A stretch of 64,000 nt of DNA from Macrostomum lignano (lineage: Eukaryota), in the NCBI GenBank assembly GCA_002269645.1, contig NIVC01000323.1, forward strand, positions 186,001-250,000. The letters are read 5' to 3'. Shown here piece after piece: positions 1-64,000 of this stretch. Made by a program: the position numbers and the translations under genes. The notes below the pieces were generated by a model, which was not told where the DNA came from, did not search any database, and saw only the letters and a list, made by a program, of their open reading frames with translations. Position 1 is the first letter of the stretch; each line of letters starts with the position of its first letter.

Positions 1-2473
1 TCGGCCAGGTATCTTAGCTGGAGCAGCTCATTGCCAACTGCTGCTGAGTCCTGTTGAGACAGGCAGCCGCGCAGATTGGACAGGAGCGCGGCGCAGAGCA
101 GACATGAGCAGGAGATGGCGACAGTCCAGGCACAGTAGGCCAAATTTAGCAAGCGTCTGCTTTCCGGTAGAATCAAAGCAAACTGAACCACAGCCAGCGG
201 CCTCACAAGCAGCGAGGCCAGCAGGAGGCCGACAATTTTCATCCAGCGCCGGTCCCTGACCCAGCGGCCAAGCTGCACGCCAGCAAAGTACAACGCCAGT
301 AGGCCCGGTATGGAGGCCAGGCCTTCACGATTCTGACCAATCAGGCTGGACCGATTGTAGGGCTCGTAATGGCCAGGTGCGAGCACGGCTTTGGCCAAAC
401 CCGTCGCTAGGACGGCTTCATGAGCCAGCGCTAGCAGCAACGCCAGGAGCAGCGGCGGTGGCGGCTGACGCATCAGCGTGGTGAGAAGCTCCAACGCCGT
501 GCCCAGAGCTCGAGCGATGGCCAACGAATAAAAAGCGCTCCAGTGGACTCCGTATTCCCACCATTCGGCTGCGAAGCGCAGATGTGTCGGGGGGAACGGG
601 TCCTTTAGCTGATCCGGGTCGGTCAGCTGGACCTGAGCTCGGTTTCTCATGACACGGTTGAATGCCAGCGACCTTTGCAGGCTGATGCAGAGCCCCAGCC
701 CGGTCAGGATGGCTGACTGACGGCTGCAGCATCTGAGCACGCGGGAGCTGTGGGTGGAGTAGGGTCAGGATGTGAGGGTTGGAATTGGGTCAGGATGTGA
801 GGGTTGTAGTTGGGTCAGGATGTGAGGCTGGAGTTGGGTCAGGATGTGAGGGTTGGAGTTGGGTCAGGATGTGAGGCTGGAGTTGGGTCAGGATGTGAGG
901 CTGGAGTTGGGTCAGGATGTGAGGCTGGAGTTGGGTCAGGATGTGAGGCTGGAGTTGGGTCAGGATGTGAGGCTGGAGTTGGGTCAGGATGTGAGGCTGG
1001 AGTTGGGTCAGGATGTGAGGGCTGGAGTTGGGTCAGGATGTGAGGGCTGGAGTTGGGTCAGGATGTGAGGGGGAGTTGGGTCAGGATGTGAGGGGGAGTT
1101 GGGTCAGGATGTGAGGCTGGAGTTGGGTCAGGATGTGAAGGAGGTCTATCATCGATGATGCAACAATTACAGTAAAGCACCAAGCAATCTCACCGATCCA
1201 CACGCATGCGAGAACTAGATGACTGAGCAGTGGGTGCCACGGTGCCCAGACAGATAACAAAGCAACCGATGCCCAGGTCCATGAGGCCCGTTCCGAAAGT
1301 CTTGGACTTGCTAAACTGGTTATTCCAGCAGGGCAGGTCGCGGCAGAAGATGCACAGAGAGGTGCAGATGTACAGGGCGCAGCGATAGGCAGACAGAATC
1401 GGATCGAATGGCCGCTTTTCAGTAATGAGACATGCAAAGTCAGCTGCTGATCTTCCAGAACTGTTTTTGCTGACTTTGGCCAACAGGTCTCTGCAGCGTC
1501 TTATTGAAATTGGCCAAGTCCGGTGACCCAGAGCGATCATAGCTAATGCGACACTGACTGCAGAATATGGCACCAGAAATGTGGTATAGTTGGTAAACGG
1601 ATAATCCAAAATGCAGAATAGAAATGGTATTGACAGGATTAGGAACACGGCGAGTTGGACTGTGCTGAAATGGTATTTTTAGAGTTACCCTAGGCCTATT
1701 ATTTAGAACCAGTTGACCTAATATTTACAACCCTAGTCCAAAAAATCACAAACCTAGTATAAATTTTGGCAACTGTAGGCCTAATATCGATAACCCTGAA
1801 CCTAATATCGACAACCTTAAACCTAATATCGACAACCAGAAACCTAATATCGACAACCCTAAACCTAATATCGACAACCCTAAACCTAATATCGACAACC
1901 CAAAACCTAATATCGACAACCCTAACCCTAATATCGACAACCCTAAACCTAATATCGACAAACCTAAACCTAATATCAACAACCCGAAACCTAATATCGG
2001 CAACCCTAAACCTAATATCGACAACCCTGATCCTAATATCGACAATCTTAAACCTAATATCGACAACGTTAAACCTAATATCGACAACACTAAACTTAAT
2101 ATCGACAACGTTAAACCTAATATCGACAACCCTAATATTGACAACCCTAATATTTCTCTTGCACAAAACTTGGCCTTGGTCACAGACAATGTACATATGC
2201 CTACACCATGCTCAGCAAAATTAAACAGACTGACAAAACCCTACTGTCTAGCTCATTCAGCCAGGCAGCTCACAGTCCTTGCAGTCTCAACGAAGCCAAT
2301 TGAACTCCAAAAGCGTACCGCGCCGCACAGATCAGGCAGCTTGTAGCAGAAAATGAAGCACCATTAATTAGAAACGATTCGTAGTAGCGACTTCTAATTG
2401 TCAGGTTGGAGCCCAGGTGCATCGGCGGTGGAGGCATCGGGAATACGGCGAATGCCTTCAACAGATGTCCCAT
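1..2473 (-). CDS. PIGW: GPI inositol acyltransferase PIG-W/GWT1, 3'-truncated by the window edge. Exons 2473-2274, 1664-1194, 747-<1
   Basis: Spliced translation contains family motifs CRDLPCWNNQFSKSKTFGTGLMDLGIG (cf. AVDF..FPRRFAKTETYGTSLMDLGVG), EYGVHWSAFYSLA, QNREGLASIPG and SRRLLNLAYCAW. Both introns are GTGAG..CAG and phase 2, and they join in frame. The start Met is uncertain (2473, or a downstream ATG). Confidence 0.92.
760..1140. repeat. 24-bp minisatellite (gagttgggtcaggatgtgaggctg) filling PIGW intron 2
   Basis: Direct tandem copies visible. Confidence 0.95.
1775..2150. repeat. 21-bp minisatellite (taatatcgacaaccctaaacc) in PIGW intron 1
   Basis: Direct tandem copies. Confidence 0.95.
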
Positions 2474-3307
2474 GCTTGGCACTCGTACTGATTCGAAAAA
2501 AACCGCAATATGACTCACTAAGTAAACTTTTTCTAATCCACTATGTAAAGCTAAATATCTACGGGAAAATATCGTGAAAAGCACACAATATAAAAGCATC
2601 ATTTTTGGGTGTCAACCATAGACATATCGACATTAACATAAGACTCCCGCTAAGTAGCAATAAATCCCTGAAGCGCATGGAAAAAATATCGTTAACCAAC
2701 AATAATAGTAAATTAATAATAGCTTCACCTCACTTCACTTCACTTCACTTCACGCCTAGGCTCCCTCTGATTTTCCAATTAACGCCCTTAAAGCATTAGT
2801 ATTACTATTATTCTGCCATAGACATTTGTGTCCTTGACAAAGTGGGACAAAATTAGCGGGCAGTTAATATCATTTATATCGGTTTTTCGATTTCAACCCT
2901 AAACAGGTAGAGCTGCTGGATCAACCGCCGAGTTCCAAATATCATCTTGGACTTTGTAGATCGAGTTCAAATACAGTCAGTATCGTATGTTAAAGTTTCC
3001 ACCGTTGCGCGCAAATCCTTTTTTTCAAAATAATTATTTAAAATTGATTGCCTTGAACGTTTCGGCCATAGACAAACAAAGATTAATTTTGAACATGGTC
3101 AAATCAGGAAGAATTGGAATCGGTTTTGATGCAAGTACTGTAAACTTAATGTGCGTCAACTTACTGAATTGAAGAGAGCAAGTATCGCGCGACTGGCGAC
3201 TATTAAGCTGTCTATGGGGCTCTTATAAGAAGGGAAATTCTCTTTAGCAACATCTGTTAGCCTATGAACATGATATAGGCTGATTAACCCACCAGCTTAC
3301 CAATACG
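2474..3307. promoter_or_regulatory. Probable bidirectional promoter between PIGW and the Ig/Sp38-like gene
   Basis: The two start codons are head-to-head about 830 bp apart. The interval is unique, AT-rich, satellite-free and retains CpG. Confidence 0.5.
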
Positions 3308-5470
3308 ATGGTCCGGCTTCGGTCTTCCGCCTCACTAGCTCTACTGGCGATGTTCTTGTCCATCTGGCCCAGTCAATCCTTGATAAAGCAGAAGAACTGG
3401 TTCATCCCGACTCGTCTGACTGCTCGAATTCCCTGCCTGACCGAGGAACTGCTTAGGCCGGGCCGTACTATAGATCAAGAGCACAGCAGTACATCTTTGT
3501 ATCGTTGGGTCCAGTCCGATGGTAACATTATCGGGTCTGGATTCTATCAGACTGTGCGGCTGCTTAGGGTTCCAGCCAATCACAGCGATGTGAGTTCTGC
3601 GTGTACCTGTCTTTGTTGGGAGAGACACAGGACTTTCAGGTAGACACTTGACTTTCAGGTAGACACAGGACTTTCAGGTAGAGACATGACTTTCAGGTAG
3701 ACACATGACTTTCAGGTAGACACTTGACTTTCAGGTAGACACTTGACTTTCAGGTAGACACTTGACTTTCATGTAGACACAGGACTTTCAGGTAGACACT
3801 TGACTTTCATGTAGACACAGGACTTTCAGGTAAACACATGAATTTCAGGTAGACACAGGACTTTCAGGTAGACACATGACTTTCAGGTAGACACATGAAT
3901 TTCAGGTAGACACATGACTTTCAGGTAGACACGACTTTCAGGTAGACACATGACTTTCAGGTAGACACATGACTTTCAGGTGGACATAGGACTTTCAGGT
4001 AGACACAGGATTTTCAAGTAGACACTTGACTTTCAGGTAGACACATGACTTCCAGGTAGACACTTGACTTTCAGGTAGACACTTGACTTTCAGGTAGACA
4101 CATGACTTTCAGGTAGACACTTGACTTTCATGTAGACACAGGACTTTCAGGTAAACACATGAATTTCAGGTAGACACAGGACTTTCAGGTAGACACTTGA
4201 CTTTCAGGTAGACACATGAATTTCAGGTAGACACAAGACTTTCAGGTAGACACGACTTTCAGGTAGACACATGACTTTCAGGTAGACACATGACTTTCAG
4301 GTGGACATAGGACTTTCAGGTAGACACTTGACTTTCAGGTAGACACTTGACTTTCATGTAGACACAGGGACTTTCAGGTAAACACATGAATTTCAGGTAG
4401 ACACTTGACTTTCAGGTAGACACATGACTTTCAGGTAGACACATGAATTTCAGGTAGACACAAGACTTTCAGGTAGACACGACTTTCAGGTAGACACATG
4501 ACTTTCAGGTAGACACATGACTTTCAGGTGGACATAGGACTTTCAGGTAGACACAGGATTTTCAGGTAGACACTTGACTTTCAGGTAGACACATGACTTC
4601 CAGGTAGACACTTGACTTTCAGGTAGACACTTGACTTTCAGGTAGACACTTGACTTTCAGGTAGACACTTGACTTTCAGGTAGACACATGACTTTCAGGT
4701 AGACACATGACTTTCAGGTAGACACTTGACCTTCAGGTAGACACTTGACTTTCAGGTAGACACAGGACTTTCAGGTAGACACTTGACTTTCATGTAGACA
4801 CTTGACTTTCAGGTAGACACTTGACTTTCAGGTAGACACTTGACTTTCAGGTAGACACAGGACTTTCAGGTAGACACAGGACTTTCAGGTAGACACGACT
4901 TTCAGGTAGACACAGGACTTTCAAGTGGAAACAGGACTTTCTGGCAGATACATGGACTTTCTGGTAGATACATGGACTTTCTGGTAGAGAGACAGTGGGG
5001 TGTCAGGTAGAGAGACAGTGGGGTGTCAGGTAGAGAGACAGTGGGGTGTCAGGTAGAGAGACAGTTGGGTGTCAAGTAGAGAGACAGTGGGTGTCAGGTA
5101 GAGAGACATAAATGGTATGACTGTAACGTCAGACAAGACCATGCAAGTGTCAACAGCTACATACAAAGACATGACTGTCGCAGACTTTTCACGTGGTCCA
5201 GTTGGAGTGCATGCTGTACGACTGGACCACCGACTCCACCTTGACCTCGGCTCACAAGATCAACTTCTACGAGAGCCCGACGCTGACTTCGGCAGTCACT
5301 TTGGGCTTCTTGTACAGACAGAATTTCACTGAGTTTGTCGATTACCTCGGCCAAGTGGACTTTGTGCGCGAATGGTGCATCAGAAATGAGCTCTGCATTG
5401 AGGTGAGTCTGGGATTGCACCTTCAAGCCATATTGCTCAGAGCAACACTCCAAACTAGCTAACTAACTAG

Positions 5471-5510
<40 letters not shown>

Positions 5511-5584
5511 TTAACTAACTAACTAACTAACTAACTCACTAATTAACTAACTAACTAACTAACTAACTAATTGACTAACTAACC

Positions 5585-5672
<88 letters not shown>

Positions 5673-5796
5673 GACTGACTAACTAACCAACTAACTTACT
5701 AACTAACTAACTAACTAACTAACTAATTAACTAACTAACTAACTAACTCACTAATTAACTAACTAACTAACTAACTAACTAACTGACTAACTAACC

Positions 5797-5872
<76 letters not shown>

Positions 5873-8195
5873 GACTGACTAACTAACCAACTAACTTACT
5901 AACTAACTAACTAACTAATTAACTAACTAACTAAATAACTAAATAACTAACTAACTAATTAACTAAGTAACTAACTAAACTAACTGACTATGTAACTAAC
6001 TAACCCAATAACAACCTCAAAACCGCAGGCGGTGGTTGCCCCAGTCCGGAGTCCCGAACTGGAATTCCCGCACCTGTTTGACTCGGCAACCGCATTCGAC
6101 AGAAGTCCCCTGACCGACTTGCTGACAGAACTGCGGTCCGCCAGAGTCACTGGACTGGCGAAGGACTTCACATTCTACGTGAACTTTGTGCTTCGAATGA
6201 GAATGTCAAACAGGCTGGAGGACCTCTGCGACCCCAGGATGAAGGCCTGCTGGCAGCGGCTGCTGGAAGGCCGACATTCTGTTGTGCTTCAGTTCAGCGA
6301 GGCCTCAGTCCAGATTCTGGACAACTTCGCTGAGGAGCGAGCGACTGTGAGGTGAATTCGTTTGTAGAGGCCTTCATGTATAGGGCTTTGGCACCAAGGG
6401 GCTTTAGCACCAAGGGGCTTTGGCACCAAGGGGCTTTAGCACCAAGGGGCTTTGGCACCAAGGGGCTTTAGCACCAAGGGGCTTTAGCACCAAGGGGCTT
6501 TAGCACCAAGGGGCTTTAGTACCAAGGGGCTTTAGCACCAAGGGGCTTTAGCACCAAGGGGCTTTAGCACCAAGGGGCTTTAGCACCAAGGGGCTTTAGC
6601 ACCAAGGGGCTTTAGCACCAAGGGGCTTTAGCACCAAGGGGCTTTAGCACCAAGGGGCTTTAGCACCAAGGGGCTTTAGCACCAAGGGGCTTTAGCACCA
6701 AGGGGCTTTAGCACCAAGGGGCTTTAGCACCAAGGGGCTTTAGCACCAAGGGGCTTTAGCACCAAGGGGCTTTAGCACCAAGGGGCATCCATAGATACCA
6801 CAAACAGCGTCATCGAGCATTCTGTGTGCACGAATCCATACCTCACCCCCAAACGGTTGCAGAAAGCTTCGCATGCCAAACCAGGAGCTCACAGACGCTC
6901 CAGTGGACGCGCTGAACTACTCTCTGAGAATCTACTCCAACAGTATCTGCCCGGCCGGCTTTGCGCCAGCCAACTTGACCACACTGAAGCTGACGGAATC
7001 GTTAGGGAGCAATGGAGACGCTGTTCTGTGCTTAGCCTGCCCGCCTGGTTACTACGGCACTAACGGGCTGAACTGTTTTAAAGTGCCGAACGATCACTAC
7101 ATTAATGGCTGGGGCCAGGTGCAGGGCACACCCTGTCCAGACTTTTTTGTCACCGATAAAGCTGGAAGCGTGAGCAAGAAAAGTGAGTAGAATTCATTGG
7201 CCAGTTGATGAATGACAGGAGGCTGGATGCACCAAGAGAAAGCTGGGCAATTGATGAAGCTGTAAGAGAATGTGAGCAGTTGATGAGACTGGCGGATAAA
7301 TCTGAGCAGTTAATGAAGCTGGGAATATGAGTACAATAATGAGGCTGGGAGAGAATCTGAGCAGTTGATGAGGCTGGAAGAGAATCTGAGCAGTTGATGA
7401 GGCTGGAAGAGAATCTGAGCAGTTGATGAGGCTGGGAGAGAATCTGAGCAGTTGATGAAGCTGGGAGAGAATCTTCATGAGAAGTTGATGTAGCTGAAAG
7501 AATGTGAGTACAAAGATTATCCTGGAAGAGAATCTGAGCAGCTGGTGAGGCTGGGAAAGTCTCCGAAATTGATGAGGCTGGGAGTTTATCTAAGGAGTTG
7601 ATGAGGCTAGGAAAGAATGTGAGTACAATGAGTAGGCTGGGAGAGAATCTGAGCAGTTGGTGAGGCTGGGAGAGAATCTGAGCAGTAATGAAGCTGGAAG
7701 GGAATCTGAGCAGTAATGAAGCTGGGAGGGAATCTGAGCAGATGAAGCTGGGAAAGAATGTGAATACAATGATGAGACTGGAAGAGAATTTGAAAACAGG
7801 AACCCCCCACTGCAGACTGCACATACAACGGCACCCTGCCCGAGATGCTGGTGATGGAGGCGATGCGGCTGGCCTGGACAGAAATCGAAGAAGTATTTAA
7901 CGGTGGCATTCCGGGCCTGGTGGCCCTGCTGCTGCTGTTCTACCTGTTCTTCAGTGCCTACGCCCTGTTCTGGCAGCTGCACCGCCTCATCACCCTGATG
8001 CGCTACAAGACCCGCAGGGGCATGTCCGACCGGCTGTTGAAGCGCTTCATTGCCGAGGCCTACCTCCGGGACATTCGCCGACTGCAGTACTGGAAGGCCA
8101 AGATTGAAGCTGCTAAGCCCAATGTCCAACGATTTTCGCTTGAGAAGGAGATGCTGAATGATGATGAGAACACGGAGACTGAGACAGTTGAGTAG
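3308..8195 (+). CDS. 501-aa type I membrane protein: signal peptide, Ig-like domain, ZPBP/Sp38-like region, Cys-rich (GCC2/GCC3-like) repeat, TM helix, short tail. Exons 3308-3589, 5202-5402, 6029-6351, 6863-7182, 7816-8195
   Basis: Five exons with GT..AG borders and matching phases (0,0,2,1) give a 1506-nt open frame. Hydrophobic N-terminus, CPAGF..CLACPPGYYG..C motif, TM GLVALLLLFYLFFSAYALFW, AATAAA at about 8252. The gene model is strong; the ZPBP-like assignment is by-eye motif similarity only. Confidence 0.85.
3625..5110. repeat. 19-bp minisatellite (gactttcaggtagacactt), grading into a 22-23-bp variant at 4980-5110
   Basis: Tandem copies. Recurring variant blocks (gtaaacacatgaattt at about 3831/4151/4379) indicate higher-order duplication. 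Confidence 0.95.
5455..6002. repeat. (CTAA)n microsatellite filling intron 2 of the Sp38-like gene
   Basis: Near-perfect tetranucleotide run. Confidence 0.97.
6385..6786. repeat. 16-bp minisatellite (ggggctttagcaccaa)
   Basis: Near-identical tandem copies in intron 3. Confidence 0.97.
7200..7790. repeat. About 29-bp degenerate minisatellite (gaatctgagcagttgatgaggctgggaga)
   Basis: Tandem copies in intron 4. Confidence 0.9.
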
Positions 8196-8379
8196 TACTG
8201 ATAAAATAGCAAACAGTGTGCTAATTAGATGCGGTAACTATTAGTTTACTAAATAAACAGCTACAAATACGAGTGTAAGTACATGTACGCTCGTATGCAA
8301 ACACCTGCAAGACTCGGAAGTAAATAGTTTTTGTTTGCAATTAGTATTTCGTGCTGGTAGAACAAATTTAGAACCTGTG

Positions 8380-9215
8380 GAACCGTGGTAGACCGCATGT
8401 AGAATCGGTAGAAACCAGGTAGAACCGGTAGAGCACAGGTAGAACCGGTAGAACACAGGTAGAACCGGTAGAGCACAGGTAGAACCGGTAGAACACAGGT
8501 AGAACCGGTAGAACACAGGTAGAACCGGTAGACCGCAGGTAGAGCCGGTAGAACACTGGTAAAAGCAGTAGAACACAGGTAGAACCGGTAGAACACTGGT
8601 AAAAGCAGTAGAACACAGGTAGAACCGGTAGAAAGCAGGTAGAACCGGTAGAAAGCAGGTAGAACCGGTAGAACACAGGTAGAACCGGTAGAACACTGCT
8701 AAAACCGGTAGAACACAGGTAGAACGGGTAGAAAGCAGGTAGAACCAGTAGAACACAAGTAAAATCGGTAGAACACAGGTAAAAACGGTAGAAAACTGAT
8801 AAAACCGGTAGAACACGGGTTGAACCGGTAAAAAACAATTAGAACCGTAGAACACAGGTAGAACCGGTAGAAAGCAGGTAGAACCGGTAGAACACTGCTA
8901 AAACCGGTAGAACACAGGTAGAACCGGTAGAAAGCAGGTAGAACCGGTAGAACACAGGTAGAACCGGTAGAACACTGCTAAAACCGGTAGAACACAGGTA
9001 GAACCGGTAGAACACTGCTAAAACCGGTAGAACACAGGTAGAACCGGTAGAAAGTAGGTAGAACCAGTAGAAAACAAGTAAAATCGGTAGAACACAGGTA
9101 GAACATAAGTGAAACCGGTAGAACACAGGTAAGAACGGAAGAACACAGGTAAGAACCGGTAGAACATCGGTAGAACCAGTAGAACCGGTAGAACACCGGT
9201 AAAACTGGTAAAACC
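8380..9215. repeat. 20-bp minisatellite (gtagaaccggtagaacacag)
   Basis: Tandem copies downstream of the Sp38-like gene. Confidence 0.95.
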
Positions 9216-10130
9216 AGTCTTCTTCTTCTTCTCTACCGTAGCAGTCATGGCCGTCGGCGCACTCATTCATGCACCAGCTTCCGCCACCACTGCCTGTCTT
9301 TCCCTGCTCTTCTTACCAGCTCTGCATTGTCCATCCGGTCCATTCTTTCAGTGGGCATCTTAATTCCCCACTACCTTTTCGGTCTTCCTCTTCTTCTTTC
9401 ACCTTCAATTTCTCGTTGAACGCAGACATTTGCCATGGCTCTCTTCCTCGTCTGTTGTCCGTAATATTTGAGCTTTCTCCGCTTGATGATCTCCTCCACA
9501 GATTCTGGTTCCTAATTCCCAATACCTCATCCTTTACTTTTCCCCCAAGGCCAGGCAGGAATTGTCTTTTCTCTTTCCATCAAATCCTTAGCATTCCTTA
9601 GAAACTTTGTGAGTGTCTCCATCATTTTCTTCCCTAGAGTCCAGCTCTGACACCCACAGAGCAGTGTCGCCCATATGTGACCGCCTTCAATTGTGATTTT
9701 GAGGCGATTCTTCAAACCACTCTAATCACTCTAATCACAATTCCTAGTCTGACTTTGTCTTCACCATTCCCTGCTCTTTTCTCTCATGACTTCTATGCAA
9801 AACTTTCGTGAGATGTCCATTCCGACCTATGATACATCCTTGGACCTTGGTCTTAGCTTCTTCATACAGTCGCCTAATTAATACTCTTGTGGTGCCTTCT
9901 CCGATGTTGTACTTTTTCATTGTTCGCCAAAGCTCTTTTGGTAGATGATCTTTTGGTGATGTCTATAGCCTTTTCGTACACAATAGTCGCAATTGTTGTT
10001 AATTTGCTGTTGTGTTACAGCGGTCCTTTTCTGAAACCTGCCTGCATCTCGTTGAGCACCTGCTCTACTCTCAGTGTTGTTTTTTAAGATCATTTTAGCA
10101 GGAGTTCCCTTGAGTAAGACGTCCTTGGAC
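9216..10130 (-). mobile_element. Degenerate 5'-truncated RTE-clade-like LINE fragment
   Basis: Minus-strand fragments read EQVLNEMQAGFRKG, IRRLYEEAKTKV, IWATLLCGCQSWTLGKKMME and LKEWTG, typical of RT and C-terminal RTE ORFs. Multiple frameshifts and stops. (GAA)n tail at about 9219-9231. Confidence 0.75.
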
Positions 10131-10622
10131 TGAACAGCCGTAGGCAGCTTTCAGATGCGCCGCGCGATTATTTTATTTTGCAGGTACTTTTGCCTGTTTT
10201 TGTGCTCTTCCAGTTCTATCCAGGTTTTTCAAACAAACAAACAAACACAAAATCCATAGTTTATTTTTAAGCAGGACATTTGTCTTCGCAGTGTGTGTAT
10301 TTTGTTGTAAATATAATTAACTATTTTTTATCATATCTTTCTAACAAGTTCAGTTCGTTAGCTGTCAGTCACAAACTGAGAATGAAAAAAAAACAACACA
10401 AACAGGAGGAAAGTGTTCAGATCTATAGAGTTTTTGCCTTCTTGTTGTCTAGTTACTAAATGTAGTAATCAGAGTAGTAGTAGTATAGTAAGCGCTTCTA
10501 ATTAATATTATTTATAGGGCTAAAGTTGCAGTTGTTGTCACGCGCTAAATTCAAATCAATTCCCAAGTTCAGATTAAAACAGACGGCACCCCGTTAGCGG
10601 GTTTCCAATCCAGTTGCTGAAA

Positions 10623-13187
10623 TCAGAACAGTTCGTCCTTGAACGGCACCGTGTCCAACCTGCCCATGCTGGCCATGGCGGGCGAGGATTTGAGCAGCGA
10701 TTTGAGCAGCTGATTCACCTGCTCGGCGGTCACCTTGGCCATGGCAGACTCGTCAGTGGCGTCGTCAACAACCGGAATTCCATCGGGGCCGGGCTGGGAG
10801 TGCAGCAGGCGGTTGGCCAGTTCGGTCAGGCGGTCCTGCGGCTGCAGCTTTGCCTCTGCGGCCAGGCGGCCGGCCACCGCTTTGGCCGAGTTCACGTCGG
10901 CTTCGGCCACGCCCGACCTGGCCAGCTGGCGGAAGGCCCCGGCAACGGCCTTGGCAACCGAGCCGGCGTCCTCGTAGCCGCAGACAATGTGAAAGCCGAG
11001 CACGCCAGAGTCCGAGTACTGCAGGTTCACGCCGCTGACGGCGCATGGAGCCGAGGACTTCACGGCCGAGGCGGCGGCGGCGCCAATCGGTGACAGCCGG
11101 CCAGAGTCCCACAGCAGGCCGGGCCCGCCACACAGCAGGGCGGTCAGCACCGTCTGGGCCGCGGAGTCCGCGCTGCCCAGGGGCCGGCCTTCGACACCGA
11201 TTAGCATCTGGTGGGGATGGCGATGGGGTTGGGGGTCAACTGAGGACAAGCTACTGGGGTCAACTGAGGACAAATAATTACTGGGGTCAACTGAGGACAA
11301 ATAATTACTGGGGTCAACTGAGGACAAATAATTACTGGGGTCAACTGAGGACAAATGACTGGAGGTCAACTGAAGACAAATAACTGGAGGTCAACTGAGG
11401 ACAAATGACTGGAGGTCAACTGAGGACAAATGACTGGAGGTCAACTGAGGACAAAATACTGGAGGTCAACTGAGGACTAATGACTGGAGGTAAAATAAAG
11501 AAAAATGACTGGAGGTCAACTGAGGACAAATGACTGGAGGTCAACTGAGGACAAATGACTGGGGGTTAACTGAGGACAAATGACTGGAGGTCAACTGAGG
11601 ACGATTTACTGGAGTTCAACTGAGGACAAGTGAGGACAAATTACTGAGAGGGTTCAAGAGGTCAAGAAATGGCTCAGCACACACAATGATTTACATATAA
11701 ACCCCGCGTTTACCTGGACGGTAGGATTGCCATTATCGTAGCGACATTCGCCGCCACGCCACTGGCTAGCTGGCGCCTGCGGCAACTGCTTGGGCTCCAG
11801 ATAGCACAGCTTGTGAGCCAGATCCTTCATAGTGGCCATTGGCAGGCCAACGCCAACCAGAGCGAACCTGTCGGGTGTGTAGAACTGGGCGAAGTACTCC
11901 TCCAAGACGTCGGCGTTCACCTCGCCGACGCGGTGCTCCGGGCAGAACAGAGAGTTGGCCAGGCCGGTTTTGTAGGCCACGGAGTGGAACCGCTCGGCTA
12001 GGAAGGCGGTGCTGCCGCGGATGTGGGCGAGGTCGGACCGAATCAACTCGGCGTTCCGCTTGATCTCCCAGGGATAGAATGCCGGCTGGGTGCTGGCGAA
12101 GGCGAACGCCGTGGCGGCGATGTCAACGGCTTCGTCTCGGAATTTATAGTGCGACATTGAGTAGGCGTTGAGCTCGCGGAGGCCGCGGAACTCCACGTTG
12201 GCGCCCACCTGAGGGTGTGAGGATTTGAGTGGGGTTTGGGGATTATTTAGGGATTGTGAGACATGGGGACTATATAGGGATTGCCAGATATTGGGATTAG
12301 TTAGGGACTTTGGGATTATCGGATTTGGGGATTATTTAGGGATCATGGGATGTTGCGATTATTTAGGGATTATGGGATCTGGGGATGATTTAGGGATTAT
12401 ATGGGATCTGAGGATTATTTAAGGATTATGGGATCTAAGGATTATTTAGGGATTATGGGATCTAAGGATTATTTAGGGATTATTTAGGGATCTGAGGATA
12501 TTTAGGGATCGTATGGGATCTGGGGACTATTTAGGGATTATGGGATCATTTAGGGCTTATTGAATTTGGAAAATAAATAGGGATTATTTTATAGGATTAG
12601 GAGGATTATTAGCGTATGGTGAAGAGATTACTGTAGGAATAAGGTGGTTAGCATGAAATTTTCTGATAAGCATGGGATTGTGGGATGATTATTTGGGATT
12701 AGGGATTATGGTGTTGCTGGGGAGAGCCTTGGGGACTGAAACACACCTGTTGCAGAGTCCGATTCTGATTGACAGCAAATCGAAACGGTTTCGAAGCCAG
12801 GCCGAGCATTCGCCTGGTCACGTGACTGGCTCCGCTGCTCCAGGGCTCTTCGTAGCGAGGCCCGGCTTTCACAGCCAGCTGCACATGGTAGGCCGGGAAT
12901 TCTGTGGGAACAGAGGCGACCAGCATGCCGTTGACAAGCCGCTCAACTTCAACTTCTCCCAGCGGCACGCCCGGCTTATGCGACAGGGTCAGGTGGACAC
13001 GGTTGGCCCTGGCAACGGCTTTAGCGGCTGGAGAATGATCTGGCGAGAATTCAGCTTCGGGATCGACTTCGGCCATGCGAGAGAATTTCTGATGCTCTCT
13101 GGATTTCAGGGTCATGGAGGTGTCCGTCTGGGCCAGCCGGCGACACTGGGAGTGGGTAAAAGGCACGAGTATAAGTAAACTTTGCAT
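10623..13187 (-). CDS. UQCRC2: Cytochrome b-c1 complex core protein 2 (peptidase M16 family, inactive). Exons 13187/13145-12747, 12208-11714, 11207-10623
   Basis: Motifs RLVNGMLVAS, VKAGPRYE..GASH, FYPWE, YKTGLANSLFCPEHRVG, YSDSGVLGF and C-terminal MASMGRLDTVPFKDELF. No HxxEH. Two phase-0 GT..AG introns. 5' end uncertain (acceptor-like site at 13146-13148, in-frame ATG at 13115). Confidence 0.9.
11225..11645. repeat. 25-27-bp minisatellite (ggtcaactgaggacaaatgactgga) in a UQCRC2 intron
   Basis: Tandem copies. Confidence 0.95.
12215..12720. repeat. Degenerate gggattatttag/gggattatgggatct repeat in a UQCRC2 intron
   Basis: Repeated GGGATT motifs. Confidence 0.8.
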
Positions 13188-13189
13188 CG

Positions 13190-13680
13190 GCAGCTAATTA
13201 GATCTGGAGACAAAGTGCATCAATGGCAACAGGGGAGCGACGGCTAGCATAGCGGCAACAAAAAGCAACCCGGTATGGGCGGCGGACAACAGGGCGAAGG
13301 AAGAGGCAGCAGTCGAGGAAGAGGTGGTCGCAGCAAGTGCTTCAACTGCTTAATGCCTGACGACTTTGCCACCCAGTGCCCAGGCCGACAGTCTACTTCA
13401 GTGCCCCAGATCACTTGCTACCGCTGCTTGGGCAGAGGGCACTGCACTGAGGCCTGTCTAACTCTAGCTTTGGAAAATTGCTTCTAGGACTGGTGACTGT
13501 GGGCCATCATCAGCCCTGCTCAGCATTGCCAGCAAGTCATGTCAGTGGCTATTTGACACCAGAGCGCAGGTGACGCTTGTGTCTACTGCAAAGCTACAAG
13601 AAGCCCTTGGCATCAACGTGTAGCTTTAGCCGCCACTTGGCATTTCAGTTGGCATCAATGGCCAACATCTAGAGTCTCCA
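13190..13680 (+). mobile_element. Ty3/Gypsy-like LTR retrotransposon gag-protease relic
   Basis: Two CCHC-type knuckles (CFNC..DFATQCP, degenerate; CYRCLGRGHCTEAC) followed by the aspartyl-protease-like WLFDTRAQVTLVS at about 13546-13584. Interrupted by stops. Confidence 0.7.
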
Positions 13681-14339
13681 GCATGCGTAACTTCAGTTTG
13701 CAAAATGATTTTGCCTTCCAAAACTGAATGTATACAGCCTGACTATCTAAATGACTTTTTAATTAACTTATTTAAATAGTGATTCTCTATCAAAACTAAA
13801 AGATTGCTCATTAACATTTTTAGTTGCGTACCATGCATGCTGACATTTTGAAATGCATACCAACACTGATGCACATTGACATTCTTACTACATCTTTTGC
13901 CACTGTCAAGGTGTTCAGTGTATGCCAGTTTTAATAGGCAAAATTTTAGGTATATAGAGCATATCCCATAGTTCTAAGTATGCATTATGCATGCAAGAAT
14001 ATTTTTGCCCTATATCCTGCACATGGGAGGGTTGGATCAAATTTACCTAGTGTGTGCCAATAGAATCCACAATAGGTTCAAGTTCAATTAATGTCAGAAA
14101 AATTCTAAACTTTTAAAGAAGAGAGTACAGATAAACAACACTTTTAGGAATGCTTGAATTTTGTAATGACCTAAAAAGTTATTTTTCTTTACCTTATTAA
14201 TGTTAGGCCTACTATAAATGATTATGTTAAAAATGAAAAATATCATGTCATGTTTAAAGACCCAAAATTTCTTTGTGGCATCACAAAATTTTTAGCACAT
14301 ACTGCTATAAGAGTATGCCAAAAACTTCACTAACTCCTT

Positions 14340-16015
14340 GCTATAGTCTAGATCAAGCCTGGTACATAATTCAACAAAAATGAATAGTTACAAATGCATG
14401 CCAAAAATTTTAGCGCACACCTCGTACATTATTAAATGTATGCTAGTACTGTGACAATAAATGACCTTTTTTGCATTGTGATAGTAAATGACCTTTTTGT
14501 CACATAAAGAATCTTTTTAGCAGATAATTTGGTTGCTTTTTTATCTTTTTGGCATATATTATCTTTGCTAGAAAATTGAGATACATATAAACCTTTGCTT
14601 AAATGCTATGTTATAAGCTTAAAAACTGGAAAGCTTGAAATTGATTGCTTAAAAATTAACTTCTTTTAAAATTATTCTTTTTCCATTTACAAGTAACACT
14701 AACTCTTCTGTGTGATTGTATAAAGGACTAAAGGTACACACTAGGTGTCTATGCATACTATTTTTGTAGGAGTCCTGCATACGTATTATGCACACCAACT
14801 TTTGGCATGCAAGGCTAATGCATGCCTGAATTTTTGGGCATATACTAGATGATCTAGAGAATAGACTCCTTGATATACGCACACTATGTGGTATTAGATT
14901 ACCTAATACCTTGTTACATGTAAGAATTTTTCCAAAAAAATAGAATCCTTAGGAGTATACTATAGTATATGCAAAATACTGCAAGTATTATTAATAATAC
15001 TAATGCATGCCCAAAAAGTCTGGCATAAAACAACAGGTATCTTCTTGACTATGTCTAGGCCTATAGATCTAGAGTAAGCCATAGGGCTATAGCAAAATGA
15101 TTAAAAAAACAAAATTTTATACTTCTTTTTAAATCTAAAAATGTTTTTTGGCCATACATGCGCAACTCCCCTGATTTACACTAGCCATGCAACTTACTTT
15201 TTGACCAAAAATGCAACTTACCTGTAAAAAACCTAACGCAATTGTAGGTAAACGGCAGGAGTAACTATGACTGTCTTATAAGGGCTAAATGCCTCGTCAT
15301 CTAATTAGTACTACGTTTGTATTTTAGGCTGGGCATTTTTGCAACGTACCCCTGGTCTACCACAATTTATGGTGGCCAGATCGGCCAGGTCGGCCAACAG
15401 TTGCGCATGTATGTTATTTGGCACTTGGGTTATATTGATGGCTTATCCCACTGGCTTCTTAGCCATAAAAATAACTGCCAACTTTTGTTGCAACTCTACT
15501 ACCACACTTTGGATCATGTAGCATATACCTGAAAACTCAGGTGTGCATTGGCCTTGCACGCCAAAATTAGGTATGCACAGTTGGCATGTATCACTCCTAA
15601 GAAAATAGTATGTGTCATATATGCATACCTGGCATGCAAATTATAGAATCACACATAAGAATTATTGTAAAGTATAAAAAATGAAAGAAGTTAATTTTTA
15701 AGCATACATTTTAAGCTTTCCAGTTTTTTTAAGCTTATATTATAAAAAGCATTTAAACAAATCTTTGCAAATATCAATTTTTTGCTATAAATAAAATTGC
15801 CAAAGAAGCATAAACATCAACCAAATTATTTGCTAATAAAGGTTTATTATACAATTTAAAAAGGTCATTTATTGTCACAAAGTAAATAAGGTCATTTAAT
15901 TGTTGCAACATTGGCATATTTTTGAGAATGGGCATGCATTAAATTTTTTTTGGTGTGCATTTATAATCATTCTGTTTTTGTCTGGGCATGAACCCAGCAT
16001 GATCTGGACTAGGCC
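14340..16015. mobile_element. Diverged foldback / inverted-repeat element (arms about 14340-14840 and 15530-16015)
   Basis: The reverse complement of the left arm aligns by eye along its length to the right arm (e.g. aaaaattaacttc / gaagttaattttt; ccttgcatgccaaaa / ccttgcacgccaaaa). Confidence 0.7.
15247..15309 (+). pseudogene. 63-nt isolated 28S rRNA fragment (R2 retrotransposon / I-PpoI target region)
   Basis: GGTAAACGGCAGGAGTAACTATGACTGTCTTATAAGGGCTAAATGCCTCGTCATCTAATTAGT versus the conserved eukaryotic LSU sequence GGTAAACGGCGGGAGTAACTATGACTCTCTTAAGGTAGCCAAATGCCTCGTCATCTAATTAGT. Flanks are not rRNA-like. Confidence 0.85.
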
Positions 16016-17199
16016 TATAGGCACCCAATAAAATGTGGAATCCATAGCAAAATAGTAAAATAATAGAATGAGCAATGGAATCCATTAACTTTAACTAAAA
16101 TGCAAATGCAAAATAGCTGAAGTGCATTATGATCTATTATATATAATCTTATAAAAGCTTTCAAAATTGTACTAAACTACTAGAGAGAAAATTATGATAA
16201 TAATTTTCAACACTAATTAGCCATAGGGCCTATTATTCACAAGAGAACCTATATTACCATTATGAGTAAAGTCTAATAGATGCTGCTATTTTTAGTTCAG
16301 TTTGCCATAATATAGAATCATACTAAAATTTCTTTACATATCTTTTTTATACAATTACTGAGTTACATTGCTGTAGGCTGGCAAAGCTATATATATTTTA
16401 AATTATATTTTGATTCTTATATTTTGTATTTAACTTCAAGTTATTATATTCTACAGTTGATTCTGCATTTTACCATTCTGCTGTGTATTTTGCATTTTAC
16501 TGTGCTATTCCCTTATGATTCCGCTACAGATTCTGCATTTTACCGCATACCCAGACTATGGCTCTACTATGCCTGAATATATAAGTAGGCCCCATAGTCA
16601 GGATGATATACATTATGCCAGAAATTTCCGGCGTACAATTGAAAATTTTACTTTTTTGCATATAATTAATTGGCTTAAAAAATGAAGCAAAATATATTTG
16701 GCGTACCTTTTGGTGTGACAGGGTGGCGTAAATATGCCAAGCAGCATATGCCAACTCCAACCTTCACACATAACGCCATAACCTCAGAATCTTATTATAA
16801 AATCATAAAAACCATAAAACTTGTAAGATGAAAGTTCATAACTATTTGTGAGTTATAAAAATTTAAAATTCCAGGCAAACTAATTGTGTAATTTTCTAAA
16901 AAAAACTTCAACAAAAAAAAGATTTTTGTTGGCATTATCTATAAGCCAATTTACTTTAAATGAAAACCACACATTTGTTAAATTTTTATTGTTAAAATTG
17001 TTAAAAAATGTTTAACATGCAAAAAAGGTCATTTATTGTCGCAAAGCCTAGAAAACCTGGCGTAAGTTCATAGGACCTTGGCATACGTTTCAGTATGAAA
17101 TGGCGTAGATTTTTTAGGGGACTTTTTATTCCAGCGTATACCATGACATGATCCTGACTATGGAGTAGGCCTATGTTGTATACTAAAAATATATTAACT

Positions 17200-18100
17200 A
17201 AATATGAAAAATTGCAAACCACAAACTTCTGTTTAAAATCAATCGCAAACTAATATTTTAGTTCAAAATTCGAGTAGTAGTAGAAGGTGGTACTATATAA
17301 ATAATACAGGAGTAAAAACTTACAAGAAAAAAAGTTCCATCATCGATGTTTCGCGCGCAAGAACGAAAGTTGATTAGTCTATTCATTGTGATTGTAATAG
17401 AAAATTCTATTAAACAAAACACGATTTACTGCTTTACAGATTAATTGGGACAGATTTCCAAACTTGAACGACTAAGTTTTTTCTTTTTAAGCACTAAAAT
17501 GTATAAATTGTCCTGAATTTGTAAGAAAAAATGGTTTTAAACTTACGGTAGCTCAAATAATTTTTTTATTTCAAAGTGCATTAAAGTATTTTAAAGTAAA
17601 AAAAAATTAAAATTGCAGTAAAGCCATTTGTTTTTTATTGAAAAAACTTACTAACTTTAGTATTCTTTGTTAATGTAAGTTTATAATAACGATTTTTTAA
17701 CATGCAGGGTTTCGGTGTAATTCTTAATTAAACGCCTTTGGGGTGCCTTTTTGGGAGCATAATTTAGTAGGCCCCCTATTGCAATTAATACTTAATAGTA
17801 TCAAATTAGACTATCTAGATGGCTTGATGAAGCCAAAATTGCTACCACAAGTATATGAATTGACGTTTTTTCTTTTTATCTTTTCGTTTTGTTCCTTGAA
17901 TTATGCATAATCCTAGCTAGATTCTAGAAAGAATCTCAAATCAACCAATTTGATTCGCGGTTTAGTTTGACAATTATAGTTAGACTAAGCTTAAAATTGG
18001 CGAACAATCTTCCGAGATGCTAATTCTCAAAAGCACCCTGAAACTAAAGCTGAAAATGCTTAGTCTTAGCCACGTTTTTTAAACCCGAGCCAGCTCAAAG
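17200..18100. promoter_or_regulatory. CpG-retaining island, candidate bidirectional promoter for UQCRC2 (-) and Rab5 (+)
   Basis: Many CG dinucleotides (e.g. tttcgcgcgc at about 17350) between CpG-poor blocks. GTAAGT donors face outward: minus at 17323 and 17546, plus at 17675. Confidence 0.5.
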
Positions 18101-18422
18101 GTATTTACTAGGCCTATAGTTTTAATATTGCCAATTGCAATACTAGGGGGGTGTAGGCTACCCAGCTATACTTTTAAGTTTCATTCAATAGGCCTGTCTG
18201 ACTATTATACGCCTATTAGGCATTTTTTGGCTAGGCCTATTAAAGACAAAGTGGCAAAATGTCAACTAGGCCTAATAATAATATAGAGTTATTATTATTA
18301 TTTTTAGGCCTAATCATCAGATAGGCCCTAACTTAATCTAAACTCTAGATACAAAGGTTGTTTGAAAAGTCTACAATTAATTGTGTGTAAGCCTCATAGG
18401 GCGCCTAGATAAATGAATTCCA

Positions 18423-20489
18423 GTTGTTTTGCCCCCAAACCATTTTGGCCATGTACATTTTGCCCCAAGACCATTTTGCCTATAAACCAGTTTGGTAATG
18501 GGCATTTTGGCCAAAATGGTTATTATGTATTTTAGAAATACAGTTATACATGTAGGCCCTGTATCTTTATTTTCTTTTTTCAATGCTAATTTATAGTTTT
18601 AATTTGTAATAAAATATGATCTGAATTGTTGCCACAACAATTGTTTTATTGCAAGTGCAATTTTGCAATTTTGTTTATTACAATTGTGAATTAAATTATA
18701 AGTTTTTTTAAAGTCATTCTGTCTGTTACAGGCCTTTTAACTCCCTATGAGGATCCCACTAAATGCCACCAAAAGTTGTCATAGGGCTCCGTCTCTCTAT
18801 ACAATTTCAACCGCTGACACCAAAAGCTGTCCCAGGGCTCTTAATTATTATTTTGCTAGCCTTACTAGCTGCTACCAAGCTGTTGCAGGGGTTATTCCTT
18901 TTTGTTAATATTGCTGGTTATTACTTGCCCTTTACTCGTAGTGCATGTACTTCTATTGGTAGCGTATGTACTTTTATTGGTAGCATATGTACTTTTATTG
19001 GTAGTGTATATACTTTTATTGGTAGCATATGTACTTTTATTGGCCTGAGCGTATGTACTTTTATTGGTAGCGTATGTACTTTTATTGGTAGCGTATGTAC
19101 TTTTATTGGCCTGAGCGGTCTCCTGGCACTAATCCTCTAACTCTATGTATCCCCAATTCACTCCTCTAGGAGGGTTTCTCTCAGTCCAGGCGTTGCCGCA
19201 ATCAGAGGGTCACAGCGCACTTCGCTGGGTATTCTGCCCTGAGGTGGGTTTCGCAGACTCTAAGCCTGGATTTCTCTACCCTGTGGTAGGATTTCTGCCT
19301 CCTAAAGGCGGGTTACTAGACTCCTAAGTCTAGGATTTCTCATTCTCTGAGAGCGGACTGAACTCCCAATCTTGGGGCAACTCCTAAACTACTATCCACT
19401 ACTTGAAATAAGTAACACGAGCAAATACAAGCTTAAGGCTAATAGAATTTCTTCTCAACTGAGAATTGCTTATTGTTCAACGAGGAACAGACAAGAGCAA
19501 GTTGGTTTGCTAGGCTCTCAAATGGCCTCTATTTATAGTATAATTTTTCCTGTCATTTCAAACAAAAAGTAATATAAAGAATATAGAAAATATACAAAGT
19601 ATACAAAATATTCATGTAGTAAAACAAAATAATAGCTTTTTTGAATTTATACCTTTTCTAAGAAATGTAAACTACTAAAAGAAGAAGGCCTATTACATGT
19701 CAATTTTTTAAACCAATTTGTACAATTAGAGGGTGAGAAAGGATTTTTTAGTCAATTAAAGCACAAAGCATAAAACCATGATAAAGTATAAAAGTTAAAA
19801 TGCTGTATAAAATTAGTCATTTCAATCAAAGCACAAAGTGTAAAACCCTGATCAAGTTACTTAGCAAAAGTAAAGGTAGAGTGCTGGACAGAAATGTTGA
19901 GACCGAGGAACTTGTGATACCAATGGAGTCCAGCCAGCTCATCCCAGAGTTTTTCCAGCTGCTCTTGCTGTCTTCAATATGTCCATCTCCTTAGACAAAG
20001 CACCTTTCCTTCTATGAAAAGCCTAGCTATAAGTGGAATTTGCTGATACTCACTGTTGATTAGTAGCAAGAGGTAGTAAAACTTAAGAAAACCACTAGTG
20101 GCCTTTCAGTTCAGACGGTTCAGTTCAAACAGCATTGTTGTTTGTCCTATACAGCTGGCAGTAAGATGACCATGATGCCGGTGGCCACATTAAGCTCCTA
20201 ATCCATGTTTCCTGGATGTAGGATATCCAATGCTACGATTCTTGGCTGGTGGCAGCTCTACATAGCAGATTAGAAAAGGCCATTGGAATGGCATGATGCG
20301 GCAGGCACAAAAGTGACATAACTTTGCGGCAAAATTACTCTCAGCTCATGACTTTGTTCATTTCAACCCTGGTCCAAATTGGAGGCAAAATGGTCCATGG
20401 CCAAAACAGTCTGTGGGCAAAATAGTCTGTGAGTGAAATGGTCTGGGGGCAAAATGTCCATGGCCAAAATGGTTTATAGGCAAAACAAC
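18423..20489. mobile_element. About 2.07-kb non-autonomous element with long subterminal inverted arrays (GGCCAAAATGG-type subrepeats) and nested LTR-like material
   Basis: 18423 gttgttttgcccccaaaccattttggccatgtacattttgcccc matches the reverse complement of 20441-20489 with few mismatches. Internal 21-bp tandem at 18940-19115. Confidence 0.6.
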
Positions 20490-21263
20490 CAATTACTAGA
20501 TAAACAAATGTTAAATATTAGGCCCTACTTTATCTATTATTCTACTTCTTAATATAGGTAGGCCCTATCTTTGAGAATTATGTGTTTATGTCATCTTTCA
20601 GGCAACCTCTCAATGCTAGCAACATAAAAATTGGTAGGTGACTTCTTGGCCTTAAACCCATTAGCTTAGAAATAAGTTTAACTGTCAATACTATTAGTAT
20701 ATCTTTTTAGTAATCAACTTTAGCAATAATTTAAATTATTTTATTTATTAGCATCTTAAATATTTTATTGTTACCCATGGTTTAATTTTCTAGTTAAACT
20801 GTATTATTTATTTCAACTTATATATCTAACCTAACTTTGTAAAAAAATTGAAGGCAAAGAAAATTAGGCTCCTAATCAAATGCATATTGAAAATTAAAAT
20901 TTTGTAAGTAGTTATAGTAGAAAAAAGTAGATTTTGTCATTTCAAGTTGCTAACTTAGATTCTAATGTATAAAATATTTGATCAGTTATATCATAGTTCA
21001 GATTGTGTATTAGTGCATATAAGATTTGTGTACCAATACAAAAATTTTGTCCTTAGACACAATGTATCTACTATGTTATATATACTAGGATACCTTGATA
21101 TATGCTGAAAAATAATAAGGCCCTTGTTATATGCTAAGAAATCCTGGCATATATGTTGCCTTTCAAACTATGACAATTACAAGATGTCTATTAGTGTCTA
21201 TATCTAATAAACCCAGTAATTAAAAAAAAATTGTTAAAACAAACAAATAGTTTTCTGCATCAA

Positions 21264-22028
21264 GCCCATTCCATATAAGATGGACATATTTGGAAAAAAG
21301 AAAAAAGTCAATATTTTTGCTTGTCATTGCCTTATCAGCCAATTTTTTTACCAAATCTTTTTTGTATGTAATGTGTACAATCTAAGAAAAAATAAATGAT
21401 AAAATGTTGGATTAGTATGTTATCAATTGGCAAAAAGTTATTTTTGTAAAAAATTGGACATTTTCTAAGCAAAAGACATCATTAAGTTTATGTACCTTTT
21501 AAAAACAAATAGAAAGCTATATATAAAATTATAGTACTTGCATCATCGGATAAAAACATTAGCAACCATATAATCTATTATATTTTTAATATATTAGTAC
21601 TTCAAAGTTACTGAATTGACAGAAAAAAATATGTTACAACCATAATGTTACGACCATAAGGCTGGCTTTTCTTTTGTATCTTTGTTGCCTTTTTGAGTTT
21701 ATATATTCTAATAAAAGAGTATGACTTCTAAAGATGTTCTTAGTCAAATTTAAAAAAAATTATTGCAAAATATCAAAAATGAAAAATTTTATAAGACTTT
21801 TATCTTTTAGTTTCTATATGTCAAAAATCCTGTTGTTACAACCATAAGTGCTATTCAAGGTTTAATAACATCTATACTAATGATGATATCTATATGAAAC
21901 TTTATAAACATATTCTTGACAAAATAATCTTTCATTCAAAATATTGGTTTAGTATATTCTATTATTAGATTTCATTTTATAAGTAAAAATAGTCTGTCAT
22001 GTTACGACCATAATTATATGGAATGGCC
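21264..22028. mobile_element. 765-bp MITE with 15-bp TIRs and a 6-bp direct repeat (CATCAA)
   Basis: Left end GCCCATTCCATATAA; right end TTATATGGAATGGCC (14/15 inverted match). CATCAA lies at 21258-21263 and 22029-22034. Internal GTTAC(A/G)ACCATAA motif occurs four times. Confidence 0.7.
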
Positions 22029-24760
22029 CATCAATCAAAATCTCTTGAAGTGTGCAAGAATGTATCTCAATAATTTTTTTGTCTTTATTTCCTTTAAGTT
22101 TATTTGCACATTTTTGGAGCATATCAATCACTATATATTGTTATTCTCACTTGTTACCAAAGTGGCTATTACTAAAGTAGACTATTACCCTGGCTAATAG
22201 TCAATGCCAGGATCTATAGAAAGCTATATTGGCAAATTTGGATATGTTTTTTTCATTTTCCCAAATAACCAAGTCACTAAATGCAAGGTCTAGTAAGTAG
22301 GGTGGGTTTGGTAGCACTTGGAAGCCTATGTCTAAAGCAGCATTATGCAACTTCTATAGGACTTAAATAGGCCTATAGTATTCATTATTGATTGTGGCAC
22401 TATAGGGAAGCCATTTGATAAGTAAAATGCCCTCTTTGTCCTAGAAGCTAGTGGCTATTTGTTTGCCAGCTAGCTGAAAGTGCAGCCAAGGTCTTGACAA
22501 GTATAGGCTCATGGCTAGCCTTCCACATAAGTCTATTCTATATCATACTTTTTGGCTTACTATAATAGAACCAGGATTTATCCCCAAACATAATTCTATT
22601 CAAAAAGTTGGGATCACTACAATATGACTTAAAGAGCTACTAAAACACCTAGACCCACTCTCGCTACTATTGGTTAGTCAAAAGTTTTGGGACCCAATAA
22701 GCAACAATGCACAATATACCAAGTTCAATTGTTAGGATTGAGTGAATAGTCATTAATGAGATGCTTGTAATGGTTTACAACTCTTGCACTGTGATATGGC
22801 AGTCAACACCTAGAACATGATATATAAGCACAATGTTTGACCTATTGACCATGGTGGCAGGCTGGCTGCTCCATGGAAGGTTATCACTATCTCCTAGTCA
22901 TCTTTAGATGCTGTACCCACTTGTTGACAATGGGTTTTGATAGTGCATATTCACTATAGATTGCTTGTACTTTGCAAATAATTTCCACTTGTTGCTTCTT
23001 TGGCTTTCATAGAAACTTCTTTTCTTCTTTGTTATTTTGCATAGTGAAAAAAGTGTGTAACTAAAAACATTGCAAAAAGGAAATACCTGGCTTAAACAAA
23101 AGCACTCTTGCTTTAAAACATTTAGGGTATAATATTTGTCTATGGTATAAAGTTTCAAGACAAAGTAGTAACTCCAAAAAGATATGCATGTTTGATTGCA
23201 AACTTTCAAAACAAATTTTATAGTATATATTAATGCTAGAAAATTATGGCATATACAAAGAAGGAAAGGTCATAGGAACCAATTAAAAAGATGGTAGATC
23301 AAAGGGCAATGTTCATAAGGGCAATGGTTATAAAAATTATATTGGCATTATACATGCATGTAAAATAATGGACCAATGACTTTTCAAGTCAAATATCAAA
23401 AATTAGGAAATGTTTTTATTATTTGACAAGGCTTTTTAAAAATATATGGAAATAGCAAGTTTTCATTTTTAGCACAAAAATTTAACCAACTCTAACCTAG
23501 AAAGCATTTCTTTGTGGAAATTTTCAACATGGGGCCATAGTTCTGTGGTGTTTGCAAATATTATAGGGCATGTATTTGTATACAGCTAGCACTTAGCAAT
23601 TTTAGTATTATCGATAGTAGACTTTGAAAAAATACCTGATTTTAATCATAGCATAATTGAAAAAGTGAAATATCAAATATCATTATAAAGAAAATAATGA
23701 ATAAAACTAATCCAATGTAAGTTTAGTAGAATAAGAAAGAGAGAGACTTATTTATTGCTTGTCTATATACATAGGTCTATTCTCTAGGTCTGAAATTAGC
23801 AATTAGAATGAGCAATTAGCAATTAAATTAGAAATTAGCCACTTGCATAAGAGCAACTTTTGTATTCAAGAATTTCATTTGTCAGAGCCTTATTTTATTC
23901 ATTGAACTCCAAGGTCAAACATTGATATGCCTTGATAAGGTTACCAAATTTGCAATCAGGTCTTCCAAAAAAGGCATCTTCTTTAAAACTGCCTATATTA
24001 CATTTTTGTGCCCCTATCTGGTATTAGAATAAGTCCAAAAGATCCTATCCAATCTCTTAAATATGAAGGCCTTTAACTAATTTAAAAGGTAATAAAAATG
24101 AAGACTAACAACGTTTATCAGACAGTATGATCTTTGCTTAGAGTTGAAGTGCCAGTGATTTATTTTTCCTTTCTAGTCTCTTTGGGACCCCTCCAAGTCT
24201 GAGGTTTTGGGCTCCTAGAGTGCTTGTGTTTATACACATTTAAATCAAGAACTAGCATAGTCCAGTTGAGCTTGATAGTGTGAAGAGGTCACTTCATAGG
24301 AATTTGACCCTTTGAAACTTGTTAGAGTTTTAGTAACCACAAAAAATGAATAGACTGCTTTAATTTCTTAGTAAAATAGTTTGGAGTTCACTATTCATCA
24401 TTTCTGTTATATATAGTAACATAATTTATAGTTTAAATTGTAGTGAGCAAAATTGAAAAAAAAATTTTAAACCACAAAAGATGGTTTTTCCTTTATTTAA
24501 AGGCAAAATAGATTTTTTATACTAACAGTTAGATGCCAAATTTTCTATAATCAGCATTGTTATATACTTCAATATTTATCAACATATTCTCACTTTGACA
24601 ATATACATTAATTGTCCATCTCTGTTTGATGCAATAATTTCATCAATATTTAAGGGCACTACATAATCAACTATCAGTGTAGAATTGCTTGTAACCAATC
24701 CCAGCATTACTTAGATTGGAGAGCTCTTTTAAAAATAAACAAAGATTAAAAGAACACAAG

Positions 24761-26098
24761 ATGCAGACAGGCCGACAATGCCAGTTTAAGCTTGTCCTAC
24801 TTGGCGAGTCTGCTGTTGGCAAATCGTCTTTAGTGCTTCGATTTGTTAAGGGCCAGTTTCACGAATACCAGGAGTCCACCATTGGTGCAGCTTTTCTAAC
24901 CCAGACTGTGGTTGTGGACGATGTTACAGTTAAATTTGAAATCTGGGACACTGCCGGTCAGGTTAGTTGAATTATTTATTTAAAAGTGCATTGTGTTCTT
25001 TTTATGCTACTGAAGTCTATTTTAGTCTTGTGATGAGGACTGTCATCTTGACTGGTCTGTCATTAAATGAGCTTTAAACTCCTTACAATCTGGGATCTGT
25101 AGTGTAGCTTCTTATCCTCAAATAAACCTTAATCTACCCCGTAGTATTTCCAGAATGAGGCTTTTGGGCAGCAAACAAGTTCCAACCATGGTCCTTCAGC
25201 CTTTTTTGTCGTGGCTAAATTGGAATCTGGGCTTGGCTCTGCGCGTGTCATTTATAAAGCTATTTAGAGGGCCTATACCCAAGGCACAGTGAAGTGTACA
25301 TACCTAATGATAAATAAAGTTAGGGCCGCTGTTACACTCCTGTTTGAGTGTGTGCCTGTGTGTATGACTGCTCAGGGGAGTCGACGGAATGGGCAGTAAT
25401 GCCTCTCGTCGGTTGTGTGTGTCAATTTTGCTTAAACTGCGCCAGGGTGCTCACAACCAATTCAAATCAATGCGGTTTCCAAATCAAATTGGTAGTGCAT
25501 CGGGACATCTCGTCATTTTTGAGTCGTATTAGTGTCCCTTCTTTCCTGTTTCACCTGTGTTACCTGCGCTTCTTAGCCCTATGTACCATTCTCATCGGGT
25601 TCACAGGGTATTTCAAAGGTAATATCAGCCGATTAAGGTATTACCTTTCTCACACCACGCCATCAGGAGCGCTACAACTCTCTGGCGCCAATGTACTACC
25701 GAGGCGCCCAGGCGGCCATTGTAGTGTACGACATCACCAGCGCTGACAGCTTCCAGCGGGCCAAATCGTGGATACGCGAACTGAACGAGAAAGCCACCGC
25801 GGTGAAAGTTGTGGCTCTGGCTGGCAACAAGGTGGACTTGCAGCAGCAGCGGCTGGTTGACCTCAATGAGGCCCAGCAGTTTGCAGACGACAAAGGCTTG
25901 GTCTTTATGGAGGCCAGCGCCAAGACTGCTATGAATGTTAACGATTTGTTCTTGTCTGTTGCTAAGCGGCTCACTCAGCTTGGCGATGTCGGCATGGGAG
26001 CCGGCGGTGCTGGCGGCGGCGGCGGCCAGCGGCTGCAAGGCGGCGGTGCGGCAGCCGGAGGCGAGGCTGGCTCCAGAGGCGGCGGCTGCTGCAAGTGA
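24761..26098 (+). CDS. RAB5: Rab5 small GTPase, 210 aa. Exons 24761-24961, 25667-26098
   Basis: [17 protein letters not shown], effector loop [16 protein letters not shown]|[27 protein letters not shown] and prenylation tail GGCCK. Phase-0 GT..AG intron. Upstream acceptor at 24713-24714; AATAAA at 26354. Confidence 0.97.
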
Positions 26099-26415
26099 GC
26101 CTCTGTCTGTAAGCCCAGCTGATCTGGGGCGCACCCGAGCCTGTTATGAAATATTTAACATAGTAGTAAGCCTGTGTTTCTCTTTCATTTTTTACGGACA
26201 TATTTATTATATATTATATTAACATGCTGTAATGTTCTGTTCTTAACTGCTGTTGCTACTGTTTTTAACCGCTTGGAGTCAATTTTCAGTATGGGGATTA
26301 ATTATTATTGTTATTTTTAGAAAAAACTATTTAAATTGTCTCTAAAACGTCTCAATAAATATTCTAAGCTAACTTTATTTCTTAATCCGCCTCTCAATCC
26401 CCCCTCCATGATCGC

Positions 26416-27572
26416 TTCAGGGACACAGTTGGGAGACTGGGATGAAGGAGATGAAGGACACGGTTAGGAGACTGGGATGAAGGACACAGCTAGGAGACTG
26501 GGGTGAAGGACACAATTAGGAGACTGGGATGAAGGACACAGCTGGGAGACTGGGATGAAGGACACAGCTGGGAGACTGGGATGAAGGACACAGTTGGGAG
26601 ACTGGGATGAAGGACACGGTTAGGAGACTGGGATGAAGGAGATGAAGGACACAATTAGGAGACTGGGATGAAGGACACAGTTAGGAGACTGGGATGAAGG
26701 ACACAGCTGGGAGACTGGGATGAAGGACACAGCTGGGAGACTGGGATGAAGGACACAGCTGGGAGACTGGGATGAAGGACACAGCTGGGAGACTGGGATG
26801 AAGGACACAATTAGGAGACTGGGGTGAAGGACACAATTAGGAGACTGGGATGAAGGACACAATTAGGAGACTGGGGTGAAGGACACAGCTGGGAGACTGA
26901 GATGAAGGACACAGCTGGGAGACTGGGATGAAGGACACAATTAGGAGACTGGGATGAAGGACACAGCTGGGAGACTGGGATGAAGGACACAGCTGGGAGA
27001 CTGGGATGAAGGACACTGCTGGGAGACTGGGATGAAGGACACAATTAGGAGACTGGGATGAAGGACACAGCTGGGAGACTGGGATGAAGGACACAATTAG
27101 GAGACTGGGATGAAGGACACAGCTGGGAGACTGGGGTGAAGGACACAATTAGGAGACTGGGATTAAGGACACAGTTGGGAGACTGGGATGAAGGACACAG
27201 TTGGGAGACTAGGATGAAGGACACAGCTGGGAGACTGGGATGAAGGACACAGCTGGGAGACTGGGATGAAGGACACAATTAGGAGACTGGGATGAAGGAC
27301 ACAGTTGGGAGACTGGGATGAAGGACACAATTAGGAGACTGGGATGAAGGACACAATTAGGGGACTGGGATGAAGGACACAGTTGGGAGACTGGGGTGAA
27401 GGACACAATTAGGAGACTGGGATGAAGGACACAGCTGGGAGACTGGGATGAAGGACACAGTTGGGAGACTGGGATGAAGGACACAGCTGGGAGACTGGGA
27501 TGAAGGACACAGCTGGGAGACTGGGATGAAGGACACAGCTGGGAGACTGGGATGAAGGACACAGCTGGGAGA
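26416..27572. repeat. 26-bp minisatellite (gggagactgggatgaaggacacagct)
   Basis: Tandem copies. Confidence 0.95.
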
Positions 27573-28529
27573 TTGAGCTCCCTTCACGGTCACCCCTAAG
27601 CTTATCCAAAGCAGAACCGTGAACATTTTTACTTTATTAAATAATCTGCAAGTAAATCAACTTTCCACCCCCTTGCTAGCAAAGCAGAACAGTGCCCAAT
27701 ATTGTATTGCACAAGCCGTCTCTGTTGCATGCATTGTTAACCGATTGCGTTATTATTAAGCAAAAGAAGAAAAATCACAGATTAAAAGTCGATTATGCGA
27801 TGTTGATTTTTTCTTAATCTTAAGTCTATAATATAAATATTTATCCAGAGATTTGAACTGCCGATTGAATAGCCCTGTCTAGCTAATCGTATCTGTTGCT
27901 ACCTACCGTTTTGATTACGAATAAAAATTGAAAAACTGTCAATATTCTATATTTTTGGACTCTCAAAAACATGCATAATTTCTTCTCTTTTCTTTTGTTC
28001 GTCATCTCTTCTGTGTTGTACAGAATTTTAAAAGAATTAATATATATATATGATTCAGTTATAACAAAAAACATTTTTTGTCTCCGTGTGTTCTTTATTC
28101 ATAGTTTTCCTTGTCGAAATTTTCAAATCTGATTATGATATAAGTTTATACATATATATACTTGGCTGCATCTATCCGCTAATTGCTACTGACTAGCTTG
28201 TGATCAATAGTAGTATCTATACTATTTCATGCTATTGTATCCGCATAATATAAATTGATCTATCAATCAAATAATTTAGACTGGCTTGATTGCAGACAGA
28301 TTGATTTGTTGGATATATGCAAGCTAAATGTAGTTTAATAAAGCCTAAGTTATGATGTGAAACTTTATAATTATTGTAAATTTGATAATAAACTATATAT
28401 TTCTACTCATCTCTCGTTGAATAAATTGGTTCAAACACGACTAATTTGTTGTTGAATTGTTTTATTTATTAGCTGTCACTTGCCCGTGTAAAATGCAGTT
28501 TATTGTCTTTAATAACTCCGCTTCGTTTT

Positions 28530-29170
28530 TAGTTGATGAAGGGCGTTTTTGAGAGACTGGAATGAAGGAGATAAAGGACACAGTTGAGAGACTAGGATGA
28601 AGGAGATGAAGGACACAGTTGGGAGACTGGGATGAAGGACAAAGTTCGGAGACTGGGATGAAAAACACAGTTGGGAGACTGGGATGAAGGAGATAAAGGA
28701 CACAGTTGAGAGACTAGGATGAAGGAGATGAAGGACACAGTTGGGAGACTGGGATGAAAAACACAGTTGGGAGACTGGGATGAAGGACAAAGTTCGGAGA
28801 CTGGGATGAAAAACACAGTTGGGAGACTGGGATGAAGGACAAAGTTCGGAGACTGGGATAAAAGACAAAGCTCGGAGACTGGGATGAAAAACAAAGTTCG
28901 GAGACTGGGATGAAGGACAAAGTTCGGAGACTGGGATGAAAAACACAGTTGGGAGACTGGGGTGAAGGACAAAGTTCAGAGACTGGGATGAAGGACAAAG
29001 TTCGGAGACTGGGATGAAGGACAAAGTTAGGAAACTGGGATGAAGGACACAGTTGGGAGACTGGGATGAAGGACAAAGTTGGGAGACTGGGACGAAGGAC
29101 ACAGTTAGGAGACTGGGATGAAAAAGATGAAGGACGCGGTTTGGAGACTGGGATGAAAGGGATAAAGGAC
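28530..29170. repeat. Second array of the same 26-bp family (ggagactgggatgaaggacaaagttc)
   Basis: Same core and same orientation as 26416-27572. Confidence 0.92.
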
Positions 29171-29714
29171 ACATTTTGGGAGAAGAATGCTAAGATGAAG
29201 GACCAATGTGTGGGAGTAGCAGCACTATATAAAAATCAATCTATTTTGTGCAAAAAACTTGCCTCTCTATAAGATGAAAGAAGCTGAAAGTCTGAATTCA
29301 AGAGTCCTTCGATTCTGCATTCAATCTAATCTGAGATATCGCTCACTTGAGCTGCCAGCAAGTCACGTAAATGTCTTAATTTCGGAAAGCGTTTCGCCGC
29401 GTTCGGACCGATTGAAATTGGTGAATAAATCTCTTCATCAGTAGCATATTGTTGACTGCCTTTCTGGGCGATTGCAATTCATCACGGCTTTTGTGCGCCT
29501 CTGCGAGTCTTAAGCCAGTAAGTAATAAGACTGCCATTATGATACATTGGTGTGCATATTCTTCTGCTATTACGCAGTCTTAGCTAGCAGACTGGCATAA
29601 ATTTATGGGAAATTATAGTGCCCACTGAGTGCAGTCTAAGAAATGAAGGGAAATTGGGTTTCCTATGCATGTAGGTTACTCCTTAGGGCAAGAGGATGGA
29701 GATGCGAGTGAGAT

Positions 29715-30590
29715 GAGATCTCATTTGGCTCATTCTGATCTCATGTGAGTCTATGATCTCATTTGGCTCATTCTGATCTCATGTGAGTCTATGATCTCAT
29801 TTGGCTCATTCTGATCTCCTGTGAGTCTATGATCTCATTTGGGTCATTCTGATCTCATGTGAGTCTATGATCTCATTTGGGTCATTCTGATCTCCTGTGA
29901 GTCTATGATCTCATTTGGGTCACTATTATCTCGTGCCAGTTTATGATCTCATCTGGGTCACTATGATCTCGTGTCAGTCTCTATGATCTCATCTAGGTCA
30001 CTATGATCTCGTGTCAGTTTCTAATGATCTCATCTGGGTCACTATGATCTCATATGGGTCACTATGATCTCGTGTCAGTTTCTATGATCTCATCTGGGTC
30101 ACTATGATCTCGTGTCAGTTTCTGTGATCTCATCTGGGTCACTATTATCTCATCCGGGTCACTATGATCTCGTGTCAGTTTCTGTGATCTCATCTGGGTC
30201 ACTATGATCTCGTGTCAGTTTCTGTGATCTCATCTGGGTCACTATGATCTCATCCGGGTCACTATGACCTCGTGTCAGTTTCTATGATCTTATCTGGGTC
30301 ACAATGACCTCGTGTCAGTTTCTATGATCTCATCCGGGTCACTATGACCTCGTGTCAGTTTCTATGATCTCATCTGGGTCACTATGATCTCGTGTCAGTT
30401 TCTATGATCTCATCCGGGTCGCTATGACCTCGTGTCAGTTTCTATGATCTCATCTGGGTCACTAAATGACCTCGTGTCAGTTTCTATGATCTCATCTAGG
30501 TCACTATGATCTTGTGTCAGTTTCTATGATCTCATCTAGGTCACTATGATCTCGTGTCAGTTTCTATGATCTCATCTGGTTCATTCTGAT
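29715..30590. repeat. Two-block 20+20-bp minisatellite (tatgatctcatctgggtcac / tatgatctcgtgtcagtttc)
   Basis: Alternating 20-mers sharing TATGATCTC. Confidence 0.9.
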
Positions 30591-30600
30591 ATCATTTCTG

Positions 30601-30612
30601 TGGCCAATCAGC
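30601..30612 (+). promoter_or_regulatory. CCAAT (NF-Y) box upstream of cassette A
   Basis: GGCCAATCAG with CCAAT at 30604, 172 nt before the ATG. A reverse CCAAT (ATTGG) follows at about 30649. Confidence 0.45.
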
Positions 30613-30775
30613 AAACTGGATCTGCTACCCCGTGCTGCAGCTTTTCTCATTGGCCACTGAACTCCAACGCTCTCCTCTCCTCACACCAAGACTGCATTCA
30701 GACATTTAAACGATGGCTTCCCAATACGCATTCCACTAATGCTTATTCCCTTATGAAATTTGTAAAACAGAAGTC

Positions 30776-33700
30776 ATGCAGAAACTGTCACTGCTTCTAG
30801 TAGCACTCTCACTACCGTTGTTTCCAACGCAACAGCTGCTGACTGAAGCAGCCGAAGCCATGGACTGCACCAGGCACCTGAGCGTGTACCTGGTTGTGCC
30901 CCGGTCCACCGCTTACTACCTGAGCGCTCCCACTCTGGTGCCAGCCTACAACCTGGCTTGGAAAACTATTCAACAGAGCGATCGCTATCATCGCCTTCTG
31001 AACAAGGTCACCAATGTGGTTCTCTACGAGGACATCAAGTGGTTCAACACTGTGCGCGGTCAGCCCGCTAGGGAGAACGGCAGGCCCAAGATGAGCACTG
31101 TGGACCCCTACTATCTCAACTACTATATGAATCCTTACTTTTACAACCTGTCTGCTGGGTGAGAGTCGCTGCTGATTTTCTTACCTGCAATTCTTGACAC
31201 CAAATGGATTTTTACTCTCCAAAATTGATTCCTCACCTCATGTACATCTTGATCAATCATGATAAATTTCATTTTAATCTCAAACTGATCTCATTAATCT
31301 CATCACTTATCTCACTTCTGTCTCATCCATAGTCTCATCTCCTATCTCATCTCCTATCTCAGTCCGATCTCATCTTCAAACTTACCCAATCTCATCTCCT
31401 ATCTCACCCCAATTAAATCTCTAATCTCACCCGATCTAATCCACTATCTCACCCGATCTCATCCCAAAATTCTCAACCTGATCTCATCCTCAAACTCACC
31501 CCAATTTAATCTCCAATCTCACCCCAAAATCATCTTCAATCTTAGTCCGATCTCATTCCTAATTCTCAACCTGATCTTATGCTCAATTCTCACCCCGACT
31601 TCATCTCCAATCTCACCACAATCTCATCTCCTATCTCACCCTTATCTCATCCTCAAACTCACCCCAATCTTATCCAATCTCACCCCTATCTCATCCTAGA
31701 ATAAGACTCATAAACTTCTAAGAACTGAGTTGAGAAGAAGAGAACCATATATGACATTAGTCATCTTGACAGGCCTCATTTTCGAATTCTATTGGTATTT
31801 GAAAATCGCCCTGGGGTTTGAGAGGCGACACACAAGATAAACTCCCTGCCTGCCGATGTCCCAGAGTTTACAGATCTGAGTTGCAGCAGCAGCAGCAGTT
31901 TTTGAGGGGTATCAAAGCTCATTTCCGGCCTAGAAATCCCGCATGGAAGGCGAGGGGGGGTTAGGGGAATCGATCTTGAAACTGCAACGCGGTGATTGAT
32001 TGCCCCGATGCCGGTTGGGATAACAGCTCCCCATCATCTCCCCTCCAATCCTTCTCAGGTTTCGATCTGAGCTTGGGGGCAGGCGGGGATCCTCTTTCTC
32101 TCCCTAATTCTAATTATCATTCTGAGGAGATTGTATCGGCGCTTAGGGGCCAGTCTCAGCCCTAGTCTTCTCCTGGGGGCATGTGAGCGGCTCGATTCCT
32201 TTCCCTGTTCTGAAATCTTTGCTCTTAATTTGTAATTCATCGGATTTGTAGAATTCAATCAATTAGATTAAATAGGGAAATCATTATTTTGCCAGTGTTT
32301 GCATATCTGTGTGTCTGTATGTCTATGTGTCTGCATGTCTGTGTCTGCATGCTTATGTCTGTATGTCTATGTGTCTGCATGTCTGTGTCTGCATGTCTGT
32401 GTCTGCATGTCTGTGTCTGCATGTCTATGTGTCTGCATGTCTGTGTCTGCATGCTTATGTCTGTATGTCTATGTGTCTGCATGTCTGTGTCTGCATGTCT
32501 GTGTCTGCATGTCTGTGTCTGCATGTCTATGTGTCTGCATGTCTGTGTCTGCATGCTTATGTCTGTATGTCTGTGTCTGCATGTCTGTGTCTGCATGCTT
32601 ATGTCTGTATGTCTATGTGTCTGCATGTCTGTGTCTGCATGTCTGTGTGTCTCCAAGTCTATGTATCTGCATGTCTGTGTCTGCATGTCTATGTCTGCAT
32701 GTCTGTGTCTGCATGTCTGTGTCTGCATGTCTGTGTCTGCATGTCTGTGTCTGCATGTCTATGTCTGTATTTCTATGTGTCTGCATGTCTGTGTCTGCAT
32801 GCTTATGTCTGTATGTCTATGTGTCTGCATGTCTGTGTCTGCATGTCTATGTCTGTATGTCTATGTGTCTGCATGTCTGTGTCTGCATGCTTATGTCTGT
32901 ATGTCTATGTGTCTGCATGTCTGTGTCTGCATGTCAATGTGTCTGTATGTCTATGTGTCTGTATGTCTATGTGTCTGCATGTCAATGTGTCTGTATGTCA
33001 ATGTGTCTGCATGTCTATGTGTCTGCATGTCCAAGTGTTTAATCTATGAGTAAAATCGATGTACATGCGTATTTTCAAGTCCGTTTATCTTAATGATTAT
33101 ACAGTATGCCTGTCTGCTAACTGTAAATAAAAGAATGGCAACCCAGCGTGTAGCAGAGCAGTTTGAAACAGCTGCATAGCCAAACCCGGCAACTATTTAC
33201 CAGCCTCCGTTGCCAGGTTGTTTTTCTTCTTTAACAAGCGCGCACGGCTGAGGCTGAGTCTAAAAATATGAAAATTACTTCAGCTGCCAGCACCTTCAGC
33301 GCAGGGCTGCTCCAGCGTGTGATTACTGTTCTGATCAGGAAGGAATCCCTGCAAGCCGTCATCTTCCGCGAGGCAGAAATCCCAATTAGAGTCTGGGGAG
33401 GAGGGGGGTCGAGATGGGGCTTTATTAGCGAATTTCGATGAGAGGCGGTGTGGAGACGATCTTTGAGAGTCATTGGCTTCATCAACTTTTTTGAACATCT
33501 CCAGTTGCTCTGTGAACGTTTTTATTAAATACGCTAAGCTCTACTAATGACATTGGCCATGGGGATCTGCTCTGGGTGACTCCATCCTTCTCTTCTATCA
33601 CCTGTTTTATCTGTCTGCCCCCTCCGCCCCCTCTGCCCCTCTGCCCCCTCCGCCCCCTCTGCCCTGCCCCCTCCGCCCCCTCTGCCCCTCTGCCACTCTG

Positions 33701-36700
33701 CCCCTCTGCCCCCTCTGCCCCTCTGCCCCTCTGCCCCCTCCGCCGGCTCTGCCCCTCTGCCCCTCTAACCCCTCCGCCCCCTCTGCCCCTCTGCCGGCTC
33801 TGCCCCTCTGCCCTGCCCCTCCGCCCCCTCTGCCCTCTGCTCATCTGCCCCTCTGCCCCTCTGCCACCTCTGCCCCTCTGCCCCTCTGCCCCTCTGCCCC
33901 CCTGCCCCCTCTGCTCCCTCCGCCCCCTCCGCTCCCTCTGCCCCTCCGCCCCTCTGCCCTTCTGCCCCTCTGCCCCTCTGCCCCCTCTGCCCCTCTGCCT
34001 CCTCTGCCCCTCTGCCCCCTCTGCCCCTCTGCCCCTCTGCCCTGCCCCCTCCGCCCCTCTGCCCCTCTGCCCCGCCCCCTCTGCCCCTCTGCCCCCTCTG
34101 CCCCTCTGCCCCTCTGCCCCTCTGCCCCCCCTGCCCCCTCTGCCCTCTCTACCCCCTCTGCCGGCTCTGCTCCTCTGCCCCCTCCGCCCCCTCTGCCCCT
34201 TCTGCCGGCTCTGCCCCTCTGCCCCTCCGCCCCTCTGCCCCTCTGCCCCCTGCCCCCTCTGCTCCCTCTACCCCCTCTGCCGGCTCTGCCCCTCTGCCCT
34301 GCCCCTCCGCCCCTCTGCCCCTCTGCTCATCTGCCCCTCTGCCCCTCTGCCACCTCTGCCCCTCTGCCCCTCTGCCCTCTGCCCCCCCTGCCCCCTCTGC
34401 CCCCTCCGCCCCCTCTGCCCCTCTGCCCTCTGCCCCTTTGCCCTCTCTACCCCCTCTGCCGGCTCTGCTCCTCTGCCCCCTCCGCCCCCTCTGCCCCCTC
34501 TGCCGGCTCTGCCCCTCTGCCCCTCTGCCCCTCTGCCCCTCTGCCCCCCCTGCCCCCTCTGCCCTCTCTACCCCTCTGCCGGCTCTGCTCCTCTGCCCCT
34601 CCGCCCCTCTGCCCCCTCTGCCGGCTCTGCCCCTCTGCCCCTCCGCCCCCTCTGCCCCTCTGCCCCCCTGCCCCCTCTGCTCCCTCTACCCCCTCTGCCG
34701 GCTCTGCCCCTCTGCCCTGCCCCTCCGCCCCCTCTGCCCCTCTGCTCATCTGCCCCTCTGCCCCTCTGCCACCTCTGCCCCTCTGCCCCTCTGCCCCTCT
34801 GCCCCCCTGCCCCTCTGCCCCTCCGCCCCCTCTGCCCTCTGCCCCTCTGCCCCTTTGCCCTCTCTACCCCCTCTGCCGGCTCTGCTCCTCTGCCCCCTCC
34901 GCCCCCTCTGCCCCCTCTGCCGGCTCTGCCCTCTGCCCCTCCGCCCCCTCTGCCCCTCTGCCCCCCTGCCCCCTCTGCTCTCTCTGCCCCCTCTGCCGGC
35001 TCTGCCCCTCTGCCCCCTCCGCCCCTCTGCCCCTCTGCCCCCCCTGCCCCCTCTGCCCCCTCTGCCCTGCCCCTCCGCCCCCTCTGCCCCTCTGCCCCTC
35101 TGCCCCTCTGCCCCTCTGCCCCCTCCGCCCCCTCTGCCCCTCTGCCCCTCTGCCCCTTTGCCCTCTCTACCCCCTCTGCCGGCTCTGCTCCTCCGCCCCC
35201 TCTGCCCCTCTGCCCCTCTGCCCCTCTGCCCCTCTGCCCCCTCCTCCCCTCTGCCCCTCTGCCCCTCTGCCCCTTTGCCCTCTCTACCCCCTCTGCCGGC
35301 TCTGCCCCTCTGCCCCCTCCGCCCCCTCTGCCCCTCTGCCCCCCCTGCCCCCTCCGCCCCCTCTGCCCCTCTGCCCCCTCCGCCCCCTGCCCTGCCCCCT
35401 CCGCCCCCTCTGCTCCTCTGCCACTCTGCCCCTCTGCCGCCTCTGCCCCCTCTGCCCCTCTGCCCCTCCGCCGGCTCTGCCCCTCTGCCCCCTCTAACCC
35501 CTCCGCTCCCTCTGCCCCTCTGCCGGCTCTGCCCCTCTGCCCTGCCCCCTCCGCCCCCTCTGCCCCTCTGCTCATCTGCCCCTCTGCCCCTCTGCCCCTC
35601 TGCCCCTCTGCCCCCTCTGCCCCCTCTGCCCCTCTGCCGGCTCTGCCCCTCTGCCCTCTGCCCCTCTGCCCCTCTGCCCCTCTGCCCCCCTGCCCCCTCT
35701 GCTCCCTCCGCCCCCTCCGCTCCCTCTGCCCCCTCCGCCCCCTCTGCCCCTCTGCCCCTCTGCCCCTCTGCCCCCTCTGCCCTCTGCCTCCTCTGCCCCT
35801 CTGCCCCCTCTGCCCCTCTGCCCCTCTGCCCTGCCCCCTCCGCCCCTCTGCCCCTCTGCCCCGCCCCCTCTGCCCCTCTGCCCCGCCCCCTCTGCCCTCT
35901 GCCCCTCTGCCCCTCTGCCCCTCTGCCCCCTCCGCCCCTCTGCCCTCTGCCCCTCTGCCCCTCTGCCCCCTCTGCCCCTCTGCCCCTCTGCCCCTCTGCC
36001 CCCTCCGCCCCTCTGCCCCTCTGCCCCTCTGCCCCTCTGCCCCTCCGCCCCTCTGCCCCTCTGCCCCTTTGCCCCCTCTGCCCCTCTGCCCCGCCCCCTC
36101 TGCCCCTCTGCCCCCTCTGCCTTTTCTCGTTCCTTCTGTCCCCTCTGCATTCTTTCTGAGCCTCTTTGATCCCCTTTTGTTCCTTTTGCGCCATCACCGC
36201 TTCCCCTGTTCCTCACAGTTCCACTCTGCAGGCAGTCCACGTCTGCAGACTCTGCACTGCTTTTCAATCTTTCAAGTGTGCCCGAGCTCTCTTTGGTCGA
36301 TTAGCAAATTATACGGGGGGCAAGCAATGACTGACCTCACGCTTATAGTCTGCTGAAATTATGGGATTGGATGGTGCTGGGTGTTGCCTCTGGGGCTTGC
36401 TGAGCTGCTGGAAAGTGCATGCGGACTTGCTCTGGTAAAACACGGCCAGGGCTACTCGTGAAGTGGCTCTCAGCTGCACAGCGGGATGTCTCTGGGTAGA
36501 TTTGCCTTGCATGACCGACTTTTGGCCGGCTCGAGTGGTGAAATGAACGATTTTTAATTGGTGCGGTCGAATCTCGGCCTTTTTAATGGAATTATTGCTG
36601 CCGCTGGCGGGCCTCCAGCTCTGCTTCTAGTCAGCTTTGCCGGGCGGGTGCTTGCTTGAGTTAAATGCTTTTTCTTGTGAATGGGTCTGCCTGTCTATCT

Positions 36701-36799
36701 GTCTGTCTGTCTGTCTGTCTGTCTGCCTGTCTGTCTGTCTGTCTGCCTGTCTGTCTGCCTGTCTGTCTGTCTGTCTGCCTGTCTGTCTGTCTGTCTGCC

Positions 36800-36864
<65 letters not shown>

Positions 36865-36887
36865 GCCTGTCTGTCTGTCTGTCTGCC

Positions 36888-36970
<83 letters not shown>

Positions 36971-36971
36971 G

Positions 36972-37018
<47 letters not shown>

Positions 37019-37114
37019 GTGTCTGTCTGTCTGTCTTAGTGTCTGCCTGTCTGTCTGTCTGTCTGTCTATCTGTCTGTCTGTCTGTCTGCTGTCTTATTG
37101 TCTGTCTGTCTGTG

Positions 37115-37189
<75 letters not shown>

Positions 37190-37190
37190 G

Positions 37191-37241
<51 letters not shown>

Positions 37242-37337
37242 GTGTCTGTCTGTCTGTCTTAGTGTCTGCCTGTCTGTCTGTCTGTCTGTCTATCTGTCTG
37301 TCTGTCTGTCTGCTGTCTTATTGTCTGTCTGTCTGTG

Positions 37338-37372
<35 letters not shown>

Positions 37373-37373
37373 G

Positions 37374-37424
<51 letters not shown>

Positions 37425-40400
37425 ATGTCTGTCTGTCTGTGTCTGTCTTTCTGCTTGTGAGAGATGGTTGAGATGCAGTGAGATTTGGGTTGAGATTCAG
37501 GTGAGTCATGGGTTGAGATGCTGGTGAGAGATTGGTTGAGATTCAGGTGAGAGATGGGTTGAGATGCAGGGGAGAGATTGGTTGATATTTAGGTGAGATT
37601 TGGGTTTAGATTCAGTTGAGAAATGGTTGAGATGCAGGTGAGAGATTGGTTGAGATTCAGGTGAGAGATGGGTTGAGATGCAGGTGAGAGATGGGTTGAG
37701 ATGCAGGTGAGAGATGGGTTGAGATGCAGGTGAGAGATTGGTTGAGATTCACGTGAGAGATGGGGTGAGATGCAGGTGAGACATATGGAATCGGGATTTT
37801 CAAAAATACAATTACTCCAGCCATCCTACTTAAAGTCAAAAAAGCGATTGCAAAAACAAGAAGCAGACTTCATTGTTAAAAAAAACTGAATCGATGCTCT
37901 CGCCTCTTGTTGAGCAAACAGTTTTGAGCAAACTCTCTGCAGAGCCACGAGGATTCGGGAGGGGCTGAGGAAGCGGATTAGCTTTCTTAGAAAACATTAT
38001 TAGTATTAATTATTTATGGCCAGTAAGTTTTGCCTCCACTCAAAAAACCTCTCTCTCTCTCTCCCGCACCTCGCCACTTACTTTGCTGAGCACACATCAG
38101 CCGAAAAACTGAAGTGTGGATGCGGGGCAGCTGCCATCTCTGTCGGGTCGTCAGTGATTGGAGCTTCACACCGATGGCTTCGTCTGCACTTAACTGCTTC
38201 AGGCTCTGCTGCTGCACTTCCTTTACTATTGGGGAAAGCCGGCCGAATTAACTGGGGCATTCTGGGCTGCGGCTGATTATAGCAGCTGGGGAATATTTGC
38301 CAAAATAAACTCATTTTTTTAATTTCATGGAGCTGGAGATGGAGCTACGTGTCGTTGAAGTGAGGGGAGAAGTAAATAGAAAGAAAGATACAGGGAAGAG
38401 GGAAGAGGGAAGAGAGGAGAGAGGAGAGGGGAAGAGAGAAGAGAGGGGAAGGGGAGTAAGGGAGATGGGGAGAGGGGGAGAGAGGAGAGGGGAGAGAATA
38501 AATGGAGAGAGGAGAGGGGAGAGAGGAGAGAGGAAAGGGAGAGAGGAGAGGGGAGAGAATAAATGGAGAGAGGAGAGGGGAAGAGAGAAGAGAGGAGAGG
38601 GGAAGAGAGAGAAGAGGGGAGAGAATAAATGGTGAGAGGAGAGGGGAAGAGAGAAGAGAGGAGAGGGGAAGAGAGAGAAGAGGGGAGAGAATAAATGGTG
38701 AGAGGAGAGGGGAAGAGAGAAGAGAGGAGAGGGGAAGAGAGAGAAGAGGGGAGAGAATAAATGGTGAGAGGAGAGGGGAGAGAATAAATTGAGAGAGGAG
38801 AGGGGAGAGAATAAATGGTGAGAGGAGAGGGGAGAGAATAAATGGAGAGAGGAGAGGGGAAGAGAGAAGAGAGGAGAGGGGAAGAGAGAGAAGAGGGGAG
38901 AGAATAAATTGAGAGAGGAGAGGGGAGAGAATAAATGGAGAGAGGAGAGGGGAGAGAATAAATGGTGAGAGGAGAGGGGAGAGAATAAATGGAGAGAGGA
39001 GAGGGGAGAGAATAAATGGTGAGAGGAGAGGGGAGAGAATAAATGGTGAGAGGAGAGGGGAGAGAATAAATGGAGAGAGGAGAGGGGAGAGAATAAATGG
39101 TGAGAGGAGAGGGGAGAGAATAAATGGAGAGAGGAGAGGGGAGAGAATAAATGGTGAGAGGAGAGGGGAGAGAATAAATGGTGAGAGGAGAGGGGAGAGA
39201 ATAAATGGAGAGAGGAGAGGGGAGAGAGGAGAGAGGAAAGGGAGAGAGGTAGAGAAAGGGGAGAGGGGGGAGAAAAGGGAGAGGGGGAGAAGGGGAGAGG
39301 GGGAGAGAGGGAAGAAGGGGAGGGAGGGCAGAGAGGAGACGGTAGAGGGAAAGAAGGGGAGAGGTGGAGGGGGAGAGAGGAGAGAGGAGAGAGCAGAGGT
39401 AGAGAGAAGGGAAGAAAGCGAAGAGAGAGGAGAGGGGAGCGGTAGAGAGAGGGTAGAAGGGGAAAGGGGGAGAGAGGAGAGAGGAGACGGGAGAGCGCAG
39501 CAATACTCGTAGATTTAGCAATCGTTAGTAAGTGTTTTTAAAGACACCTGGAATAGCTTTGAGCCACGATAGCTTCAAAATTGGTGTGTCCATGATTCCC
39601 CCCCCCCAGTGCTTTTTTCAAGCAGTGCATTTCGCCTTCAATTACAACATTAGTATATATTATTATCAATAGATAGATTTAGTGGGACGAAGCGACATGG
39701 CATGTGCATTAATTAATAGTTCACCGATCGACGTAACCCTACACGTATATACAAATGAAAACCTCTCCGCTACGAAAAAGCCTGAGCCCAACCCCCTCCT
39801 CATTGAAGAAATTTGATATGCATTTACGATCGGTACGTTTTGATTGGGTAAATCTCTTTTATTTAGACTTAAGAAACATTTTATGTCTTATTCTGCTACA
39901 ACGGTAAATTCTAGTGGTCCTTGAGCTTGCGATGGGTCACAATAAGAGAGGGGGAGAGAGTGAAGAGGGAAATGATAGGAATAGAGGGGAGAGATGATAC
40001 AGAGGAGGGAGGAGAGATGCGAGAGAGGGTGACGGGAGAGAGAGGGGATACAGAGGCGAGAAGTGAGAGAGGAGAGAGGATGATAAAGAGGAGAGAAAAG
40101 AGATGGGAGAGGGTGGGATATAGGGAGAAACGGGAGAGAGGAGGAGAAGGGAGAGGAAGAGAGGGAAGAGTTGGAAGAGAGGTCAAAAGAGGGGAGAGAG
40201 GGCGAGGGGGAGATGGGGAGAGAAGGGGGATAGGGAGAGAAGGGAGATAGGGAGAGAAGGGGGATAGGGAGAGAAGGGGGATAGGGAGAGAAGGGAGATA
40301 GGGAGAGAAGGGAGATAGGGAGAGAAGGGGGATAGGGAGAGAAGGGGGATAGGGAGAGAAGGGAGATAGGGAGAGAAGGGAGATAGGGAGAGAAGGAGGA

Positions 40401-43400
40401 TAGGGAGAGAAGGGGGATATGGAGAGAAGGGGGATAGGGAGAGAAGGGGGATAGGGAGAGAAGGAGGATAGGGAGAGAAGGGGGATAGGGAGAGAAGGGG
40501 GATAGGGAGAGAAGGGAGATAGGGAGAGAAGGAGGATAGGGAGAGAAGGGGGATAGGGAGAGAAGGGAGATAGGGAGAGAAGGGAGATAGGGAAAGAAGG
40601 GAGATAGAGGAGGGAGAGAAGAGAGAGAGGAGAGAAGGGGGATAGGGAGAGAAGGGAGAGAGGAGAGAAAGGGGATAGGGAGAGAAGGGAGATAGGGAGA
40701 GAAGGGAGATAGGGGAGAGAAGGGAGATAGGGAGAGAAGGGAGATAGGGAGAGAAGGGAGATAGGGAAAGAAGGGAGATAGGGAAAGAAGGGAGATAGAG
40801 GAGGGAGAGAAGGGAGAGAGGAGAGAAGGGAGATAGGGAGAGAAGGGAGATAGGGAAAGAAGGGAGATAGGGAAAGAAGGGAGATAGAGGAGGGAGAGAA
40901 GGGAGAGAGGAGAGAAGGGAGATAGGGAGAGAAGCGAGATAGAGGAGGGAGAGAGGAGAGAGGGGTAGAGAAGGGATCGATAGGGAGAGAAGGGAGATAG
41001 GGGAGAGAAGGGAGATAGGGAGAGAAGGGAGATAGGGAAAGAAGGGAGATAGGGAAAGAAGGGAGATAGAAGAGGGAGAGAAGGGAGAGAGGAGAGAAGG
41101 GAGATAGGGAGAGAAGCGAGATAGAGGAGGGAGAGAAGGGAGAGAGGAGAGAGGGGTAGAGAAGGGATCGATAGGGAGAGAAGGGAGAGAGGGAGAGAGG
41201 GAGAGAGGGAGAGAGTTGAGAGAGTGAGAGTTAGAATAAGTGGATTAAGATTGAAGGAGAAAGGGAGACCGAAACCCATTTTTTGTGAAACACACAAAAG
41301 TCCGTCCACTCAGCTTGGAAACCTCTTTTCTGACTTTTTTTCTCCGGTTTTCAATTCAGACTCAAAAACTGTCTAAGCAGTAAAAATCGGAATAGTTTAT
41401 CAGCTACTTTATAACCAAATCTTCACTTCCTGTCCAACTCGGTGCTACTCTGAATTTCAACTTCCGGCCCTCTCTGATCTTCTCAATTATTTTCGCTCTT
41501 CACTTTTGCCCTCAGTTTTTAACTGGTCACGGAATGCCGCCAGAGCTGGTCGGTTTTACTAATTTTACTTTTTTCGAGTTCAGACGTGCCAGTGCTGGGC
41601 CGGTCAGCTCTTTTCGGGAAAATATGTGAAAATAGAGTGAATTTTAATTTAACGCAAAAATAATCTTTAATTATTTGGCGCCAAAATAGCAAAATAAAAC
41701 TATTATTTTAATTCGGCGCCAGAATTTTTGTTTAGCTAAGCAACTAATTTAACGCCAAAATTAATTATCGTTTAATTCGGCGCCAAAATATTACGGGTAG
41801 ATTAAGAGCCAAATATTTTCAATTTGGCGCCAAAAGTATTAGTTTAACTTACGGTTAAATTAAATGCCAAAATATTATTTAATTTGGCGCCAAAACATTT
41901 GTTTAACCTAGGAATAAATTAAGAGCCAAAATACTATTTAATTTGGCGCTAAAATATTTGTTTAACTTACGGTAAAATTAAGAGCCAAAGTATAATTTAA
42001 TTTGGCGGCAAAAATATTTTCTTAGCTTACGGTTAAATTACGAGCCCAAATATTATTTAACTTGGCGTCAAATATTTGTTTAATTGGGTGCCAACTATAG
42101 CAGTTTAAATTGGCGCCAAAATAGAAGATTTGATTCGTCGTTATCAAATTCAAGTAGATTTAACGGATCTAATCAATTCAAGAAGGCAGAGGCGCCACTG
42201 CTAGAAGAATACTCGGCGTTTTCAACCCCGTGTTTGCCAGTGGATTTTTCTGTTTCCTGGAACCGAGAGAATTTGAGTAGGGGGGGGGGGGGTGGGGCAG
42301 CAACGATGCTGCATGCGGAGAACCCTGAGGGCCATGCAGCCCCCTCCCCCCCCCGGAGGGAGCATCCTGCATGGCTTTTCATCGAGAAACATCATGGTTT
42401 TTTGCTAAAGAAAATCCCCCAGGAACCGGTCAACATCCCTTGCTTCTCTTTTGTCCCAAACATCACGTAGGCCTCGGCTGTAGCCACATCGTGCAGTTTT
42501 ATATATGAATTCCCTACAGAGTCGAGCATATCTTTTGTTGCCAACATAAGATTGGGACATTTTCCCCGGTTCTCCGCTGTCCGCTGACATTTTTACGTCA
42601 AAGATGCTCGAATCCTGCTAGAATCCCGAATTGTTCAGAATCCCGAATTTCTCAGAATCTTGAATTTCTCAGAATCTTGAATTTCTCAGAATCCCGAATT
42701 TCTCAGAATCCCGAATTTCTCAGAATCTTGAATTTCTCAGAATCTTGAATTTCTCAGAATCCCGAATTTCTCAGAATCCCGAATTTCTCGGAATCCCGAA
42801 TTTCCCAGAATCCCGAATTTCTCAGAATCCCGAATTTCTCGGAACCCCGAATTTCTCAGAATCCCAAATTTCTCAGAATCCCGAATTTCTCATAATCCAG
42901 AATTTCTCAGAATTTTGAATCTCTCAGAACCCCGAATTTCTCAGAATCCCGAATTTCTCAGAATCCCGAATTTCTCAGAAACCCGAATTTTTCTGAATCC
43001 CAAATTTCTCTGAATCCCGAATTTCTCAGTATCCTGAATTTCTCAGAATTTTGAATCTCTCAGAACCCCGAATTTCTCAGAATCCCGAATTTCTCAGAAT
43101 CCCGAATTTCTCAGAATCCCGAATTTCTCAGAATCCCGAATTTTTCTGAATCCCGAATTTCTCAGAATCCCGAATTTCTCACAATCTCAAACATCTACCG
43201 ATTTCAGAATCCGAAAAGGTGAATTAGTTAAAAACAAAAACATCAATTCCCAAATTCTCCCATCCGCAGGCAGCTCTGCATTCACGCATTTTTCGGACCG
43301 GTGACTGATTACGCAATCACGCAGTTCATCCCGTTCACATTTCACAATCGGATACCGGAAGTCACGCCGGGAGCCGTGCGAGACGTCTTTCACGACAGAC

Positions 43401-43688
43401 AGGGCACCAGAATGATCCGGGTGACCCCGTTTCGAATGGAGGTGCTGCCAGACATCATTCGAGTGTTCATGCGGGACAACAACTGGCGGCGGGTGACCTT
43501 TGTGTTCAGAGAGGTGGCCTACCAGCCGTCAGATGACATCCCCAGTTTGAGAGGCTTGGGCCAGGCGCTCATGAACTGGTGCACCAGGATATCCGGTGCC
43601 CTGTACGGCATCGACTGCGTGTTCGAGTTGGCTGGCTCGCTGAGCTGGGAGGATGTGCTGACCAGGAAAGTTGGCACTGGGAAGGCCT
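30776..43688 (+). CDS. ANF-receptor ectodomain cassette A (signal peptide + N-terminal part of a natriuretic-peptide-receptor/receptor-guanylyl-cyclase-type ligand-binding domain), 267 codons. Exons 30776-31158 and 43270-43688; no downstream exon found
   Basis: The exon 1 donor (GG|GTGAG, phase 2) joins the exon 2 acceptor (CAG|G) in frame across a 12.1-kb intron. Product has [38 protein letters not shown] and [10 protein letters not shown]. It ends [14 protein letters not shown] at a phase-1 GTGAGT donor. Confidence 0.75.
31270..31700. repeat. Degenerate ATCTCA-rich repeat
   Basis: Recurrent ctcatctc/ctcacccc..atctc motifs. Confidence 0.75.
32300..33035. repeat. 14-bp minisatellite (tgtgtctgcatgtc)
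   Basis: Tandem copies. Confidence 0.95.
33610..36125. repeat. C-rich 8-9-bp satellite (ctgcccct)n, G-rich on the minus strand
   Basis: 2.5-kb low-complexity array. Confidence 0.97.
36685..37450. repeat. (TCTG)n microsatellite
   Basis: Long tetranucleotide run with variants. Confidence 0.97.
37455..37790. repeat. 23-bp minisatellite (gttgagatgcaggtgagagatgg)
   Basis: Tandem copies. Confidence 0.9.
38380..41230. repeat. Two purine-rich (GA) satellite arrays (38380-39500; 39945-41230)
   Basis: Units gagaggagaggggagagaataaatg and gggagagaagggagata. Confidence 0.95.
41670..42125. repeat. About 59-60-bp degenerate tandem repeat with a TTTGGCGCCAAA core
   Basis: Core at about 41823, 41883, 41942, 42001 and 42061, plus less regular copies. 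Confidence 0.8.
42620..43185. repeat. 17-bp minisatellite (gaatcccgaatttctca)
   Basis: Tandem copies. Confidence 0.95.
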
Positions 43689-43689
43689 G

Positions 43690-45200
43690 TGAGTGTACAG
43701 TGTGTCTAACAGGGTTTACAGTGTGTCTAACAGGGTTTACAGTGTGTCTAACAGGTTTTACAGTGTGTCTTACAGGTTTTAAAACGTGTCTAACAGTGTT
43801 TACAGTGCGTCTAAAAGCTTTTTAAAGTGTATCTTAAACAGGGTTAACAGTGTTTCTAACAGGGTGTACTGTGTATCTAACAGGGTGTACAGTGTGTCTA
43901 ACAGTGTTTACAGTGTGTCTAACAGGTTTACAGTGTGTCTAACAGGTTTTACAGTGTGTCTTACAGGTTTTAAAACGTGTCTAACAGTGTTTACAGTGCG
44001 TCTAAAAGCTTTTTAAAGTGTATCTTAAACAGGGTTTTCAGTGTTTCTAACAGGGTGTACTGTGTATCTAACAGGGTGTACAGTGTGTCTAACAGTGTTT
44101 ACAGTGTGTCTAACAGGTTTACAGTGTGTCTAACAGTGTTTACAGTGTGTCTAACAGTGTTTACTGTGTGTCTAACAGTGTTTACAGTGTGTCTAACAGT
44201 TTTTTAATGTGTATCTAACAGTGTTTACAGTGTGTCTAACAGCTTTTTAAAGTGTGTCTAACAGGTTTTACAGTGTGTCTAACAGGTTTTAAAGCGTGTC
44301 TAACAGGGTTTCTAGTGTGTCCAACAGGGTTTACAGTGTGTCTAACAGGTTTTACAGTGTGTCTAACAGGTTTTACAGTGTGTCTAACAGGTTTTACAGT
44401 GTGTCTAACAGCTTTTTAAAGTGTATCTAACAGGGTTTACAGTGTGTCTAACAGTGTTTACAGTGCGTCTAACAGCTTTTTAAAGTGTATCTAACAGGGT
44501 TTACAGTGTGTCTAACAGGGTTTACAGTGTGTCTAACAGGGTGTACAGTGTGTTTAACAGCTTTTTAAAGTGTATCTAACAGGGTTTCCAGTGTGTCTAA
44601 CAGGGTGTACAGTGTGTTTAACAGCTTTTTAAAGTGTATCTAACAGGGTTTAAAGCGTGTCTAACAGGGTTTACAGTATCTAACAGGTTTTACAGTGTGT
44701 CTTACAGCTTTTTAAAGTGTATCTAACAGGGTTTCCAGTGTGTCTAACAGGGTTTCCAGTATGTCTAACAGGGTTTCCAGTGTGTCTAACAGGATTTTCA
44801 GTGTGTCTAACAGGGTGTCCAGTGTGTCTAACAGGGTTTACAGTGTGTCCAACAGGGTGTACAGTGTATCTAACAGAGTTTACGGTGTATCTAACAGGGT
44901 TTACAGTGTGTCTAACAGGGTTTCCGGTGTGTCTAACGGGGTTTACAGTGTCTAACAGGGTTTCCAGTGTGTCTAACAGGATTTTGCTGTGTGTCGAACA
45001 GTTCTACAATATCTAACACATCAACAGTATCTAACAGCTCTTCAGTATCTAACAGATCTACTGTATCTAACACATCTACAATATCTAACACATCAACAGT
45101 ATCTAACAGCTCTTCAGTATCTAACAGATCTACCGTATCTAACACATCTACAGTATCTAACGGATATACAATATCTAACGGATGTACCGTACAGTATCTT
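43690..45200. repeat. 21-bp minisatellite (tctaacagggtttacagtgtg) starting at the cassette A donor
   Basis: Tandem copies degenerating toward 45200. Confidence 0.93.
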
Positions 45201-46059
45201 ACGGGTGTACAATATCTAACAGGTAGCCAATTTGTAATGAGTAGGACCATGAATTGAACGTATAAAACATTACACGCATGAACTTGTGAATTCGGAGGCT
45301 TCCTGTAGATGCAATTTAGCAAATCTTCCACACATAATTTTATCATATTTATGCTAATTATCCTACTTCTAAACAGTAGACAAATAGCAAATCGAATTTG
45401 ATAGGGGAAATTTGTTTTAACGATTTTTACGCTTTTCGTCTGGCTAAAAAACACGTTCTTACTACTTACAGTAACTGAAAAGCAAATAGTAGCATAAATC
45501 TATTAAGGGGTATTGCTAAGTTAAAATTTTGAAAGCATTGTTGAGGCATTATTGAGAATTTTACAATTCCGCTTGTCGGACCCCAGCCGAAAAAAGCAGC
45601 GGCTTTCTGAATGTCTGCCCGTTTAGTCTGTCTGCCTCAGCGAGATTTTGCAGCGCTTAGCAAACAAGCCAGTCATTGCTGCCCCCGCACCTTTTTTAAT
45701 GAATAAGCTGCAGTTTAAGCTCCTGGCTTGTTGACTCAAGTATGGGCGCTGCGCTGCACTGCCCCAGCAACTGGCATTGCTCTGAGGACTCTGGGGAATG
45801 CTCAGTGCAATGCATGCTAAAGTGAAATGCTTCCAGTACAGCATGCCGAATTTCGGCTGGCTTGATAATTATGAAAATAATCATTCCGCGTCACGATTTT
45901 TGAATTTCATTTCATGCCTGTCTACCTGCCTGGCTGAGGCGGCAAAAAAACACAACAGCTTCTTGTTCCTGTCGTCATCTCTTCTGTCTGCCTGTCTTCT
46001 GTGCGGATGGTTATTTCCTGAGACCTAATACTTTTCTGGATGGAAGCTGGGCTCTATTA

Positions 46060-47080
46060 GGTTGCTGCGAGCTTATTTGGGGCGCTATTAGGTGCATTAT
46101 TAGGGATGCTATTATGGCGCTATTAGGTGCACTATTAGAGACGCTATTAGGGTGCTATTAGGAGCGCTATTAGGACGCTATTAGGTAGCTATTAGATAGC
46201 TTTTGGGCACCATTAAGGCGCTATTATGGGACTATTAGGGTCGCTATTAGGGAAACCATAGAGAGCTTTTTGGTGCACTATTAGGGATGCTATAATGGGC
46301 ACTATTAGGGATGCTATAATGGGCATTATTAGAGTGCTATTAGGGGCACTATTAGCGACGCTATTAGGGTGCTATTAAGAGCGCTATTAGGACGCTATTA
46401 GGTTGCTATTAGGTAGCTTTTGGGCACCATTAGGGCGCTATTATGGGACTATTAGGGTCGCTATTAGGGAAACCATAGAGAGCTTTTAGGTGTACTATTA
46501 GGGATTCTATTATGGGCACAATTACGAGTACAGCGCTATTAGGTGCGCTATTAGGGCGCTATTAGGGCGCTATTAGAGGCCCTATTAGGACACTATTAGT
46601 TGCCCTATCTAATTTAAAACACCATTTTATTTGTGACTTTTGGGTCGTTCTATACTGTTTGTTTTATTTAAAACTCTTGTTTAATTGCAGCATTAGCGAT
46701 TCATTTTGATAAATTAACTAATTCAAATTGTCTCCCGATGAGGTGCCCCGACTCATGAAATGGTCTTTAATGCAGTTTTATGACCTTGTTGGGTGCCTCT
46801 ACCTTTTGTTAGGCGCCTCTGTCTTTATGAAAGGTGCCCCTGTCTCTTGGTTGGCGCCCCTGTCTCTTAGTTGGCGCCCCCTGTCTCTTAGTTGGCGCCC
46901 CTATTTTTTGGTTAGCGCCCCTGTCTCTTAGTTGGCGCCCTTATCTTTTGGTTGGCGCCCCCTGTCTCTTGTTGGGCGCCCCTGTCTCTTGTTGGGCGCC
47001 CCTGTCTCTTGTTGGGCGCCCCTGTCTCTTGTTGGGCGCCCCTGTCTCTTGTTGGGCGCCCCTGTCTCTCGGTGGGCGCC
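46060..47080. repeat. GCTATTAGG degenerate array (46060-46610) and 20-bp cctgtctcttgttgggcgcc array (46830-47080)
   Basis: Tandem copies. Confidence 0.88.
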
Positions 47081-47244
47081 ATATTAAGATCATTTTTAAT
47101 CTGTTTTAAAATGAGACAAAATTTGTTTAAAGAAATCAGTTCAAACCAACCAAAGCCATGGCTTAAGGGCGTTTCCCAACCCCAAGGAGACCCGCGCCAT
47201 TCCCACGATTCTCTTTCTCTCTTCTTGCCAGCAACACCAACCAC

Positions 47245-47254
47245 AGCCAATCAG
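47245..47254 (+). promoter_or_regulatory. CCAAT (NF-Y) box upstream of cassette B
   Basis: AGCCAATCAG with CCAAT at 47247, 193 nt before the ATG. TATA-like CATAAAATA at about 47310. Confidence 0.45.
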
Positions 47255-47439
47255 TCAGCGCCTCTGCCTCTGCCTCTGCCTCCTCTCTCCTCTTCTCTCT
47301 TACCAACTCCATAAAATACAGCCAAACACATTATCAATAGGCTAAAACACTTCTGTCGTGTATAATGCTGCATACAGCTGGTAGTTGTCTCCCGAACGCA
47401 TCTAAGAAATTCAAAAGCTAGACAGTATCGCTAAGCGCA

Positions 47440-48208
47440 ATGCTTGCTTCTAAAAGCGCCGCAGCAATCTTGCTTCTGTGCCTGTGTCTGTCCGCCGCTG
47501 TCACCGCTTCAACAAAGAAGAACATCACGGTCCTGCTGTTGGCGACAAAGTACGACTCAGTTGGTCACCAAGTGGTCAGTCCGCTCGAACTGCTGCAGGC
47601 TACATTCGATGTTGCAATGCAGCATCCCGCTGTTCTTCAAGCTCTCGGCCACTCAATCCAGCTGGTCAAGCAGCCGGAAGACTTCCCTTGCGAACACGTG
47701 GCTTCAATCAGGGAGCTGATGGCCCTGAAGTGCAAGCAGCACGAGTCCTCAACTGGAGTGCAGCCGCGCCTCATCACTGGCTTGCTGTGCTCATACTCCA
47801 TCAACAATGTGTTTCTGTACTACAAGCACAGCATCGACACTTTCATTTCCACCGGTGCCCTGTCTGGCAGCCTCGACAGGTACGACTTGATCAGGGTTGG
47901 CACCACGGGCAAAGGCATCTTCGACACAATGCAGTCAGTCATGACCAACCTGGGAGGCTGGAAGCGGCTATTCTTCATCAATCGACGAAAAAGTGTCGTG
48001 GCTACTGACGGCAGACCCAGCTACTTCCTGGACCTGTTCCAATGCCAGTTCGTAGAGAAAGTCTTTGAATTCAATTTCAAGCAAAACATGTCCTACATGT
48101 ACGAGTCAATGACGCTGGATTCTCAAATTGATGAAGACTTGAAGCTGAACATTACGGACGAGCTGTACCGGAAGATCCTGCTGGAAAGAGTTGGGAATAA
48201 ACTGGCTG
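47440..48208 (+). CDS. ANF-receptor ectodomain cassette B (signal peptide + N-terminal part of the ligand-binding domain), single 769-nt exon; no downstream exon found
   Basis: Signal peptide MLASKSAAAILLLCLCLSAAVTA, then NITVLLL, LITGLLCSYS, LIRVGT and GGWKRLFFI. It ends YRKILLERVGNKLA at a phase-1 G|GTGAGT donor. Confidence 0.75.
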
Positions 48209-48286
48209 GTGAGTGGGGAGGCGGTTGCCGGCAGACATGCCTTCTTGGGATTCTTTGAGATGAGGCTCGAAGTTTAAGCACAAAAT

Positions 48287-49530
48287 CTGGGATCTGCAAT
48301 CTGGGATCTGCAATCTGGGATCTGCAATCTGGGATCTGCAATCTGAGATCTGCAATTTGGGATCTGCAATCTGGGATCTGCAATCTGGGATCTGCAATCT
48401 GGGATCTGCAATCTGGGATCTAGAATCTGGGATCTGCAATCTGGGATCTAGAATCTGGGATCTGCAATCTGGGATGTACAATCTGGGATCTGCAATCTGT
48501 GATCTGCAATCTGGGATCTGCAATCTGGGATCTGCAATCTGGGATCTACAATTTTGGATCTGCAATTTGGAATCTGCAATCTGCGATCTGCAATCTGGGA
48601 TCTGCAATCTGGGATCTGCAATCTGGGATCTGCAATCTGGGATCTGCAATCTGGGATCTACAATCTGGGATCTGCAATCTGGGATCTGCAATCTGGGATC
48701 TGCAATCTGGGATCTGCAATCTGGGATCTGCAATCTGGGATCTGCAATCTGGGATCTGCAATCTGGGATCTGCAATCTGGGATCTGCAATCTGGGATCTG
48801 CAATCTGGGATCTGCAATCTGGGATCTGCAATCTGGGATCTGCAATCTGGGATCTGCAATCTGGGATCTGCAATCTGGGATCTGCAATCTGGGATCTGCA
48901 ATCTGGGATCTGCAATCTGGGATCTGCAATCTGGGATCTGCAATCTGGGATCTGCAATCTGGGATCTGCAATCTGGGATCTGCAATCTGGGATCTGCAAT
49001 CTGGGATCTGCAATCTGGGATCTGCAATCTGGGATCTGCAATCTGGGATCTGCAATCTGGGATCTGCAATCTGGGATCTGCAATCTGGGATCTGCAATCT
49101 GGGATCTGCAATTTGGGATCTGCAATCTGGGATCTGCAATCTGGGATCTGCAATCTGGGATCTGCAATCTGGGATCTACAATCTGGGATCTACAATCTGT
49201 GATCTGCAATCTGGGATCTGCAATCTGGGATCTGCAATCTGGGATCTGCAATCTGGGATCTGCAATCTGGGATATGCAATCTGGGATCTGCAATCTGGGA
49301 TATGCAATCTGGGATCTGCAATCTGGGATCTGCAATCTGGGATCTGCAATCTGGGATCTGAAATCTGGGATCTGCAATCTGGGATCTGCAATCTGGGATC
49401 TGCAATCTGGGATCTGCAATCTGGGATCTGCAATCTGGGATCTGCAATCTGGGATCTGCAATCTGGGATCTGCAATCTGGGATCTGCAATCTGGGATCTG
49501 CAATCTGGGATCTGCAATCTGGGATCTGCA
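48287..49530. repeat. 14-bp minisatellite (ctgggatctgcaat)
   Basis: Highly homogeneous array just after the cassette B donor. Confidence 0.97.
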
Positions 49531-50394
49531 AAAGTATTTTTCCCCGTCAAAGAATTGTCCTAGGAGACAAATCTCTAATAAAAAGATTATTAATAATTTC
49601 TATCAAATAAGCACTAATCGACACTGACATGCATGCGATGGTCAAAAGAAAATGATAAAATTATTTGAAATGACAAAGGATCAATTTTTTGGGCGGGGCG
49701 CCCTTTTCAAAAGCGGCCGTAGCTAACATTTAGTTTTAGTAGTTGAGGCAACATGCAAGAAATATCATGCTTGTATGCTTAGTGCGATTACCAAAATGCC
49801 CTTTTATCTTCAATTGCCCGCGGAGAGACGCGGGGATTTTTCTGCCAGGCCAAGACGTGGGTCCGACACAGGAAGGGAGAAGTAGACAGCATGTCTCCTG
49901 GCTGGGTTACCCCTGGGTGGGAGGGCATGGAGGGTAGAGGGTGAAGCTATGTAGCTAGCCTCGCGTGTGTTTGAGGTCATTCTTGACAGCTTAATCGGTA
50001 ATTTTGAACGGGGTTTGGCAGTCAACGAGAGCTCGATATGATTTGATTAGTAGATTCGATTTAAATGGCGTACCGTGTGCGGCTAAAGCTATAACCCGGT
50101 GAAGATAAAAAATATATAGCTACGTGGAAGAAAGACACGTAAAGGTTGTCATTAACAATTTATGATTTAATTTTCGTATGGACAATTTAATAAAAGAACG
50201 CATGGTCGGTGGGTGACCCTTTGGGTGCACTGGGATTTGGGTGCACTAGAAAATCGACCAAGTGGTTTGTCGAGCGATTCACATGCACACCATTGGGTGA
50301 ACTCCCATGGCACAGAGAGTGTACATGCCGGACGATTAGAAAGTCAGGAGCCGCTGTGCACCCCGTGTGAGCGTGTCTATGCGTGCGTGCCTGC

Positions 50395-51195
50395 AGGTAG
50401 AGAAGATACCGAAGACAGGTAGAGAAGAAGGCGAAGACAGGTAGAGAAGAAGGAAAAGACACGTAGAGAAGAAGGCGAAGACAGGTAGAGAAGAAGGCGA
50501 AGGCAGGTAGAGAAGAAGGCGAAGACAGGTAGAGAAGAAGGCGAAGACAGGTAAAGAAGAAGGAAAAGACAGGTAGAGAAGAAGGAAAAGACAGGTAGAG
50601 AAGAAGGAAAAGACACGTAGAGAAGAAGGCGAAGACAGGTAGAGAAGAAGGCGAAGGCAGGTAGAGAAGAAGGCGAAGACAGGTAGAGAAGAAGGCGAAG
50701 ACAGGTAAAGAAGAAGGAAAAGACAGGTAGAGAAGAAGGAAAAGACACGTAGAGAAGAAGGCGAAGACAGGTAGAGAAGGGGGCGAAGACAGGTAGAGAA
50801 GAAGGCGAAGACAGGTAGAGAAGAAGGCGAAGACAGGTAGAGAAGAAGGCGAAGACAGGTAGAGAAGAAGGAAAAGACAGGTAGAAAAGAAGGAAAAGAC
50901 AGGTAGAGAAGAAGGAAAAGACACGTAGAGAAGAAGGAAAAGACACGTAGAGAAGAAGGAAAAGACAGGTAGAGAAGAAGGAAAAGACACGTAGAGAAGA
51001 AGGCGAAGACAGGTAGAGAAGAAGGCGAAGACAGGTAGAGAAGAAGGCGAAGACAGGTAGAGAAGAAGGCGAAGACAGGTAGAGAAGAAGGCGAAGACAG
51101 GTAGAGAAGAAGGCGAAGACAGGTAGAGAAGAAGGCGAAGACAGGTAGAGAAGAAGGCGAAGACAGGTAGAAAAGAAGGCGAAGGCAGGTAGAGG
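50395..51195. repeat. 22-bp minisatellite (agacaggtagagaagaaggcga)
   Basis: Tandem copies. Confidence 0.95.
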
Positions 51196-52669
51196 CAAGA
51201 AAAGAGCCAAATCAGAGCTTAGATAAAGAGGTCCAAAATAGAAAGACAGGCAGTCAGTGACGTTAGCAAAAAGCAGAAGATGATTTGCAGAAGGATATAA
51301 TATGTAATTTCGCCCTAGCGATGGCTTATTATTAGTCTCTAGGGGATGGGGGGGTGGTCGGTTAACTGTCACATCCTTAAAGCAGTCAGCAGGCATTGTG
51401 AGAGCTTTCCTTCCTTTTTGCGGCTAATTTGGCTCGACCGTAGCAATTAGCTGGCGGGGGGGGTAATTAGGTAATTTAGCAGTTTGGCCCCACTATTTTA
51501 AAGGCATGGCAATTTAGTATGTGCATGGCAGTATAAACAGTATGGATATATTGCATGTATAAATACTCATACAAGCACTATAAAAAGTAAACCTTCTATG
51601 CTAGATATTTATGGTCGATGTGACGTTATAAAATTATGTTTAAATTCGCGCCAAAATTGGATTGTGGTAAACACTGTTTAAGATCTATATGAGCTAAGCT
51701 TTCTATAGGAAGTCACTTGAGAGCCATTTTTATTAAATTGTTTTATCAAGTACTTTTTGTTATTAATATGGTGCCATATTTTAAAGCTTATTTGCCGAAC
51801 GAAGTTTCAAAAAAGTACGCATTTATTTTAAACAAACTCAAAACAGATTTAACTATACTTCCTACCATTAGATGCCTAATAATTTAGCTTTGAAAGAATT
51901 TAGAATTTAATTTAAACAATAAAATAAAACAGATTTAGTACTAACGATCTTTCTAGAATATTCCTCACAAACAAAATTTAAAATTGTAACAAATTCAATT
52001 AATGCAAAACAAAAAAACCGATTTAATTATAGAAGATTTCTCCGAATCAAAGATAACAATTATTGCAGATTTAATTAATACAAAATTAAATCAGATTTAG
52101 TCCCAACTCGACTTTCGCGAGGGCATAGGTTTTCATAAAAGTACTTTTAGGTGGGGTAAAATTTTTATTGAACCTAAAAACTTGACCTTCACATCTTCCT
52201 AGCTCTCAAGTGGCCTGATCTGATTTTCCAGTGCTGGAGAAAATGAAGTTAAAAGAAAGAATTTTTTCAGATTTGGCTGGAAAACAAATTGACTGGCTGG
52301 TTTTGTGGTTCCACTGGACGACTTTTTGACAATCCATGAATTTTTCTACGTTTAAAATGCCACCAGTAGATAGCAGATGCTATAGCTAGGGGCGCGGTGG
52401 ACTGGAGATAAAAAGGAACCATTGAAGATGGATTGCCAGAGTGCGGCTGCGGTGCGCAGAGTAACTAGAAGCCTCGTATCAGTGACCTACTGATAGAGAG
52501 AGAGATGGCCAAGCTTGCATGGAAGCTGGGATCGGGAGCTGGGTAGATATAGATAAGTCTGACGACTGAGGAATGGAAAAATGTTTTTAGGGGTGAAATT
52601 GGAGAGTGCTGTAAGACAGACTGACAGTGCAATGGGGCTGGTGTGTAATTGATCGGGAAGGGATTAGAA

Positions 52670-53295
52670 AGTGAGAGGGGACGGAGAGAAGGAGGGGAGA
52701 GAGATGGGAGAGAATGAAAGGGAGAGGGTGAGAGGTAGAGGGAAAGGGAGAGATGGGAGAGGAGAGAGATGGGAGAAGAGAGAGGGGAGAGGGGAGAGAG
52801 GATTGAGATTTGAGAGGAGAGAGATGTGAGAGGGGATTAAGATGGGAGAGGAAAGATCAGAGAGTGGAGAGATGGGAGAGTGGAGAGGGGAGAGTGAGAG
52901 ACAGGAGAGAGATGGGAGAGGAGAGAGATGGGAGGGGAGAGGGATGGGAGGAGAGAGATTGGAAAATCAGAGAGATGAGAGAGAGAGGATTGAGATTGGA
53001 GAGGAGAGACCAGAGAGTGGAGAGATGGGAGACGGGAGAGGTGAGAGTGAGAGACAGGAGAGAGATACCAGGTAGGAGAGGGGAGAGAAGAGAAAGGACA
53101 TCGCAGAGGTAATCTATGACGCTGTCGCAACTCAAGCCGACAGCCAACCTTTCACCCCGTCAGTAATGTACACTCACTGAATTCAAAGCCAATCTTTTTA
53201 TTAACAATCGAAGAATTTCTCAAAGTGAGAAAATCGAATTTATATGGACTTTGCACTAGAAAGAAGTCCCCGCAGTCGCTAACGCGCAGTGGAGC

Positions 53296-53372
<77 letters not shown>
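52670..53372. repeat. GA-rich low-complexity tract and (GA)n run at 53300-53370
   Basis: Visible purine runs. Confidence 0.9.
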
Positions 53373-53374
<2 letters not shown>

Positions 53375-54057
53375 CAGCGGTCATGTAGGAAGGCACGTAA
53401 AGAATTGGTTAAGTTCTAAGCAAACCAGATGGAAAGCAAGATAAACATGAAAGTGAGCACACAGTGTGATGAAGGCTTGGCAGCAGAGAAGCTGCATGTC
53501 GTGGCCTGATGCTGGAGCGTCTCACTCACACCCCTGTCATCTATCTTCTTTATTTGAACAACTATTTATTCTGCGCAGGGAACAAAACGTTGAAAAAGAA
53601 ATTCCAAGTCTTGAAAATTAAAACCGGTGGGTCCTGACTGCCAACCGCTGACAAGTTGGCAACAGGAGAAGGGCAAGGGAGCTGATCGACTCTTGAGGAC
53701 AGTCGATTGGGTCAATCATATTTCCCCATTCATTTTTACCCCTTGGAATGCCTTGCAAAACACTTTGCATTGCCTGCTGCTCAGAGTGAAAATATGCTCT
53801 GGCACACGTTCCAAGCTAAAAGGGTAGAAAAATGACGAAAAATATGAATTTCCTGCAAAGGATTTCAAAGCACCGGCGCTTCCCGACCACTTTTCCTTTT
53901 CTGTAGCTCTGGGAGTGACTCTTCCAGGCTGCATGGCTCGGCCCCACTAAGCAAACTTGACTGACACACGGGTAGGGAAGTCACTGGGATCCACTTTGCC
54001 CTGAGCAGTGAACTTCCCGATTTTTGTCAATGCTTTTTTTGACACGATTCAATCACT

Positions 54058-54487
<430 letters not shown>

Positions 54488-55089
54488 TACAGCGCTAACA
54501 AATGCAGAACTCAAAAAATCCTCTCTAAAGGCAGCAAAAGATTTATCAACTGCAATTTCTCTTTCTGTTTGCTGTCAAGCGATGAGCAGTCAATGCCAGG
54601 CAAGCAAATTGACTCCGCTACCCTGCCTGACAGAATTCCGGGCAGAATTCGGCAAAATGCAGCACGGGAGGAGGGTTGGGCAGGACTGATAAGAAGAGAA
54701 AAAAGCATACTGCATTTTTTGCGTGCCAATTGCCCTGGGGAAAGGAACCCGCGTGCTCCGGGGGAAGGGAGGGGGTTGGTTTGTATCTTTTTAATCTAGC
54801 AAAAGTTTCCGGGAACTCCAAAGCTGGAGAGATTAGCAGGCTGCCTTCCTCAGCCTTGAGCTCATCCCCGCCCCAACCCTTCATCTGTGGGTGCGCAGTC
54901 TGGGATGTTTTTCTCATTGCAAATTGCTTCTGTACTGCGATGCCTTGAGAGCAGAAATACTGGTGTGCTTTCTTGGAAATGTTAGAGAACCTCGACTGGA
55001 ACCATTAGGTGAATGCTTTAGCACCGTAGAAGGATCATAGGGGGGAGTAGAGGACTCCAGAAGGACCATATTAGAATTAGAGGACGTCA

Positions 55090-56190
55090 AAAAGACCACA
55101 TAGATGAGTTTAGAGGACCATTGAAGGATGATATATTATTTTAGAGGACCCAGAAGGACCATAGTTTAGAGGATCCCAGAAACGCCATAGATGAGTTTAG
55201 AGGACCTCAAAGGGACCATAGATGAGTTTAGAGGACCTCAAAAAGACCATAGATGAGTTTAGAGGACGTCAAAAGGACCATAGATGAGTTTAGAGGACCT
55301 CAAAAGGACCATAGATGAGTTTAGAGGACCTCAAAAGGACCATAGATGAGTTTAGAGGACCTCAAAAGGACCATAGATGAGTTTAGAGGACCTCAAAAGG
55401 ACCATAGATGAGTTTAGAGGACCTCAAAAGGACCATAGATGAGTTTAGAGGACCTCAAAAGGACCATAGATGAGTTTAGAGGACCTCAGAAGGACCATAG
55501 ATGAGTTTAGAGGACCTCAAAAGGACCATAGATGAGTTTAGAGGACCTCAAAAGGACCATAGATGAGTTTAGAGGACCTCAGAAGGACCATATAGATGAT
55601 TTTAGAGGACCTCAGAAGGACCATATATATTTTTAGAGGACCATAAAAGGATGATATATGATTTTAGAGGACCCAGAAGGACCATAGTTTAGAGGATCCC
55701 TGAAACGCCATATATGTGTTTAGAGGACCTCAGAAGGACCATAGATGAGTTTAGAGGACCTCAAAAGGACCATAGATGAGTTTAGAGGACCTCAGAAGGA
55801 CCATATAGATGATTTTAGAGGACCTCAGAAGGACCATATATATTTTTAGAGGACCATAAAAGGATGATATATGATTTTAGAGGACCCAGAAGGACCATAG
55901 TTTAGAGGATCCCTGAAACGCCATATATGAGTTTAGAGGACCTCAGAAGGACCATAGATGAGTTTAGAGGACCTCAAAAGGACCATAGATTAGTTTAGAG
56001 GACCTCAAAAAGACCATAGATGAGTTTAGAGGACCTCAGAAGGACCATAGATGAGTTTAGGAGACCTCAAAAAGACCATAGATGAGTTTAAAGGACCTCA
56101 GAAGGACCATAGATGAGTTTAGAGGACCTCAAAAGGACCATAGATGAGTTTAGGGGACCTCAAAAAGACCATAGATGAGTTTAAAGGACC
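55090..56190. repeat. 31-bp minisatellite (gaggacctcaaaaggaccatagatgagttta)
   Basis: Tandem copies. Confidence 0.95.
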
Positions 56191-56959
56191 TCAGAAGGAC
56201 TTTCTTCAGGGAGAAAAGACATTCCCCGAGAAAACGGTTTCTCAATTTGAAATTGCAGTTCAAATGCGTGAGCCGCGAGCTCAGCTGGTTCATAAAACTC
56301 AGCGGGATTAGCATATAGCATATCCCACAGCTTTGCTTAGTGCAGAATTCATTGAAAGAAAGACAGTTTGTTCAATAATAATAATCTGGGAAATCTCGAC
56401 CAGCGAGGGGCTTTTAAGGATTTTAACTACTAGCAGATACAGCTAGCTGGGGATGAGCGCGAATTGACAAACTGTTGAATGCGAGACTCCAGACAGCTGC
56501 TAAAATTCTCAGCTGTTGAGTTGAGTCTGCTCTCTTCTCTCTCTTCTCCATCACACTCTCGGCAGCTCCAGTGCAGCCCTCAGCTTTCTCAGTGTTCATT
56601 TTCCCAAAATTCAACAGGGTTGCTGCTGTTATATATTGCGTTTTGCATTACCCCCGATAGTGTCCTTGCAGGATGAGGCTCTTCTATGGATGCTGCGATG
56701 GATCAATATATATTTTTTCTGTCGGGATAGACGAGAGACAGACAGCCACTGTCGCAGGTCAGCGGGGTAAACTGCACGCATTTGCTGGGGATAATCCAAC
56801 TAGAGAGTGTTGCTGGGCTAAGAGCGATTCAGATTCTGATGAGGGAATCATTATTTGTTTCTAATCCTGAGAATTCCCAGGCCTTTTTGGTGGCTTTTTG
56901 GGATAATGTTCAAGGATACAGAGAGCTGCAGATACAGATGGCAGATACGGGCTTAAGAC

Positions 56960-59900
56960 TACTGGCGGATCATAAATATGGTTTGCTGAGTTTCCTGAAG
57001 GATCATAAATAATAGGGGTTGCTGAGTGGCCTTAAGGATCATAGATAAGGATGGTGGCCTTAAGAATCATAGATAAGGATGATGGCCTTAAGGATCATAG
57101 ATAAGGATGATGGCCTGAATAATCATAGATAAGGATGATTGCCTGAAGGATCATAGATAAGGATGGTGGCCTTAAGGATCATAGATAAGGATGGTGGCCT
57201 TAAGGATCATAGATAAGGATGCTGGCCTTAAGGATCATAGATAAGGATGGTGGCCTTAAGGATCATAGATAAGGATGGTGGCCTTAAGAATCATAGATAA
57301 GGATGATGGCCTTAAGAATCATAGATAAGGATGGTAGCCTTAAGAATCATAGATAAGGATGATGGCCTGAAGAAATCATAGATAAGGATGGTGGCCTTAA
57401 GGATCATAGATAAGGATGGTGCCCTTAAGGATCATAGATAAGGATGGTGGCCTTAAGGATCATAGATAAGGATGATGGCCTTAAGGATCATAGATAAGGA
57501 TGGTGGCCTTAAGAATCATAGATAAGGATGATGGCCTTAAGGATCATAGATAAGGATGGTGGCCTTAAGGATCATAGATAAGGATGATGGCCTTAAGGAT
57601 CATAGATAAGGATGGTGGCCTTAAGAATCATAGATAAGGATGGTGGCCTTAAGGATCATAGATAAGGATGATGGCCTTAAGGATCATAGATAAGGATGAT
57701 GGCCTTAAGGATCATAGATAAGGATGGTGGCCTGAAGGATCATAGATAAGGATGGTGGCCTTAAGAATCATAGATAAGGATTGTGGCCTTAAGAATAATA
57801 GATAAGGATTGTGGCCTTAAGGATCATAGATAAGGATGGTGGCCTTAAGGATCATAGATAAGGATGATGGCCTTAAGGATCATAGATAAGGATGGTGGCC
57901 TTAAGGATCATACATGTAGATAAGGATGGTGGCCTTAAGAATCATAGATAAGGATGATGGCCTTAAGGATCATAGATAAGGATGGTGGCCTTAAGGATCA
58001 TAGATAAGGATGGTAGCCTTAAGAATCATAGATAAGGATTGTGGCCTTAAGAATCATAGATAAGGATGGTGGCCTGAAGAATCATAGATAAGGATGGTGG
58101 CCTTAAGGATCATAGATAAGGATGATGACCTTGAGGATCATAGATAAAGATGATGACCTTAAGGATCATAGATAAGGATGATGACCTTGAGGATCATAGA
58201 TAAAGATGATGACCTTAGGGATCATAGATAAAAATGGTGGCCTTAAGAATCATAGATAAGGATGATGACCTTGAGGATCATAGATAAAGATGATGACCTT
58301 AAGGATCATAGATAAGGATGATGACCTTGAGGATCATAGATAAAGATGATGACCTTAGGGATCATAGATAAAAATGGTGGCCTTAAGAATCATAGATAAG
58401 GATGGTGGCCTGAAGAATCATAGATAAGGATGGTGGCCTTAAGGATCATAGATAAGGATGATGACCTTGAGGATCATAGATAAAGATGATGACCTTAAGG
58501 ATCATAGATAAGGATGGTGCCCTTAAGGATCATAGATAAGGATGGTGGCCTTAAGGATCATAGATAAGGATGGTGGCCTTAAGGATCATAGATAAGGATG
58601 GTGGCCTTAAGGATCATAGATAAGGATGATGGCCTTAAGGATCATAGATAAGGATGGTGGCCTTAAGGATCATAGATAAGGATGATGGCCTTAAGAATCA
58701 TAGATAAGGATGGTAGCCTTAAGAATCATAGATAAGGATGATGGCCTGAAGAAATCATAGATAAGGATGGTGGCCTTAAGGATCATAGATAAGGATGGTG
58801 GCCTTAAGGATCATAGATAAGGATGATGGCCTTAAGGATCATAGATAAGGATGGTGGCCTTAAGAATCATAGATAAGGATGATGGCCTTAAGGATCATAG
58901 ATAAGGATGGTGGCCTTAAGGATCATAGATAAGGATGATGGCCTTAAGGATCATAGATAAGGATGGTGGCCTTAAGAATCATAGATAAGGATGGTGGCCT
59001 TAAGGATCATAGATAAGGATGATGGCCTTAAGGATCATAGATAAGGATGATGGCCTTAAGGATCATAGATAAGGATGGTGGCCTGAAGGATCATAGATAA
59101 GGATGGTGGCCTTAAGAATCATAGATAAGGATTGTGGCCTTAAGAATAATAGATAAGGATTGTGGCCTTAAGGATCATAGATAAGGATGGTGGCCTTAAG
59201 GATCATAGATAAGGATGATGGCCTTAAGGATCATAGATAAGGATGGTGGCCTTAAGGATCATACATGTAGATAAGGATGGTGGCCTTAAGAATCATAGAT
59301 AAGGATGATGGCCTTAAGGATCATAGATAAGGATGGTGGCCTTAAGGATCATAGATAAGGATGGTAGCCTTAAGAATCATAGATAAGGATTGTGGCCTTA
59401 AGAATCATAGATAAGGATGGTGGCCTGAAGAATCATAGATAAGGATGGTGGCCTTAAGGATCATAGATAAGGATGATGACCTTGAGGATCATAGATAAAG
59501 ATGATGACCTTAAGGATCATAGATAAGGATGATGACCTTGAGGATCATAGATAAAGATGATGACCTTAGGGATCATAGATAAAAATGGTGGCCTTAAGAA
59601 TCATAGATAAGGATGATGACCTTGAGGATCATAGATAAAGATGATGACCTTAAGGATCATAGATAAGGATGATGACCTTGAGGATCATAGATAAAGATGA
59701 TGACCTTAGGGATCATAGATAAAAATGGTGGCCTTAAGAATCATAGATAAGGATGGTGGCCTGAAGAATCATAGATAAGGATGGTGGCCTTAAGGATCAT
59801 AGATAAGGATGATGACCTTGAGGATCATAGATAAAGATGATGACCTTAAGGATCATAGATAAAGATGATGACCTTGAGGATCATAGATAAAGATGATGAC

Positions 59901-59990
59901 CTTAGGGATCATAGATAAAAATGGTGGCCTTAAGAATCATAGATAAGGACGATGGCCTGAAGGATCATAGATAGGGTGATGCTGAGTGGC
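56960..59990. repeat. 28-bp satellite (ggccttaaggatcatagataaggatggt) with about 1.35-kb higher-order duplication
   Basis: Rare variants recur 1351-1379 bp apart. Confidence 0.95.
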
Positions 59991-60436
59991 CTAAAGGATC
60001 ATAAATAAAATGATGCTAGAAATTTGCAGCCTATAAATTAAAGTACTTTCGCTGAAGCAGCAAGACTCAATTGTTTGCTTTCAAATTTGCACTCGAATTT
60101 TAAACCCATTTTTCATTACAATCCAGCCATGAGTCAAATTATCTGAACTTCAAATCTGAAGAACAAAGGCGATATGCACAGTGATTTTATCTTTTCAATT
60201 TTAAATAAAACTGCTAAAGCTTTGGAGCTTTGCGCCTGTCTGTTTGTCTGCCTTGTGTAAAAACAAATTAGGTAGAATACTGAGCTTTCATTTTGTCCTT
60301 TCCAATTGTTATCGTGCAACTAAAAAGGCAAAATATTTTTAAGATAACAGTCAAGAATTACAAATAAACAGTAAAGACTGAAATGCGAAATATATCAACG
60401 GTCAATTTGAAACAGGTAAATCTAGGGCGATTCTAT

Positions 60437-62855
60437 CTTGGCTGATTCTATCCTGGGTGATTCTGTCTTGGGTGATTCTATTTTGGGTGATTCTTTCTTG
60501 GGTGATTCTATCTTGGGTGATTCTTTCTTGGGTGATTCCATCTGTGGTGATTCTATCTGTGGTGATTCTATCTGTGGTGATTCTACTGGTATCTTAGATG
60601 ATTCTGTCTTGGGTGATTCTGTCTTGGGTGATTCTATCTTTGGTGATTCTGTCTTGAATGATTCTATTATGGGTGATTCTATCTTGGGTGATTCTATTTT
60701 GGGTGATTCTGTCTTGGGTGATTCTATTTTGGGTGATTCTATCTTGGGTGATTCTATCTTGGGTGATTCTATCTTGGGTGATTCTATCTTGGGTGATCCT
60801 ATCTTGGGTGATTCTATCTTGGGTGATTCTATCTTGGGTGATTCTATCTTGGGTGATCCTATCTTGGGTGATTCTATCTTGGGTGATTCTATCTTGGGTG
60901 ATTCTATTATGGGTGATTCTATCTTGGGTGATTCTATCTTGGATGATTCTATCTTGGGTGATTCTATCTTGGGTGATTCTATCTTGGGGGATTCTATCTT
61001 GGGTGATTCTATCTTGGGTGATTCTATCTTGGGTGATTCTATCTTGGGTGATTCTATCTTGGGTGATTCTATCTTGGGTGATTCTATTTTGGGTGATTCT
61101 TTCTTGGGTGATTCTATCTTGGGTGATTCTTTCTTGGGTGATTCTATCTGTGGTGATTCTATCTGTGGTGATTCTATCTGTGGTGATTCTACTGGTATCT
61201 TAGATGATTCTGTCTTGGGTGATCCTATCTTGGGTGATTCTATCTTTGGTGATTCTGTCTTGAATGATTCTATTATGGGTGATTCTATCTTGGGTGATTC
61301 TATCTTGGGTGATCCTATCTTGGGTGATTCTATCTTGGGTGATTCTATCTTGGGTGATTCTATTATGGGTGATTCTATCTTGGGTGATTCTATTTTGGGT
61401 GATTCTGTCTTGGGTGATTCTATTTTGGGTGATTCTATCTTGGGTGATTCTATCTTGGGTGATTCTATCTTGGGTGATTCTATCTTGGGTGATCCTATCT
61501 TGGGTGATTCTATCTTGGGTGATTCTATCTTGGGTGATTTTATCTTGGGTGATCCTATCTTGGGTGATTCTATCTTGGGTGATTCTATCTTGGGTGATTC
61601 TATTATGGGTGATTCTATCTTGGGTGATTCTATCTTGGATGATTCTATCTTGGGTGATTCTATCTTGGGTGATTCTATCTTGGGGGATTCTATCTTGGGT
61701 GATTCTATCTTGGGTGATTCTATCTTGGGTGGTTCTATCTTGGGTGATTCTATCTTGGGTGATTCTATTATGGGTGATTCTATTATGGGTGATTCTATCT
61801 TGGGTGATTCTATCTTGGGTGATTCTATCTTGGGTGATTCTATCTTGGGTGATTCTATCTTGGGTGATTCTATCTTGGGTGATTCTATCTTGGGTGATTC
61901 TATCTTGGGTGATTCTATCTTGGGTGATCCTATCTTGGGTGATTCTATCTTGGGTGATTCTATCTTGGGTGATTCTATTATGGGTGATTCTATCTTGGGT
62001 GATTCTATCTTGGATGATTCTATCTTGGGTGATTCTATTATGGGTGATTCTATTATGGGTGATTCTATCTTGGGTGATTCTATCTTGGGTGATTCTATCT
62101 TGGGTGATTCTATCTTGGGGGATTCTATCTTGGGTGATTCTATCTTGGGTGATTCTATCTTGGGTGATTCTATCTTGGGGGATTCTATCTTGGGTGATTC
62201 TATCTTGGGTGATTCTATCTTGGGTGATTCTATTTTGGGTGATTCTATCTTGAATGATTCTATTATGGGTGATTCTATCTTGGGGGATTCTATCTTGGGT
62301 GATTCTATCTTGGGTGATTCTATTTTGGGTGATTCTATCTTGAATGATTCTATTATGGGTGATTCTATCTTGGGTGATTCTATCTTGGGTGATTCTATCT
62401 TGGGTGATTCTATCTTGGGTGATTCTATCTTGAATGATTCTATTATGGGTGATTCTATCTTGGGGGATTCTATCTTGGGTGATTCTATCTTGGGTGATTC
62501 TATCTTGGGTGATTCTATTATGGGTGATTCTATCTTGGGTGATTCTATTATGGGTGATTCTATCTTGGGTGATTCTATCTTGGGTGATTCTATCTTGGGT
62601 GATTCTATCTTGGGTGATTCTATCTTGGGTGATTCTATCTTGAATGATTCTATTATGGGTGATTCTATCTTGGGTGATTCTATTATGGGTGATTCTATCT
62701 TGGGTGATTCTATCTTGGGTGATTCTATCTTGGATAATTCTATCTTGAGTATATCTACCTTGGGTGATTCTATTATGGGTGATTCTATCTTGGATGATTC
62801 TTTCTTGGGTGATTCTATCTCGGATAATTCTATCTTGAGTATATCTATCTTGGGT
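60437..62855. repeat. 15-bp satellite (ttgggtgattctatc) with a 606-bp higher-order duplication at its 5' end
   Basis: Unique variant actggtatc at 60585 and 61191. Confidence 0.95.
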
Positions 62856-64000
62856 AATCTGAATTGACTATCTATTCTGTACTTCTATTCACTCGAGCGG
62901 GTAAATTATATGAAATAGAAATTTTTCCTACCTAGAAGAAGCACCGCTCATGGAATATAATGGAGGCGGTAGTGGATATTAAAAAAAGATGGGAGATTTC
63001 TCTGTCCCACTGATGGACTTAAAATCGCTGGAGAGGCTTCGGAGAACCTTGAAAAAAGCCGTTGCGGTTGAGCGGATTCGTGGCGCTGAGGAAACTCCTG
63101 CAGACCCGGCCCGAGTGCGTGCGCCCTAATTATCGAGGCCAGAAGCTCCAGCTAAAAATTTTTGGAATTCCTTTGGGATTTTGAATAAAAAAATCAATGA
63201 GTACATTAAGAAGAGCCGTGAAAGCATTTAGATGTAACTGCGGTCACAATTAGGACGCTCCTTGGTTATTCACTAGCTAGATATAATGTCTACGCATACT
63301 TTTTTTCCTATTACGGAAGCGTCTTTTCGATACATATCGTACGGTAATAATTCTACTAAATTTCAAGTAAGTGATGAGGTAAATTTCAAACAATACTAAA
63401 AGTGTGTTACTGGGAATAAAACTTGACAGTTTCTGCCACCTTTTTGGGGTGTCTTTGTAACTCGGAAAAGATTATTAGTCTCAATCGGGACTCGAGCTTG
63501 CGACCTTTAGAACGATTCTATCGATTCACTTTAGTTTTGTTTATTTTTACTAAAAGAGATTTTACTTTAATATTTGTTTTCACTAAATGATATAAATTAG
63601 TATCAGATAACAATTTTACTAATGAAATTTGGCAACATGGCAGGTGGCCCTAGTATGTACTTTTATGTACAGAGTCTGCTTTTTCACAGAAACTGTATCA
63701 AAAGAAGATGTTGAAAGCTGATCAAGTCAGTTAGTCAGTTACAGTCCTTTGAGGCTTCATGCTGTAAAGCTAAGCAAGTTTTCTTGGCTGGGAGCGGCTG
63801 GCGACAACAGTCTACCCTGTATCTTTGTTATAATCTGCTTGGCTCTTTGCTCTCAGTCACACCGCCCCACCGGCCCTCTCAGTGTTTTGCGCGAAGCTCT
63901 GACAAGAGTCTTCATAATTCTAGTTAGCAGCTCCTTTTAAGGCAACTGCTGGGGTGCACCTGTTGTTGAGTTTGCGTTTCTGATTGTAGAATTATCATGT

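What the first reader, a model, noticed from the sequence alone, without database searches (positions are those of the whole stretch)
30776..48208. Tandem ANF-receptor N-terminal cassettes ending at equivalent open splice donors: candidate variable-first-exon receptor array
Seen: two same-strand, highly divergent units (267 and 256 codons). Each starts with a signal peptide and shares ANF-receptor landmarks: [10 protein letters not shown] / LITGLLCSYS, MIRVTP / LIRVGT, NWRRVTF / GWKRLFF. Both stop at the homologous position ([14 protein letters not shown] / YRKILLERVGNKLA) at a phase-1 GTGAGT donor. I found no continuation exon (the VIxxC strand, TM, kinase-homology or cyclase domains) in the 3.75 kb between them. 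Known, from memory: vertebrate NPR1/NPR2 exon 1 also ends with a phase-1 intron just before the VIYIC-type strand. Clustered protocadherins and UGT1A use alternative promoter-bearing first exons spliced to shared constant exons. Inference: this could be a combinatorial receptor guanylyl cyclase/peptide receptor locus in which many ligand-binding N-termini share one downstream constant region. I know of no such arrangement described for this family.
Basis: partly seen in the sequence, partly recalled or inferred. Interest (0 to 1): 0.85.

Follow-up and report, generated by a model that had tools for sequence, protein, structure and literature searches.

The report
Alternative ligand-binding cassettes of a guanylyl cyclase receptor
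The window holds the first two of four alternative "front halves" of the hormone-binding domain of one flatworm (Macrostomum lignano) receptor guanylyl cyclase gene, each spliced to a single shared back end 30 kb past the window; related genes in molluscs, ribbon worms and a horseshoe crab are annotated with the same layout, so it is real and old but not unprecedented.

Summary
The window is Macrostomum lignano scaffold C323:186001-250000.

- **The two units.** U1 is two exons, 30776-31158 and 43270-43688. U2 is one exon, 47440-48208. Each has its own ATG and signal peptide, encodes the N-terminal half of an NPR-type ANF-receptor domain, and ends at a phase-1 GTGAGT donor.
- **The rest of the gene.** Two further cassettes (U3, U4) and one set of constant exons lie 12-41 kb beyond the window. 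The constant exons carry the rest of the ectodomain, TM, kinase-homology and cyclase domains.
- **Frames.** All four cassettes join constant exon c1 in frame.
- **U2 is shown.** U2→c1 is in the transcript-derived GenBank model on this scaffold (PAA85496.1) and in a spliced contig from an independent sequencing run.
- **U4 and U1.** UniProt models join U4→c1. In a paralogous locus a U1-type cassette is joined to that locus's constant exons in a transcript-derived model.
- **Not shown.** No transcript was found for U1 or U3 at this locus.
- **Not new as a layout.** The array is conserved in four paralogous loci. RefSeq isoforms in ten other species have identical constant regions but 25-46 % identical N-termini.

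It is a new member of a known kind, and I found no paper describing the layout.

The parts
30776..31158 (+). Cassette U1, exon 1: ATG, signal peptide ([17 protein letters not shown]) and the first ~105 mature residues. The donor is GG|gtgaga, phase 2.
   Evidence: Sequence and frame. It is collinear at 44 % identity, across the exon junction, with the transcript-derived paralogue PAA62240.1. Cassette HMM hit.
31159..43269 (+). 12.1-kb intron inside cassette U1, filled with unrelated tandem-repeat arrays. The unit lengths found are 4, 8, 14, 17, 23 and 27 nt.
   Evidence: No coding hit to the cassette or constant profiles.
43270..43688 (+). Cassette U1, exon 2 (139 codons; [10 protein letters not shown] ... 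KVGTGKA). The acceptor is ccgcag|GCA and the phase-1 donor is CCT|gtgagt.
   Evidence: PF01094 E = 4.9e-4 alone. E = 1.4e-12 against the non-Macrostomum cassette HMM. Intact in three genomic copies and in paralogous loci B, C and D.
43689..47439 (+). 3.75-kb spacer between U1 and U2. It holds a 21-nt tandem array (43696-45001) and other repeats but no coding exon. It presumably carries the U2 promoter and 5'UTR.
   Evidence: That it acts as a promoter is inferred.
47440..48208 (+). Cassette U2, a single exon of 256 codons plus 1 nt: ATG, signal peptide (MLASKSAAAILLLCLCLSAAVTAS) and the N-terminal half of the ANF-receptor domain. The phase-1 donor is CTG|gtgagt.
   Evidence: Sequence. It is the N-terminus of GenBank PAA85496.1, encoded on this scaffold. 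Among the three genomic copies, codon differences are 7 synonymous to 1 non-synonymous, 6 to 2, and 9 to 1. The AlphaFold/Foldseek top hits are NPR-C and NPR-A.
48209..64000 (+). First 15.8 kb of the 45.9-kb intron that U2 transcripts splice out. It runs on past the window end. Beyond the window (C323 minus 186000) lie U3 (76079-76476 and 81440-81795), U4 (85295-85613 and 87089-87511), constant exon c1 (94141-94252) and the remaining constant exons up to the stop codon ending at 104633.

Best explanation
The region is the 5' part of one NPR/GCY-28-type receptor guanylyl cyclase gene of Macrostomum lignano (GenBank BOX15_Mlig024971g2). The gene carries a tandem array of four alternative N-terminal cassettes, U1 to U4. 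The window contains U1 and U2.

**What each cassette provides**
- Its own start codon and signal peptide.
- The first ~230-250 residues of the hormone-binding domain. This is a periplasmic-binding-protein type I fold, and the cassette ends just before the strand that reads VIYIC in NPR-A and VVLCAD here.
- A phase-1 donor at its 3' end.

**How the isoforms form**
- The donor of the cassette in use is spliced to the single phase-1 acceptor of constant exon c1, at C323:280141. This skips any cassettes that lie in between.
- The constant exons add the second half of the ectodomain, the transmembrane helix, the kinase-homology domain, the coiled coil and the cyclase domain.
- The gene can therefore make four receptors with identical signalling parts but different N-terminal halves of the ligand-binding and dimerising domain.
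- The most likely purpose is different ligand specificity, different cell-type expression, or both.

**Shown**
- The gene anatomy and reading frames.
- Homology of every cassette to the NPR N-terminal half.
- U2→c1 splicing.
- One constant region only.
- Conservation of the array in four paralogous loci and of the design in other phyla.

**Inferred**
- Use of U1 and U3 at this locus.
- That each cassette has its own promoter, rather than an SL trans-splice site or a shared upstream start.
- The functional consequence.
For: **Anatomy**
- tblastx of paralogous locus B against 134 kb of C323 shows conserved coding blocks for U2, U3 and U4 and then one constant region. U1-type cassettes lie upstream of U2 in loci A, B and C.
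- All splice sites are GT-AG. All four cassettes end in phase 1, and each gives an open frame of 1160-1180 aa with the constant exons.

**Domains**
- The constant part has the C-terminal half of ANF_receptor, PK_Tyr_Ser-Thr and Guanylate_cyc.
- Each cassette raises the ANF_receptor score and extends the alignment across the junction.
- U4 plus the constant ectodomain aligns end to end with human and rat NPR-A ectodomains (E = 2e-58). The junction falls at ...RKGR|VIYICSS.

**Only one array and one constant region**
- The cassette HMM finds exactly seven exons, which are U1 to U4.
- The constant exons occur only once in C323:166001-300000.

**Transcript evidence**
- GenBank proteins PAA85496.1, PAA64474.1 and PAA90871.1 join U2 to the constant exons with exactly the predicted junction. 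They include a 12-nt microexon.
- That annotation was built only from RNA-seq and de novo transcripts, with minor isoforms filtered out (PMC5730564).
- A 1677-bp Logan contig from run SRR28338163 reads U2-type→c1→c2 without introns.
- UniProt A0A1I8HYF3 joins U4 to the constant exons.
- In locus D, transcript-derived PAA62240.1 uses a U1-type cassette and UniProt A0A1I8IW40 uses a U4-type cassette on the same constant region.

**Selection**
- The three copies of U2 differ mostly at synonymous sites.

**Conservation**
- The cassette order U1-U2-U3-U4-constant is seen in full in loci A and B. Locus C keeps U1-like, U2-like and the constant region in that order and has a U4-type model. Locus D has U1-type and U4-type cassettes on one constant region.
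- Isoforms in ten other species have identical constant regions over the 400 residues compared, while their cassettes are 25-46 % identical.
- One cassette type is a supported clade spanning bivalves, a gastropod, a nemertean, a brachiopod and a horseshoe crab.
- Lottia has a phase-1 intron at the same position.
Against: - No transcript or database model joins U1 or U3 of this locus to c1. The three copies of U1 exon 2 differ too little to test for selection.
- The evidence behind the UniProt U4 models is unknown. They may be ab initio predictions.
- Two-exon cassettes have internal acceptors (U3b phase 2, U4b phase 1) that upstream donors must skip. I found no conserved intronic element or convincing RNA pairing that would explain the choice.
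- Promoters were not observed.
- In the cassette tree, the Macrostomum cassettes do not group confidently with particular mollusc types.
Confidence: 0.85

Rival explanations
1. U2 and the proximal U4 are the only working 5' ends. U1 at this locus (and perhaps U3) is a decaying or silent relic of exon duplication that is no longer spliced to the constant exons.
For: No model or transcript contains U1 or U3 of locus A. U1 exon 1 scores weakly against the independent cassette HMM (E = 0.03). The three copies of U1 exon 2 give no selection signal: 1 to 1, 1 to 1, and 2 to 0 synonymous to non-synonymous codon differences. The U3 signal peptide is the least hydrophobic of the four.
Against: U1 exon 2 is an open frame in all three copies, and the spliced U1 model on this scaffold keeps its ATG, signal peptide and both splice sites, with a phase-1 donor at the homologous position. 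U1-type cassettes are kept in paralogous loci B, C and D at 45-49 % identity. The locus D cassette is used in a transcript-derived model. The published annotation pipeline dropped isoforms below 75 % of the major one, so absence from GenBank says little.
Confidence: 0.2
2. The cassettes are chosen by mutually exclusive splicing, or by spliced-leader trans-splicing, of one long primary transcript that starts upstream of U1. They do not have separate promoters.
For: 38.8 % of M. lignano genes are SL trans-spliced and many transcription units are polycistronic precursors (PMC5730564). A good acceptor-like site (tttgtaaaacag|AAGTC) lies 5 nt upstream of the U1 ATG. The internal acceptors of U3b and U4b have to be skipped in any case.
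Against: The spliced U2-type contig from SRR28338163 has a 5'UTR of at least 153 nt. From memory of the Macrostomum leader sequence, I could not recognise a spliced leader in it. No conserved docking or selector element was found between paralogous loci. In the known variable-exon loci (UGT1A, protocadherins; from established knowledge) each variable exon has its own promoter.
Confidence: 0.2
3. The cassettes are separate small genes that encode secreted half-domain proteins, and the long U2-plus-constant models are chimeric assemblies.
For: Each cassette has its own ATG and signal peptide. UniProt A0A1I8F652 shows that predictors can mis-join cassettes.
Against: None of the cassettes has a stop codon or a terminal exon; all end at open phase-1 donors. 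Half a periplasmic-binding-protein fold is unlikely to be stable (inference). The constant region has no other N-terminus of its own than U4, and only one constant region exists. The U2→c1 junction recurs in three genomic copies, in paralogues B and C, and in an independent spliced contig. The same design is annotated in ten other species.
Confidence: 0.03

Closest known systems
RefSeq 'atrial natriuretic peptide receptor 1-like' and 'gcy-28-like' multi-isoform genes of molluscs (Mytilus, Crassostrea/Magallana, Ostrea, Saccostrea, Mercenaria, Mya, Haliotis), a nemertean (Lineus) and a horseshoe crab (Tachypleus)
   Same: The constant regions are homologous (56-61 % identical over the ectodomain half for the molluscs and nemertean, 54 % for the horseshoe crab). 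Isoforms of one gene share a constant region, identical over the 400 residues compared, that starts at [VI]VVLCA. They differ completely in a ~225-275-residue N-terminus that has its own signal peptide. Lottia has the same phase-1 intron at the junction.
   Different: Those are database predictions, and I found no paper that discusses them. The Macrostomum cassettes are much more diverged, and two of the four are not annotated at all. The tandem genomic order of the cassettes was checked only in Macrostomum. The Haliotis gene spans 320 kb and its DNA could not be fetched.
Caenorhabditis elegans gcy-28 (UniProt Q86GV3), isoforms a-d
   Same: It is a receptor guanylyl cyclase, and databases use its name for relatives of this gene. 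[quoted passage not shown] An isoform-specific function is recorded (PMC5290486).
   Different: Whether the worm isoforms differ in the N-terminal half of the ectodomain, at the same junction, I recall only from memory and could not check. The key papers (Tsunozaki 2008, Shinkai 2011) are not held.
UGT1A and clustered protocadherin loci (variable first exons spliced to shared constant exons)
   Same: Both have a tandem array of alternative 5' units, each with its own start codon and signal peptide and an open donor. All units join one first constant exon, and only one set of constant exons exists.
   Different: Three of the four cassettes here have two exons, so internal acceptors must be skipped. 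There are only four units. The swapped part is half of a single fold rather than a whole domain. Separate promoters are not shown. How the UGT1A and protocadherin loci work is from established knowledge and was not tested here.
Vertebrate natriuretic peptide receptors NPR-A and NPR-C (PDB 1dp4, 1t34, 8tg9, 1jdn, 1yk0)
   Same: U4 plus the constant ectodomain aligns over the whole NPR-A ectodomain (E = 2e-58). The U2 model's best structural matches are NPR-C and NPR-A. The domain order ECD-TM-KHD-cyclase is the same.
   Different: To my knowledge vertebrate NPR genes have a single first exon. The ligand of the flatworm receptor is unknown.

Membership tests
ANF_receptor (PF01094), periplasmic-binding-protein type I fold | Significant match to the family profile | tested here: met
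   Alone, U1 exon 2 scores 19.7 bits, below the 25.4-bit cut-off, and U2 gives no hit. As spliced isoforms the scores are U1 126, U2 114, U3 151 and U4 162 bits, against 102.6 bits for the constant part alone, and the alignments cross the junction.
ANF_receptor (PF01094), periplasmic-binding-protein type I fold | Alternating beta/alpha fold that superposes on solved NPR ectodomains | tested here: met
   The AlphaFold model of U2 alone has pLDDT 77.1 and pTM 0.67. The Foldseek top hits are 1jdn, 1yk0 and 1jdp (NPR-C; best E = 6e-8, TM 0.58-0.61 normalised to the query, 227-230 columns), then 8tg9, 1t34 and 1dp4 (NPR-A). Caveat: the alignment used for the model contained NPR-like sequences. U1 was not modelled.
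Receptor guanylyl cyclase, NPR/GCY-28 type | ECD, single TM helix, kinase-homology domain and class III cyclase domain in one polypeptide | tested here: met
   The constant region matches Guanylate_cyc at 1.8e-69 and PK_Tyr_Ser-Thr at 1.3e-39, plus ANF_receptor positions 181-352. It has one hydrophobic helix, ATYAVVVLLVLICVLSVVIAVIY. For U2 the full-length protein is the GenBank model.
Receptor guanylyl cyclase, NPR/GCY-28 type | Ligand-stimulated cGMP synthesis | not testable with these tools
   This needs expression and a cGMP assay.
Variable-first-exon / constant-exon locus (UGT1A and protocadherin type) | Tandem array of alternative 5' units upstream of one set of constant exons | tested here: met
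   There are four cassettes and one constant region in 134 kb.
Variable-first-exon / constant-exon locus (UGT1A and protocadherin type) | Each unit is joined directly to the first constant exon in mature mRNA | tested here: inconclusive
   U2: yes, from transcript-derived GenBank models and a spliced Logan contig. U4: only UniProt models of unknown evidence. U1: only by analogy with the paralogue in locus D. U3: no evidence.
Variable-first-exon / constant-exon locus (UGT1A and protocadherin type) | Each variable unit is a single exon without an acceptor site | tested here: not met
   U1, U3 and U4 each have two exons with an internal intron (12.1, 5.0 and 1.5 kb). Only U2 is a single exon.
Variable-first-exon / constant-exon locus (UGT1A and protocadherin type) | Own promoter in front of every unit | not testable with these tools
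   No 5'-end or chromatin data are available here. The 5'UTR of at least 153 nt on the spliced U2-type contig is compatible with an own start.

The most novel reading that the evidence does not exclude
Protostome NPR/GCY-28-type receptor guanylyl cyclases carry an ancient, conserved array of alternative half-ectodomain cassettes. At least one cassette type is shared from flatworm relatives to horseshoe crabs. One gene therefore encodes several receptors for different ligands, and possibly heterodimers among them. This principle has not been described in the literature, and in Macrostomum it has been kept through three rounds of locus duplication.
Probability: 0.45. Interest if true: 0.65.

Novelty: new member of a known kind. 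Interest (0 to 1): 0.5.

Why it matters
Ligands of protostome receptor guanylyl cyclases are mostly unknown. One was assigned only recently: ion transport peptide acting through Drosophila Gyc76C (PMC13267572).

If one gene supplies four interchangeable N-terminal halves of the binding domain, a knock-down or an expression study that ignores isoforms mixes up to four receptors.

From my memory of the NPR-A structures, the N-terminal half carries most hormone contacts and the dimer interface. Cassettes U1 to U3 keep a cysteine at the position that pairs with the constant-region cysteine in NPR-A (the disulfide map is from memory).

The array gives a natural domain-swap series for finding ligands and for asking how half of a periplasmic-binding-protein fold can be exchanged.

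For annotation, it explains why gene predictors give conflicting or frameshifted models at these loci, for example UniProt A0A1I8F652. It also shows that two cassettes per locus are missing from the M. lignano gene set.

Tried and rejected
1. **Docking/selector RNA pairing.** I looked for a Dscam-like mechanism that could explain skipping of the internal acceptors.
   - RNAduplex of the 600 nt after each donor against the 2.5 kb upstream of c1 gave only gappy, repeat-driven duplexes.
   - blastn found no conserved non-coding element between the U4-c1 introns of loci A and B.
   - The idea has no support but is not excluded.
2. **Full-length AlphaFold model of PAA64474.1.** It reached only pLDDT 52 and was not used.
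3. **Third protein-database search.** I cut the U1 query to 613 aa, so the length window (337-1073 aa) excluded full-length models. The empty result says little.
4. **Genomic loci of the mollusc and nemertean isoforms.**
   - Three look-ups found no record.
   - The Haliotis rubra gene spans 320 kb and no DNA was returned.
   - The Lottia gene that I could read has one cassette and only 10 kb of upstream sequence, so it does not settle whether an array exists there.
5. **Annotation of the window's own scaffold.** The look-up is blocked for this genome.
6. **Reading U2 as an internal exon after U1.** An AG at 47424-47425 is in the right phase, but it follows a purine-rich stretch. Using it would place the signal peptide inside the protein. 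Rejected.
7. **Literature.**
   - Four full-text searches for this layout in receptor guanylyl cyclases found nothing relevant.
   - Further searches and reads on C. elegans gcy-28 confirmed promoter-specific isoforms, but not how they differ.
   - The two key gcy-28 papers and Ortiz 2006 are not held.
Full report
**Where the window is.** The window is C323:186001-250000 of a 764-Mb eukaryotic assembly. Protein matches identify it as Macrostomum lignano, assembly Mlig_3_7. Most loci appear three times at about 99 % identity. The published description of this assembly reports the same redundancy and links it to the additional large chromosomes of the sequenced line (PMC5730564).

**Checking the observation.**
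- U1 consists of exon 30776-31158 and exon 43270-43688, separated by a 12.1-kb intron of tandem repeats.
- U2 is the single exon 47440-48208.
- Both start with an ATG and a hydrophobic leader. Both end one base into a codon at a GTGAGT donor.
- Taken alone the units are poor Pfam matches: U1 exon 2 gives E = 4.9e-4 and U2 gives nothing.
A profile made only from the N-terminal cassettes of other animals finds U1 at 4e-15 and U2 at 7e-5 over its full length. These exons are the best of 2717 six-frame ORFs in 134 kb.
- An AlphaFold model of U2 (pLDDT 77) superposes best on NPR-C and NPR-A ectodomains.
- U1 and U2 are only 23 % identical to each other (E = 0.007).

**Finding the rest of the gene.**
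- A genome-wide ANF_receptor search gave one further hit on the same strand of the scaffold, at C323:281304. It covers only the second half of the domain.
- Around that hit lie exons for a transmembrane helix, a kinase-homology domain and a guanylyl cyclase domain.
- Searching the genome with U1 and U2 showed the order U1-like, U2-like, ANF second half in two further loci (B on C1069, C on C10). Each is present in three copies. A fourth locus (D on C37) has a U1-like exon.
- Comparing locus B with 134 kb of C323 at the protein level revealed two more conserved cassettes between U2 and the constant region.
  - U3 is C323:262079-262476 plus 267440-267795.
  - U4 is C323:271295-271613 plus 273089-273511.
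- U3 and U4 also begin with an ATG and a signal peptide. In locus B the U3 leader is unambiguous.
- All four cassettes end in phase 1. Exon c1 has a strong phase-1 acceptor (ccaacccttcag|TCG).
- Each cassette gives an open reading frame of 1160-1180 residues with the nine constant exons, all with GT-AG introns.
- A cassette HMM finds exactly these seven exons in C323:166001-300000. The constant exons occur once.
The reason is that the continuation lies 46-51 kb downstream.

**Is the splicing real?**
- The protein database holds GenBank PAA85496.1 (BOX15_Mlig024971g2, on this 354,091-bp scaffold) and its two near-identical copies.
- These proteins are U2 joined to the constant region at exactly the predicted junction (…ERVGNKLA-V-VVLCADPD…).
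- They contain four residues that I had missed. These come from a 12-nt microexon at C323:285065-285076 with good splice sites.
- The GenBank annotation of this assembly was made only from RNA-seq and de novo transcripts (StringTie, TACO, TransDecoder). Isoforms below 75 % of the major one were discarded. So the junction rests on RNA, and the absence of other isoforms is not informative.
- Independently, a 1677-bp contig assembled from run SRR28338163 encodes a U2-type cassette (67 % identical) followed without interruption by c1 and c2. It then runs into the next intron.
  - Since 46 kb and 1 kb of intron are missing, it must derive from spliced RNA, presumably of a related species.
  - I could not see the run's metadata.
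- UniProt models from the older assembly join U4 to the same constant region (A0A1I8HYF3).
- In loci B and C the GenBank models again use the U2-type cassette and the UniProt models the U4-type.
- In locus D the transcript-derived GenBank model PAA62240.1 uses the U1-type cassette. It has the same internal exon junction as I infer for U1 here: 44 % identity over 234 residues, E = 3e-67. A UniProt model puts a U4-type cassette on the identical constant region.
- No model or transcript with U1 or U3 of this locus was found.
- The three copies of U2 differ at 7, 6 and 9 synonymous codons against 1, 2 and 1 non-synonymous codons, which indicates purifying selection. U1 exon 2 has too few differences to judge.

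**How it most likely works.**
- U4 plus the constant ectodomain aligns with the entire NPR-A ectodomain. This places the cassette boundary at …RKGR|VIYICSS of NPR-A.
- Each cassette therefore supplies roughly the first 210 mature residues of the fold and the constant exons supply the rest.
- Three cysteine columns are conserved among cassettes.
  - The first two are lost together in U1-type cassettes.
  - The third is kept in U1, U2 and U3.
  - From memory of the NPR-A disulfide map, that third position pairs with the cysteine in the constant strand VVLC.
- I conclude that the gene makes up to four receptors. They share the transmembrane and signalling parts but differ in the half of the binding domain that, in NPR-A, holds most hormone contacts and the dimer interface (from memory).
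- Separate promoters are the simplest way to choose a cassette, but they are not shown. SL trans-splicing of a long precursor is a live alternative in this species.
- An open problem is that U3 and U4 have internal acceptors that upstream donors must ignore. I found no conserved intronic element or convincing pairing to explain this.

**Comparison with what is known.**
- The same search that found the flatworm models returned many RefSeq entries named "atrial natriuretic peptide receptor 1-like isoform X…" or "gcy-28-like".
- In Mercenaria, isoforms of one gene have four different N-termini.
- In Mytilus edulis and M. californianus they have three each.
- In Crassostrea, Ostrea, Saccostrea, Mya, Haliotis, Lineus and Tachypleus they have two each.
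- In every one of these genes the isoforms share an identical constant region over the 400 residues compared, starting at [VI]VVLCA. Their N-termini are only 25-46 % identical, and each full-length cassette begins with its own hydrophobic leader.
- In a cassette tree, one type (ending …SR[IV]VVLC) is a fully supported clade spanning bivalves, a gastropod, a nemertean, a brachiopod and a horseshoe crab. Other types are shared by bivalves and gastropods.
- The flatworm types U1, U2 and U4 each predate the duplication of loci A-D, but they sit on long branches.
- Lottia has a phase-1 intron at exactly the same place.
- C. elegans gcy-28 is documented to have promoter-specific splice isoforms with different expression and function (PMC9249223, PMC3842693, PMC5290486). 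That they differ in the N-terminal ectodomain I recall but could not verify.
- Four full-text searches for this layout in receptor guanylyl cyclases found no paper describing it as a conserved variable-cassette array.

**Verdict.**
- The design resembles UGT1A and protocadherin loci in logic. It fails the single-exon criterion, and its promoters are untested.
- It is not a new kind of arrangement for this gene family, because public annotations of many species already contain it.
- It is a further, more diverged member, with two unannotated cassettes per locus.
- Its depth of conservation seems not to have been discussed in print.

Noticed in passing
C323:285065-285076 (window-equivalent 99065-99076, outside the window): A 12-nt microexon (GACAGTTCTATG, ag|...|gtaaga) in the kinase-homology region. 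It is present in the GenBank models (…SSYRRQFYDKLW…) but absent from the UniProt models (…SSYRNKLW…), so it may be alternatively spliced.
   Followed up: partly
window 24695-24967 (+): An open frame that reads like the P-loop exon of a Rab5-type small GTPase (…[39 protein letters not shown]…WDTAGQ). It is probably a separate gene 6 kb upstream of U1. No Pfam search was run on it.
   Followed up: no
window 43696-45001 and 48284-49531; C323:273560 onward: The donors of U1, U2 and U4 are each followed within 8-80 nt by a long tandem array with a different unit: a 21-mer, a 14-mer and a ~23-mer. Tandem repeats make up about 15 % of this genome, so this may be chance, and I did not test it against chance.
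   Followed up: no
window 33614-36121: A 2.5-kb array of about 300 copies of TCTGCCCC. GC is 76 % over window 34001-36000. It lies inside the U1 intron and creates open frames of up to 946 codons on both strands that are not genes.
   Followed up: partly
Locus B (C1069), UniProt A0A1I8F652 (P0134): This database model joins the U2-type cassette to the U3 first exon and then, by my comparison with the frames, appears to shift frame in U3's second exon. It is either a prediction error caused by the cassette array or a non-productive splice product.
   Followed up: partly
Cassette alignment, U1-type cassettes of loci A and D (window 30776-31158 and 43270-43688): Both cysteines of the first conserved pair are replaced together in U1-type cassettes (W and T or I). 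All other flatworm cassettes keep both. This is what one would expect for loss of a disulfide.
   Followed up: partly
L063 (Logan contig SRR28338163_312250), 1590-1677: The spliced U2-type transcript runs from exon c2 into the next intron (CAG|GTGAGTAA) and stops after two extra codons. It is either an unspliced intermediate or a soluble ectodomain-only isoform.
   Followed up: no
C323:295458-296549 and 297049-297924 (outside the window, downstream of the gene): A 364-codon open frame with a cysteine-rich C-terminal part that looks lectin-like, and a reverse-transcriptase-like frame of 292 codons. Neither was searched against Pfam.
   Followed up: no
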